64,000 nucleotides of DNA from Eledone cirrhosa (taxonomy: Eukaryota), in NCBI GenBank assembly GCA_964016885.1, contig OZ024742.1, forward strand, positions 338,148,001 to 338,212,000, in the 5' to 3' direction. This document shows, one piece after another, positions 1 to 64,000 of this stretch. The position numbers were made by a program, and so were the translations under genes. Each line of letters starts with the position of its first letter. The first letter of the stretch is position 1. The notes under the pieces were generated by a model. That model had not been told where the DNA came from and did no database searches. It was given only the letters and a program-made list of their open reading frames with translations.

Positions 1-250
1 TTTACATTCATTTAATTTATTGAATTATTGAGATTTTTTATCTGAGTGTCCCGAATCTTCCGGATCGCAAATTTTCGATCGTACGGTTGATTATAGACTT
101 GTTCTGTGTGTGACGGTATTTTAACGATAGTTATAGCTCTGATTTATCTAAATTATGGAGCACTCTGCCGCTCATATCGAATTTTGTTTATCGTGAACTC
201 GTGCGCCGATTTTTCGATACTCGATTATTCTACTATATATATATATATAT

Positions 251-336
251 ACAAACAGTGTCCCAAAAAATGTATACACACTTCAACAGCAAAGTAATCA
301 AAGTGTGTATATATTTTGGAGAGGACACCGTGTGTA
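251..336. mobile_element. Tiny Tc1/mariner-type MITE (~85 bp) in a TA microsatellite
   Basis: CAGTGTCCCAAAAAATGTATACACACTT (256-283) is an imperfect reverse complement of AAGTGTGTATATATTTTGGAGAGGACACCG (301-330). It is flanked by (TA)n on both sides. Confidence 0.6.
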
Positions 337-760
337 TATATATATATATATATGTGTAGGTGTATGTGTAACTAGTAAAACTGTAAAAACGCAGCGGTAT
401 ATTCTAATTTGGCCCTTTTAAGGGCTACCTATATTTTCATTTAAGTAACTCCACTTACATCTATATGCTTTAATAAAAAAAAAAATAAAAAACGCGTGGA
501 AAAAAAAAATTTCATTTAAGTAACTCCACTTACGCGTGGTAGTAATACGGAAATAAACGATGTTTTGCTTTCATCGGCTGCTTCGACTGATAGCTAATAG
601 TGTTGTAGTGCCAATAATAATAATGAGTTATTTATTATTATTTATAATAATAAACCTAAGCCTATTTTACCCCCACCCTACAAACCCACCAATAAGTGTA
701 TATAAACGGATCTTGGGACATCCGTCATCAGTTTAAATGTGTCTTTGCATATACATGCTC

Positions 761-856
761 GCATATCTGATGAGATGTCAAAAAAGAGTTGGATCCCGTC
801 ACCTTGATTGTACCCTGAGCTGATCAATATCAAAACAATTGTAATATGCAAATAAA
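761..856 (+). ncRNA. Minimal type I hammerhead ribozyme motif (Penelope-like element type), G12A variant
   Basis: Stem I GCATAT(761-766)/ATATGC(844-849); core CTGATGA (767-773); stem II GATGT/ATATC; AAAA in place of GAAA (832-835); helix III C-AATT-G; GTA cleavage triplet (841-843); AATAAA at 851. Confidence 0.7.
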
Positions 857-895
857 GTTTGTACATATGTTGCAACACTGACTGACTCTTTTAAA

Positions 896-896
<1 letters not shown>

Positions 897-940
<44 letters not shown>

Positions 941-1370
941 TGACTGTATGTGTAGGTGAGCTCATGTATGTGTATATGTGTGTGTTGTCGGTACATGTGT
1001 GTGTGTATATATATATATATGTGTGAGTATACGTGTGTGTATGTGTATATCTTGAATACATGAGTGTGAGTCCATGTGCCCATACCCATGTGTATGTATG
1101 TGTATGTGCATATATGTAAAACACCTACATCGCCTCTCACCTTCCCCTCATCTCTGTCGTTCGCCACTCCCACCGATACTCCCCCACTCTCCATATTCGT
1201 GTCCGCATGCGCGCATACACATGCATGTGTGTACATATACATATGGCTGTGTGTGAGCGTATGCCGATGTGTGTGGGCAAGGATGTGCGTATGTGTTTTA
1301 TGTTGTGTGTGTTTATACAACAATATATGTGCACATGTATACATATATGTGTGTACGTATACGTATATAC
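897..1370. repeat. Compound (CT)n/(AT)n/(GT)n microsatellite and low-complexity tract
   Basis: Dinucleotide runs are directly visible and explain the spurious H/T/Y/I-rich ORFs here. Confidence 0.9.
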
Positions 1371-2045
1371 AAGGTATCTGTCAGACGAAGAGCGTCTAAC
1401 TATGTATCTATGTAAGGACCTGAAGCCAACAATATATCCACCACACCACCACTACCATAGACAAAGGCACCACTACCACACCCCCACCCCACGCCAACCC
1501 GTCTACTGACAATCCACTAACCTCATACCACAGCCCATCCCACTAAATAACCTTAACCACCACCATATCATCACATCCACCCCGACATACTCTACACGCC
1601 AAGGCGAACCCACCACCACCACACCACAGCCCACCTCATCCACAGACCGTCACCAACATCTCACCATCACACCCACCCCCATATACACTACAGGCCAGTA
1701 CATCGCCTTGATCCTGCTCACCAATCAAAACAACTCATTTTGTCAAACTCTTGAAACTCTGACTTTACCACATAGCATGTATTTCATTTTCTTATAGCAT
1801 TTTAAGAGGGTCCGTCGAGCTGCCGATTATTGAGTCGGGTAGGATCGATATAGATCGAACCTTGAGCTGATCAGTGGCGAAACGCGCGTCACCTATCAAT
1901 AAATGCAATGAAGGAATAATCAATCGTCCTTTTTATCCTTTCTATATTTTACACTCTGTATAGCTCTACACATCATCACAGAAGTGAACCTAAACATCGA
2001 GTGCTCACCCGGGTGAACCTGCAGTAACTCCTAGTTACACCCACT
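1370..2045 (+). mobile_element. Penelope-like element 3' remnant
   Basis: Translation ...SDEERLTMYLCKDLKPTI resembles the C-terminus of a PLE GIY-YIG endonuclease (..EALYIK.LKP.IN). It is followed by a C/A-rich tract, a hammerhead-like motif and AATAAA. Confidence 0.5.
1808..1903 (+). ncRNA. Degenerate minimal hammerhead ribozyme motif with long stem II
   Basis: GGGT/ACCT stem I; core CCGTCGA (2 mismatches to CTGANGA); stem II GCTGCCGATTA/TGATCAGTGGC; GAAA-C-GCGC-G-TC; AATAAA at 1898. Confidence 0.55.
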
Positions 2046-2304
2046 GGATATATATATATATATGTGTGTGTATAAATGAAAAAGTATAGAAATTATTGTG
2101 AGCAAGAAGCCAACAGTATTTCATAATATATAAGTGACTATAACGTCAAAATGGAAAAATAGTTAACGTAAGATGTGGGAAATATATATAGTTTAATAAA
2201 CTGAACAGAGAACAAAAAACAGAGAGGCAGTCTATGCTAGTATGAGTTAGATGAGTTCTCGCGTTGTGAGACAAGTTATATCAGGTGTCTGAGTTTTGCT
2301 CATA

Positions 2305-2632
2305 CAGAACTGTTTCTGATTTGGATTCTACAGCTGGATGCCCTTCCTAACGCCAACCACATTTACAGTATGGACTGGCTACTTTTTATTGCGGCACCAA
2401 AATGACTAACTGACAGGTTGGACTGGGTACTTTTTGATCTGGTCACCAATACGAGCACATTACAAGGCAGACTGGGTGTTTTTTGTCATGTCTCCAACAG
2501 GACCACTTTACAGGGTGGACTGGGTTCTTTTTGTTGTGTCACCAACACGGCTATCTTACAGGGTGGACTGAGTGCTTATTTGTCGTGTCAACAGCATGAC
2601 CACCTTACAAGCTTTCCATGTTCGTATGCATA
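2305..2632 (-). mobile_element. RTE-3'-end-related SINE-like repeat with internal ~40-bp tandem units
   Basis: TTCTACAGCTGGATGCCCTTCCTAACGCCAACC plus repeated TTACAG..GGACTGGGT..TTTT units; the same motifs occur in the RTE 3' UTRs at 52130-52260 and 39420-39520. Confidence 0.7.
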
Positions 2633-3214
2633 GGGTGGAAGGTTTAGGGTTTGAGGAGGGTGTGATGTGTGTATGCAGGATGGAGATTGGAGAGATATGT
2701 CTACAGTGGGATACTTAGCTGATGAGGGTGAGGTTATGACCTGGGGGCTCCCTCTCTCTGCTAGCTATCCTGCTGCTTCCGCTTTTTCTCTTGCCTCTGC
2801 CTCTTTTTCACCTCCTCTTGCAGAGTCAGGCCTGTTTTCTTCGTTCTCTAATTCACCGTCAACCCAGCCTCGGTCTTAAGTCCAATAGCTGGTTTTGACT
2901 CTTCGGTAGCTTACATACATGTGCTTTTCGTGTTTCCGTCTTCGGTATGTTTTTCCCCTTTTTTTTTCTTTCTTTTTCCCTTCTGTTTTATTCTTTTCTC
3001 TCTCCCCTTTTCTCCCTAATAACTTCCTATTGTTATTGATGCACTGGAGCTAGACATATTGTCTTTAATGCTTAGAAATGTCCGTAATCTCCAGCAGACA
3101 ACTGATGATGGGAAATATCCCCCATTTGTGCTTCCCTCTTATTTCTAAATACACTTTATCTTGTAACCACACAGCCCCCTGTTTCTTCTAAAATATTTTA
3201 TCATATATATATAT

Positions 3215-3500
3215 ATCATCATCATCATCATCATCATTTTACGTCCGCTCTTCCCTGCTCGCAAGGGTGGGACGGGTCTTATTCAGTACCGCATCTCTCC
3301 ACTCGTCACGGTCCTCCACCATGAACTTCAACGATCTGAGGTCTGTTCTCACCACCTCCGCCCATGTTTTTCATGGTCTACCTCTACCCCGTCTTCCTTC
3401 AACTGGCATTTCCTGGCACTTCTTCACCCATCGGTCATCCTCCATGTGCATCACATGTCCGTACCACCTCAGTCTCCTCTCCCGTACACTACATTCTATC
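3215..3500 (-). mobile_element. RTE LINE 3' fragment
   Basis: RRLRWYGHVMHMEDDRWVKKC..RGRP C-terminal motif and a (GAT)n tail adjoining (TA)n. Confidence 0.9.
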
Positions 3501-3747
3501 CCTCTCTCTCTATATATATAGCCAAAATAGCATATAAAACATTGACACAAACACACCAAACAATGCCACTTCTTCAGCCACCCCTAATTGTTACATAAAC
3601 TGGTTTCATTGCTAAGGGTGGTAATAGTTTCCTGTTGTGAATCAGTAGCTTATAAAGCTAAAGTTGCTAGTATATAAAGAATATAAGAAACAAATATACA
3701 AAATACAGACGGGTGTCTTTTGATGTGTGTGCACCTACATCTCTCCT

Positions 3748-3958
3748 TTCTAATGACATATAATGTGTCAACATTGAAAATATCCCTAATATTTTATTCT
3801 TTCTTTATATATTTCAGATTATCTGAAACTGTCTCTTTACAACTGAAACATATTCAGACTTTCACAGAGATAAGAGTTGAAGAAAATATAGTCTTGAAAA
3901 TATTTCGTGAAAAATTCAAGAAGAAAAGTAATTTTCTATTTTGTAAAGAATATTTGAA
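3748..3958 (+). promoter_or_regulatory. Splice acceptor (AG at 3816-3817) and 5' UTR part of the ZNF-A coding exon
   Basis: CTAAT branch-like motif, pyrimidine tract, TTTCAG|ATT. The same block precedes all three ZNF ORFs. An in-frame TAA lies 15 nt upstream of the ATG. Confidence 0.7.
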
Positions 3959-5818
3959 ATGATGGAGAAAAAACTCGGTGAGAGTCCAGTTCATAATGAA
4001 AAAGAAGCTGATAATAAAGATATCTCGCATCAAACAGGGAATGTATATATGTGTGATATCTGTGGGAAGTCTTTTAAAGTAAGAAGAAATTTAATTCAAC
4101 ATAAATCCAGCCATACAGATCCGATACTCTACGAATGTGAAATTTGTGGTAAAGTATTCCCTGGAAATACTCACTTATTGATTCACAAACGTATTCATAC
4201 AGGTGAGAAACCATACCGCTGTGACATCTGTGATAAAGATTTCTCTCAAAATAGTAATTTATTGACCCATAGACGTATTCATACAAGAGACAAACCATAC
4301 CATTGTGAAATCTGTGGTAAAACTTTCTCTTGTAATTCATCTTTATCTACACACAAGCGTATTCATACAGGAGAAAAACCATATCACTGTGATATCTGTG
4401 GTAAATCTTTCTCTGTTAGTTGTTCTTTATCTATACACAAACGTATTCATACAGGAGAAAAACCATACCAGTGTGATATCTGTGATAAAACCTTTTCTGC
4501 AAATAGTTCGTTATCTTTGCATAAACTTAATCACACAGGTGAGAAACCATACCACTGTGACATTTGTGGTAAATCATTTCCTATAAACGGTAATTTGTTG
4601 AAACACAAACGTATTCACACAGGAGAGAAACCATACCACTGTGATATTTGTGGTGCAACATTCTTTCAAAGTAGTAATTTATCAACTCATAAACGTATTC
4701 ACACAGGAGAAAAACCATATCATTGTGATATCTGTGGTAAAAAGTTCTCTACTAATGAATATCTATCTAACCACAAGCGTATTCACACAGGAGAAAGGCC
4801 ATATGACTGTGATATCTGTGGTAAAACATTCTCCCAGAAAGGTTATTTAATGGCCCACAAACCTATTCATACAGGGCAGAAACCATATCACTGTGACACA
4901 TGTGGTAAAAAGTTCTCTACATCTCAGTATTTATCTAACCACAAACGAACCCACACAGGAGTGAAACGCTGTTACTGTGACATTTGTGGTAAAACATTCT
5001 CTCGGAATAGTCATTTACTGAGCCATAGACGTATCCACACAGGCGAGAAACCATACCACTGTGATATTTGTGGTAAAGCATTTTCTTTGAATGGTCATTT
5101 AACTAAACACAAACGTATTCATACAGGAGAGAAACCATACCACTGTGATGCCTGTCCTAAAACTTTCTGTGATAGTAGTTCTTTAGCCAAACACAAACGA
5201 AGTCATACAGGAGAAAAACCATATCATTGTGATATCTGTGGTAAAGCTTTCTCTGTTAATGATGCTTTATCCAAACACAAACGTAGCCATACAGGAGAGA
5301 AGCCATATAGCTGTGATATCTGTGGTAAAACATTCTCTGTTAGTAGTTCTGTATCCAAACATAAACGTATTCACACTGGGGAAAAACCATATCATTGTGA
5401 TATCTGTGGTAAAACGTTTTCTGCTAGTTTGTCTTTATCTACACATCGGAGTATTCACACAGGAGAAAAACCATATCACTGTGATATTTGTGGTATAACA
5501 TTCTCTCAAAATAGTAATTTATTAAGGCATAGACGTATTCACACAGGAGAGAAACCATACCACTGTGATTTCTGTGATAAATCATTCACTTCTAGTAGTG
5601 ATTTGAAAACACATATACGCATGCACACAGGAGAGAAACCATACCACTGTGATGTCTGTGGAAAATCATTCTCTCGGAGTGGTTATTTACTGAACCATAG
5701 ACGTATTCACACAGGTGATAAACCATATACCTGTGATATTTGTGGTAAAGCATTCTCTCAACAAGGTAATTTGTCAGCCCACAAATCTTTACACATGAGA
5801 AAAACCACACTCTTGTGA
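3959..5818 (+). CDS. C2H2 zinc-finger protein (ZNF-A), 619 aa, 21 tandem fingers, no recognisable effector domain
   Basis: Uninterrupted ORF of CxxC-x12-HxxxH units with TGEKPY linkers. Confidence 0.95.
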   Translation: MMEKKLGESPVHNEKEADNKDISHQTGNVYMCDICGKSFKVRRNLIQHKSSHTDPILYECEICGKVFPGNTHLLIHKRIHTGEKPYRCDICDKDFSQNSNLLTHRRIHTRDKPYHCEICGKTFSCNSSLSTHKRIHTGEKPYHCDICGKSFSVSCSLSIHKRIHTGEKPYQCDICDKTFSANSSLSLHKLNHTGEKPYHCDICGKSFPINGNLLKHKRIHTGEKPYHCDICGATFFQSSNLSTHKRIHTGEKPYHCDICGKKFSTNEYLSNHKRIHTGERPYDCDICGKTFSQKGYLMAHKPIHTGQKPYHCDTCGKKFSTSQYLSNHKRTHTGVKRCYCDICGKTFSRNSHLLSHRRIHTGEKPYHCDICGKAFSLNGHLTKHKRIHTGEKPYHCDACPKTFCDSSSLAKHKRSHTGEKPYHCDICGKAFSVNDALSKHKRSHTGEKPYSCDICGKTFSVSSSVSKHKRIHTGEKPYHCDICGKTFSASLSLSTHRSIHTGEKPYHCDICGITFSQNSNLLRHRRIHTGEKPYHCDFCDKSFTSSSDLKTHIRMHTGEKPYHCDVCGKSFSRSGYLLNHRRIHTGDKPYTCDICGKAFSQQGNLSAHKSLHMRKTTLL

Positions 5819-6004
5819 TATTTGTTGTTAAATATTGTTATGTTAATAATCTAAGAATGAATAGATATATGTGAGATGTAAACTATATTAGTTAAAGTCC
5901 TTAAACAGCTTTTGTGTGAAGATTTTTTTTAAGTTGCAGTATTGAGAGAGACTCAACGAAAACCTATTATGTTTACACACATTTTATGTTACTTATAAAG
6001 TAGT

Positions 6005-6350
6005 AGTATTGGTGCTAAGATAAAATGCACCTATGACCCACCCACCCCGCCCAAGTGGTAGTGCTGGTGTCATGATAAAATGCACCCAATACATTCTGTA
6101 ATGTGGTCATGCTGGTGCCATGATAGAATGCATTCAGTACACTCTGTAAAATGGTAGTACTGGTGCTGTGATAAAATACATCCAATACTCTTTGCAAAGT
6201 GGTTGATATCAGGGAGGGCATCCAGCCATAGAAACTATGCCAAAATATGGTATGTATGATCAAAATGGGGTTTTCCCCCAACACATCTAGTCTTGGACCT
6301 TAACAACCCATCCAGCCCATTCCAGCATGGAAAGTGAATGTAAAATGATG
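6005..6350 (+). mobile_element. RTE-3'-related SINE-like repeat
   Basis: Tandem CACCCA.TACA.TCTGTAA.GTGGT units, then AGGGAGGGCATCCAGCCATAGAAAC and a CAGCATGGAAAGTGAATGTAAAATGATG 3' end. Confidence 0.65.
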
Positions 6351-7089
6351 GTTTTGTGTAATGTTGGAATTATTTTGAATATTTTCCACTTATGTTGTAA
6401 AATGAAAATAATAAAACACCCAGCTATAATTGTTACCATAACTGATATCTTACAAACTAACAAACAAATGGTCATTTTTTTAATAGAATTATTTCCTAGA
6501 TAATCTTTAGGGTGAATTTCAGCTTAATATGAATCAGTCACTCCAAAACAACATGTTATGGTGGTACACCAGATCTAGTGTGCCAAAGTTTACCAAACCC
6601 TTAGAAAAGGGTATCTATGTATTCTGCAAGTGACAAGTCAATTGTAACAATGGTTGAGGAAAATGAGTAGAAGACAGCAACAGGAAGCATTTTAAGACCA
6701 TCTTCCTTGCTAAAGTAGAAGTTAGACTTGCGCAAGCCCCATGACAAGCTTCTCTATTTTTCTCTATCATTTACATCCCTCTTTACCAATCCCTTGGCTT
6801 TCATTTCTCCTTCCATTGTCCCCAGCTGTGTTTTTCTTCATCTTCTCCTTTCATCTTTCTTCAACACATGACCAAACCATCTCATTCCATTTCTCTTCAC
6901 AACATTCATTACTTGTTCTATTCCTATCATCCTATACAATTCATTATTTGTCTTTCTCTCTCTCAGTGATACTCCACTCATCCACCTGACTATTCCCATT
7001 TTCAAGTAGAGGGAAAATTGTTTTTTTTCTTAATATATATAAATATAGGAAATTACTTAAGTATATTCTTATAAGGTCAAAGAAGCAAT

Positions 7090-8560
7090 CAAGGTGATGA
7101 AGAATGTTAAAGCTACTGGACTGTCACAGATAGTTGCCTAAATGCTAAAAATATCAGGAGAAGTAGGAGCCAAACTTGTAACCCGCATAGGCAATCAAGT
7201 AATACAGGACAGAGTCATACCCAATGACTGGTGCAGCTGTACAAACATAAGTTGCTACAAGGGTAAAAGGGATGCTTAAGAAAGAAGCAACTACTGAGGA
7301 ATAAAATTGATGTACCACATTATGAAAATGACAAAGACTTATAGCACATCTAATTAGGGAAAGAGTCAAATTAGACAAGATGCAGTTTGATTTTATGCTT
7401 GGGAAAAGTTCTACAGATGCCTTCCCTCTTCTTAGTGAGACAACTACAAGAGAGGTTCCTAGCCATGAATAAGCAGCTATATCTAGCTTTTGTTGATCTA
7501 GAAAAAGCCTTTGATCTATTATCTGGTGGTCTTTAAGGAAATTAGGTGTAGAAGAATGGCTTGTGAGAGCAGTGCAAGCTATATACAGAGGAGCTGTCAG
7601 TAAAGTGAGGAGTTCAAGTTCACTGTTGTTTATCATGGTTCTTCAGGCCATAACAGACGAGTTTAAGACTGACTGTTCATGGGAACTTTTCTATGTAGAT
7701 GATCTGGTCCTTGTAGCTGAATCCATAAAAGAACTAGAGAATAAGTTCCAACTACGGAAACAGAATTTAGAATCAAAAGGACTAAGAGTAAACTTAGCCA
7801 AAAGTGCTAGTAAGCAAGAAAGAAGATAGGACACTGTGGCCTTGCTCACGATGTAGGCATAAACTCTGTACGAAGTACACAATATAAATCTTGGGTGCAG
7901 GAGATGTAGTGGAATAACAAGTAGACTAACAAGAAGGAAAGACTTTCTATGTAAAAGGTGCACTAGTGTCAGTGTTATAGACCTTTCCCAATCACATGAA
8001 GGATTCATAAAAGTGGTTGATAGTTTTTGCTATCTAGGTGACCTAATTAGCAGCAGAGGAGGGTACTCTGGGAGCGTAATAGCGAGAATAAGGATAAGAT
8101 ATAAAAAGTTTAGAGAGCTGCTCCCACTGTTGGCAACAAAAGGTTTCTCCTTACGTACAAAAGGACACCTGTGTGTGAAGCGCAATACTGCATGATAGCG
8201 AAACATGGGCAGTGACTGTAGAGGATGTGTAGGCTGGAGAGGAATGAAGTTACCATGCTTCGTTGGATGTGGAATGCAAATGTGAGAGAAAGGCAGAGCC
8301 TGAAGAATCTGAGGTGGTGTGCAAAAGAGAAGATTGTGTTGGTACAGATATGTGATGCGCATGGATGATGATGACTGGGTGAAGAAGTGCCAGTAAATCC
8401 AAGTGGTAGGAAGCTGCAATAGAGGTAGACCAAGGAAGACCTGATTGGAGGTGGTGAGAGCTAACCTCAAATCACAGACAGAGAGGATGAACGAGTGCAA
8501 AAGAACCCGCCCAACCCATACAAGTGTGGAAAAATGGATGTAAAAACGGTGATGAGGATT
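7090..8560 (+). mobile_element. Decayed RTE LINE (RT region to 3' end)
   Basis: Fragments AVQAIYRGAVSKV, LLFIMVLQAITDEFKT..WELFYVDDL and DSFCYLGDLIS are homologous to the young RTE at 52-54.8 kb; many stops and frameshifts. Confidence 0.9.
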
Positions 8561-8841
8561 CTATATTAATTATGTCATTGATAATGTGGTTTATTAAATT
8601 TCTAGTATTTACCATTGAACAAGGCTGTACATTACAATCTAGAAGTTATAATTAAAAAAAAAAATTTATCTGTTTAATAAAGGTATTTCATTCTCTAAAA
8701 ATTAAATGGTGAGGTGATAAAGATGTAAATTAAAATATCAACTTTAATGTCCATTTCTATATAAAATATTTTTTAAATATTAAAGGAATTCAATAAACAG
8801 CTGAAATCAGCTTTTTATTTTAATTTTAACCCCTTTTTAAT

Positions 8842-9147
8842 CATCACTGTTTAACATCCATTTTCCATATGCGCATGGGTTAGACAAGCTGTCCCATTGA
8901 GTCAAACCAGGTCGGATCTGATTTGGGTTTGGTTTTTATGGCTGGATGCTCTTCCTAATGCCAACTACATTCACAGTATGTACTGGGCGCTTTTTGCCAT
9001 GACACCTTCACAACCACTTTACAGTATGGCCTAGGCACTTTTTGTTGTGACACCTACATGACCACTTTACAGTGTGTCCTAGGTACATTTTGTCATGACA
9101 CCTACATGAGTACTTTACAGTATGGACTGGGTGCTTTTTGTCATGAC
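8842..9147 (-). mobile_element. RTE-3'-related SINE-like repeat
   Basis: GGCTGGATGCTCTTCCTAATGCCAAC motif plus tandem ACTTTACAGT.TG..CT.GG units. Confidence 0.65.
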
Positions 9148-9440
9148 AAATATTTTTAATAAAATTCACAAGATTTTTTAGGCATTTTGTTCATGTTCCA
9201 GATGTCCATATCTGGCCATAAACTACAAAAAATGGTTGAACCCTGACATATCAGAGCTTTAATTTGATATGGCATAACAGGGATATGCTGAATATTAACT
9301 GGTATGATACGAAATTGACTTTTGTTCTATGATACACAACTACTTGTTCTAAAGTGTTTTTATTTATCTGGAAACCATTCATCACAATTTTATGTAAGTT
9401 ATGCTCCAAACACCGGTTTAATAATGAAAAAATAAGAAAG

Positions 9441-11621
9441 TTCTTCTTTGCCCTCTTATTCCTGAGAGGGGCCGTGGGGGCAGAGTCCTCAAACACTCCT
9501 TCCAGTAGGTCCTGTCAGAAGCAACTGTCTCCAACTGGTTTGGCTGGATCCTCAAGCGCAACCAACCATCTTGCTCAAGGCATACCCCAATGTTTCCTGC
9601 TGGTTGGCTTTGCCTATAAAATCTATCGAGGGATTTTTTTCCTGAGACATTTTAACCACATGCCCATAGTACCGGAGCTGTGATCTCTCAATTCAGAGAA
9701 GTAGCGGCTCTACCTGGAGTGACTCTCTGATCTCCAAGTTACGCTACTCCAAAGTCCCTTCAGAGGAATCTTATTTTGGCCGCTTGTATTCGTGATTCTA
9801 TTCTTACGGTCATTACCCAAGATTCATGACCATAGGTAAGGGTTGGCAAGAATGAAGATTGGCTTTTATGCCTGCCTCCCTTCTATTTACTGAATGCTAA
9901 AGCTGGTGCATTACTGCACCAGCTTTTGCAATTCTTGCACTTAATTCAGCCTCCTGCTTTCCATCACTTGTGAACAAGGCTCCCAAGAGACATCCATAAA
10001 TATACATGGTATAAGGGGAATCAGGAACAGAGATCAATAATTGATTTTGTTATTGTCTCTGATCTCTTGGATTCTGTGCTGAATGTTCATGTTAAGAGAG
10101 GGGCTGAGCTGTCAACTGATCACCATCAAGTTATCTGCAACTTGTCACTACCTAAAGCCAAAGAAGCCATCAAAATGTGATAGGTCCAGGGTGATCTACA
10201 GGATAAAGTGGGAAGCATTGGTGGATAAGGAAGTCAGGACTAGGTATGCAGATACTATTGCATCCAAATTCAGACAACACCCCTGAGGACGTTGAGATGA
10301 GTGGAGATTGTTCAGTGCAGCAGTTTCTGCTTCAGCTGTTAAATGCTGCAGGTGAAAGTGGCTTGGTGTGGCATATGATGGCAGGAGGACCCCCTTGGTT
10401 AAATCAAGAGGTCGAAAGTGCCATCCAAGCAAAGAGGGAGGATTATAAAGCTAGGTTTGGAAATAAGTTCTCCTTGCACTTGCAGTATAAGCAGTCATGA
10501 AGAATCACAGCAGAGACAGTAAAAGCATCCAAAGTTAAGACATGGGAGGACTTTGGGGTTAAGCAGACCATCTGCCGACTTTGTAATAAGATGTCCTCCT
10601 CCACACCTGCTATCAAGAATGCGTCTGGGGTTCTCCTCTCTTGAGAGAGGTGCATCCCTGCAAGATGGAGAGAATACTTTGCTGATCTCCTAAACCCGAT
10701 CATACCAGCATCTTTGGATGTACATGAGGTGCATCTGGGAGCGGTGACTAATCTCTCAGAGACTGAGGTCACAAGAGTTCAAATGTGGCAAAGCTGCTGG
10801 GGAAGATGAAATCCAGCCCGTGATGTTAAAAGCCTTAAATAGAAAAATTATTCTCTGGCTGACTCGTGTGTGTCATGTGGCCTGGATCTTTGGAAAGGCA
10901 CCTAAGCAATGGCAATTTTCAAAAAGGAAGACAAGAGAGATTGTTCCAATTACAGAGGGATCTCCTTGTTAAGTCTCCCCGGTAAAATCTATGCTAAGTG
11001 TCTGGCAAAGAGATGCAGGGAGTTTGTCGGGTCCAAGCTAGCTGATGAACAGTATGGTTTTCACTCAGGACACAGCACAGCCAACCAAGTATTCACACTG
11101 TGACAGGTCTTTGAGAAATTGTGGAGGTATTGCCAAGATGTATATTCTTGTTTTGGCAACCTTGAAAAGGCCTATGACCATGTTCCTCGGGACATGCTGT
11201 GGAAGGTTCTGAAGGTGTATGGGATTGATGTCAGCTTCTTGCTGCCCTGGTGTCTCTATACGAATGCCTGAGTATTTGTGTTTGGATAAATGGTGCTAAA
11301 TTGAAACCATTCAGTGTGGGAGTCGGACTCCACCAAGGGTGTGTACTGTCACTTCTCCTGTTTATTATTTTTATGAACAGGATTGACATGCACAGCCGGG
11401 TTGGAATGACTGGCGGGTGTAAAATCAGTAGGCTGGAATTTGCAAACAACATGGTATTACTTAACTCGACTTGCACTTGATAGGTTTGATTCTGAGTGCT
11501 GCATGGCTGAAATGAAAATCAGTGCTGCGAAAACTGAGATACTCTTCTTCTTAAGGAATCCTTGGCTATGCACTCTACAATGGAGTTCCAATGAAGCAGG
11601 TAGAGAAGTTCAATTACCTTG
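9441..11621 (-). mobile_element. RTE LINE (Expander/Rex3-like) with inverted 5' portion
   Basis: Minus strand 9988->9441 encodes LGALFTSDG...IERSQLRYYGHV...LPPRP and a GAAGAA tail. Plus strand 9990-11621 encodes the APE end (HKYTWY..IDFVIV) and RT (NYRGISLLS, GLHQGCVLS) up to VEKFNYL. Confidence 0.85.
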
Positions 11622-13344
11622 ATAAAGTTAGTTATATTACTATATTCTTCCTAGTTTTTAAATATTTTCAAAATTAGTTGAAAATCATAAACAGTGTCTT
11701 TCATTAGAAATATGGTTAATGTAAGTAATTTACAACTCATATCTGTAAGATAAGAAATTGGGAGCTCATATTTGGTATCAAAGTCCATAAGTTTTACATT
11801 TCTTCCAATCGTTGACCTTATCGTTCCAAATGTTGACCTTATCGACTACTTACATATAAAAGTATCATCATTATATTACACCCATTTTTCCATGTTGGAT
11901 AAGACTCTGATGCAGTGTTTTACAATCAGATACCTTTCCTGGGCTATCTCTTTTAGTCAACTTTACAGAGAGGAATTATGCCCACCTTGATAGCCTTCTT
12001 CTCAAAGTCCATTCATAGGAGTATGAGGGAAAATACCTGGAGAAGGTGGAAAACTCAGAGGAAACAGCAGTATACACCCAAATGTTTTTTTTAACGCTAT
12101 ATATATTCACTAACTGGACAAAGATCTGTAAAACCATAGTGGTAGTGCCACAATGAAATGCACCCAGTACACTCTGTAAAGTGGAAGTGCTAGTGTCATG
12201 ATAAGATGTACCTAGTACACTGTAAAGTGGTAGTGTGGATGCCACAATAAAATGGAACATGCACGCAAGATTCTTTAATCCATCCAACCCATTTCAACAT
12301 GGAAAACGATGTAAAATGAAGAAGAGGAAAGTCTTTGTACCTGGAGTGAAATCAAACAAAGGTGTATTTGAAGCTTCTTTTCAAGTAATGACAACTGCAA
12401 TGCTGCCCACCTTAATTCAAACTCTACCTGTTCAACTTTATCATAGGGAATGCTATTCACAACTGAGCTTCATTAAAATTCAGGTGTCCCATATTTCATG
12501 GCCATATCTACGACACAACATCATCGCCACTAATGACCAACACACTACTAAAACTACCAAGCTCTATAAACACATAGCATATGATCTCTTGTAGTTTCTA
12601 CATATATCCCAGAGTTTATGATCTGGTCTCTTCCAATCATCATTTCCTCAATAACACCAATTCTCACCTATTAGATGCCATATGTCCAAGATTCTGTTTG
12701 GGAAAAAGTGACATCAGTGGGTCTCAAATCCTCATCCAACCATTAGTCAGGTGCTGGCTACTGAGCTATACCTCATCAGCCTTCATCACAAGGATGAAAC
12801 TGCTGGCCATCAGAGATCCTTCTAGACAAACTGCTAACTGAGGCTAATGAACTCTGTCTACCTGTTTTTTTTTGTTTTTTGGGGGAGGTTACACACTGGA
12901 TGACACTCCTGAATCTATTTCAGTCCCATATATTCTACCTTGTGAATACAAATTATGTCAGAACTGACACAACTCTGATCCTTCATCCTTCACTCTATAT
13001 TCTTTTATAAACATTTGACACTTGATTGCAGCAACGTTTCCAAAGGTTTATAATTGCCTGTAAACTTCTACGATTACACCTGTCACTCTTTGGAGGTAGT
13101 ATGTTTTGAATTTGACACCTGTCTCTCTTTGGAGGTAATGTATTTTTAATTTGATCTTAAAAACAATTGGAAATTTTTTAGTTTTTAGTGAACCCCTTTC
13201 CCCCCACGCCGTTGTCAATTATTTTTTGCCCTGAAAATAGTTCTCCTTTTAATCCTGTACGTCATTTGTAAATAAATGCTGAACAGAGCTAAGTTATTAA
13301 AATATTTTCATTTTTAATCACTTCTCGAGTTACTCTCTTCTCTC

Positions 13345-13812
13345 GAAGTTACACATTCTATCAAGTAAGGATACTCTAAAGAACCTTCGGAGGGACGCTA
13401 TTTTGGCCACTTGTATTCATGGTCTTATTCTTTCTATCATTACTTAAGATTCGTGACTGTAGGTAAGGGTAGACAGGAATACCAAATTAAAAGCATTGTT
13501 TGATTTTTACACTTACTTCCCTTTTTCTGACAACTGAGCACTCAAGCTAGTGCATTATTGCACTAGCTCCAGCAATTCTTGCATTTATTTCAGGCTCATG
13601 CCCTCCATCACTTGTGAAAATGGCCCCAAGATACTTGAACTTCACCTGCTTTAGTGTACTTCCACTCGTAGAGTGCATTGGACAGGTTTTCTCAATAACA
13701 CAAGTGTCTCAGTCTTTGCAGTACTGATTTTCATTCCTGTCATGCAGCACTCATCAGTAAACCTATGCAGTGCATGTTGGAGATGACCTTTCTACGAGTT
13801 AAATAGCACCAA
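13345..13812 (-). mobile_element. Decayed RTE (Expander-like) fragment
   Basis: Minus-strand KQVKFKYLGAIFTSDG, homologous to the 9.4-11.6 kb element. Another small piece lies at ~14150-14358. Confidence 0.7.
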
Positions 13813-14361
13813 TCCTGGATTCCCTAAACTGAATACTGCTGTCGTCATTATTGGTGACACAAGTTCACTGATATATATATATATTTTAGATGATCCCACT
13901 TAGGGTGAAATCCATTGCTTAAACTCTTTTAATCTGTACTAATTATATATGTTTTGAAGCATACTCCTGCATGACCCATAAAGTTTTAATGTGGTCAACT
14001 TTATGGTTAATACAGGGACATGGCTTGAAACCTAAGATAGCAATCAACTGTGTCAAGCAGACAATGATATATATATCATCACCATCTACCATCTATTTTC
14101 CATGCTTTCATGGGTTAGATAGGTTGTCACATTATGAGGCTAGCACATGTAGTGTGCACTGTGTAGGCTTCCATGAGAGGACAAGTGTCTCAGTTTTTGT
14201 AGCACTGATTTTCATTCCAGCCATGCAACAATCGGCATCAAACCTATCAAGTATAAGTCAGAGATTTGCTTCTGTTGAGTTAAGTAACACCATGTCGACT
14301 GTAAATTCCAGCCGACTGATTTTACTCTCGATACCACTTCCACCCAAGCTGCACATGTAAA

Positions 14362-14566
14362 TAATGATTTCTACTATAGGCACAAGGCCAGCAATTTTTG
14401 AGAGGAGGAAAGTCGATTAAATTGCCCCCAGTGCATTACTGGTGCTTTATTTTATCGACCCTGTAAGGATGAAAGGCAAAGCTAACCTCGGCAGGATTTG
14501 GACTCAGATCATAAAGGGCCGTAATTCTATGCTACAAAGCATGGTGTCCGATGCTCTACCGATTCT
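14362..14566 (-). mobile_element. tRNA-derived SINE with Deu/Nin-like central domain
   Basis: Reverse complement contains GAGTCCAAATCC (B-box-like) and CTTTGCCTTTCATCCTTACAGGGTCGATAAAATAAAG. Family copies at 17024-17228, 23985-24197, 37108-37320, 60110-60296 and 61027-61212. Confidence 0.85.
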
Positions 14567-15349
14567 GAAGGTAACAGTACGTACCTTTGAGTTATCTACT
14601 ATATGAATGGCAATTTCTATCTGTCTGTGTGTAACCATTTGGCGTCTAAACCAGTGATCCAATCCTGATAAAACTTTACACAAGTTAATTGAGCTAATAT
14701 TCAGGAACAGGATTGGGGACATTAAACCCTTCCTCCAACTACTCCCCTTTCTCCTACCACAACTCAGTCCTCCAAAACGAGGCAACAACGTATTTGTTTT
14801 TTTTTTGTTTTTCATTCTGAAGAGAAAGAGAGGGGATGAGAGCGAGAAAGAGAGCCATAGAAAGAAAACAGAAAAATGATAGAATAGTTCGATAAATAAC
14901 TTTTATTTTTTTTTTTTTAAAACGCTTCTTAACTAACTTCTTTCTTAACGTTACTTCTCTTTCTCTCTTTCACAAAAGTTGTAATGAGACTGTGTGTATG
15001 TGTATGTGTGTCTCAGTGTTCTTAAATTAGAGACGTGTGTGTGTGTTCATCACTGTACTTAAGTTAGAGACATATATATCCCAGTCTACTGTCTCGTGTA
15101 TGTATGTATATATATATATATATATATGAAGCAAAAAGGAAAGGATGTATGCGACACCTCGATCTACTAGAAATATTAGCAAAATCCATTTCAAATCACA
15201 GCGAATAGTCTTACACACACAAACATGCATGTGTATGCATGTATGTCATGGAAGCCACTATAACTGTTGGTGTACCTAAAAGAAATAGAAAACAAATCTC
15301 CCTCAAACAAGATCCTACTGCCATAGAGGTAAAAGCTAGTGCAAAAGTT

Positions 15350-15560
15350 TTAATTAACACAGGCTCTGCTGCACTTTGGGCTAAGGAGCGTAAACTCTCC
15401 AAATATCGGTTGCTTTCTAACAGGTTTGTTGTTGAGCCCTTAGCAATGGAGACTTCTGGTGTCCTTGGCCCTAGGGCTACCTCCCAACTCACCACCATCG
15501 GCACAGAGTTGGCTATCCGCAGGGGTGAACCTCGCAAGTCGGAATGGATTTTCCAGTGTC
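15350..15560 (+). mobile_element. CRE-clade-like non-LTR retrotransposon restriction-like endonuclease fragment
   Basis: GSAALWAKERKLSKYRLLSNRFVVEPLAMETSGVLGP...GEPRKSEWIFQ matches the K.SKY..F.P.A.ET.G..GP pattern of RLE C-termini. Confidence 0.7.
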
Positions 15561-17023
15561 TCCCTCACCATCCTCTATTCCGACCGCCTGGGCTGATGGG
15601 AGGCCAGCGCATGGGCCCCCTTTTGCTCATAATAGGGAGATCGGGAAAGATGGCGGTAGTGACAGTGGGAGTTTGGTTCCTGGTGTATATGTATATATTT
15701 ACCATACTTATACACATTCAAATAAACTTTTCTGAATTACAGAAATGAGTAAGTAAATTCTTCATTCATTCATAAACCAATGGTAAATTTTTTATTTTGT
15801 TTATGCATTTTAAAATAGCCTTCACATTTTATTTGATTCTCAGAAGTTCTGATTGTGCAAAAAAAAAAAGGATAAATAAAATTTTAATTTATTTTTTTGG
15901 TCATGCCCTTTTCACTGACAACATACCTAATGATACTTCCAAGTGCGAAGCATTATATATGCTGACTGTAATAGGGAGCAGTATTTAAAAAAATCACCAC
16001 TGGACAAAACTAATATTTTTATCTACATGATTTGCTTTAAACAAACGGCAATAAATATTCTGTTATAATTCCTACTTTAGTTAAAATTCAGCAATCATAT
16101 TTCAATCGTCAAATTTTGTAAATTTAATAAAATACCCGGGAATCACCAGGTAGTTGAAATATAAAATTAAAAGAAAAATACTTTAACTATTGAAAATGAA
16201 AATTAAACTTCAGAATAATCAATAGAGTTAAAGTGCGTATGGGTGAGGTGATGGAAGATGTAGAGAAATAGTTGAAAGATTATATTAGATAAGTGATTCA
16301 ATATGTCTTGCCATTAAGACTTGATTGAAGTTTTGATTCAAGTAGAGTTGAGTAAAGTGGGTTATACCCAAGAATGTGGGTTTAGCCTGTTTGATGAGTT
16401 CTTGGCAAAGCTAGTCATACCAACTAAAAAAAATAAAACAAATATGAAAGTAACTATTGAATTTATTTGTAATTCTGAGTTATAAAATATTATTTAAATC
16501 ATCAGATGTTTTGTATTAAGAATGATCATAACAAATGGAATCAGTAATGTGATAAATTATAAGGTGTTTGTGTTGCAGATATATCGTTATAAGTTGAAAT
16601 AAGCAAAGTTTATAAACTATTCTTGCCATGTGTATCAAGAAGCTTGCAAACAGGAAAGACAGATAGTGAAACTGGTTAAAGTGTGAGTGCATAGAATTTG
16701 AGAAGGTAACATGACAGCTTATCTGTGTCTCTGGCCAAGAATGACCAACAAAAGCTAGCAGTAATTTAGGTGAATGTTCTTGTACAGGAACTTGAAATAC
16801 GAAATAGGCAGGCTGAATATGTGAATGTAGATGTGTGATAGAGTAAAATGTGTTGCCAATACCGTCATTTATATTAGCTTGCATCAGGACACTTGGCCAG
16901 AAATGAATATTAACACAACAAATGAATAAATAAAAATAGCACAATATCTGTACAGAGGAAATATAGAATATAAATCACTGAGTGGGAAATATGGGAGAAA
17001 TTATTGTCACACATAAACATATA

Positions 17024-17228
17024 TAATGGTTTCTTATATAGGCACAAGGCCAGTCATTTTTAGGGAGGGGGAAATCGATTAAATCGAACTCGATGCGTGA
17101 CTCGTACTTTATTTTATCAACCAAGTAAGGATGGAAGGCAAAGCTAACTTCGGCAGGATTTGAACTCAGAATGGCAAGGGCCGTAACTCTATGTGTCAAA
17201 GAATGGCGTCCGACCCTCTACCGATACT
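17024..17228 (-). mobile_element. tRNA-derived SINE (Deu/Nin-like domain)
   Basis: Same family as 14362-14566; GGATTTGAACTCAG is the B-box on the reverse strand. Confidence 0.8.
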
Positions 17229-17572
17229 GCAGTATATGATAACCATCATTTACGTAATTCTGTCTTACCTAATCTCCTTCTCATCACATGCCTGACCCTC
17301 GTTCCTGGGTTCACCAGACTACGCCTTTCTCTCTCTCTCACTTTTCCACCCTTACATTTCATACACGATTCTCCTTTCTTATTACTTCACACTTTCCCTC
17401 TTTCTCTTTTTTTCTCCCTCACCTTATTTACTGCGGAATTATATGTTTATTTACTTCCGCCCTCCATTACATTTCCTTAATTCTCAGTCAAAATATTTTG
17501 GTCTGAAATTTTACATCTTTTCAGTTCTCACCTTTCTGATATAAAGTATCTTTATCTGAAATATATTATCTG

Positions 17573-18346
17573 GGCGATATCCAATTTTAGCTGTCTAAAT
17601 GCCGCTTACTTGCTGCAGTTGCTGCTTACTTCAATGTATGAGGCTATTCCAACAAATTTACATTCCCCCTTTTTTTAGCCGTTAAAAGAAATATAGATTT
17701 ATTTATTTTTATTTTTTTGCGATTTATTTGCCACTGGGGCATAGATTTCTTTATTTGCTCCTTTTTTGTTTTTTTGCGATTTATTAGCCTTTTGGGGTCA
17801 CACACGCCCCCGTAGAAAGTGTGCGACCTTTCTGCCAGGGAGCACAGAGAGAGGGGGGTGCTCCCTTCTTCTCTTACCTGTACAAGCCGATATAGAGAGA
17901 TGGCCCACGTACACGGGCCATTATTGCTACTTTCACCCATCTTTCATGGAATTGGCTGGGACTGAGTGCCTTTTTCGGGTGAAAGTAGCAATAATGGCCC
18001 GTGTAAGTGGGCCATCTCTCTATACCGGCTTGTACAGGTAAGAGAAGAAGGGAGCACCCCTCTCTCTCTGTACTCCCTGGCAGAAAGGTCGCACACTTTC
18101 TACGGGGGTGTGTGTGACCCCAAAAGGCTAATAAATCGCAAAAAAACAAACAAACAAAAAAGGGGCAAATAAAGAAATCTATGCCCCAGTGGCAAATAAA
18201 TCGCAAAAAAAAAAAAAAAAATCTATATTTCTTTTAACGGCTAAAAAAAAGGGGAATGTAAATTTGTTGGAATAGCCTCATACATTGAAGTAAGCAGCAA
18301 CTGCAGCAAGTAAGCGGCATTTAGACAGCTAAAATTGGATATCGCC
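17573..18346. mobile_element. 774-bp foldback MITE with ~370-bp TIRs and 8-bp TSD (Merlin-like)
   Basis: GGCGATATCC...GGATATCGCC termini; arms 17573-17938 and 17977-18346; TSD ATTATCTG at 17565-17572 and 18347-18354. Paralogous empty sites at ~33506 and ~46880 have a single ATTATCTG. Confidence 0.93.
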
Positions 18347-18724
18347 ATTATCTGTCCCACACGGAACATATGAGATTAACAATAGAGAAATATTTGAATT
18401 GAAAAACTATCGGAGGAACATACGAAGAAGAGGTTAGTAATTTTGAAAGAAGTTATTTGTGAAATTTTATTAATAAACGTGAATTGTTGGTGATATTCTG
18501 TGTAACTTACAACATATAAATATATATGAATAAATAATCTACAAAGGATCAACGTGACAACATCAGTTTCATTAACTAAATTACATTTGTTCCACCTCGA
18601 CTCTATTTTATCAACATTGGCCGCCAATTATGTTATCAAACCAACTCCTTTCTCTTCCCAATTGTCTTATATATAGGATATTATATTCTCTTCCAAATTA
18701 TATATATGATATATGATATTATGT

Positions 18725-20330
18725 TTATGAAGGCCAAACTTTGCCAATTCCTTCCTGAGCTGGTTGATCGAGTTGGTGAATAAGGTTGTTCCAGAAAGCA
18801 ATGCCAGAAACTCGTTCACAGACCTTGGTCATCAGATAGTCGATGTCACCGTTGAAGAGATCAGAGGCAAACATGCCCTTTCTGAAACTGCTGTTGATGG
18901 GGTCCCAGATGGAGTCCTTCCCGTTCATCCACATGCAACTCTTGGCACTGCTATAGAACCGTTGGAGCAGGGTGGTGTGCCGATGAGGCTGAGAATTTTC
19001 AAGAAGGATGCGTGGTCGACCATGTCGAAAACTGCGTTGTGTCAGCGAAAGAAACATATAGGTCCCGATGATTGTGGAATTCCCAAAGTCTATTAATAAT
19101 GAAACGAAGGATTGAAATGTGGGTCGGTGGTAGATCAATTTGGCAGGAATCTGGCTTGTTGTAGGTGACGTCTGCTTCTAATGGCTGGAAGAGAATGGCT
19201 GAGAAGGATCTTGGTGAAGGGCTTGCTCAGGTTAGGGAAGAGGGTGATTCCCGTGTGGTTGTTACAGATGAGTTTGTCACCCTTCCATTTCCAGAAAGGG
19301 AGGATGATGCCCCACTGTCCAGTCATTTGTGAGCTGCTCCGACACCTATATATAGTTGATGATGCGTGAGACTCACTGGTTCATTATCTCCATCCTCCTT
19401 CAACATCTCCACAGCAGATTCCAAGGGGTTTGTGGTTGTTGAGCTTCTGGACAGCACTGACTTTGTTAGGGGTGACAGGATTGAGACAGCAAGTGTGATT
19501 GCTTGTAGCTGTCTTCGATGATGGCTAGGCTGGGAACGATTGGGATGGGTTAGGTAATGAAGAAAGCTGAAGAAATCTTTCCAGGATTCTAGATGGGCAG
19601 TTTCTCTAGTGATAATGTTGAGGTTAGTATTCATTACCAGAGCTGTCTTTATCTGGTGACCAACACGGGCAATGCGAAGTGTGTGACTGAGGTTGTTGTT
19701 CCTTGCCTCTGTCACCAAGCACGTGTCTTCTTTCTCTGAGAACTTCTCCCAGTCATCTGTGATGATCTTGTTGAATATCTGGTTGAGCCAGCAGTACTCG
19801 TGTTGCTATGCAGGTGGGTATGTGATGTCAGTTGATTATCTCCATCTACCTGGACTCCACAATCACCAACATTGGAGACCTGACCCCATATGCAGATGTG
19901 ATCTAGCCATCGGGTTTATGCATTCCCTACAGAAGCCTCATACCACTGCTCTATGTTCTGGAAGACGAAGCTCCATATCTACAATGCTTCGGTCTGTTCA
20001 CTATGGAACAGAAACGTGGCCCCTCACAAAAAGGATCAACAGTTGCATGCGCACACACATTAGCCTTCAATCCCCCTCTCTCAGAGACATCTGCTGCATG
20101 CGTTGGTACACATGTCGTCTGCCTTCTGCCAGATCATACTAGAAGTGCCTTACTCTCGTTTACTGCAGCAGCTGAGGGTTGGAAGAGTCCTGCACAAAAT
20201 GGCTAGATGTACCAAAAACTAGTGCAAGGAACTGCGGCGATCGGTGTCAGAGTTGTGGGGCTATGCACCAGTTGCAGTTCTCTGGAATCCGCTTCCTTTG
20301 TTTGCATAAACAGAACTGTGTCAAATTCTT
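18725..20330 (-). mobile_element. Old decayed RTE-like LINE remnant, partly rearranged (copies at ~34100-35450 and ~47550-50160)
   Basis: Degenerate RT-like pieces (NNHTGITL, IDFGNS, SDLFN..IDYLM) shared by all three duplication units. Confidence 0.6.
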
Positions 20331-22861
20331 ATGTATAAATGTATAAAGGGGCGGGTGGTTAGGGCACTCAATCACACAGCACAAAAGGGACTGGAATTTT
20401 CATCACCATTGCTTCCTTTTCTTGTCATTTTTGTTGAAGTTGTTCTTGTAACTGTTGTCATAGTTGACGTTGCCCTTAGTTTCATTTTCTTGGATTTCTT
20501 TCGTTTTTCTTTTATCTCCCTAGGGATTGTTGACAAGCTTCTTTTTCTTCATTCAAATGCATTCACACCGGCTGTTTTAGAAATGTACAAATATGGCTTA
20601 TAAAATTTACCAAAGGAAAGAGTCTACCAGCGCCTCCACCGTTGAGAACCTTTCATATAAATAGCCAAATTTCTTAAGCAACAGTCACAAAACCACTGGA
20701 TTTCAGTATCTTCTATATATAATAAAAAAAGATCAGATTCTTTTTACCAATCCTTATTTCAGCCTAGTATAAACATCCACCCCACCACATAAACCCTGTT
20801 TTATTTTGTCTTGCTTTAATTATTTTACTTATTATTATAATCAGTATTCCTATATTGCCATACTTAAACAGTACCTGATTTGAAGATCTTCCAGTTTTCA
20901 GTCTTGTCCTTGGCCAAAGTACTGAAGTAATAGGTGATAAAACACATCAATGTAGACGTGATTGTTGGGATCATAGAGACAGGATGAAGTAAGGTGGAAC
21001 TGGTGGCAGGATCTGCCTGCACCTTCAACTTCAGTGTCGCAGCTAGAAATTAGTGAGTATTGCTGACTTCAGCAGTCCAGTTTCTTTTGGTCAGTGTCGT
21101 TACAGGTTGAGGGTTCGTTGTTCGTCCTCTGCAGAAGAGTTTGATGATGGTGCTGCTGTCAAACTGACACATCGCATCTCACCATTTGTCTGGAACCTCC
21201 CACCGGGTTTGAAAAATAAACTCAAGTGTGGCAATTTGAAAATTGCCCCACTGGTAACTTTTCATGAAGCATTTCACTGAAATATTCAGGACTAAGATCG
21301 TGTACAATTTTGAATGTTATCAGAAGGATTTAAAATATTATTTAGGCTTTTATAGGAAGCCAGTGAAGAGTCACAATAAACTCAGAAGTATGACCTTATT
21401 TCTTTCTAACAAATATCCTAGCTGTTGTATTCTAAATCAGTTGCAGTCTTATTTGATGTTTAGGTTAATTATATAGTAACACATTACCATTGTTCAGTCT
21501 GTCTGGTAAATAGGACTTTAGTCATTTGAGTATGCCTGTTACTCCAAAGTGTTTCTCCATCTTGTTGAGTACAATTTTGTAGTCAATGTAATCCTTCAGT
21601 TGTGAAGGGCACGAAAACCTCCCTAGTGTTGGTGATATACATGATAAACACACCCAGTATTTACTGTAATGTGTTTGGTGATATGAAGGGTATCCAGCTG
21701 TAGAAAGCTGGCTAAACAAAGGTTTAGGAGGTCCCTCTTATTGTGTCCAAGACAGGACAACCTCCCTAGTCCTGGAGCCATGATAAAATGTACTTGGGTG
21801 AGATGTAGACACCTGGCCTGTCTGGGAGCTCAGTAGTGACTCAGTTTGTGAAAAGCTGTCCAACTCTTGGTAGTAGAGAAATGGATGTTAGATCATTATA
21901 CTAATAAACAGTTAGGAATTTACAGATACAGATCAATCAGGTACTGTTTATTTCTGTCTTATGAATTTTATATCCTAAGTATGGCAATATAGGAATACTG
22001 ATTATAATAATTCTCTTGATACATTAGGATTTAATAATGAGTAAAAAAATTAAAGCAAGACAAAATAAAACAGGATTTATGTGGTGGGGGTGGATGTTTA
22101 TACTAGGCTAAAATAAGGATTGGTAAAAAGAATCACCTTAAGACACTCCCAAAACTAACAAACAAGTTCTGTACAATCAGATCTGATCTTTTTTGATTAT
22201 ATATAGAAGATACTGAAATCCAGTGGTATATTGTTTTGTGACTGTTGCTTAAGAAATTTGGCTATTTAGATGAAAGGTTCTCAACGATGGGGGCGCTGGA
22301 AGGCTCTTTCCTTTGGTAAACTTTATAAGCCATATTTGTACATTTCTGAGACAGCTGGTGTGAATGCATTTGAATGAAGAAAACGAAGAAAATAGATAAA
22401 AGAATCTTGTCAACGAATTCCCTAGGGAGATAAATAAAAGAAATCAAAGAAAATGAAAATAAGGGAAACGTCAACTATGACAACAGTTACAAAAACAATT
22501 CAACAGAAATGACAAGAAAAAGAAGCAATGGTGATGAAGGGTGTGGGTGTATACTTATACGTGCATACATACGTATGAACATACACACACATGCATTCGT
22601 ACATACATACGTACCCATATATACCCACACAGGCCAGCATTGGTGTTTGATGAGGTTGAAAAACTGGTAGTTAATCTCCCTAAGTAATAAAATCTGGAGA
22701 CAAAATTCTCTCCTTACCAAAAAAAACATAAAACATGTCAACATCCTTATAGACACATATACACACACTTAAATATAAGTGCATGCATATATACAAATAT
22801 ATAAATGTATAGCTATATACATATGTAAATGTATGTATGTATGTAGATTTATATATATATA

Positions 22862-23332
22862 ATACGAAAGGCCGGTTATATGATTGTGTTGAGGAGCGCG
22901 ATGCTGCATGGTAGTGAGACATGGGCAACAACTGCAGAGGATATGCGACGGCTGGAGAGAAATGAGGCAAGCATGCTCCGTTGGATGTGCAATGTCAATG
23001 TGCGTGAACAACCCAGCATGGATATGTTGAGAGAGAAACTGTGTCTGAGAGGGATAGAATGTAGTGTGCGAGAGAGGAGACTGCGGTGGTATGGACATGT
23101 GATGCGCATGGAGGATGACCGATGGGTGAAGAAGTGCCAGGAAATGCCAGTTGAAGGAAGACGTCGTAGAGGTAGACCACGAAAAACATAGGCAGAGGTG
23201 GGGAGAACAGACCTCAGATCGCTGAAGCTCACGGTGGAGATGACGAAGGACCATGACAAGTGGAGAGATGCTGTGCTGAATAAGACCCAACCGACCCTTG
23301 CAAGCAGAGAAAAGCGATGATGATGATGATAA
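22862..23332 (+). mobile_element. RTE LINE 3' fragment, specific to unit 1
   Basis: RSAMLHGSETWA..RRLRWYGHV with a (GAT)n tail, inserted in (TA)n. Empty sites at ~36475 and ~51728. Confidence 0.9.
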
Positions 23333-23610
23333 TACACACACACATATACATATATATATTTCTTTTTCCGTGTGGTCTACCTCTGGTGGTAGGGTCCGTA
23401 CTGTAGATAGAACTCAATCTAATCCAGTAAAATCCATCGGGAAGTTCTGTGTTTCACTGAGTTAATTCTTTAGATACAGTCAGATATTGGGTATTAAATT
23501 AACAATGAAAATAAAAACAAAAACAACAAAGTTATCAAGTAACTTGATTTGGTTCTTTTATTTTCATTGTTAATTAAATACCATATACATATATATATAT
23601 ATATATATAT

Positions 23611-23845
23611 GCGCAGTGTGACAAGAAGCTTGCTTCCCAACCACATGTTTCCGGGTTCAGTCCCTCTGCCCGGGCCGACCAAAGCCCTGTGAGTGGATTT
23701 GATAGACCGACACTAAAAGAAGCCTGTCGTATGTATGTCTGTGTGTGTCTTTGCATTTGTGTTTGCCCTCCCAACAATGCTTGTTTGTTAGTTGACGTCC
23801 CAATAACTTACCAAGGTGATGCTCCAGCATGGGCATAGTCCAGAG
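23611..23845 (+). mobile_element. Second tRNA-derived SINE family (octopus OK/OR-like), internally deleted
   Basis: AAGAAGCTTGCTTCCCAACCACATG..CCGGGTTCAGTCCC head and GCCGACCAAAGCC.TGTGAGTGGATTTG body. Paralogs at 36735-36965, and at 56180-56267 plus 59933-60075. Confidence 0.7.
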
Positions 23846-24509
23846 ACAGACAAAAAAAAAGTGTATATATAGATGTGTGTGTGTGTAGAAGAGGGGTCTC
23901 AAACTCAAGGACACAAAAGGGCCATTACGTCCTGTAGGAGAGGCACAGTGGGCCAAACGTGGTGGTGGGTGATGATTTTCACCAGTTATAATCATTTCTA
24001 CTATAGGCACAAGGCATGAAATTTTGGGTTTAGGGTCCTGTCGATTACATCGATCCCAGTTCACAACTGGTACTTAATTTATTGACCCCAAAAGGATGAA
24101 AGGCAAAATTGAGATTGGCGGAATTTGAACTCAGAATGTGAAAACGGAAGAAGTACCGTTAAGCATTTCGCCAGATGTGCTAACGATTCCAGCTCACCGG
24201 CTTATTTTCACCAGTTATAATGCAATCTGATATATTGGTTCTACCATGGGCCATAGAAAAGTAGTTCGCAGGCCACATGTTTGAGGCTCCTGTTGAAGAG
24301 ATGGATAGACGTGTATCAAACACACACACACATTTCCTACTCTGTCTGTCTCTCCCTCTTTCTCTGTTCATTTATATATATAGTGTTGTCATGTTGAAAA
24401 GAACAGTGGCCTTTGACCCATCAATAAAAACCGGAGACAAAATTCTCTCCTAAGCAAAAATAAGATGCAAACACACAAGTTTATGTCTGTGTGTGTGTAT
24501 CTATCTATC

Positions 24510-24563
<54 letters not shown>

Positions 24564-25626
24564 CAAATACAAATGTTTATATATATATATATATATATAA
24601 GGGATACAGATATTGTTTGTTCACTGTCACCAAGCATCTCAATTCATTCGTTGCAACTAAGTTTGTGATCGAGGTACTTTATTTTGCAAGGTACTATTTT
24701 TCCCTTGAGTTTGGGACTCCAGAGAAAAGTAATATTTTGTATCTTTGGTATTTTGAGTTTACGGTTTGAATTGTAGAATTGTCTATCTACTCATAATATT
24801 GCAACAGCTAACAGTGAGATATAGAATTTTAAAAAAAGAAGTTTTTTTGACTAAGATCAAGTCTTTGAGAACATTCACGTCTATCTTTCAAAAATTTGAA
24901 TTTTTTGCTTTTGTTTTGGACTGAGACGTTTTTGTATTTAATTTGTACGAGTACTTTTTAAAGATTCTATCATAACTTGATTTGGTCCAATAATCTACTG
25001 ATATCAAAATCAGTAGTATATTGAAAAATGGAAAAATAGGGCTGGAGGGCATTTCGTGATTTTGAGAGGCAAAAATGGGTGTTTGCCCATAATGGGTTGA
25101 GAACCTGTGATTTAGATCTACATAAATTCTTATTTCTACCTATACCTTCTTTCCTTTCTTCCATTCCCATTCATGTCTACTTATTTCTATCACTAATCTG
25201 TTTTCTTTCTTGATAAAAGTGATAGTTCATTATTTAATTTTAGTTTGTAGTTAAACATGTTACATAAAAGAACTTTTAGTTAATTTAAAGAAAATGAAAG
25301 ACCATTTTGTTGGTATCCCCAGGTCAGACTGTGTGTATATTTATTACATATGACATATTCCTATTTCTGACTTACTATGTGTATATATTTCCAATATCAG
25401 TCATACTGTATATATATCCTATTTCAATCATACTGTCATATATATTCCTATATCTGATTTATGTATGTATAACCACGACTGTAGTCAAGAAACTTTTCTC
25501 TAATGACTTATAATGTGTCAACAATGAAAATATCCCTAATATTTTCTCTCTTTATATATTTCAGATTATCTGAAACTGTTTCTTTACAACTGAAACATCT
25601 TCAGACTTTCACAAAGATAACAGTTG

Positions 25627-26340
25627 TAACCACACAGCCCCCTGTTTCTTCTAAAATATTTTATCATATATATATATATATATCATCATCATCATCATTT
25701 TACGTCCGCTCTTCCCTGCTCGCAAGGGTGGGACGGGTCTTATTCAGTACAGCATCTCTCCACTCGTCACGGTCCTCCACCATGAACTTCAACGATCTGA
25801 GGTCTGTTCTCACCACCTCCGCCCATGTTTTTCGTGGTCTACCCCGTCTTCCTTCAACTGGCATTTCCTGGCACTTCTTCACCCATCGGTCATCCTCCAT
25901 GCGCATCACATGTCCATACCACCTCAGTCTCCTCCCGTACACTACATTCTATCCCTCTCTCTATATATATATAGCCAAAATAGCATATAAAACATTGACA
26001 CAAACACACCAAACAATGCCACATCTTCAGCCACCCCTAATTGTTACATAAACTGGTTTTATTGCTAAGGGTGGTAATAGTTTCCTGTTGTGAATCAGTA
26101 GCTTATAAAGCTAAAGTTGCTAGTATATAAAGAATATAAGAAACAAATATACATAATACAGACGGGTGTCTTTTGATGTGTGTGCACCTACATCTCTCCT
26201 TTCTAATGATATATAATGTGTCAACATTGAAAATATCCCTAATATTTTATTCTTTCTTTATATATTTCAGATTATCTGAAACTGTCTCTTTACAACTGAA
26301 ACATATTCAGACTTTCACAGAGATAAGAGTTGAAGAAAAT
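25627..26340 (+). repeat. Ectopic copy of the ZNF-A upstream region (3164-~3890) inserted in the ZNF-B exon
   Basis: Near-identical to 3164-3890, including the RTE fragment and splice acceptor; absent from the ZNF-C unit. Confidence 0.9.
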
Positions 26341-26411
26341 ATAGTCTTGAAAATAGTTTGTGAAAAATTCAAGAAGAAAAGTAATTTTCTGTTTTGTAAA
26401 GAATATTTGAA

Positions 26412-28730
26412 ATGATGGAGAAAAAAGCATACCATTGTGTTACCTGTGGTCAATCTTTCCATTCTAATTCTTCTTTACGAAGCCATAAACATATTCACAA
26501 TGGTAGAAGACAATTCCGTTGTGATATCTGTGGTAACATATGCCCTAGTAATTCTTCTTTAACTATACACAAACGTAGTCACACTGGAGAAAAACCATAC
26601 CGTTGTGAAATCTGTGGTAAAGCTTTCTCTCAGAGAATTAATTTATTAATTCATTCTCGTAGTCACACAGGAGAAAAACCATACCACTGTGATATCTGTG
26701 GTAAAACATTTTCCGTTAAATATTACATAACTACACACAAACGTATTCATACAGGAGAGAAACCATACCATTGTGATATTTGTGGTAAAACATTTTCTAC
26801 AAAGTGTCAATTAAATGCACACAAGCGTACCCACACAGGAGAACGACCATTTGAATGCGATATTTGTGGTAAAACATTTTCTAAAAGAAACACTTTAACG
26901 TACCATAAACATATTCATACGGGAGAAAAACCATACAAATGTGATACATGTGGTAAGAGTTTTGCACTGAGTCAGTATTTATCTAATCACAAACTTATAC
27001 ATACAGGAGAGAAGCCATACCACTGTGATATTTGTGGTAAGACATTCCTTCGAAATAGACAGTTATCACTACACAAACGTATCCACACAGGCGAGAAGCC
27101 ATACAACTGTGATATCTGTGGTAAAGCTTTCAGAATTTCTGGTCTTTTAACTCAACACAAACGTACTCACACTGAAGAGAAACCATTTCATTGTGATATC
27201 TGTGGTAAATCATCCACTAATAGTTCTGAATTAGCCAAACACAAACTTGTTCATACTGGAGATAAACCATATCCTTGTGATATCTGTGGTAAAAACCTTT
27301 CTAGTAATAGTCATTTAACCGCACACAAACGTATTCACACAGGAGAGAAGCCATACCATTGTGATATCTGTGGTAAAAACTTTTCTAGCAATGGTAGTTT
27401 AACCGCACACAAACATATTCACACAGGTGAGAAGCCATACCATTGTGATATCTGTGGTAAAACATTCACTCACTCGAGTTCTGTTTCATCTCATAAACGT
27501 ATTCATACTGGACAAAGACGATATCCTTGCAATATCTGTGGTAAAATATTCACAGCTGGTAATTCTTTATCTAACCACCAAAATATTCACACAGGAGAGA
27601 AGCCACACCAATGTGATATCTGTGGTAAAGCATTTTCTCAAAATGGTAATTTATTGAGGCATAAACGTCTTCACACAGGAGAGAAACCACATCATTGTGA
27701 CTTCTGTAGTAAGACCTTCTCTTGTAGTAGTAACTTGAAAGAACACACTCGCACTCACACAGGAGAGAGGCCATACCAATGTAAAATTTGTGGTAAATCA
27801 TTCTCGAAATATAGTCATTTATGGAGCCATAAACGTATTCACACAGGAGAGAAACCATATCACTGTGATATCTGTGGTAAGTCATTCTCAACTATTGCTT
27901 CTTTAGCCAAACACAAAACTATTCATAGTGGAGATAAACCATACCCTTGTGATATCTGTGGTAAATATTATTCTACTAATATTATTTTAACTAGACACAA
28001 ACTTATTCACACAGGAGAGAAGCCATATCATTGTGTTATATGTGGTAAAACGTTCTGTGACCCGAGTTCTCTTTCATCTCATAAACATATTCATACTGGA
28101 CATACTAGAGAAAAACATCATTGTAATATCTGTGGTAAAACATTCACAGCTAGTCATACTTTATCTGAACACCAAACTATTCACACAGGAGAGAAGCCAC
28201 ACCAATGTGATATCTGTGGTAAAGCATTTTCTCGAAACAGTAGTTTGTGGACACATAAACGTCTTCACACAGGAAAGAAACCATATCATTGTGACTTCTG
28301 TCGTAAGACCTTTTCTCACAGTAGCACTTTGATACAACACATCCGTTCTCACACTGGAGAGAAACCATATCAGTGTCATATCTGTGGTAAATCATTCTCT
28401 CAAAGTAGTGATTTATTGACCCATAAACGTATTCACACAGGAGAGAAACCATATCACTGTGATATCTGTGGTAAGTCATTCTCGTATAGTTCTTCTTTAG
28501 CCAAACACAAACCTATTCATAATGGAGATAAACCAAACCCTTGTGATATCTGTGATAAAACATTCACTCACCTGAGTACTCTTTCATGTCATAAACGTAT
28601 TCATGCTGGACACACTAAAGGAAGACAATATCATTGTAATATCTGTGATAAATCATTCTCTCAAAATAGTCATTTATTAAACCATAAACGTATTCACAAA
28701 GGTAATAAACCTAAAAAGACACTGAACTGA
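26412..28730 (+). CDS. C2H2 zinc-finger protein (ZNF-B), 772 aa, 27 tandem fingers, no effector domain
   Basis: Intact ORF; fingers start at residue 9; candidate acceptors at 25563-25564 and 26269-26270. Confidence 0.95.
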
Positions 28731-29109
28731 GAGGAATAAAGTCAACGCACTCCAACCTCTGTCACAGACATGTTTTCACTTCTCTCTGCTTTTTCTACCA
28801 CAACTCCAGTGGCCTCTGTTCCTCATAGGTGGCTACTTTTGTAACAACTCTACTGAAGTTCTAACGTACTTAAGTCACATGTCATTTCTAATATTGCCTG
28901 CCAACACTAACTACTTACATTGTATAATCATCATCATTTTCCATTGAATGTTCTATGCTGGCATGGGTTGGATGGGACTTTTTGAGGCAATGTTTTACAG
29001 CTACCAATCTTTCAGTCACTTCCTATGGCATGCGGGTATATGGACTACATATTCTAAACCGGATACACTAATTTTGTCACTGTTGTGTAATGTATTTTTA
29101 ATTATTTTG

Positions 29110-30092
29110 AATAAAAACCACCTGATCGCCTATAGATCCAGGGAGCATTCTAGTCAGATAGATTTTATCCTTACCAGAGGACGTGATAAATGAATGGTTG
29201 TAAACACGAAAGCCTTCCTCGGTGAGCAATGTGCCTCCCAACAGAATTTAGTAGTCAACGACCTCATTGTCAGAGCTAGACAAATTTGGAAACAGAAGAC
29301 AACATGGAGAAGAAAGGTCTGGAAGCTGAAAGAGCCATAACCACGTGTATTGTAAATGAAGAAATACTAGATGGTGTCGTACTGAATGATAGGTGCAGCA
29401 GCATCATTGTCAACTGCTACAAGTGTAAAGGAGACGTACTAGATAGAGGCATCAAGGTAATGAACCAGATCTTGAAAGTAATAGAGAGAGTTATTGCACA
29501 ACTGATTAGGGACCGGGTAAATCTAGACGAGATGCAATTCAGATTTGTACAGGCAAAAGCATCACAGATGCTCTCTGCTTTGTGAGACAGTTACAGGAAA
29601 AGTAACAAGCTAAAAGTAAGCCGCTCTACCTGGCATTTGTCGACCTGGAAAAAGTATTCGACAGAGTGACCTGTGCCGTATTCTGGTGGGCCCTTAGAAA
29701 ACTAGGAGTAGATGAGTTGCTTGTGAAGGCATTACAAGCCATGTGTAGGGGAGCAGTTAGCAAAGTTAGGATTAACACTGAGTTTAGTGGGGAATTTAGC
29801 GTACAGGGTGGCATCCATCAGAGCTCTGTTCTTAGCCCTTTCCTGTTTATCATACTACAGGCTGTAACAGGAGTTTAAGACAGGCAGCCCATGGGAACTT
29901 CTGTATGTGGATGATCTTACAGACATAGCAGAATCTATGGTGGAACTAGAGAAGAAATTCAAAACTTGGAAGCAGGGCCTAGAAAGAAGGGGTCTAAAAG
30001 TCTACCTGACAAAGACTAACGTCCTATGCTGGCTGAGAAGTAACAGTAGACAGCTTCTGCTACCTGGGTGACCAAATTAGCAGCGGAGGTGT
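29110..30092 (+). mobile_element. Decayed, internally deleted RTE LINE
   Basis: NHLIAYRSREHSSQIDFIL, SIIVNCYKCKGD, WWALRKLGVDE. The paralog at 42820-44030 is longer. Confidence 0.88.
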
Positions 30093-31619
30093 ATTCTCAC
30101 TCAGTGGAAATTATTCAAGTAAAATGTCCATTGATCGATTGTGATTGAATAGTGTGTTATTGGCTACCAAGATAATACAGATTATGGTTGGCTACCAATT
30201 TGAAATAAGATACAGAAATGTATTCATGTCAAGTAAAATCTCATGGGCAAATACATTTAATGGATGGCTTCTTGACGAAAAAGTCGTTATAGCTGATGAA
30301 TGGTAAATCATTAAATGGTGATGTTTGAATATCAATCAAGCCAAATTTGCAAACTACAATTTCTAAAACATAGCAAAAAATCCAAATATGGTCCATGTAG
30401 TGGATAGATGTATTCTTTTCAGGATGAATGATAAAAAGAATGATGCCAGAATTGTTTATTTTACAATAACAAAGTTCACTTATTGGTACATTGAATATCA
30501 AGTAATAAAATTGTGACATAAATTATCACTGCATTATTTTCTTACTTACTACTTCGAGCTAGCGTGTATGCATGTATCAATAAAACGATACAATAGAAGT
30601 GAAATGACAGGAAGCCGAAAGGATAGATAAATTGTAGTAGTGAAATATATAATTGTTTCTACTTTAGGCACAAGGCCAGCAATTACCCAGTGCATTACTG
30701 GTACTTTATTTTATCGACGAAACCTACTATGTGTGTGTGTTTGTTTATCCTTAGTTTACGTTGCTCCTGTAGTTGGTCAATCTGCTGAGCTGGTATGAAA
30801 TGTGAGAGCATGTAAGGCTAGGAGAGAGAAAGAGTAAAAGGTCTGTAGATAGTGAATGGCTACATTGTTAACCTCTCACAGACTGCTGCTTCGGGGTCTC
30901 TCTGGTGGACACTAAGTACAATAGGTGGTTTTAGAGGTGAGAACCCTCAGATTTAGTTTTGAATCTTCCCCAGGTAAAATATAGGAGTATTCCGTTACAG
31001 TCTAAATATACAGAAAAGTCAAATTGTACCAACTTTGGCAGCACTGCTTGACAGTCTCCAGTTGTAGCCGTAGGTCAATTCTAATCCAGTAGTTTTATAA
31101 CAAGCATAATCAGTTGAATGACTACATTTGTTGTTCCTCTTATACAGTGACTCTATTTAGTTGAGAACAATACTGCACACTCTGTGATGCAGCATAGCAG
31201 TCTGGGCATGTACTTTTATCACTGTCCAGTATATTTCCTCTGCAGTTAACTATTTATGTTGTACTCCCTATGAGACTAGAGAAGCTGTCTTACATGGCTG
31301 CGTTTGTAAGGCTGCGTCTTTAGTTTGCTGTCTTTTGTAAATAGATCATGGCAACATGAAGGAAAAAGACAGTTTCATTATTTGAATACTCTTATTGAAA
31401 TGTAGAATATAAAATTGAGAGAAAAATACTTCAATTACTGAAAATGAAACTTAAACTTCAGAATAATCAATAGAGTTAAAGTGTGTATGGGGTGAGGTGA
31501 AGGAAGATGTAGAGAAATAGTTGAAAGATTATATTAGAAGTAAATGATTCAATATGTCTTGCCATTAAGACTTGATAATTTGTCCAAGGTGGTTCAACTA
31601 GTCATGTTCCGAATAATCA

Positions 31620-32690
31620 ACTGAGCGATGCTGCAAATGTATGTTTGCAGTTTCCTCATGTGATTCTTTCGCCACCAAAGAGTACACAGCAGTCTGTATA
31701 AGTTGGAGGTTGGCATAAGAATGGGCAATCTCACCTACAATGTGTTGGCAATGGAGGTCATCCTAAAGGTAGCAATGTGTTGGTCAGGTACAACAGTGCT
31801 TGGAGAGGGATTTCGAATGGATCCTCTAAAAGCCTTCATGGACGACACGAGTCCTTGCCACAAAGGAAGATGAAACACATAGGGTATTGGAACAGTTGAC
31901 TAAGGTAGTTGAATCTTCCAGAATGAGGTTGAAACAAAAAAAATCCCTTACAATCAAAGAAATAATGAGAAGCACTCAGGCCAATAGGCAAGGACTGGCT
32001 GTATAAAAATGGAATGGTCATTAGGGGCCAGTGGACAGATGAGGAGAGGTCTAATTTTACAGGTGAAGAAAATAGTGAATTCCAGACGGCAGTACAGCAG
32101 AGCCAACAGGGTCTGGATGGTTTGTGGCATAAGTTATCTCTCAGAATCATTTCGAACATGAATTTAGAGAAGTGGGGCTAATCAGATAGACCCGAGTACA
32201 CACTCTGCCAGGGTAGACAGACAGTGGAACACATTCTGAGCTCATGCAGAGTAGTACTAGCGCAGGGTAGATGCATGTGGAGACACAATTAAGTAGTTAA
32301 GGAAATCGTACATGTCATAAGTACAACAAAAACAAAACCCATTGTACGAGAATCTCCAACATCATTCTATATGGCAGGGGGCAGCAAATCAAGGCTAGGA
32401 ACAGCTATGCCATACAGGGTACAAGAATCAAGTTTTCTGAATTGTACGTATGACTGGCTGGATGTGTACATCAGGCCTCCTAGGGTCAGCAAAGCAAACA
32501 GAAATCATCAGAAAGAATGGTTTGAGGCCGGATATCATATTCCATTTAAATTCATCGAAACAACTGATTTTGATTGAACTGACCATGTCATTTAAAAGTA
32601 GAATAGAAGAAGCACATATGTTCAAGACCGAAGGATACCCCAGTTTGGGCAACAGACTGAGAAATGCCGACTTCCGAGTCAGGATGAGGA
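31620..32690 (+). mobile_element. HERO-like (R2 group, RLE-encoding) non-LTR retrotransposon remnant
   Basis: Broken frames give LAMEVIL, PLKAFMDD (RT), LCQGRQTVEHILSSCRV.LAQGR..WRHN (CCHC knuckle) and LRPDII..SKQLILIELT..RIEEAH (RLE). Confidence 0.8.
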
Positions 32691-33269
32691 GGATCAAAAG
32701 CGGCCTCCATCCCGTTTGAGGGCACAGTGTTTGTATTTCACACAACATGTATTACCTCCTACTACTACTAACATACACTGTCTAGTACTACTACATGTAG
32801 ACTAAGGAAAATAACTGAGTGCGTATGTCTTGTAGTGGTGGCGGAGGCGGTGATACTGTTGACTCTCCGCCACCATGAATACGTTCAAGATCAAGAAAAC
32901 GTTTAAATATAAGTTTGAAATCAGCGGCAACGGAGAGGAGAACCAACTAAATCCTGTTATCAAAACCAAAATGCGGTTTAAATACACAGAAAGTCTTCGA
33001 TACCAGAATGGCTAAATGCCAACAGAAGGGCACTCAGGAGCCATGACTTGGATGCGGTCTGGACCTTCTAGAGCGTAAGAAGTTAAGGGCAGAAGCTCAT
33101 GCTCGTGGGGTCTGTGAAGACCTGCTCTCCTAAGAGTTTCTTACCACCACCCAGACCCTTCGCCCGACCCCCATTTACATAATGCTCTGCCTTACATCAT
33201 CACATGTCTGACTCGTTTCTGGGTACACCAAACTATCCTTTTCTCTCACTTCGTTATGCAATTACTCTT

Positions 33270-33597
33270 TTTCTCTCTCTCACTTTTCCACCCTTACATT
33301 TCATACACGATTCTCCTTTCTTATTACTTCACACTTTCTCTCTTTCTCTTTTTTCTCCCTCACCTTATTAACTGCGGAATTATATGTTTATTTACTTCCG
33401 CCCTCCATTACATTTCCTTAATTCTCAGTTAAAATATTTTGGTCTGAAATTTTACATCTTTTCACTTCTCACCTTTCTGATATAAAGTATCTTTATCTGA
33501 AATATATTATCTGTCCCACACGGAACATATGAGATTAACAATAGAGAAATATTTGAATTGAAAAACTATCGGAGGAACATACGAAGAAGAGGTTAGT
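33270..33597 (+). promoter_or_regulatory. Putative promoter and non-coding first exon of ZNF-C (paralogs 17330-18438 and 46640-46971)
   Basis: Non-TE block conserved in all three units: ETS-like ACTTCCG (33394), Inr-like TCAGTY (33425) and donor GAG|GTTAGT (33591/33592). The unit 3 copy has the canonical GAG|GTAAGT (46965/46966). No transcript evidence. Confidence 0.45.
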
Positions 33598-36476
33598 AAT
33601 TTTGAAAGAATTTATTTGTGAAATTTTATTAATAAACGTGAATTGTTGGTGATATTCTGTGTAACTTACAACATATAAATATATATGAATAAATAATCTA
33701 CAAACGATCAACGTGACAACATCTGTTTAATTAACAAAATTATATTTGTTCCACCTCGACTCTATTTTATCAACATTGGCCGCCAATTATGTTATCAAAT
33801 CAACTCCTTTCTCTTCCCAATTGTCTCCTACTGAAAACGGTGGGGATATCTTTATATAGATCTACCCTATATCATTCTAAAATAACAGGATGAACTGAAT
33901 AACAGTTCTTGTCACGGTAGCACCTTATTTAATGTATTAAGTGATGTCCACGGAGGAGCCCGGTTATTGTAGCAGCAATACTCCTGTTTTGTTGACTTGC
34001 CTGAAAAGTTATTAGAGGGAAAATTCCAGTCCCTTTTGTGCTGTGTGATTGAGTGCCCTAACCACCCGCCCCTTTATACATAAGAATTTGACAGGGTTCT
34101 GTTTATGCAAACAAAGGAAGCTGATTCCAGAGAACTGCAACTGGTGCATAGCCCCACACCCTGACACCGATCACCGCAGCTCCTTGCACTAGTCTTTTGG
34201 TACCACAATGATTTCATTGTCATACATCTTCTGTGTCCTCCATCACTGACAGTCCCGTGTAAGCCCTTCTGCATTCTCCAAATGAAGTCGAGCTTCTGGA
34301 GATCTTCCTTAATCACATCTAGCAATTTTGTGCAGGCCTCTTCCAACCCTCAGCTGCTGCATTAAACGAGAGTAAGGCACTTCTAGTATGATCTGGCAGA
34401 AGGTAGACTATACTAGAAGTGTGTACCAACACATGCAGCAGATGTCTCTGAGAGAAGGGGATTGCAAGCTGTATGCATGCAACTGTTGATCCTTTTTGTG
34501 AGGGGCTACGTTTCTGCTCCATAGTGAACAGACCGAAACATTGTAGATATGGAGCTTCGTCTTCCAGAATATAGAGCAGTGGTATCAAAGAGGCTTCTGT
34601 AGGGAATGCATAAACCCGATGGCTAGATCACATCTGCAGTTGATATGAATGGAGTCAGGTCTTCAATGTTGGTGATTGTGGAGTCCTGGTTAATGGAGAA
34701 GCTGATGAACTCCACAATGCTATAGAACCGTTGGAGCAGGGTGGTGTGCTGATGAGGCTGAGAATTTTCAAGAGGGATGCGTGGTCGACCATGTCGAAAA
34801 CTGCGTTGTATTCAGAGAAAGAAACATATAGGTCCTGATGTTTGCAGAATTCCCAACGTCTATTAATAATGAAACGGAGGATTGAAATGTGGGTGGTGGA
34901 AGATCAATTTGGCAGGAATCTGGCTTGTAGGTGACATCTGCTTCTAATGGCTGAGAAGGATCTTGGTGAAGAGCTTCCTCAGGTTAGGGAAGAGGGTGAT
35001 GCCCCTGTGGTTGTTACAGATGAGTTTGTCACCCTTCCGTTTCCAGAAAGGGAGGGTGGTGCCCCATTGTCCAGTCATTTGTGAGCTGCTCCGACACCTA
35101 TATATAGTTGATGATACATGTGACTCACTGGTTCATTATCTCCATCCAGGTTGTTGTTCCTTGCCTCTGTCACCAAGCACCTGTCTTCTTTCTCTGAGAA
35201 CTTCTCCCAGTTATCTGTGATGATCTTGTTGTATATCTGGTTGAGCCAGCAGTACTCATGTTGCTATGCAGGTGGGTATGTGATGTCAGTTGATTATCTC
35301 TAGCAGTGAAATCGCGGCCAGTTTCGGAAAAGGTGTTGAGTTTACCAGGGTGACACGCGCAGACGGGTTGATGCTTGATTGGAAGATCTTCCGGTTTGCA
35401 GTCTTGTCCTTGGCCAAGGTACTGAAGTGATAGGTGATAAAACACATCAATGTAGACATGAAGTACTTCAGTAGTGACTCAGTTTGTGAAAAGCTGTCCA
35501 ACTCTTGGTAGTAGAGAAATGGATGTTAGATCATTATACTAATAAATAGTTAGGAATTTATAGATACAGATCAATCAGGTACTGTTTATTTCTGTCTTAT
35601 GAATTTTATATCCTAAGTATGGCAATATAGGAATACTGATTATAATAATTCTCTTGATACATTAGGATTTAATAATGAGTAAAATAATTAAACAGAGTTT
35701 ATGTGGTGGGGTGGATGTTTATACTAGGCTAAAATAAGGATTGGTAAAAAGAATCACCTTAAGACACTCCCAAAACTAACAAACAAGTTCTGTACAACCA
35801 GATCTGATCTTTTTTTATTATATATAGAAGACACTGAAATCCAGTGGAATATTGTTTTGTGACTGTTGTTTAAGAAATTTGGCTATTTAGATGAAAGGTT
35901 CTCAACGATGGGGGCGCTGGAAGGCTCTTTCCTTTGGTAAACTTTATAAGCCATATTTGTACATTTCTGAGACAGCTGGTGTGAATGCATTTGAATGAAG
36001 AAAACAAAGAAAATAAATAAAAGAATCTTGTCAACGCATTCCCTAGGGAGATAAATAAAAGATAAACGAAAGAAATCAAAGAAAATGAAAATAAGGGAAA
36101 CGTCAACTATGACAACAGTTACAAGAAAAATTCAACAGAAATGACAAGAAAGAGAAGCAATGGTGATGAAGGGTGTGGGTGTATACTTATACGTGCATAC
36201 ATACGTATGAACATACACACACATGCATACATACACATATATACCCACATGGGCCAGCATTGTTGTTTGATGAGGTTGAAAAACTGTGGTAGTTAATATC
36301 CCTAAGTAATAAAATCTGGAGACAAAATTCTCTCCTTAACAAAAAAACATACAACATGTCAATATCCTTATAGACACATATACACACACTTAAATATAAA
36401 TGCATGCATATATATAAATGTATAGCTATATACATATGTAAATGTATGTATGTAGATTTATATATATATATATATT

Positions 36477-36508
<32 letters not shown>

Positions 36509-38224
36509 TTTTCTTTTTCCATGTGGTCTACCTCTGGTGGTAGGGTCCGTACTGTAGATAGAACTCAATGTAATCCAGTAAAATCCATAGAGAAGTTCTG
36601 TTTCACTGACTTAATTCTTTAGATACAGTCAGATATTGGGTATTAAATTAACAATGAAAATAAAAACAACAAAGTTATAAAGTAACTTGACTTGGTTCCT
36701 TTTATATTCATTATTAATTTAATACCATATATATGCGCAGTGTGACAAGAAGCTTGCTTGCCAACCACATTTCCGGGTTCAGTCACACTGCCCGGGTTAA
36801 CCAAAGCCCTGTGAGTGCATTTGATAGACCAAAACTAAAAGAAGCCCGTCATATATATGTCTGTGTGTGTCTTTGCATTTGTGTTTGCCCTTCCACCAAT
36901 ACTTGTTTGCTTGTTGACGTCCCAATAACTTACCAAGGTGATGCTCCATCATGGGCGTAGTCCAGAAACAGGAAAAAAGCAAGTGTATATATAGATGTGT
37001 GTGTGTGTAGAAGAGGCGTCTCAACCTCAAGGGCACAAAAGAGCCATTACGTCCTGGAGGAGAGGCACAGTGGGCCAAACGTGGTGGTGGGTGATGATTT
37101 TCACCAGTTATAATCATTTCTACTATAAGCAAAAGGCATGAAATTTTGGGTTTAGGGTCCTGTCGATTACATCGATCCCAGTTCACAACTGGTACTTAAT
37201 TTATCGACCCCAAAAGGATGAAAGGCAAAATTGAGATTGGCGGAATTTGAACTCAGAACGTACAAACAGAAGTACTGTTAAGCATTTCGCCAGATGTGCT
37301 AACGATTCCACCAGTTCACCGGCTTATTTTCACCAGTTATAATGCAATCTGAAATATTGGTTCTACCATGGGCCATAGAAAAGTAGTTTGAAGCCCCTGT
37401 TGAAGAGATGGATAGATAGATAGACCACACACACATTTCCTACTCTGTCTGTCACTCCCTATTTCTCTATTCATTTATATATATATATATATATATATAC
37501 ATAAGGCATTGTCATGTTGAAAAGAACAGTGGCGTTTGACCCAGCAATAAAAACTGCAAACAAAATTCTTTCTGTAGCAATTCATTCGTTGCAACTAAGT
37601 TTGTGATCGAGGTATTTTATTTTGCATCTTTGGTATTTTGACTTTACAGTGTGAATTGTAGAATTGTCTATCTACTCAAAATATTGCAACAGCTAACAGT
37701 GAGATATAGAATTTAAAAAAAAAAAGCTTTTTCGACTGAGATCAAGTCTTTGAGAACATTCACGTCTATTTTTCAAAAATTTGAAATTCTTTGCTTTTGT
37801 TTTGGACTGAGACTTTTTTGGATATAATCTGTACGAGTATTTTTTTTATATTCTAACATAACTTGATTTGGTCCAATAAACTACTGATATCAAAATCAGT
37901 AGTATATTGATAAATGGAAAAATAGGGGGGGGGGGGTCATGATTTTGAGGGGCAAAAGGGGGTGTTTGCCCAAAATTGGTTGAGAACCTGTGATTTAGAT
38001 CTACGTAAATTCTTATTTCTACCTATACCTTCTTTCCTTTCTTCCATTCCCATTCATGTCTACTTATTTCTATCACTAATCTGTTTTCTTTCTTGATAGA
38101 AGTGATAGTTCATTATTTATTTTTAGTTTGTAGTTAAACATGTTACATAAAAGAACTTTTAGTTAATTTAAAGAAAATGAGAGACCATTTCGTTGGTATA
38201 CCCAGGTCAGACTGTGTGTATATG

Positions 38225-39810
38225 TATTATATATGACATATTCCTATTTCTGACTTACTATGTGTATATATTTCCAGTATCTGACTTACTATATATTTAT
38301 TGTGTATATATTTCCAATATCAGTCATACTGTCATATATATCCTATATCAGTCATACTGTCATATATATTCCTATATCTGACTTATGTATATATTTCCAA
38401 TATCAGTCATACTGTATATATATCCTATATCAGTCATACTGTCATATATATTCCTATATCTAACTTATGTATATATTACCAATATCAGACATACTGTATA
38501 TATATCCTATATCAGACATACTGTATATATATCCTATATCAGACATACTGTCATATATATTCCTATATCTAACTTATTATGTATATATCATAGATTTTAC
38601 ATGTGGCCGGTGTTCTGGTGCAATAAGTAGCAGCAAGTGTCCACAAAATACTAGCTCTTTCAATTGCGCAGAGGGTTCTATAGAAATAGTGGACAGCTTC
38701 CGTTACCTGGGCGATAAAATCAGCAGTGGGGGAGGGTGCTCTGAAAGTACTGTAGCTAGAGTCAGAACTGGTTGGAAAAAGTTCAGAGAGCTTATACCAC
38801 TATTAGCTGCTAAAGGGTTCTCCCTAAAAATGAAAGGCAGGTTGTACGATGCCTGCATACGAACAGCAATGTTGCATGGCAGTGAGACCTGGGCATTGTG
38901 TGCAGAGGATATACGCAGACTAGAGAGGAACGAAGCTTGCATGCTCCGCTGGATGTGTAACAGTAATATACGTGAACGGCAAAGCATAAACGAACTAAGG
39001 AAAAAATTAGAGATAAGAGGGATCAGATGTTGTTTACTCGAGAGAAGGCTACGTTGGTATGGACACGTGATGCGCATGAAAGTCGATAGCTGTATAACAA
39101 AGTGCAGGGCAATAAAGATAGACGGTAGCCACGGAATAGGCAGACCTAGAAAAACCTGGGACGAGCTGATAAACTCCGACCTCACACACTTACACCTCTC
39201 CAAGACAATGTCACTGGACCGAGACCTTTGGCGGTACTCAGTAACAGAGAAGACCCGCCTTGCCAGTAGGCATCTCTAACAAAATACACCCCGTCCCACC
39301 ACCACCCCCACCCCATCCACACCACCCCGTTCTATGTAAAGTTATGTTGGTGCCGCGCCATCCAGGCCGAAACAAATGAGATCGTGTAGGTGTCACGACA
39401 AAAAAACACACAGTCCACGCTGTAATGTGGCCGTGTAGGCAACACGGTAAAAACCTCCCAGACCCACACTGTAAATGTGGTTGGTGTTAGGAAGGGCATC
39501 CAACTGTAGAAAACCTGCCAGACAGTCCTATGCGAGCAAGACAATCACTCTTGCCTCAAGTGGGACTACCCCCGTCCAAACCCATGCAAGCGTGGAACAC
39601 GGACGTTAAACGTTGATGATGATGATGATGATGATTACCAATATCAGACATACTGTATATATATCCTATATCAGTCATACTGTCATATATATTCCTATAT
39701 CTAACTTATTATGTATATATTACCAATATCAGACATACTGTATATATATCCTATATCAGTCATACTGTCATATATATTCCTATATCTGACTTATTATGTA
39801 TATATTACCA
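38225..39810. repeat. AT-rich minisatellite (~26-28 bp, TATATATCCTATATCAGTCATACTG-like) interrupted by an RTE
   Basis: Arrays at 38225-38588 and 39636-39810; only a few units at the paralogous site 25340-25470. Confidence 0.85.
38589..39635 (+). mobile_element. Young 5'-truncated RTE LINE
   Basis: Open frame FTCGRC..DSFRYLGD..RRLRWYGHV..GRPRKTW to the stop at 39279, then 3' UTR and (GAT)n tail; near-identical to 55309-56173. Confidence 0.93.
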
Positions 39811-40043
39811 TGATTGTAGTCAAGACACTTTTCTCTAATGACTTACAATGTGTCAACAGTGAAAATATCCCTAATATTTTATTCTCTCTTTATATATTTC
39901 AGATTCTCTGAAACTGTTTCTTTACAACTGAAACATCTTCAGACTTTCACAAAGATAACAGTTGAAGAAAATATAGTGTTGAAAATATTTTGTGAAAAAT
40001 TCAAGAAGAAAAGTAATTTTCCGTTTTGTAAAGAATATTTGAA

Positions 40044-41909
40044 ATGATGGAGAAAAAAGCATACCATTTAGTTACCTGTGGTCAATCTTTCCATTCTAAT
40101 TCTTCTTTAACTATACACAAACATATTCACATTGGAGAAAAACCATACCGTTGTGAAATCTGTGGTAAAGCTTTCTCTCAGAGAATTAATTTATTAACTC
40201 ATTCTTGTAGTCACACAGGAAAAAAACCATACCACTGTGATATCTGTGGTAAAACATTTTCCGTTAAATATTATATAACTACACACAAACGTATTCATAC
40301 AGGAGAGAAACCATACCACTGTGATATCTGTGGTAAAACATTTTCTACAAAGCATCAATTAAATGTACACAAGTATACTCACACAGGAGAACGACCATTT
40401 GAATGCGATATTTGTGGTAAAACATTTTCTAATAAAAGCACTTTAACGTACCATAAACATATTCATACGGGAGAAAAACCATACAAATGTGATACATGTG
40501 GTAAGAGTTTTGCACTGAGTCAGTATTTATCTAACCACAAACTTATACATACAGGAGAGAAGCCATACCACTGTGATATTTGTGGTAAGACATTCCGTCT
40601 AAATAGACAGTTATCTGAACACAAACGTGTTCACACAGGCGATAAGCCACACCATTGTGATATCTGTGGTAAAGCCTTCAGACTTTCTGGTCATTTAACT
40701 ATACACAAACGTACTCACACTGGAGAGAAACCATTTCGTTGTGATATCTGTGGTAAGTCATCCACAACTAGTTCTGATTTAGCCAAACACAAACTTGTTC
40801 ATACTGGAGATAAACCATATCCGTGTGATATCTGTGGTAAAAACTTTTCTAGCAATGGAGATTTAACCAGACACAAACGTATTCACACAGGAGAGAAGCC
40901 ATACCATTGTGATATCTGTGGTAAAACATTCACTCACTCGAGTTCTGTTTCATCTCATAAACGTATTCATACTGGACAAAGACGATATCCTTGCAATATC
41001 TGTGGTAAAATATTCACAGCTGGTAATTCTTTATCTAACCACCAAAATATTCACACAGGAGAGAAGCCAAACAAATGTGATATCTGTGGTAAAGCATTTT
41101 CTAAAAGGTGTAATTTATTGAGGCATAAACGTCTTCACACTGGAGAAAAACCACATCACTGTGATATCTGTAGTAAGACCTTCTCTGATAGTGGTTCCTT
41201 GAAAATACACACTCGTTCTCACACAGGAGAGAAGCCATACCGGTGTGATATCTGTGGTAAATCATTGTCTCAAAATAGTCATTTGTTGAACCATAAACGT
41301 ATTCACACAGGAGAGAAACCACATCACTGTGATATCTGTGGTAAGTCATTCTCAACTATTGCTTCTTTAGCCCAACACAAAACTATTCATAGTGGAGATA
41401 AACCATACCCTTGTGATATCTGTGGTAAATACTATTCTACTAATATTATTTTAACTAGACACAAACTTATTCACACAGGAGAGAAGCCATATCATTGTGT
41501 TATATGTGGTAAGACGTTCAGTAACCCAAGTTCTCTTTCATCTCATAAACATACTCATACTGGACATACTAGAGAAAAACATCATTGTAATATCTGTGGT
41601 AAAACATTCACAGCTAGTCATACTTTATCTGAACACAAAACTATTCACACAGGAGAGAAGCCACACCAATGTGATATCTGTGGTAAAGCATTTTCTCAGA
41701 AAAGTAATGTGTTGAGACATAAACGTCTTCACACAGGAGAGAAACCACATCATTGTGACTTCTGTAGTAAGACCTTCTCTTGTAGTAGTAACTTGAAAGA
41801 ACACACTCGCACTCACACAGGAGAGAAACCATACCAATGTAAAATTTGTGGTAAATCATTCTCTAAATATGGTAATTTATGGAGCCATAAACGTATTCAC
41901 ACAGGATAG
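40044..41909 (+). CDS. C2H2 zinc-finger protein (ZNF-C), 621 aa, close paralog of ZNF-B, truncated by TAG
   Basis: First finger degenerate (C>L), then 21 intact fingers. The stop is a GAG>TAG change in a TGEKP linker. Acceptor AG at 39901-39902. Confidence 0.88.
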   Translation: MMEKKAYHLVTCGQSFHSNSSLTIHKHIHIGEKPYRCEICGKAFSQRINLLTHSCSHTGKKPYHCDICGKTFSVKYYITTHKRIHTGEKPYHCDICGKTFSTKHQLNVHKYTHTGERPFECDICGKTFSNKSTLTYHKHIHTGEKPYKCDTCGKSFALSQYLSNHKLIHTGEKPYHCDICGKTFRLNRQLSEHKRVHTGDKPHHCDICGKAFRLSGHLTIHKRTHTGEKPFRCDICGKSSTTSSDLAKHKLVHTGDKPYPCDICGKNFSSNGDLTRHKRIHTGEKPYHCDICGKTFTHSSSVSSHKRIHTGQRRYPCNICGKIFTAGNSLSNHQNIHTGEKPNKCDICGKAFSKRCNLLRHKRLHTGEKPHHCDICSKTFSDSGSLKIHTRSHTGEKPYRCDICGKSLSQNSHLLNHKRIHTGEKPHHCDICGKSFSTIASLAQHKTIHSGDKPYPCDICGKYYSTNIILTRHKLIHTGEKPYHCVICGKTFSNPSSLSSHKHTHTGHTREKHHCNICGKTFTASHTLSEHKTIHTGEKPHQCDICGKAFSQKSNVLRHKRLHTGEKPHHCDFCSKTFSCSSNLKEHTRTHTGEKPYQCKICGKSFSKYGNLWSHKRIHTG

Positions 41910-42444
<535 letters not shown>

Positions 42445-42819
42445 GAGGAATAAAGTCAACACACTCCAAATTCTGTCACAGACATGTTTCACTTCTCTCT
42501 GCTTTTTCTACCACAACTCCTGTGGCCTCTGTTCCTCATAGGTGGCTACTTTTGTAACAATTCTACTGAAGTTCTAACGTACTTAAGTCACATGTCACTT
42601 CCGATATTGCCTGCCAACACTAACTACTTACATTGTATAATCATCATCATTTTCCATTGACTGTTCTATGCTGGCATGGGTTGGATGGGACTTTTTGAGG
42701 CAATGTTTTACAGCTACCAATCTTTCAGTCACTTCCTATGGCATGCGGGTATATGGTCTACATATTCTAAACCGGATACACTAATTTTGTCACTGTTGTG
42801 CAATGTTTTTTTAATTATT

Positions 42820-44030
42820 TTGAATAAAAACCACCTGATCGCCTATAGATCCAGGGAGCATTCTAGTCAGATAGATTTTATCCTTACTAGAGGACGTGAT
42901 AAATGAATGGTTGTAAACACGAAAGCCTTCCCTGGTGAAGAATGTGCCTCACAACAGAATCTAGTAGTCAACGACCTCATTGTTAGAGCTAGACAAACTT
43001 GGAAACAGAAGACAACATGGAGAAGAAAGGTCTGGAAGCTGAAAGAGCCATAACCACGTGTATTGTAAATGAAGAAATACTAGATGGCGTTGTACTGAAT
43101 GATAGGTGCAGCAGCATCATTGTCAACTGCTACAAGTGTAAAGGAGACGTATTAGATAGAGGCATCAAGGTAATGAACCAGGTCTTGAAAGTAATAGAGA
43201 GAGTTGTTGCACAACTGATTAGGAACCGGGTAAATCTAGACGAGATGCAATTCAGATTTGTACAGGCAAAAGCATCACAGATGCTCTCTCCTTTGTGAGA
43301 CAGTTACAGGAAAAGTACCAAGCTAAAAGTAAGCCGCTCTACCTGGCATTTGTTGACCTGGAAAAAGCATTCGACAGAGTGCCCTGTGCCATAATCTGGT
43401 GGGCCCTTAAAAAACTAGGACTAGATGAGTTGCTTGTGAAGGCAGTACAAGCCATGTATAGGGGAGCAGTTAACAAACTTAGAATTAACTCTGAGTTTAT
43501 TGAGGAATTTGGCGTACAGTATGGCATCCATCAGAGCTCTGTTCTTAGCCCTTTCCTACTTATCATACTACAGGCTGTAACAGAGGAGTTTAAGACAGGC
43601 AGCCCATGGGAACTCCTGTATGTGGATGATCTTACAGACATAGAATCTATGGTGGAACTAGAGAAGAAATTCCAAACATGGAAGCAGTGCCTTGAAAAAG
43701 GGGTCTTAAAGTCTACTTGACAAAGATTAAGGTCCTAGTAAGTAGAAGAGAAAACAGATCAGTGATTTCCTCAGGGAAATGGCCTTGCTTTATATGTAGG
43801 AAATATGTAGGTAGGGATTCCATCTGTCCCAAATGCAAACTGGATACACGAGAGATATAGTGGCATCTGAAGCAGTTTAGTTAGAATGTAGGCTTTACAT
43901 GTAGCAGTTGCACTGGGTCAATGAGCAGCAAAAGACCACAGGAAACAAATGTTATCAAATTCTGGGAAGACTCAGAAATAACAGTAGACAGCTTCTGCTA
44001 CCTGGGTGACCAAATTAGCAGTGGAGGTGT
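42820..44030 (+). mobile_element. Decayed RTE LINE (paralog of 29110-30092)
   Basis: RQLQEKYQAKSKPLYLAFVDLEKAFDRVP...WELLYVDDL. Confidence 0.9.
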
Positions 44031-45239
44031 ATTCTCACTCAGTGGTAATTATTCAAGTAAAATGTCCATTGATCGATTGTGATTGAATAGTGTGTTATTG
44101 GCTACCAAGATAATACAGATTATGGTTGCCTACCAACTGGAAATAATACACAGAAATGTATTGATGTCAAGTGAGATCTGATGAGCAAATACATTTAATG
44201 TATGGCTTCTTTATGTAAAAGTCGTTATAGCTGATGAATAGTAAATCATTAAATGGTGATGTTTGAATATCAATCAAGCCAAATTTGCAAACTACAATTT
44301 CTAAAACATGCCAAAAAATCCAAATATGGTCCATGTAATGGATAGATGTATTCTTTTCAGGATGAATGATAAAAAGAGTGATGCCAGAATTGTGATGTTG
44401 ACAATGTTTATTTTACAATAACAAAATTCACTTATTGTTACATTGAATATCAAGTAATAAAATTGTTACAGTAATTATCACTGCATTATTTTCTTACTAA
44501 CTACTTCGAGCTAGCGTGTATGCATGTAAGGCTAGGAGAGACAAAGTAAAAGGTCTGTAGATAGTGAATGGCTACATCGTTAACTTCTCACAGAATGCTG
44601 CTTTGGGATCTCAAGTACTTGTATTTATAATAACCCTATAGCTAGAAGGATGTGTATATGAGTTGATTTATGAGTAGCCATGTGTGTTTCATTTGTCAAG
44701 AAAACTGGGGCACAGGTCAAGTGGCATATACATTTATCATAGTTGTCTCTCGACAGGACAATGGTGGGAACTCCCAACAATTTTTATAGCAAACATATAA
44801 TCAGTTGAATTACTACATTTGTTCCTCTTATACAGTGACTCTATTTAGTTGAGAACAATACTGCACACTCTGTGATGCAGCATAGCAGTCTGGGCATGTA
44901 CTTTTTTCACTGACCAGTATATTTCCTCTGCAGTTAACTAGAAGATTATATTAGAAGTAAGTGATTCAATATGTCTTGCCATTAAGATTTGATTGAAGTT
45001 TTGATTCAAGTGGAGTTGATCTAGATAAAGTGGGTTATACCCAAGAATGTGGGTTTAGCCTGTTTGATAAGTTCTTGGCAAAACAATTCATAGCAACTCA
45101 AATTTGATATTGACAAAAAAAAAAAATAATAATAAATGAATGTATCTATTGAATTTAAAAAAAATAGTTATTTGTCAATCTGAGTTACAAAACCTTGTTT
45201 AAATCATCATTTGTCCAAGGTGGTTCAACTAGTCATGTT

Positions 45240-46200
45240 CCGAATAATCATCTGAGCGATGCTGCAAATGTATGTTTGCAGTTTCTTTGTGATTCTTTCT
45301 CCACCAAAGAGTACACAGCAGTCTGGATCAAGTTGGAGGTTGGCATAAGAATGGGCAATCTCACCTACGTGTTGGCAATGGAGGTCATCCTGAGGGTAGC
45401 AATGTGTTGGTCAGGTACAACAGTGCTTGGAGAGGGATTTCGAATAGATCCTCTGAAAGCCTTCATGGACGACACTACAGTCCTTGCCACAAAGGAAGAT
45501 GAAACACGTAGGCAAGGACTGGCTGTATAAAAATGGAATGGTCGTTAGAGGCCGGTGGAAGGATGAGAAGTCTAATTTTAGAGGTGAAGAAAATAGAGAA
45601 TTCCAGGCGGCAGTACAGCAGAGCCAACAGGGTCTGGATGGTTTGTGGCGTAAGGCACCTTTATGAATCATTTCGAATATGAATTTAGTTAAGTGGGGCT
45701 AATAAGATAGCTCCGAGTACACACTCTGTCAGGGTAGACAGACGGTGGTACACATTCTGAGCTCATGCAGAGTAGCACTAGCCCAGGGTAGATTTGGAGA
45801 CACAATCAAGTAGTTAAGGAAATCATACATGTCATAACTACGACAAAAACAAAACCCATTGTACGAGAATCTCCAACATCATTCTATATGGCAGGAGGCA
45901 GCAAATGAAGGCTAGGAACAGCTATGCCATACGGGGTACAAGAATCAAGTTTTCTGAATTGTACGTATGACTGGCTGGATGTGTACATCAGGCCTCCTAG
46001 GGTCAGCAAAGCAAACAGAAATCCTCAGAAAGAATGGTTTGAGGCCGGATATCATATTCCATTTAAATTCATCAAATTAGCTGATTTTGATTGAACTGAC
46101 CATGTCATTTAAAAGTAGAATAGAAGAAGCACATATGTTCAAGACCGAAGGATACGCCAGTTTGGTCAACAGGCTGAGAAATGCCGACTTCCGAGTCAGG
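45240..46200 (+). mobile_element. HERO-like remnant (paralog of 31620-32690)
   Basis: LAMEVILRVA..PLKAFMDDTTVL plus the same CCHC and RLE pieces. Confidence 0.8.
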
Positions 46201-49002
46201 ATGAGGTGGATCAAAAGCGGCCTCCATCCCGTTTGAGGGCACAGTGTTTGTATTTTACACAGACTAGGTGAAATAACTGAGTGCGCCGTGTTTTGTAGTG
46301 GTGGCGGCGACGGTGATACTGTTTGTTCTCCGCCATCATGAATACCACCATTACTTTTCCAAGATCAAGAAAATATAAATTTGAAATCAGAGGCAACGGA
46401 GATGAGAACCAGCTAGATCCTGTTAACAAAATCACAATGCTGTTATAATACACAGAAGGTCTTCGCTACCAGAATGGCTAAATGCCAACAGAAGGGTACC
46501 CAGGAGCCATGACTTTGATGCGGTCTGGACCTTCTAGAGCGTATGAAGTTAAGGGCAGAAGCTCATGCTCGTGGGGTCTGTGAAGACCTGCTCTCCTAAG
46601 AGTTTCTTACCACCACCCAGACCCTTCGTCCGACCCCCACTCTTTCTCTCTCTCACTTTTCCACCCTTACATTTCATACACGATTCTCCTTTCTTATTAC
46701 TTCACACTTTCCCCCTTTCTCTTTTTTTCTCCCTCACCTTATTTACTGCGGAATTATATGTTTATTTACTTCCGCCGGCCATTACGTTTCCTTAATTCTC
46801 AGTCAAAATATTTTGGTCTGAAATTTTACATCTTTTCCCTTCTCACCTTTCTGATATAAAGTAACTTTATCTGAAATATATTATCTGTCCCACACGGAAC
46901 ATATGAGATTAACAATAGAGAAATATTTGAATTGAAAAACTATCGGAGGAACATACGAAGAAGAGGTAAGTAATTTTGAAAGAATTTGTTTTTTAAATTT
47001 TATTAATAAACGTGAATTGTTGGTGATATTCTGTGTAACTTACAACATATAAATATATATGAATAAATAATCTACAAACGATCAACGTGACAACATCTGC
47101 TTCATTAACAAAATTACATTTGTTCCACCTCGACTCTATTTTATCAACATTGGCCGCCAATTATGTTATCAAACCAACTCCTTTCTCTTCCCAATTGTCT
47201 CCTACTGAAATCGGTGGGGTTATCTTTATATAGATCTACCCTATATCATTCTAAAATAACAGGAATTATCGGCACACTATTTTTTTAGCCTGTCACATTT
47301 TAATTTAATTTGGTGAGCTAGTCCTCTGACTACGAGGTTCTTGTCACTGTTAGTGGCTCACCTTATTTAATGTATTAAGTGATGTTCACGTGGTTGCCCG
47401 GTTATTCTAGCGGCAATACTCCTGTTTTGTTGACTTGCCTGAAAAGTTATTAGAGGGAAAATTCCAGTCCCTTTGGGGCTGTGTGATTGAGTGCCCTAAC
47501 CACCCGCCCCTTTATATATTTATACATAAGAATTTGACACAGTTCAGTTTATGCAAACAAAGAAAGCTGAAACTGGTGCATAGCCCCACAACCCTGACAC
47601 CGATCAACGCAGCTCCTTGCACTAGTTTTTGGTATCACAATGAGTTCATTGTCACACATCTTTTGTGTCCTCCATCACTGACAGTCCCGTGTCAGCCTTT
47701 CTGCATTCTCCAAGGTGAAGTCGAGCTTCTGGAGATCTTCCTTAATCACATCTAGCCATTTTGTGCAAGCCTCTTCCAACCCTCAGCTGCTGCATTAAAC
47801 GAGAGTAAGGCACTTCTAATATGATCTGGCAGAAGACAGACAACGTGTGTACCAACGCATGCAGCAGATGTCTCTGAGAGAGGGGAATTGCAGGCTGATG
47901 TGTGTGTGCATGCAACTGTTAATCCTTTTAGTTAGGGGCTACGTTTCTGTTCCATAGTGAACAGACCGAAGCATTGTAGATATGGAGCTTCGTCTTCCAG
48001 AACATAGAGCAGTGGTATGAAAGAGGCTTCTGTAGGGAATGCATAAACCCGATGGCTAGATCACATCTGCATATGGGGGTCAGGTCTCCATTGTTGGTGA
48101 TTGTGGAGTCCAGGTAAATGTAGGAGCTGATGAACTCCACAATACTGGGGCCAGTATGAAGCAGGGGAGGGTGTGGGTCTTCGCCCAGGTCACCTGAAAG
48201 CCAAATTTTGCCAATTCCTTCCTGAGCTGGTTGATCGAGTTGATGAATAAGGTTGTTCCAGAAAGCAATGCCAGAAACTCGTTCACAGACCTTGGTCATC
48301 AGATAGTCACCGTTGAAGAGATCAGAGGCAAACATGCCCTTTCTGAAACTGCTGTTAATGGGGTCCCAGATGGAGTCCTTCCCGTTCATCCACATGCAAC
48401 TCTTGGCACTGCTATAGAACCATTGAAGCAGGGTGGTGTGCCGATGAGGCTGAGAATTTTCAATAGGGATGCGTGGTCGTCCATGTTGAAAACTGCGTTG
48501 TGTCAGCGAAAGAAACATATAGGTCCTGATGATTGTGGAATTCCCAAAGTCTATTAATAATGAAATTGGAGGATTGAAATGTGGGTGGTGGTAGATCAAT
48601 TTGGCAGGAATCTGGCTTGTTGTAGGTGACGTCTGCTTCTAATGGTTGAGAATGATCTCGGTGAAGAGCTTCCTCAGGTTAGGGAAGAGATGCCCCTGTG
48701 TTTGTTACAGATGAGTTTGTCACCCTTCCGCTTCCAGAAAGATAGGATGATGCTCCACTGTCCAGTCAATTGTGAGCTGCTCCGACACCTATATTTATAG
48801 TTGATGATGCGTGTGACTTACTGGTTCATTATCTCCATCCGCCTGCAACATCTCCACAGCAGATTCCAAGGGGTTTGTGGTTGTTGAGCTTCTTCTGGAT
48901 TTCACTGACTTTGTCAGGGGTGACAGGATCGAGACAGCAAGTGTTGTTGCTTGTAGCTGTCTTTGGTGATGGCTAGGCTGGGAACGATTGGGATGGTTAG
49001 GT

Positions 49003-49471
49003 TTTAGGTGACTGGTATTGATATATATATTACTTATAATAATATTAAAAAGAATAAGAATAGCTGGTGCGTGTTTGTACAAAGTCTTATATCACAGGAG
49101 TCAATAATAACACAACAGAAATATTTTTCCCACGTGTCTTGATGGTGTAGTTGGTGAGTTGGTCTCGACTCCAAGACGAGCGTATAAAGAAGAGAGAGAG
49201 AAGGCTGGAGTCATCTCTAGGGAGAGAAGGCAGAAGTCATCTCTAGAGAGAAAAGGCAGAAATCATCTCTAGGGAGAGGAAGCAGAAGTCATCTCTAGAG
49301 AGAAAAGGCAGAAATCATCTCTTCATAGGCAGAAGTCAGCTCCAAAATTATGCGTGTTGTCTCTTCGCAAGTCGCCGCCGGAGAGTGAAATATTTTTGGT
49401 GACGTCAAAGCTATGTGCAGATAACTCTGCATAACTGTCTCCAAGCACACGACAGGTGTCGCTTCGCTACA
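49003..49471. mobile_element. Solo LTR (469 bp), 4-bp TSD AGGT
   Basis: AGGT|TTTAG...CTACA|AGGT (TGTAG/CTACA termini with one mismatch). The empty site at 19552 has a single AGGT. Internal ~26-bp tandem repeat at 49208-49340. Confidence 0.75.
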
Positions 49472-51968
49472 AGGTAATGAAGAAAGCTGAAGTGCTCTTT
49501 CCAGGATTCTAGACAGGCAGTTTCTGTAGTGATAATGTTGAGGTTAGTATTCATTACCAGAGCTGTCTTTATCTGGTGACCAGCATGGGCAATGCGAAGT
49601 GTGTGACTGAGGTTGTTGTTCCTTGCCTCTGTTGTTCCTTGCCTTGCACGTGTCTTCTTTCTCTGAGAACTTCTCCCAGTTATCTGTGATGATCTTGTAT
49701 ATCTGGTTGAGCCGGCGGCACTCATGTTGCTATGCAGGTGGGTATGTGATGTCAGTTGATTATCTCTAGCAGTGAAATCGCGGCCAGTTTCGGAAGAGGT
49801 GTTGAGTTTACCAGGGTGACACGCGCAGACGGGTTGATGCTTGATTTGAAGATCTTCCAGTTTGCAGTCTTATCCTTGGCACTGAAGTGATAGGTGATAA
49901 AACACATCAATGTAGACATGATGTTTGGATCATAGAGGCAGGATGAATCAAGGTGGAACTGGTGACAGAGTCTGCCTGCAACTTCAACTTCAGTGTCGCA
50001 GCCAGCAATTAGTGGGTATTGCTGACTGCAGCAGTCCAGTTTCTTTTGGTCAGTGTCGTTAGAGGTTGAGGGTTTGTTGTTCGTCCTCTGCAGAAAAGTT
50101 GGATGATGGTGCTGCCGTCAAGTTGACACATTGCATTTCACCATTTGTCTAGAACCTCCCACCGGGTATGAAAAATAAACTCAAGTGTGGCAATTTGAAA
50201 ATTGCCCCACTGGTAACTTTTCATGAAGCATTTCACTGAAATATTTTTAATGTTATCAGAAGGATTAAAAATATTATTTAGGCTTTTATAGGAAGCCAGT
50301 GAAGAGTCATAATAAACTCAGAAGTATGACTTTATTTCTTTCTAACAAATATCCTAGCTGTTGTATTCTAAATCAGTTTCAGTTTTATTTGATATTAAGG
50401 TAAGTTATATAGTAACACATTACCATTGTTCAGTCTGTCTGATAAATAGGACTTTAGTTATTTGAGTATGCCTGTTACTTCAAAGTGTTTCTCCATCTTG
50501 TTGAGTACAATTTTGTAGTCAATGTAATTAGAAAACATCAGTCCTATGTACAAAAAAGTGTTTGTAATATTTGTTTTTTGTTTCGGTTATTTTATTAAAT
50601 GCCTTAAACGTGAGTGCTTGCCTAAGAAAGGGAAGAAAGGATCATCCAGTTGTGAAGGGCACGAAAACCTCCCTAATGTTGGTGATCTAATGATAAACAT
50701 ACCCAGTATTTACTGTAATAATGTTGGTGATATGAAGGGTATCCAGCTGTAGAAAGCTGGCTAAACAAGGTTTAGGTGGTTCCTCTTATTGTGTACAAGA
50801 CAGGACAACCTCCCTAGTCCTGGAACCATGATAACATGCACTTGGGTGAGATGTAGACACCTGGCCTGTCTGGGAGCTCAGTAGAAGTACTTCAGTAGTG
50901 ACTCAGTTTGTGAAAAGCTGTCCAACTCTTGGTAGTAGAGAAATGGATGTTAGATCATTATACTAATAAATAGTTAGGAATTTACAGATACAGATCAATC
51001 AGGTACTGTTTATTTCTGTCTTATGAATTTCATATCCTAAGTATAGCAATATAAGAATACTGATTATAATAATTGTCTTGATACATTAGGATTTAATAAT
51101 GAGTAAATTAATTAAAGCAAGACAAAATAAAATAGGGTTTATGTGGTGGGGTGGATGTTTATACTAGGCTAAAATAAGGATTGCTTAAGAAATTTGGTAA
51201 ATTTTATAAGCCATATTTGTACATTTCTGAGACAGCCGGTGTGAATGCATTTGAATGAAGAAAACAAAGAAAAGAAAAAAAAGAATCTTGTCAACGAATT
51301 CCCTAGGGAGATAAAAGAAAAATGAAAGAAATCAAAGAAAATTAAAATAAGGGCAATGTCAACTATAACAACAGTTACAAGAACAATTCAATAGAAATGA
51401 CAAGAAAAAGAAGCAATGGTGATGAAAGGTGTGGGTGTATACTTATACATACATATGAACATACACACACATGCATACATACACATATATACACACAGGC
51501 CAGCATTGTTGTTTGATGAGGTTGAAAAACTGTGGTAGTTAATCTCCCTAAGTAATAAAATCTGGAGACAAAATTCTCTCTTTACCAAAAAAACATAAAA
51601 CATGTCAACATCCTTATAGGCACATATACACACACTTAAATATAAATGCATGCATATATACAAATGTATAAATGTATAGCTATATACATATGTAAATGTA
51701 TGTATGTATGTAGATTTATATATATATTATACACACACACATATATATATATTTTTTTTTCCGTGTGGTCTACCATTGGTGGTAGTGGCCATACTGTAGA
51801 TAGAACTCAATGTAATCCAGTAAAACCCATAGAGAAGTTCTGTGTTTCACTGACTTAATTCTTTAGATACAGTCAGATATTAGGTATTAAATTAACAATG
51901 AAAATAAAAACAACAAAGTTATAAAGTAACTTGACTTGGTTCCTTTTATTTTCATTGTTAATTTAATA

Positions 51969-52000
<32 letters not shown>

Positions 52001-52002
<2 letters not shown>

Positions 52003-54774
52003 TCATCATCATCACCGTTTTACGTCCGTTCTTCCACGCTAGCATGGGTTAGACGGGTTGTCCTGTTGTGGGCAGTGTCTGGTCGGCTGACCATGCCTTG
52101 CTCATACAGGAACTGATCTGGCTTGATTTCTACAGCTGGATGCCCTTCCTAACACCAACCTCATTTACAGTGAGTGCTGGGTGCTTTTTCGTGGCGCCTA
52201 CACGTCCACTTTACAGTGTGGGCTGGGTGCTTTTTTGCCGTGGCACCTCCACGACCACCTTGCGGTGGGGGGCATATTGTTTATATGCTTCAGCATGTAC
52301 CCATGGGAGGTCGGGTACCCTGTATTACTGCGTGACGCCAGAAGTCACGGTCGTGTGTCATTGACTTTGAGAGGTGTAGTTGGGTAAGGTCGGCTTTTAT
52401 CACCTCATCCCAAGTCATCTTGGGTCTCCCCACTCCGCGGTTTCCATCAACTTCTAGTGCTCTGCACCTTTTTATGCAGCTGTCATCCTTCATACGCATC
52501 ACATGTCCATACCAGCGTAACCGCCTCTCCTGCACGCAGCATTTGATTCCTCTTATGCTCAGTCTCTCTCTCAATTCCTTTATGCTTTGTCGTTCACGTA
52601 TATTACTGTTACACATCCATCGGAGCATGCAGGCTTCGTTTCTCTCTAATCTACGTAAGTCTTCCACCTTCAGCGCCCAGGTCTCACTACCATGCAACAT
52701 CGCTGTTCGGATACACGCATCATACAGTCTGCCTTTCAATTCTGAGGGAGAAGCCTTTTGCAGCTAGCAGTGGTAGTAGTTCCCTAAACTTCTTCCATCC
52801 CGTTCTTACCCTAGTTATTGTACTTTCTGAGCACCCACCTCCGTTGCTAATTCGGTCACCTAGGTAGCAGAAGCTGTCTACTGTTTCTACAGGGCCCTCC
52901 CAGAGATTGGTGGTACTTGTTTCCTGTGGCTGTTTGCTTGCTGTTTCAGCACAGCTGCTGCATGTGAATCCTACATTCTTAATTAAGCTTCCTGAGATCC
53001 CGCTACATCTCTTGTGTACCCATTGTTTGCATTTGGGGCAGAGAATGGAGTTCCTACCTACACCTTTCCTACATACTGAGCAAGGCCATTTCCCTGAGGG
53101 GATCTGGGTTCTGTTTTCTCGTCTACTTATAAGGACCTTAGTCTTTGTCATGTTGACTTTGAGGCCCTTTCTCTCTAGTCCCTGCTTCCAGGTTTGGAAT
53201 TTATTCTCTAGTTCTACCATAGATTCAGCTATGAGTGCGAGGTCATCAGCATACAGGAGTTCCCATGGGCATCCGGTCTTAAACTCCTCCGTTATTGCCT
53301 GCAGGACTATGATGAACAGGAGAGGGCTAAGAACAGAGCCCTGGTGGACCCCAACCTGTACGCTAAATTCCTCGCTATACTCATTGCCAATCCTAACTTT
53401 GCTGACTGCTCCCCTATACATGGCTTGTACCGCTTTCACAAGCCATTCATCTACTCCTAGTTTTCTAAGAGCCCACCAGATTACTGCACGTGGAACTCTG
53501 TCAAAGGCTTTCTCAAGGTCGACAAATGCCAAGTAGAGTGGCTTACTTTTAGCTAGGTACTTTTCCTGTAATTGCCTCACAAGGAAGAGGGCATCAGTGG
53601 TGCCTTTCCCTGGTACAAACCCAAATTGCATCTCGTCTATATTCACCCGGTCCCTAATCAGCTGTGCTATAACTCTTTCTGTTACTTTCATGACCTGGTC
53701 CATCAACTTTATACCTCTATAGTTTCCTCTATCTAGTGCATCGCCTTTACCTTTGTAGCAGTTGACAATGATGCTACTGCACCAATCTTTTGGTATGGCC
53801 CCCTCTAGTATTACCTGGTTAACGATACGTGTGGTTATAGTGTGACCTACAGACCCAGATGCCTTCAGCATCTCGGCAGCTATACCCGATGGACCGGTTG
53901 CCTTCCCTATCTTCATATCTCTGATTGCCTTACTTACTACGCTGCCGCTGACTTGTACTGCTGGTCCCTCTATAGGGTCTACGTGGGGTAGGGTCTCTTC
54001 TTCCCATGCATTCTCCTCATTTAGTAATCTATCATAATGACTCTTCCATGCATCTTTCTTCTCAGCACTTGTGAGGGCAAGCTCACCTTTATCATTCTTT
54101 ATCATACACTTCTCTCCAATGACATCACAACTATCTCTGACACACTGCCTCGCAATCTTGAATACCTCCTGTTTCTGGTCCTCACGTTGTAAAACATGCT
54201 TGAATTTTCTATCCTCTGCTTCCCTCCTAGCTAAGTATACTTGTCGCCTAGCTTCCCTCTTGGTCTCTATGTAATGTACCCTGCTCCCCCCGTTCTTCCA
54301 TTCTTTCCATGCCTGTCTCTTGGCCTTGACTGCTTCATCTACCTTATTGTTCCACCACCAAGTCACTCTCCTCCTGCTTGAGGTCTTACTCCAGCCACAA
54401 ACCTCATCCGTCGCCTCTAGTAAGTTATTTTTTAGGAACTCCCAGTTCTCTTCTACGTTAAATGTCTCTATCTGTTCTTCTTTACTGTCGTAGGCGTTGA
54501 GTAAAATATCTTTAAATCTGTTACTGGTTGAGGGGACTTTCAGCTTCCAGATCTTTCTTCTCCAGGTTGGCCTCTGTTTCAGGGCTCGTCTAGTTCTGAC
54601 CGTGAGGTCGCTGACAACTAAGCTATGTTGGGATGTACATTCCTCACTAGGGAAGGCTTTTGTGTTTACGACCGTCCATCTGTCACGTCCTCTGATGAGG
54701 ATAAAATCTAACTGACTAGAGTGCTCCCCTGATCTATAGGTGATCAGGTGGTTGTCGGGTTTTTTAAAGTTTGT
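52001..54774 (-). mobile_element. Young 5'-truncated RTE LINE (end of APE, full RT, C-terminus, 3' UTR)
   Basis: Frame open from 54774 (TNFKKPDNHLITYRSG) through NYRGIKL, QGSVLSP and YADD, with one frameshift near 52740; (GAT)n tail at 52001 next to (TA)n. Confidence 0.96.
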
Positions 54775-54788
54775 TTTTTAAAGTTTTT

Positions 54789-55293
54789 TAAAGTACCAGT
54801 AAGACACTGGGTAATTGCTGGCCTTGTGCCTAAAGTAGAAACAATTATTACAATTACTCTGACTGTTCCCTGACAACTAGTACCAGCTTCAACATAGAAT
54901 TATTTTAACGAAGTATATTTAATTTGACTTGATTTTCGCCAACAACGTGTGGACATGGACGGGGAAAAAGGGGAAAAAAAACAAACAAATCACTACATCC
55001 CTTAGGGATCGCAGTAAGTACTCTACAAAACATATAAACAACAATATACACACAGATTTATATACAGATATATACCATATGCATATACACACATGTGAAA
55101 AGAAACCACACTATTTCGTGTGAGACACTATACCGGCCAATCTCACGTACATTGGTAAAATATCTCTGAACACTGACTTTGCTTCTAACCCACATACACC
55201 TTTTAATCATATATATATACTAGCAACTGAAAGTTAATAATTTGAAAAATATTATTGAAAGTGTATTATAAAGAAGCAGTATCAGGAAAAAAA
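54789..55293 (+). repeat. ~500-bp direct duplicate of 61152-61653
   Basis: Near-identical sequence from TAAAGTACCAGTAAGACAC to GTATCAGGAAAAAAA. Confidence 0.92.
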
Positions 55294-55308
55294 AGTGTAT
55301 ATATATAT

Positions 55309-56173
55309 ATACCACTATTAGCCGCTAAAGGGTTCTCCCTAAAAATGAAAGGCAGGCTGTACGATGCCTGCATACGAACAGCAATGTTACATGGCAGTGA
55401 GACCTGGGCATTGTGTGCAGAGGATATACGCAGACTAGAGAGAAACGAAGCCTGCATGCTCCGCTGGATGTGTAATAGTAATATACGTGAACGGCAAAGC
55501 ATAAACGAACTAAGGAAAAAATTAGAAATAAGAGGGATCAGATGTTGTTTACTCGAGAGAAGGCTACGTTGGTATGGTCACGTGATGCGCATGAAGGACG
55601 ATAGCTGTATAACAAAGTGCAGGGCAATAAAGATAGACGGTAGCCACGGAATAGGCAGACCCAGAAAAACCTGGGACGAGCTGATAAATTCCAACCTCAC
55701 ACACTTACATCTCACCAAGACAATGTCACTGGACCGAGACCTTTGGCAGTACTCAGTAATAGAGAAGACCCGCCTTACCTAAATACAAAGTAAAACCTAC
55801 TACAGTCAGTAGGCATCTCTAACAAAATACACCCCCGTCCCACCACCCCCACCCCATCCACACCGCCCCTTTCAATGTAAAGTTATGTTGGTGCCACAAC
55901 ATCCAGGCCGAAACAAATGAGATCGTGTAGGTGTCACGTCAAAAAAACACACAGTTCACGCTGTAATGTGGCCGTGTAGGCAACACGGTAAAAACCTCCC
56001 AGCCCCACACTGTAAATGTGGTTGGTGTTAGGAAGGGCATCCAGCTGTAGAAAACCCGCCAGATAGTCCTATGCGAGCAAGATAATCACTCTTGACTCAA
56101 GTGGGAAACCCCCGTCCAAACCCATGCAAGCGTGGAACACGGACGTTAAACGTTGATGATGATGATGATGATG
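55309..56173 (+). mobile_element. Young 5'-truncated RTE LINE
   Basis: IPLLAAKGFSLKMKGRLYDAC...; same subfamily as 38589-39635; (GAT)n tail. Confidence 0.93.
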
Positions 56174-56546
56174 ATATATGCGCAGTGTGACAAGAAGCTT
56201 GCTTGCCAACCACGTTTCCAGGTTCAGTCTCACTGCCCAGGCCGACCAAAGCCCTGTGAGTGCATTTAATAATAATAATAATAATGAAATTATTGTGTAC
56301 AGTGCTCAGGTGCACTACAACTCATCAAAGGTGCATGTATAGTACATAGAATAATGTACAAATGTCAGGAAAATAAACAGTGTATGAGTCATGATATAAT
56401 AACAATAACAATAATGAAATATTGTGCACAGTGCCCAGGTGCACCACAACCCATCAAAAAAGTGCATGTACAGTACATAGGGCAATGCACAAACATCAGT
56501 AAAATGAACAGTGCACACATGTGTGCATGTGTATGGAAGGGGCACA

Positions 56547-59312
56547 TCAGGTGTAGTTTTGGCGTATTTCGGGAAGCATGAGTGTCTTAAAGGATGCAGT
56601 GTCTCGGCAGCTAACAATTGACGCAGGCAGTTTGTTCCATGTTTCAGCAACTCTGAGCGTGAAAAAATGTCTGCGAAAGTCATGGGAGCTGTGCTGTTTT
56701 CTTATCTTGTAGGCATGTCCACGTGTGTTAGATACATGGAGATCAAAGAGGCGCTCAGGGTTGCAGTTGGCGAGATGGTTAAAAACTTTGTGGGTATTCA
56801 CCAAGTCCACTGCCAGACGTCGGAGCTTCAATGAATCCATGCCCAGGGAAGCAAGGCGTTCAGAGTATGGTAGGTGTCTGATGGAGGGTATGCGCTTGGT
56901 TGCACGTCTCTGAACAGTTTCCAGGAGGTCAATGTTCTGAGCAAGATAGGGGTTCCAGACTGATGATGCGAATTCCAAGTGTGGTCGCACCATAGCTGTA
57001 TACAGTTTTAAATAGATGGCTGGAGAGCGGCTAACAAAGGTCTTGCTGAGTGATGCCAAGACACCCTCGGCCTTCTTGACAATCTTAGAGACATGCTTTG
57101 TCCAACGCAAATCGTTGCTGACAGTAATGCCCAGGTCACGTTCACAAGAGGACTTTTTGATGTCAGTGTTGTGGAGGGAGTATGTGGACGCTGGATTTTT
57201 CCTTCCAAAATGCATGGTGGTACACTTGTCCACAGCCAGCTTCAGTTGCCAGTCTGTGATCCATTGCTGCATTGTGTCCAGGTCTGATTGTAGGAAAGAG
57301 TTGTAAATTTCAGGATCAGTCCTTTTGATTTCAAGGTACAGCTTGATGTCATCTGCATATTTTAGTACCGTGGCATTCTGTAAGTTGGCATCTATGTCAT
57401 TAATATATGCCACAAACAAAAGAGGACCAAGAACAGATCCCTGTGGTACACCAGATGACATCTCATATGGTGAAGAATGCTGTCCTAGAACTGTGACTAC
57501 TTCCTTTCGGCTGAGAATGAAGGATTTCAGCCAGTCGAAAAGATCATCCCTCACACCCATTGCAGAGAGTTTTGCCATAAGTCTTTTGTGTGGCACAGAA
57601 TTAAAAGCCTTAGCAAAGTCAAGGTAAACAACATCCACCCATGAGCCGCTGTCAGTGATCCGGGTGATGTCCTCAAGGAACTCGATAAGCTGATCACAGC
57701 AGCTGGAGTTAGGGATAAATCCAAACTGTGAGGGCCGGATGAGGCTGTGAGAGCTCCAGAAGTTCCAAAGTGTTTCTCTGACACAGGATTCCATCAGTTT
57801 GGCCATACAGCTAGTAAGACTGACTGGACGATAGTTGACAGGTGACATGCGGTTGCCCTTTTTGAACAGGGGAATGACACTGGCAGTTTTCCACTGCTCT
57901 GGAGTAGCACCATTGCTGAGACAGTATTGAAAGAAAAAAGAAAGCTGGCGCAAAAGGAAATCCCCGCCACGTTTGAGAAGCAGGTATGTCACACCATCAA
58001 GACCAGGGGAGGCATAGTTGCGCTTATTCTTAAGGTGACGTCGCAACATTGCAGGTGTAAATTCCATAGTTGTTATGGAATTTGATGTTAGAGATGGTGG
58101 AGATGGTACATTCTGGTTTTCAACAGTAAAAATACTTGCATAGCACTCAGCAATGAGTTCTGCGCATTCCTTGGGATCGTCAGTGATCTGGCTTGTGTGG
58201 GGATTGCGAAGAGGACCAACTGGAGAGTGAGGTCTCTGCTTTGAATGAACATATTTCCAGAACACCTTACTGTCGGGATTGGTTGCGATGCATTGTTCAA
58301 ATTCAAGCACTGCCTTCTTTGTCACTTGCTTGAGATGGTTAGAAGATTTATTCCGCTTTTTTCTGTTGGCATCTGATCTATGCAGTTTATATTCCCGTTC
58401 AGCGTTCCGACGTTCTTTCCTGGCAAGTCGGACTGCTGAAGATTCCCAGATTGCACTTTTGGGGTGGTTATTTTTCCGCTTCCGTGGCACTGATGCTGCA
58501 CACGCTATCCATATTGAGTCCAGGATGCTCTGGAGTATAGAGTTCACATCTCCAGAGTTATACATCTCATGCCAGTTTGGGCGCTGTAGCTCAGTGCAGT
58601 ACAAGTTCCAATCTGCCCTCTTCCAATCAAAGCAAGCAGATTGGAGATGGCTCTGGTTTTTGTTGCTGCCCTCAAGTGCCAGATTGGCAATGATCATAGC
58701 ATGATCAGAGTCGCCTAGAGGTTCCTCAGTAGTACAACTGATAACCACTTCAGGAGTAGTGGTGAAGATCAGGTCCAAAGTGTTGTCACCTCTTGTTGGA
58801 GAGGTGACTACTTGTGACCAGTTTGAGTCCAGCACTAGTTCAAGGAAATCGTTTGCACCCTGTGGCCAACGAAAGGTTTCCCAATCGATCTCAGGATGAT
58901 TGAAGTCACCTGCAATAAACACATAAGTGGCTGTTTTCTTGGCAGCAACTCTGAGGATATCGCAAAGCTGTGTGTCCTGATGGTAGTTTGGGGGGCGATA
59001 ATCAACACCAAGCAGAAGTGTTGACATGGTCATACGTATGTCACAGAAAAAAACTTCTTCCTGTGATTCGTTCAAATCAACGCAAGGAATTACCGAAAAG
59101 TTTGAACGAACGTAGACCATCACACCACCACCACGGCGGTTAATGCGGTCCTTGCGGAAAAGGTTGTACCCAGTAATGGTGAAAACCCCATCACAGAGTA
59201 AGGAATGTGCCCATGTTTCCGTGACTGTGATGAAGTCAGGGTCGATGCTTCTGACGTAGGATTCGAACAGATGTATCTTGTTGCATAAACTGCGAGCATT
59301 TAAGGACAACAA
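56547..59312 (-). CDS. CR1 ORF2: AP endonuclease plus reverse transcriptase (>=921 aa; true start unresolved)
   Basis: NARSL, TETW, GDFN and SDH (APE); NYRPVSL, DFAKAF, GVPQGSVLGP and YADD (RT); FFTLRV..WN.LP C-terminus; no internal stop. Confidence 0.95.
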   Translation of the reverse strand: MLSLNARSLCNKIHLFESYVRSIDPDFITVTETWAHSLLCDGVFTITGYNLFRKDRINRRGGGVMVYVRSNFSVIPCVDLNESQEEVFFCDIRMTMSTLLLGVDYRPPNYHQDTQLCDILRVAAKKTATYVFIAGDFNHPEIDWETFRWPQGANDFLELVLDSNWSQVVTSPTRGDNTLDLIFTTTPEVVISCTTEEPLGDSDHAMIIANLALEGSNKNQSHLQSACFDWKRADWNLYCTELQRPNWHEMYNSGDVNSILQSILDSIWIACAASVPRKRKNNHPKSAIWESSAVRLARKERRNAEREYKLHRSDANRKKRNKSSNHLKQVTKKAVLEFEQCIATNPDSKVFWKYVHSKQRPHSPVGPLRNPHTSQITDDPKECAELIAECYASIFTVENQNVPSPPSLTSNSITTMEFTPAMLRRHLKNKRNYASPGLDGVTYLLLKRGGDFLLRQLSFFFQYCLSNGATPEQWKTASVIPLFKKGNRMSPVNYRPVSLTSCMAKLMESCVRETLWNFWSSHSLIRPSQFGFIPNSSCCDQLIEFLEDITRITDSGSWVDVVYLDFAKAFNSVPHKRLMAKLSAMGVRDDLFDWLKSFILSRKEVVTVLGQHSSPYEMSSGVPQGSVLGPLLFVAYINDIDANLQNATVLKYADDIKLYLEIKRTDPEIYNSFLQSDLDTMQQWITDWQLKLAVDKCTTMHFGRKNPASTYSLHNTDIKKSSCERDLGITVSNDLRWTKHVSKIVKKAEGVLASLSKTFVSRSPAIYLKLYTAMVRPHLEFASSVWNPYLAQNIDLLETVQRRATKRIPSIRHLPYSERLASLGMDSLKLRRLAVDLVNTHKVFNHLANCNPERLFDLHVSNTRGHAYKIRKQHSSHDFRRHFFTLRVAETWNKLPASIVSCRDTASFKTLMLPEIRQNYT

Positions 59313-59368
59313 TTTGTACCCTGCTCGCAGTTTATGATGGTGTGTAGAGGGTGGCAGGTTGTTCTGGT

Positions 59369-59931
59369 TTAGTTTCCCAGAGTTGTAGCAGTTTTTACAT
59401 TGCCAGTTATTGTGGGTAGATCACACTCAGACCAGCTGGTATCTCTCTTCCACGTTTCACCAGCCTTGACAAACCTCCAGATCTGCCCATCATCACGCAG
59501 ACTGAAACTTTCATCTCGTGCTGAGTTCCGATTCAAGGAAGCTGCAGCACGTAGTTTTGGACGTACATGGGGTGGTAGGCCTGGGCGTGTTCGGAAGGTA
59601 ATCCGATTTTCACGCCCAGCTTTAGCAGAGGCCAGATGATATGAGGTTGCCTCTGCGGGGTCCGAGAAAGACAGCCTCATGAGTCTGGGTTTTGGACCAG
59701 GTCGACCAAGGCGGAGGGCACCCTTTGGGGGAACACAGCCTAGGTCTTTGGCCGAGCTGGCAGCAAATGCCTGAAGATCGGCCTTGTCCTCTGGTACCCC
59801 AATGGCAATCACTTCATGGGTAGCAGATTCCGCAGTCTTTTCAGTCTTTCCAGCAAGAGGTACAGGGAGATTCTTTAGCAAGGCATTCCGATAAGACCCC
59901 TCATTGTGGGGTCCTACCCGAATGCTTGCCT
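59369..59931 (-). pseudogene. CR1 ORF1 C-terminal part
   Basis: Matches ORF 62443-63057 (VIAIGVPE, RLGRPGPKPRLMRLSF, RRM-like). The N-terminus of the listed 265-aa ORF is flanking SINE sequence. Confidence 0.85.
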
Positions 59932-60630
59932 CATAGACCAAAACTAAAAGAAGCCCGTCGTATAAATGTCTGCGTGTGTCTTTGCATTTGTGTTTGTCCT
60001 CCCACCAATGCTTGTTTGTTTGTTGACATCCCAATAAGTTACCAAGGTGATGCTCCAGCAAGGGCGTAGTCCAGAGACAGAAAAAAAGAAAGTGTATATA
60101 TAGATGTGTGCACAAGGTATGAAATTTGGGGTTTAGGTCCTGTCGATGACTTCGATCCCAGTTCACAACTGGTACTTAATTTATCGACCCCAAAAGGATG
60201 AAAGGCAAAATTGAGATTGGCAGAATTTGAACTCAGAACGTAAAAAGAGAAGTACCGTTAAGTATTTCGTCAGATGTGCTAACGATTCCACCAGTTCATG
60301 GCCCTATTTTCACGAGTTATAATACAATCTGAAATATTGGTTTTACCATGGGCCATAGAGAAGTAGTTTGCAGGCTACATGTTTGAGGCCCCTGTTGAAG
60401 AGATAGATAGATAGATAGACGTGTACCAAACACACACACACACACACACATTTCCTACTCTGTCTGTCTCCCTCTTTCTCTAGTCATTTATATATATATA
60501 TATATATAGAGAGAGTTATCTCCCTTGACCTACTGCAAAATCAAAACGTCTTTTTACGAAGAATGAACTCTTACGTGAACTTATCTTTAAAAACCCATTC
60601 CGGGTCATGTAAGGAACGTTTTTTAGTTAT

Positions 60631-60686
60631 TATGTTCTTGAGAAGCCCATTCGGGCGAAACGTACGTAGGTGATATTTTAAATAAA
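60631..60686 (+). ncRNA. Minimal hammerhead ribozyme motif, U3-A8 core variant (Penelope-like remnant ~60510-60725)
   Basis: TTGAGAA (60638-60644), stem II GCCC-ATTC-GGGC, GAAA-C-GTAC-G-TA, AATAAA at 60681; stem I weak. Confidence 0.65.
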
Positions 60687-60724
60687 CATGTTTTAACGGT
60701 CTGTTCTCCTGTATTTTACTTCAC

Positions 60725-60786
<62 letters not shown>

Positions 60787-61026
60787 GTAAAAGTTCTATT
60801 TAAATTGTTGGGATACAACAAGCAAATATTTTTATAACTGATATAAAGCACTCAACAAATATTTTGAGTAAAAAACAAATGGAAACTATATTTATAAAAC
60901 CATACATATACCAAGATGGCGACAAGGAAGGTCGCTTGACCACGTCTTGACCAAACAAAATATAATATTTTCACCAAAAACTGCCCTTTAAACATGTCAG
61001 ATGGATTACAATATTCATTATTACCG

Positions 61027-61212
61027 GTGGATTGGTAGTATCGGTAGAGGGTCGGACGCCATGCTTTCCAGCATAGTTACGTCCCTTTACGATCTGAGTT
61101 CAAATCCCGCCGAGGTTGACTTTGCCTTTCATCCTTACGGGGTCGATAAAATAAAGTACCAGTAAGACACTGGATAATTGCTGGCCTTGTGCCTAAAGTA
61201 GAAACAATTATT
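61027..61212 (+). mobile_element. tRNA-derived SINE (Deu/Nin-like domain), near full length
   Basis: A-box-like TGGTAGTATCGG, B-box GAGTTCAAATCC and GACTTTGCCTTTCATCCTTACGGGGTCGATAAAATAAAGTACCAG. Confidence 0.88.
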
Positions 61213-61875
61213 ACAATTACTCTGACTGTTCCCTGACAACTAGTACCAGCTTCAACATAAAATTATTTTAACGAAGTATATTTAATTTGACTTGATTTTC
61301 GCCAACCACGTGTGGATATGGACGGGGAAAAAGGGGAAAAAAAACAAACAAATCACTACATCCCTTAGGGATCGCAGTAAGTACTCTACAAAACATATAA
61401 ACAACAATATACACACAGATTTATATACAGATATATACCATATGCATATACACACATGTGAAAAGAAACCACACTATTTCGTGTGAGACACTATACCGGC
61501 CAATCTCACGTACATTGGTAAAATATCTCTGAACACCGACTTTGCATACCCACATACACCTTTTAATCATATATATATACTAGCAACTGAAAGTTAATAA
61601 TTTGAAAAATATTATTGAAAGTGTATTATAAAGAAGCAGTATCAGGAAAAAAACGTTATTTCGCTGTTAATAAACTGTTGCCTTCTACAGTACGTTTCAT
61701 TTAACTTACGCAGCATATTTATTTGTTTACATGCACAGACTCTTCTGTACACACACAACATTTAGGAAAACGGAAACAAAATACACAAAAAAACAAAACA
61801 AAAAACAGACATTTTATTTCTATCGTAATCAAGTGCGCTAAACCTATATTGTTTACATTCTGTGTTTTTCTACGG

Positions 61876-63057
61876 ATGGGTAGAAATAACAAAATTGCCA
61901 TGGTGATATCCATCGATGAAGTATGCGACAAAACTTGTCGATGTTCCAAAATAGAACATTGCCCAGAAAACCACATCTGCCATATCTATGCGGAACCTGA
62001 AAACTCATTCCGTAATCGCTGGGTCGAATGTGGAACCTGTCACATCTCTGTCTGCCTTCAATGCGCCACAGGCTTCCGGAGGATCCCAGGCCAAAAAAAG
62101 AGACATCATAATGCTATGATGGATGGAATCTGGGAGATGGTCCAGCTAAAATCCTGGTCCTTTCAGTGCCTGGCCTGTGTGCCTGCCTCCACTAATGTTA
62201 TTGAAAAACAACAACAACAAAACCAATGACTGTATCTTCCTCTACCATTGTTACTGAACAACGGCAAAAACCTATGACACTGGCTTCTACTGCTATTCCT
62301 GTGGGAGAACATCAGAAACAACAACAACCCATATCTTCCGCTCCCAGTACATCTCGACACCAACAACCTGCGACTGTGTCTTCCCGTGGAGGAACATCAT
62401 CATCACCAACAACAACAACCGACCAGTACAGATTTTGCATAATTGCAACTAATGATTTCTGCTTTAAGAAGGGAAGTAACAGGAATAAAGGCAAGCATTC
62501 GGGTAGGACCCCACAATGAGTGGTCTTATCGGAATGCCTTGCTAAAGAATCTCCCTGTACCTCTTGCCGTATCTGGCCACACTGAAAAGACTGCGGAATC
62601 TGCTACCCATGAAGTGATTGCCATTGGGGTACCAGAAGACAAGGCTGATCTTCAGGCATTTGCTGCCAGCTCAGCCAAAGACCTAGGCTGTGTTCCTCCA
62701 AAGGGTGCTCTCCGCCTTGGTCAACCTGGTCCAAAACCCAGACTCATCAGGCTGTCTTTTTCAGACCCCGCTGAGGCAACCTCATACCATCTGGCCTCTG
62801 TTAAAGCTGGGCGTGAAAATCGGATTACCTTCCGAACACGCCCAGGCCTACCACCCCATGTACGTCCAAAGCTCCGTGCTGCAGCTTCCTTGAATCGGAA
62901 CTCAGCACAACTTGAAAGTTTTAGTCTGCGTGATGATGGGCAGATCTGGAGGTTTGTCAAGGCTGGTGAAACGTGGAAGAGAGATGCCAGCTGGTCTGAG
63001 TGTGATCTACCCACAATAACTGGCAATGTAAAAACTGCTACAACTCTGAGAAACTAA
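61876..63057 (+). pseudogene. CR1 ORF1 with PHD-like finger, low-complexity linker and RRM-like domain; two frameshifts
   Basis: ICHIYA...WVECGTCHISVCLQC...FQCLAC (one Cys appears as Tyr); split across ORFs 61723-62229, 62226-62519 and 62443-63057. Confidence 0.8.
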
Positions 63058-63113
63058 ACCAGAACAACCTGCCACCCTCTACACACCATCATAAACTGCG
63101 AGCAGGGTACAAA

Positions 63114-63863
63114 TTGTTGTCCTTAAATGCTCGCAGTTTATGCAACAAGATACATCTGTTTGAATCCTACGTCAGAAGCATCGACCCTGACTTCACAGTC
63201 ACAGAAACATGGGCACATTCCTTACTCTGTGATGGGGTTTTCAGCATTACTGGGTACAACCTTTTCCGCAAGGACTGCATTAATCGCCGTGGTGGTGGTG
63301 TGATGGTCTACGTTCGTTCAAACTTTTCGGTAATTGCTTGCGTTAATTTGAACGAATCACAGGAAGAAGTTTTTTTCTGTGACATACGTATGACCATGAC
63401 AACACTTCTGCTTGGTGTTATTTATCGCCCCCCAAACTACCATCAGGACACACAGCTTTGCGATATCCTCAGAGTTGCTGCCAAGAAAACAGCCACTTAT
63501 GTGTTTATTGCAGGTGACTTCAATCATCCTGAGATCGATTGGGAAACCTTTCGTTGGCCACAAGGTGCAAACGATTTCCTTGAACTAGTGCTGGACTCAA
63601 ACTGGTCACAAGTAGTCACCTCTCCAACAAGAGGTGACAACACTTTGGACCTGATCTTCACCACTACTACTGAAGTGGTTATCAGTTGTACTACTGAGGA
63701 ACCTCTAGGCGACTCTGATCATGCTATGATCATTACCAATCTGGCACTTGAGGGCAGCAACAAAAACCAGAGCCATCTCCAATCTGCTTGCTTTGATTGG
63801 AAGAGGGCGGATTGGAACTTGTACTGCACTGAGCTACAGCGCCCAAACTGGCATGAGATGTGA
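63114..63863 (+). pseudogene. CR1 ORF2 AP endonuclease domain, disrupted at 63860
   Basis: Nearly identical to the N-terminal 250 aa of 56547-59312; ends at a deletion plus tandem-repeat scar. Confidence 0.9.
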
Positions 63864-64000
63864 ACACTATATGGCATGAGATGTGAACACTATATGGCAT
63901 GAGATGTGAACACTATATGTGAACACCAGAGCATCCTGAACTCAATATAGATAGCGTGTGCAGCATCGGTGCCACGTAAACGGAAAAATAACCACCCCAA

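What the first reader, a model, noticed from the sequence alone, without database searches (positions are those of the whole stretch)
26412..41909. ZNF-B versus ZNF-C substitutions concentrate at DNA-contact positions -1, 2, 3 and 6
Seen (helix -1..6, B vs C): QRINLLI/QRINLLT, TKCQLNA/TKHQLNV, KRNTLTY/NKSTLTY, RNRQLSL/LNRQLSE, ISGLLTQ/LSGHLTI, NSSELAK/TSSDLAK, SNGSLTA/SNGDLTR, TIASLAK/TIASLAQ, DPSSLSS/NPSSLSS. Several need multi-base codon changes (TGT/CAT, CTA/GAA, CAA/ATA, AGT/GAT, GCA/AGA) while scaffolds are much more similar. Known: this is the signature of KRAB-ZNFs and PRDM9. Inference: a KRAB-independent, rapidly re-targeting DNA-recognition system, plausibly in an arms race with the young RTE and CR1 elements around it.
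Basis: partly seen in the sequence, partly recalled or inferred. Interest (0 to 1): 0.8.

Follow-up and report, generated by a model that had tools for sequence, protein, structure and literature searches.

The report
Octopus zinc fingers under diversifying selection
A tandem cluster of zinc-finger genes, in a genome that is likely an octopus's, changes the amino acids at its DNA-reading positions about 2.4 times faster than silent sites while keeping the fold, which likely means selection keeps giving these proteins new DNA targets, possibly mobile elements, though no target is shown.

Summary
All 9 helix pairs and 5 codon pairs are in the sequence. Between B and C, 21 of 80 contact codons differ in amino acid versus 27 of 480 others (p=1.6e-7); contact pN 0.151, pS 0.059. 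B and C belong to a cluster of 22 C2H2 loci over about 0.43 Mb. Across 9 paralogs omega is 2.4 at positions -1/2/3/6 and 0.14-0.45 on the scaffold (p=4e-10). The result survives double-hit, per-finger-tree, CpG-free, tree-free and M1a/M2a tests, and vanishes in fingers stranded behind a shared stop codon. Positions -1, 2 and 6 carry it; 3 alone is not significant. The multi-base changes all have one-step intermediates in paralogs. No KRAB or PR/SET domain was found, so these are not KRAB-ZNFs or PRDM9. The two neighbouring LINEs are young, but they are genome-wide families absent from the duplicated units, and nothing links them to these proteins. The transposon arms-race idea for octopus ZNFs is already in print; a codon-level test in a cephalopod was not found in 6 searches.

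The parts
26412..28730 (+). ZNF-B: intact 772-aa ORF, 27 C2H2 fingers, no other domain
40044..41909 (+). ZNF-C: 621-aa ORF, 21 complete fingers plus a fused first finger that lost a Cys, ending at a TAG in the linker before finger type 22; the same stop is in paralogs F, H, I, J, K, M, N
41910..42445 (+). Decaying remains of finger types 22-27 behind C's stop (in-frame stop, lost Cys/His, frameshift); used as the neutral control
3959..5818 (+). ZNF-A: older paralog, 619 aa, 21 fingers; too diverged for finger-by-finger alignment
26215..26411 (+). Conserved 5' region of B: pyrimidine tract and TTTCAG (predicted splice acceptor, exon from 26271), then a 141-nt leader with stops in the ZNF frame; predicted non-coding
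   Evidence: splice site inferred from sequence, no RNA
39845..40043 (+). The same 5' region of C (predicted exon start 39903)
27276..27422 (+). B fingers 11 and 12: internal duplication of finger type 12, the fastest-evolving finger (contact omega 8.75)
27696..27842 (+). B fingers 16-17: block that matches C fingers 20-21 (41754-41900) rather than C fingers 13-14; block shuffling or conversion
29116..30025 (-). Old RTE-like fragment inside the duplicated unit (about 82% to the young copy); its counterpart behind C is at 42829-44037; older than the duplication
52201..54777 (-). Young non-LTR element with RT and PHD domains (RTE-like; clade name recalled, not tested by a tree)
56400..59931 (-). 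Very young LINE with endonuclease and RT in one 957-codon frame (CR1-like; clade name recalled); a second copy, 95% identical, starts at 62489 on the + strand

Best explanation
B and C are members of a tandem family of C2H2 zinc-finger genes whose helix positions -1, 2 and 6 accumulate amino-acid changes faster than synonymous sites while the fold is conserved, which likely reflects repeated selection for new DNA-binding specificities, with lineage-specific repeats or mobile elements as the predicted but untested targets. Shown: whole units of about 11-14 kb duplicate in tandem; fingers are gained, lost and swapped in blocks; a shared stop makes a shorter form whose upstream part stays under purifying selection; contact codons change step by step, mostly in a subset of fingers (types 4, 6, 7, 11, 12, 15), while types 1, 2 and 19 keep their contacts. 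Inferred: the proteins bind DNA through these helices (established knowledge of C2H2 fingers); the variable fingers set the target; lacking a recognisable effector domain they would act by occupancy or by recruiting partners through the constant fingers; the selective agent is a changing target, most plausibly repeats anywhere in the genome and not specifically the neighbouring LINEs. Odds by step: positive selection at contacts 0.9; its cause is changed nucleic-acid specificity 0.8; the driver is mobile or repetitive DNA 0.5; the driver is these two LINE families 0.1.
For: Omega contact 2.40-2.47, helix -2/+1/+5 1.04, other scaffold 0.45-0.48, C/C/F/L/H/H 0.14-0.15; LRT 39-42, p<=4e-10. With double-nucleotide changes allowed 2.2-2.3, p<=1.5e-7. 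Per-finger trees 2.46, 4-finger-block trees 2.20. CpG-free columns 2.28, p=2e-7; tree-free count 79 contact nonsynonymous changes on 186 sites versus 74 synonymous on 438, ratio 2.5, p=1.5e-8. M2a over M1a p=5e-13; 7 of 7 sites with posterior >0.95 and 12 of 17 with >0.9 are contact positions. Four disjoint gene pairs give ratios 1.7-2.7, pooled 1.97, p=8e-5. pS (0.055) is not depressed against non-coding flanks (0.035 and 0.049). Behind the stop the contrast disappears: private changes 7 on 202 contact sites versus 33.5 on 1087 scaffold sites, p=0.03 against a 2.4-fold rate. 3 of 5 other finger sets elsewhere in the genome give omega 2.5-3.3. Wells et al. (PMC10547256, sections 6 and passages) report predicted octopus ZNF motifs enriched in TE consensus sequences.
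Against: No target, binding or expression evidence: no RNA holder was listed. Position 3 alone is not significant (omega 1.44, LRT 2.1); with a class-specific synonymous rate the contact contrast falls to 2.4 versus 1.32 (LRT 6.35, p about 0.01), and for the whole helix to LRT 3.0. 2 of 5 other finger sets show no excess (omega 1.29 and 0.90). About 36-40% of informative site pairs are incompatible with one tree, so tree-based p-values are too small. The post-stop control rests on 7 events. The youngest copies (F, I, J, K; 0-3 coding differences) have identical contact residues. Contact positions are rich in Ser/Thr (22 of 47 at position 2), residues that specify bases weakly (recalled). All selection tests used my own codon-model code, not PAML or HyPhy, and one haploid assembly.
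Confidence: 0.5

Rival explanations
1. Same positive selection, different driver: duplicates are selected to take on new host regulatory targets (neural or developmental neofunctionalisation), with no transposon conflict.
For: Selection signal is identical under this reading. Holzinger et al. (PMC12513265, summary and passages) report neural expression of expanded cephalopod C2H2 genes and paralogs in different co-expression modules. No local link to the LINEs.
Against: Recurrent change at the same few codons with many states (6 codons at finger 4 position -1, 6 at finger 12 position 2) and high turnover (4 of 21 loci broken) fit a moving target better than one-off recruitment (inference).
Confidence: 0.25
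2. The target is non-transposon repetitive DNA or RNA (satellites, microsatellites, centromeric or drive elements, viral or transposon RNA), with the arrays acting as chromatin or RNA binders.
For: Long arrays (21-27 fingers) with no recognisable effector domain; Wells et al. [quoted passage not shown]
Against: Selection falls on the canonical DNA-reading positions; no direct evidence for any such target.
Confidence: 0.13
3. No positive selection: contact codons are merely unconstrained, and the excess comes from CpG decay, multi-nucleotide mutations, gene conversion from other fingers, misalignment or depressed synonymous rates.
For: Heavy mosaicism; CpG-touched columns evolve about twice as fast; the TGT/CAT pair is explained by two deaminations of CGT, which paralogs E and H carry; double-hit parameter improves the fit; synonymous rate at contact codons is 1.3 times average.
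Against: Each was tested and the excess stayed: CpG-free 2.28, double-hit 2.2, per-finger trees 2.46, tree-free 2.5, strict pairs 0.138 versus 0.051; pS not below flanks; contact variants match another finger type no more often than synonymous ones (12 of 77 versus 14 of 62 at 15 nt); no excess behind the stop.
Confidence: 0.08
4. A PRDM9-like system that marks recombination sites and is driven by erosion of its own targets.
For: Same positions under selection.
Against: None of 14 PR-domain matches in the genome lies near this cluster; fingers within a gene are 65-67% alike and closer to the matching finger of a paralog (0-7 of 63 nt) than to their own neighbours (6-20); multigene cluster.
Confidence: 0.04

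Closest known systems
Coleoid cephalopod expanded C2H2 zinc-finger genes (PMC12513265; Albertin et al. 2015 recalled and seen only as cited)
   Same: Host is likely an octopod; long tandem finger arrays; many recent duplicates on several chromosomes.
   Different: That paper (summary, introduction, first results part and keyword passages read) covers phylogeny and expression, has 0 occurrences of 'nonsynonymous', and calls the transposon arms race an open question. Here a single cluster is resolved to codon level.
Cyprinid FiNZ-ZNFs (PMC10547256)
   Same: KRAB-less, recently duplicated ZNF clades with dN/dS>1 enriched at base-contacting residues.
   Different: FiNZ-ZNFs carry a 28-aa N-terminal domain on an upstream exon and knockdown derepresses TEs; here no N-terminal domain is evident and no function is shown. 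For octopus that paper gives motif prediction and sequence entropy, not dN/dS.
Tetrapod KRAB-ZNFs
   Same: Tandem clusters, birth and death, all fingers in one reading frame, positive selection at contact residues.
   Different: No KRAB found; no TRIM28 route shown; TE binding untested.
PRDM9
   Same: Rapid change at -1, 2, 3, 6.
   Different: No PR/SET domain, not a homogenised minisatellite, many genes rather than one.

Membership tests
KRAB-ZNF | N-terminal KRAB domain | tested here: not met
   None in ORFs A, B, C, none in 112 + strand frames of 30 aa or more between B and C, 0 of 14 candidates genome-wide (no positive control rang, so that search alone is weak).
KRAB-ZNF | Tandem C2H2 array with TGEKPY-type linkers in one reading frame, genes in clusters | tested here: met
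KRAB-ZNF | Positive selection at helix positions -1, 2, 3, 6 | tested here: met
   Met as a class and for -1, 2, 6 singly; 3 not significant alone.
KRAB-ZNF | Binds TE families and silences them through TRIM28/SETDB1 | not testable with these tools
   No binding or expression data.
PRDM9 | PR/SET methyltransferase domain in the same gene | tested here: not met
   14 PF21549 matches in the genome, none at C3:338.0-338.6 Mb; none.
PRDM9 | Homogenised minisatellite-like finger array | tested here: not met
   65-67% matches between 84-nt units.
FiNZ-ZNF-like (accessory domain on an upstream exon) | Conserved coding exon upstream of the finger exon | tested here: inconclusive
   Leader after the strong acceptor has stops in the ZNF frame; a second possible AG just before the ATG is followed by a 4-nt deletion in H and an 11-nt insertion in U, against a coding junction. 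No RNA to map exons; exons under 30 aa were not scanned.
Cephalopod expanded C2H2 ZNFs | Coleoid host | tested here: met
   Molluscan haemocyanin in the genome; its best single-unit match is PDB 1JS8 at 855 bits, next 738; 1JS8 is Enteroctopus dofleini FU-g (PMC4491423 passages). Octopod is an inference from one gene.
Cephalopod expanded C2H2 ZNFs | Lineage-specific multi-copy expansion in clusters | tested here: met
   22 loci in this cluster; related arrays on at least 7 other contigs.
Cephalopod expanded C2H2 ZNFs | Placement in a published expansion clade; neural or embryonic expression | not tested
   No named cephalopod orthologs among the 120 listed hits; no RNA.

The most novel reading that the evidence does not exclude
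Octopods run an effector-less, finger-only adaptive defence against mobile DNA: tandem ZNF genes split their arrays into variable target-reading fingers (types 4-7, 11-12, 15) under recurrent positive selection and constant fingers (types 1, 2, 19) that serve as the docking surface for a silencing partner in place of KRAB, re-targeting by point change and block swapping against currently active LINEs.
Probability: 0.15. Interest if true: 0.8.

Novelty: new member of a known kind. Interest (0 to 1): 0.45.

Why it matters
Why cephalopods expanded C2H2 genes to more than a thousand copies is stated as an open question (PMC12513265; PMC12988792 section 2.4): neural regulation or transposon defence. 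Published support for the defence view in octopus is correlational or based on predicted motifs. This cluster gives direct sequence evidence that the DNA-reading residues are under diversifying selection in an invertebrate family with no KRAB, and it names the fingers and near-identical paralog pairs that differ almost only at those residues, which makes a binding test cheap to design. It does not decide between the two drivers, and the pattern itself is familiar from KRAB-ZNFs and fish FiNZ-ZNFs, so a specialist would be pleased rather than surprised.

Tried and rejected
Expression and exon structure: no RNA holder listed; laying contigs of 4 runs on 14000-30000 and 4 runs on 26150-26445 gave no usable splice joint. 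Orthologs from named cephalopods: two protein searches were dominated by long vertebrate arrays at 31-56% identity, so no cross-species dN/dS; the Atlas search gave only generic C2H2 clusters; the RT protein search gave mostly unnamed 47-56% relatives and did not name the clade. First full codon-model run timed out and was rerun with 9 genes. PHI-like recombination test was not significant (p=0.06 and 0.08) because incompatibility is high at all distances. Rejected: ZNF-C as a plain pseudogene (scaffold pN 0.020-0.027 against pS 0.053-0.072 versus F, H, N); multi-base changes as single events (intermediates CGT/TAT, CAA, CTA/AAA, AAT, ACA in paralogs); templating from other finger types. Binding-motif prediction against the LINEs was not attempted: no recognition-code tool was available, and Wells et al. 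report that only 11 of 236 predicted human motifs matched measured ones. Three look-ups of earlier scan findings returned nothing. Supplements of the papers were not opened; Supplemental Fig. 8 and Data 3-4 of PMC10547256 bear on what is known for octopus.
Full report
1. What is in the window. A six-frame scan finds three C2H2 arrays on the + strand: A (3959-5818, 21 fingers), B (26412-28730, 27 fingers, 772 aa) and C (40044-41909, 21 complete fingers, 621 aa). Pfam finds only zinc-finger models of note in them. C stops at a TAG inside a linker, and remains of six further fingers follow, with another stop and a frameshift. The window lies at G000:C3:338148001-338212000 in a 3.0-Gb genome. The genome encodes molluscan haemocyanin whose best single-unit match in the PDB is 1JS8 (855 bits, next 738), which PMC4491423 (passages) names as Enteroctopus dofleini; the host is therefore likely an octopod.

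2. The observation. All nine helix pairs and five codon pairs are as stated. Matching fingers by DNA distance gives 20 pairs; two caveats are B's duplicated finger type 12 and B fingers 16-17, which match C fingers 20-21. Amino-acid changes: 21 of 80 contact codons, 27 of 480 others, p=1.6e-7; strict set of 14 pairs 14 of 56 and 16 of 336, p=8e-6. Contact pN 0.151, non-contact pN 0.027, pS 0.059; contact pN above pS at p=4e-4. A contrast with the scaffold alone would be expected from relaxed constraint; the excess over pS is what points to selection.

3. The cluster. Reading 400 kb downstream and 100 kb upstream shows 21 arrays from 338.152 to 338.540 Mb and one more of 12 fingers at about 338.114 Mb. 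17 of the 21 have ORFs with 19-27 fingers; E, Q, S and T are broken. About 11-14 kb around each young gene is duplicated with it. Fingers were assigned to the 27 types of paralog D by collinear alignment. The codon tests used 9 of 21 loci (B, C, D, F, G, H, L, M, N). Left out: I, J, K (0-3 differences from F or each other), E, Q, S, T (broken), A, U (too diverged), O, P, R (more distant; used only to list codon states and CpG columns), B fingers 16-17, fingers that failed the assignment rule, and all fingers behind a stop or frameshift.

4. Selection tests (own MG94-type code). Fixed classes: omega 2.40 (F3x4) or 2.47 (flank-like base frequencies) at contacts, 1.04 at -2/+1/+5, 0.45-0.48 other scaffold, 0.14-0.15 at C, C, F, L, H, H; omega=1 rejected at p=4e-10 and 1e-10; with double-nucleotide changes 2.21-2.26, p<=1.5e-7. 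Per-finger trees 2.46 and block trees 2.20, both p<1e-7; by position -1 2.85, +2 2.24, +6 3.16 (LRT 14-34), +3 1.44 and +5 1.36 (not significant); Cys and His 0. With separate synonymous rates the contact class gives 2.4 versus 1.32 (LRT 6.35), a weaker result, and the whole helix is not significant (LRT 3.0). CpG-touched columns (73 of 756; 15 of 108 contact columns) evolve twice as fast, but the CpG-free set still gives 2.28, p=2e-7; a tree-free count that scores each codon state once gives a ratio of 2.5, p=1.5e-8. Without prior classes, M2a beats M1a (p=5e-13; 7e-8 with double hits) and 7 of 7 sites at posterior >0.95 are contacts. In 36 of 36 gene pairs contact pN exceeds pS (not independent); four disjoint pairs pool to 1.97, p=8e-5. 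pS 0.055 is not lower than leader (0.035) or 3' flank (0.049) divergence. Natural control: in tails behind the shared stop (C, F, H, N) contact pN 0.103, scaffold pN 0.080 and pS 0.080; private changes 7 on 202 contact sites versus 33.5 on 1087, below a 2.4-fold rate at p=0.03. Selection is uneven: finger types 4, 6, 7, 11, 12, 15 have LRT above 7, types 1, 2, 19 have contact omega 0. Elsewhere in the genome, finger-tree tests gave omega 3.2 (C25 family, 39 unique fingers from 10 loci), 2.5 and 3.3 (two single genes), and no excess in two others (1.29, 0.90); 6 of the 20 fetched loci were not tested.

5. How the changes arise. Each of the five multi-base differences has a one-step intermediate in a paralog (CGT or TAT; CAA; CTA or AAA; AAT; ACA), so they are successive substitutions; TGT/CAT fits two CpG deaminations of CGT. 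Contact variants do not look copied from other finger types (12 of 77, against 14 of 62 synonymous and 12 of 84 other nonsynonymous variants). The genes are mosaics: 36-40% of informative site pairs are incompatible, whole fingers are duplicated, lost or swapped, and B took its 5' block from A.

6. No effector domain found. The ATG is preceded by an in-frame stop four codons upstream; the conserved acceptor 141 nt upstream leads into a leader with stops in the ZNF frame, and indels in H and U argue against a coding junction nearer the ATG. Homologous leaders of dispersed ZNF loci also carry frame-breaking indels. 112 frames between B and C give no KRAB, SCAN, BTB, ZAD or SET match. KRAB was not found genome-wide, without a positive control; none of 14 PR-domain matches is near the cluster. 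Without RNA an upstream coding exon of unknown family is not excluded.

7. The transposon link. The RT-PHD element at 52.2-54.8 kb has 40 of 40 scored copies at 95-100% identity and the endonuclease-RT element at 56.4-59.9 kb 40 of 40 at about 99-100%; the names RTE and CR1 are recalled, not tested. But the young copies are not in the duplicated units, the RTE-like fragments that are in the units are old (about 80% to the young copy; B and C 3' regions 95% alike), and both families are spread over the genome. Proximity is therefore no evidence of targeting. No binding prediction was made.

8. Literature. PMC10547256 (abstract, section 6 and keyword passages read): predicted octopus ZNF motifs enriched in TE consensus sequences, contact residues among the most variable by entropy, dN/dS only for zebrafish FiNZ-ZNFs. 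PMC12513265 (first of 7 parts and keyword passages): expansions and expression; arms race called an open question. PMC12988792 (section 2.4 and passages): sets out both readings. Six searches on this question listed no paper with a codon-level test of cephalopod ZNF contact residues; the library lacks most subscription journals and supplements were not opened.

9. Verdict. A real and statistically solid signature of diversifying selection at DNA-reading residues in a KRAB-less, likely octopod ZNF cluster. It works like KRAB-ZNF and FiNZ-ZNF clusters in its evolution but is a member of neither, nor of PRDM9; it belongs to the known cephalopod C2H2 expansion. The driver is open: repeats or mobile elements about 0.5, host regulation about 0.25, the two neighbouring LINE families about 0.1. 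Novelty: new member of a known kind; interest 0.45.

Noticed in passing
L056, L061-L070 (about 135-255 nt before the first finger); window 26330-26350: ZNF genes on at least 8 contigs share a homologous 5' region of 200-300 nt with frame-breaking indels. 7 of the 20 dispersed loci carry a three-codon upstream frame of the Met-Glu-Ile-stop type in its best-conserved box; the C3 cluster has the box without the ATG. No shuffle control. May be a shared translational control element.
   Followed up: partly
window 25624-26414 and 3161-3961: B's 5' block is 97% identical over 801 nt to that of the distant paralog A and interrupts an older leader copy at 25355-25626: B is a chimera of A's 5' end and a C-type array.
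   Followed up: partly
window 41907-41909; paralogs F, H, I, J, K, M, N: One GAG-to-TAG change in the linker before finger type 22 is shared by 8 loci; 7 of them keep exactly 21 complete fingers although C's set differs from the others.
   Followed up: yes
window 56400-59931: The CR1-like LINE has an intact 957-codon frame and at least 10 other copies identical over 1 kb; 3091 candidates in the first look. Looks like a family active now.
   Followed up: partly
L051-L060 (G000:C25, 20.2-23.6 Mb): A second ZNF family with more homogenised fingers (RSNHLTT repeated within genes) and contact omega about 3.1 on a finger tree; more PRDM9-like in array dynamics than the C3 cluster.
   Followed up: partly
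G000:C3:338273700-338341000 (paralogs F, I, J, K): Four copies with 0-3 coding differences; very recent duplication or assembly duplication, not resolved.
   Followed up: no
window 38303-38587 and 39634-39810: 27/82-85-nt tandem repeat just upstream of the leader in many paralogs.
   Followed up: no
G000:C1:173.74-173.91 Mb and C26:21.93-22.02 Mb: Haemocyanin genes in two clusters (three tandem copies on C1, an inverted pair on C26).
   Followed up: no
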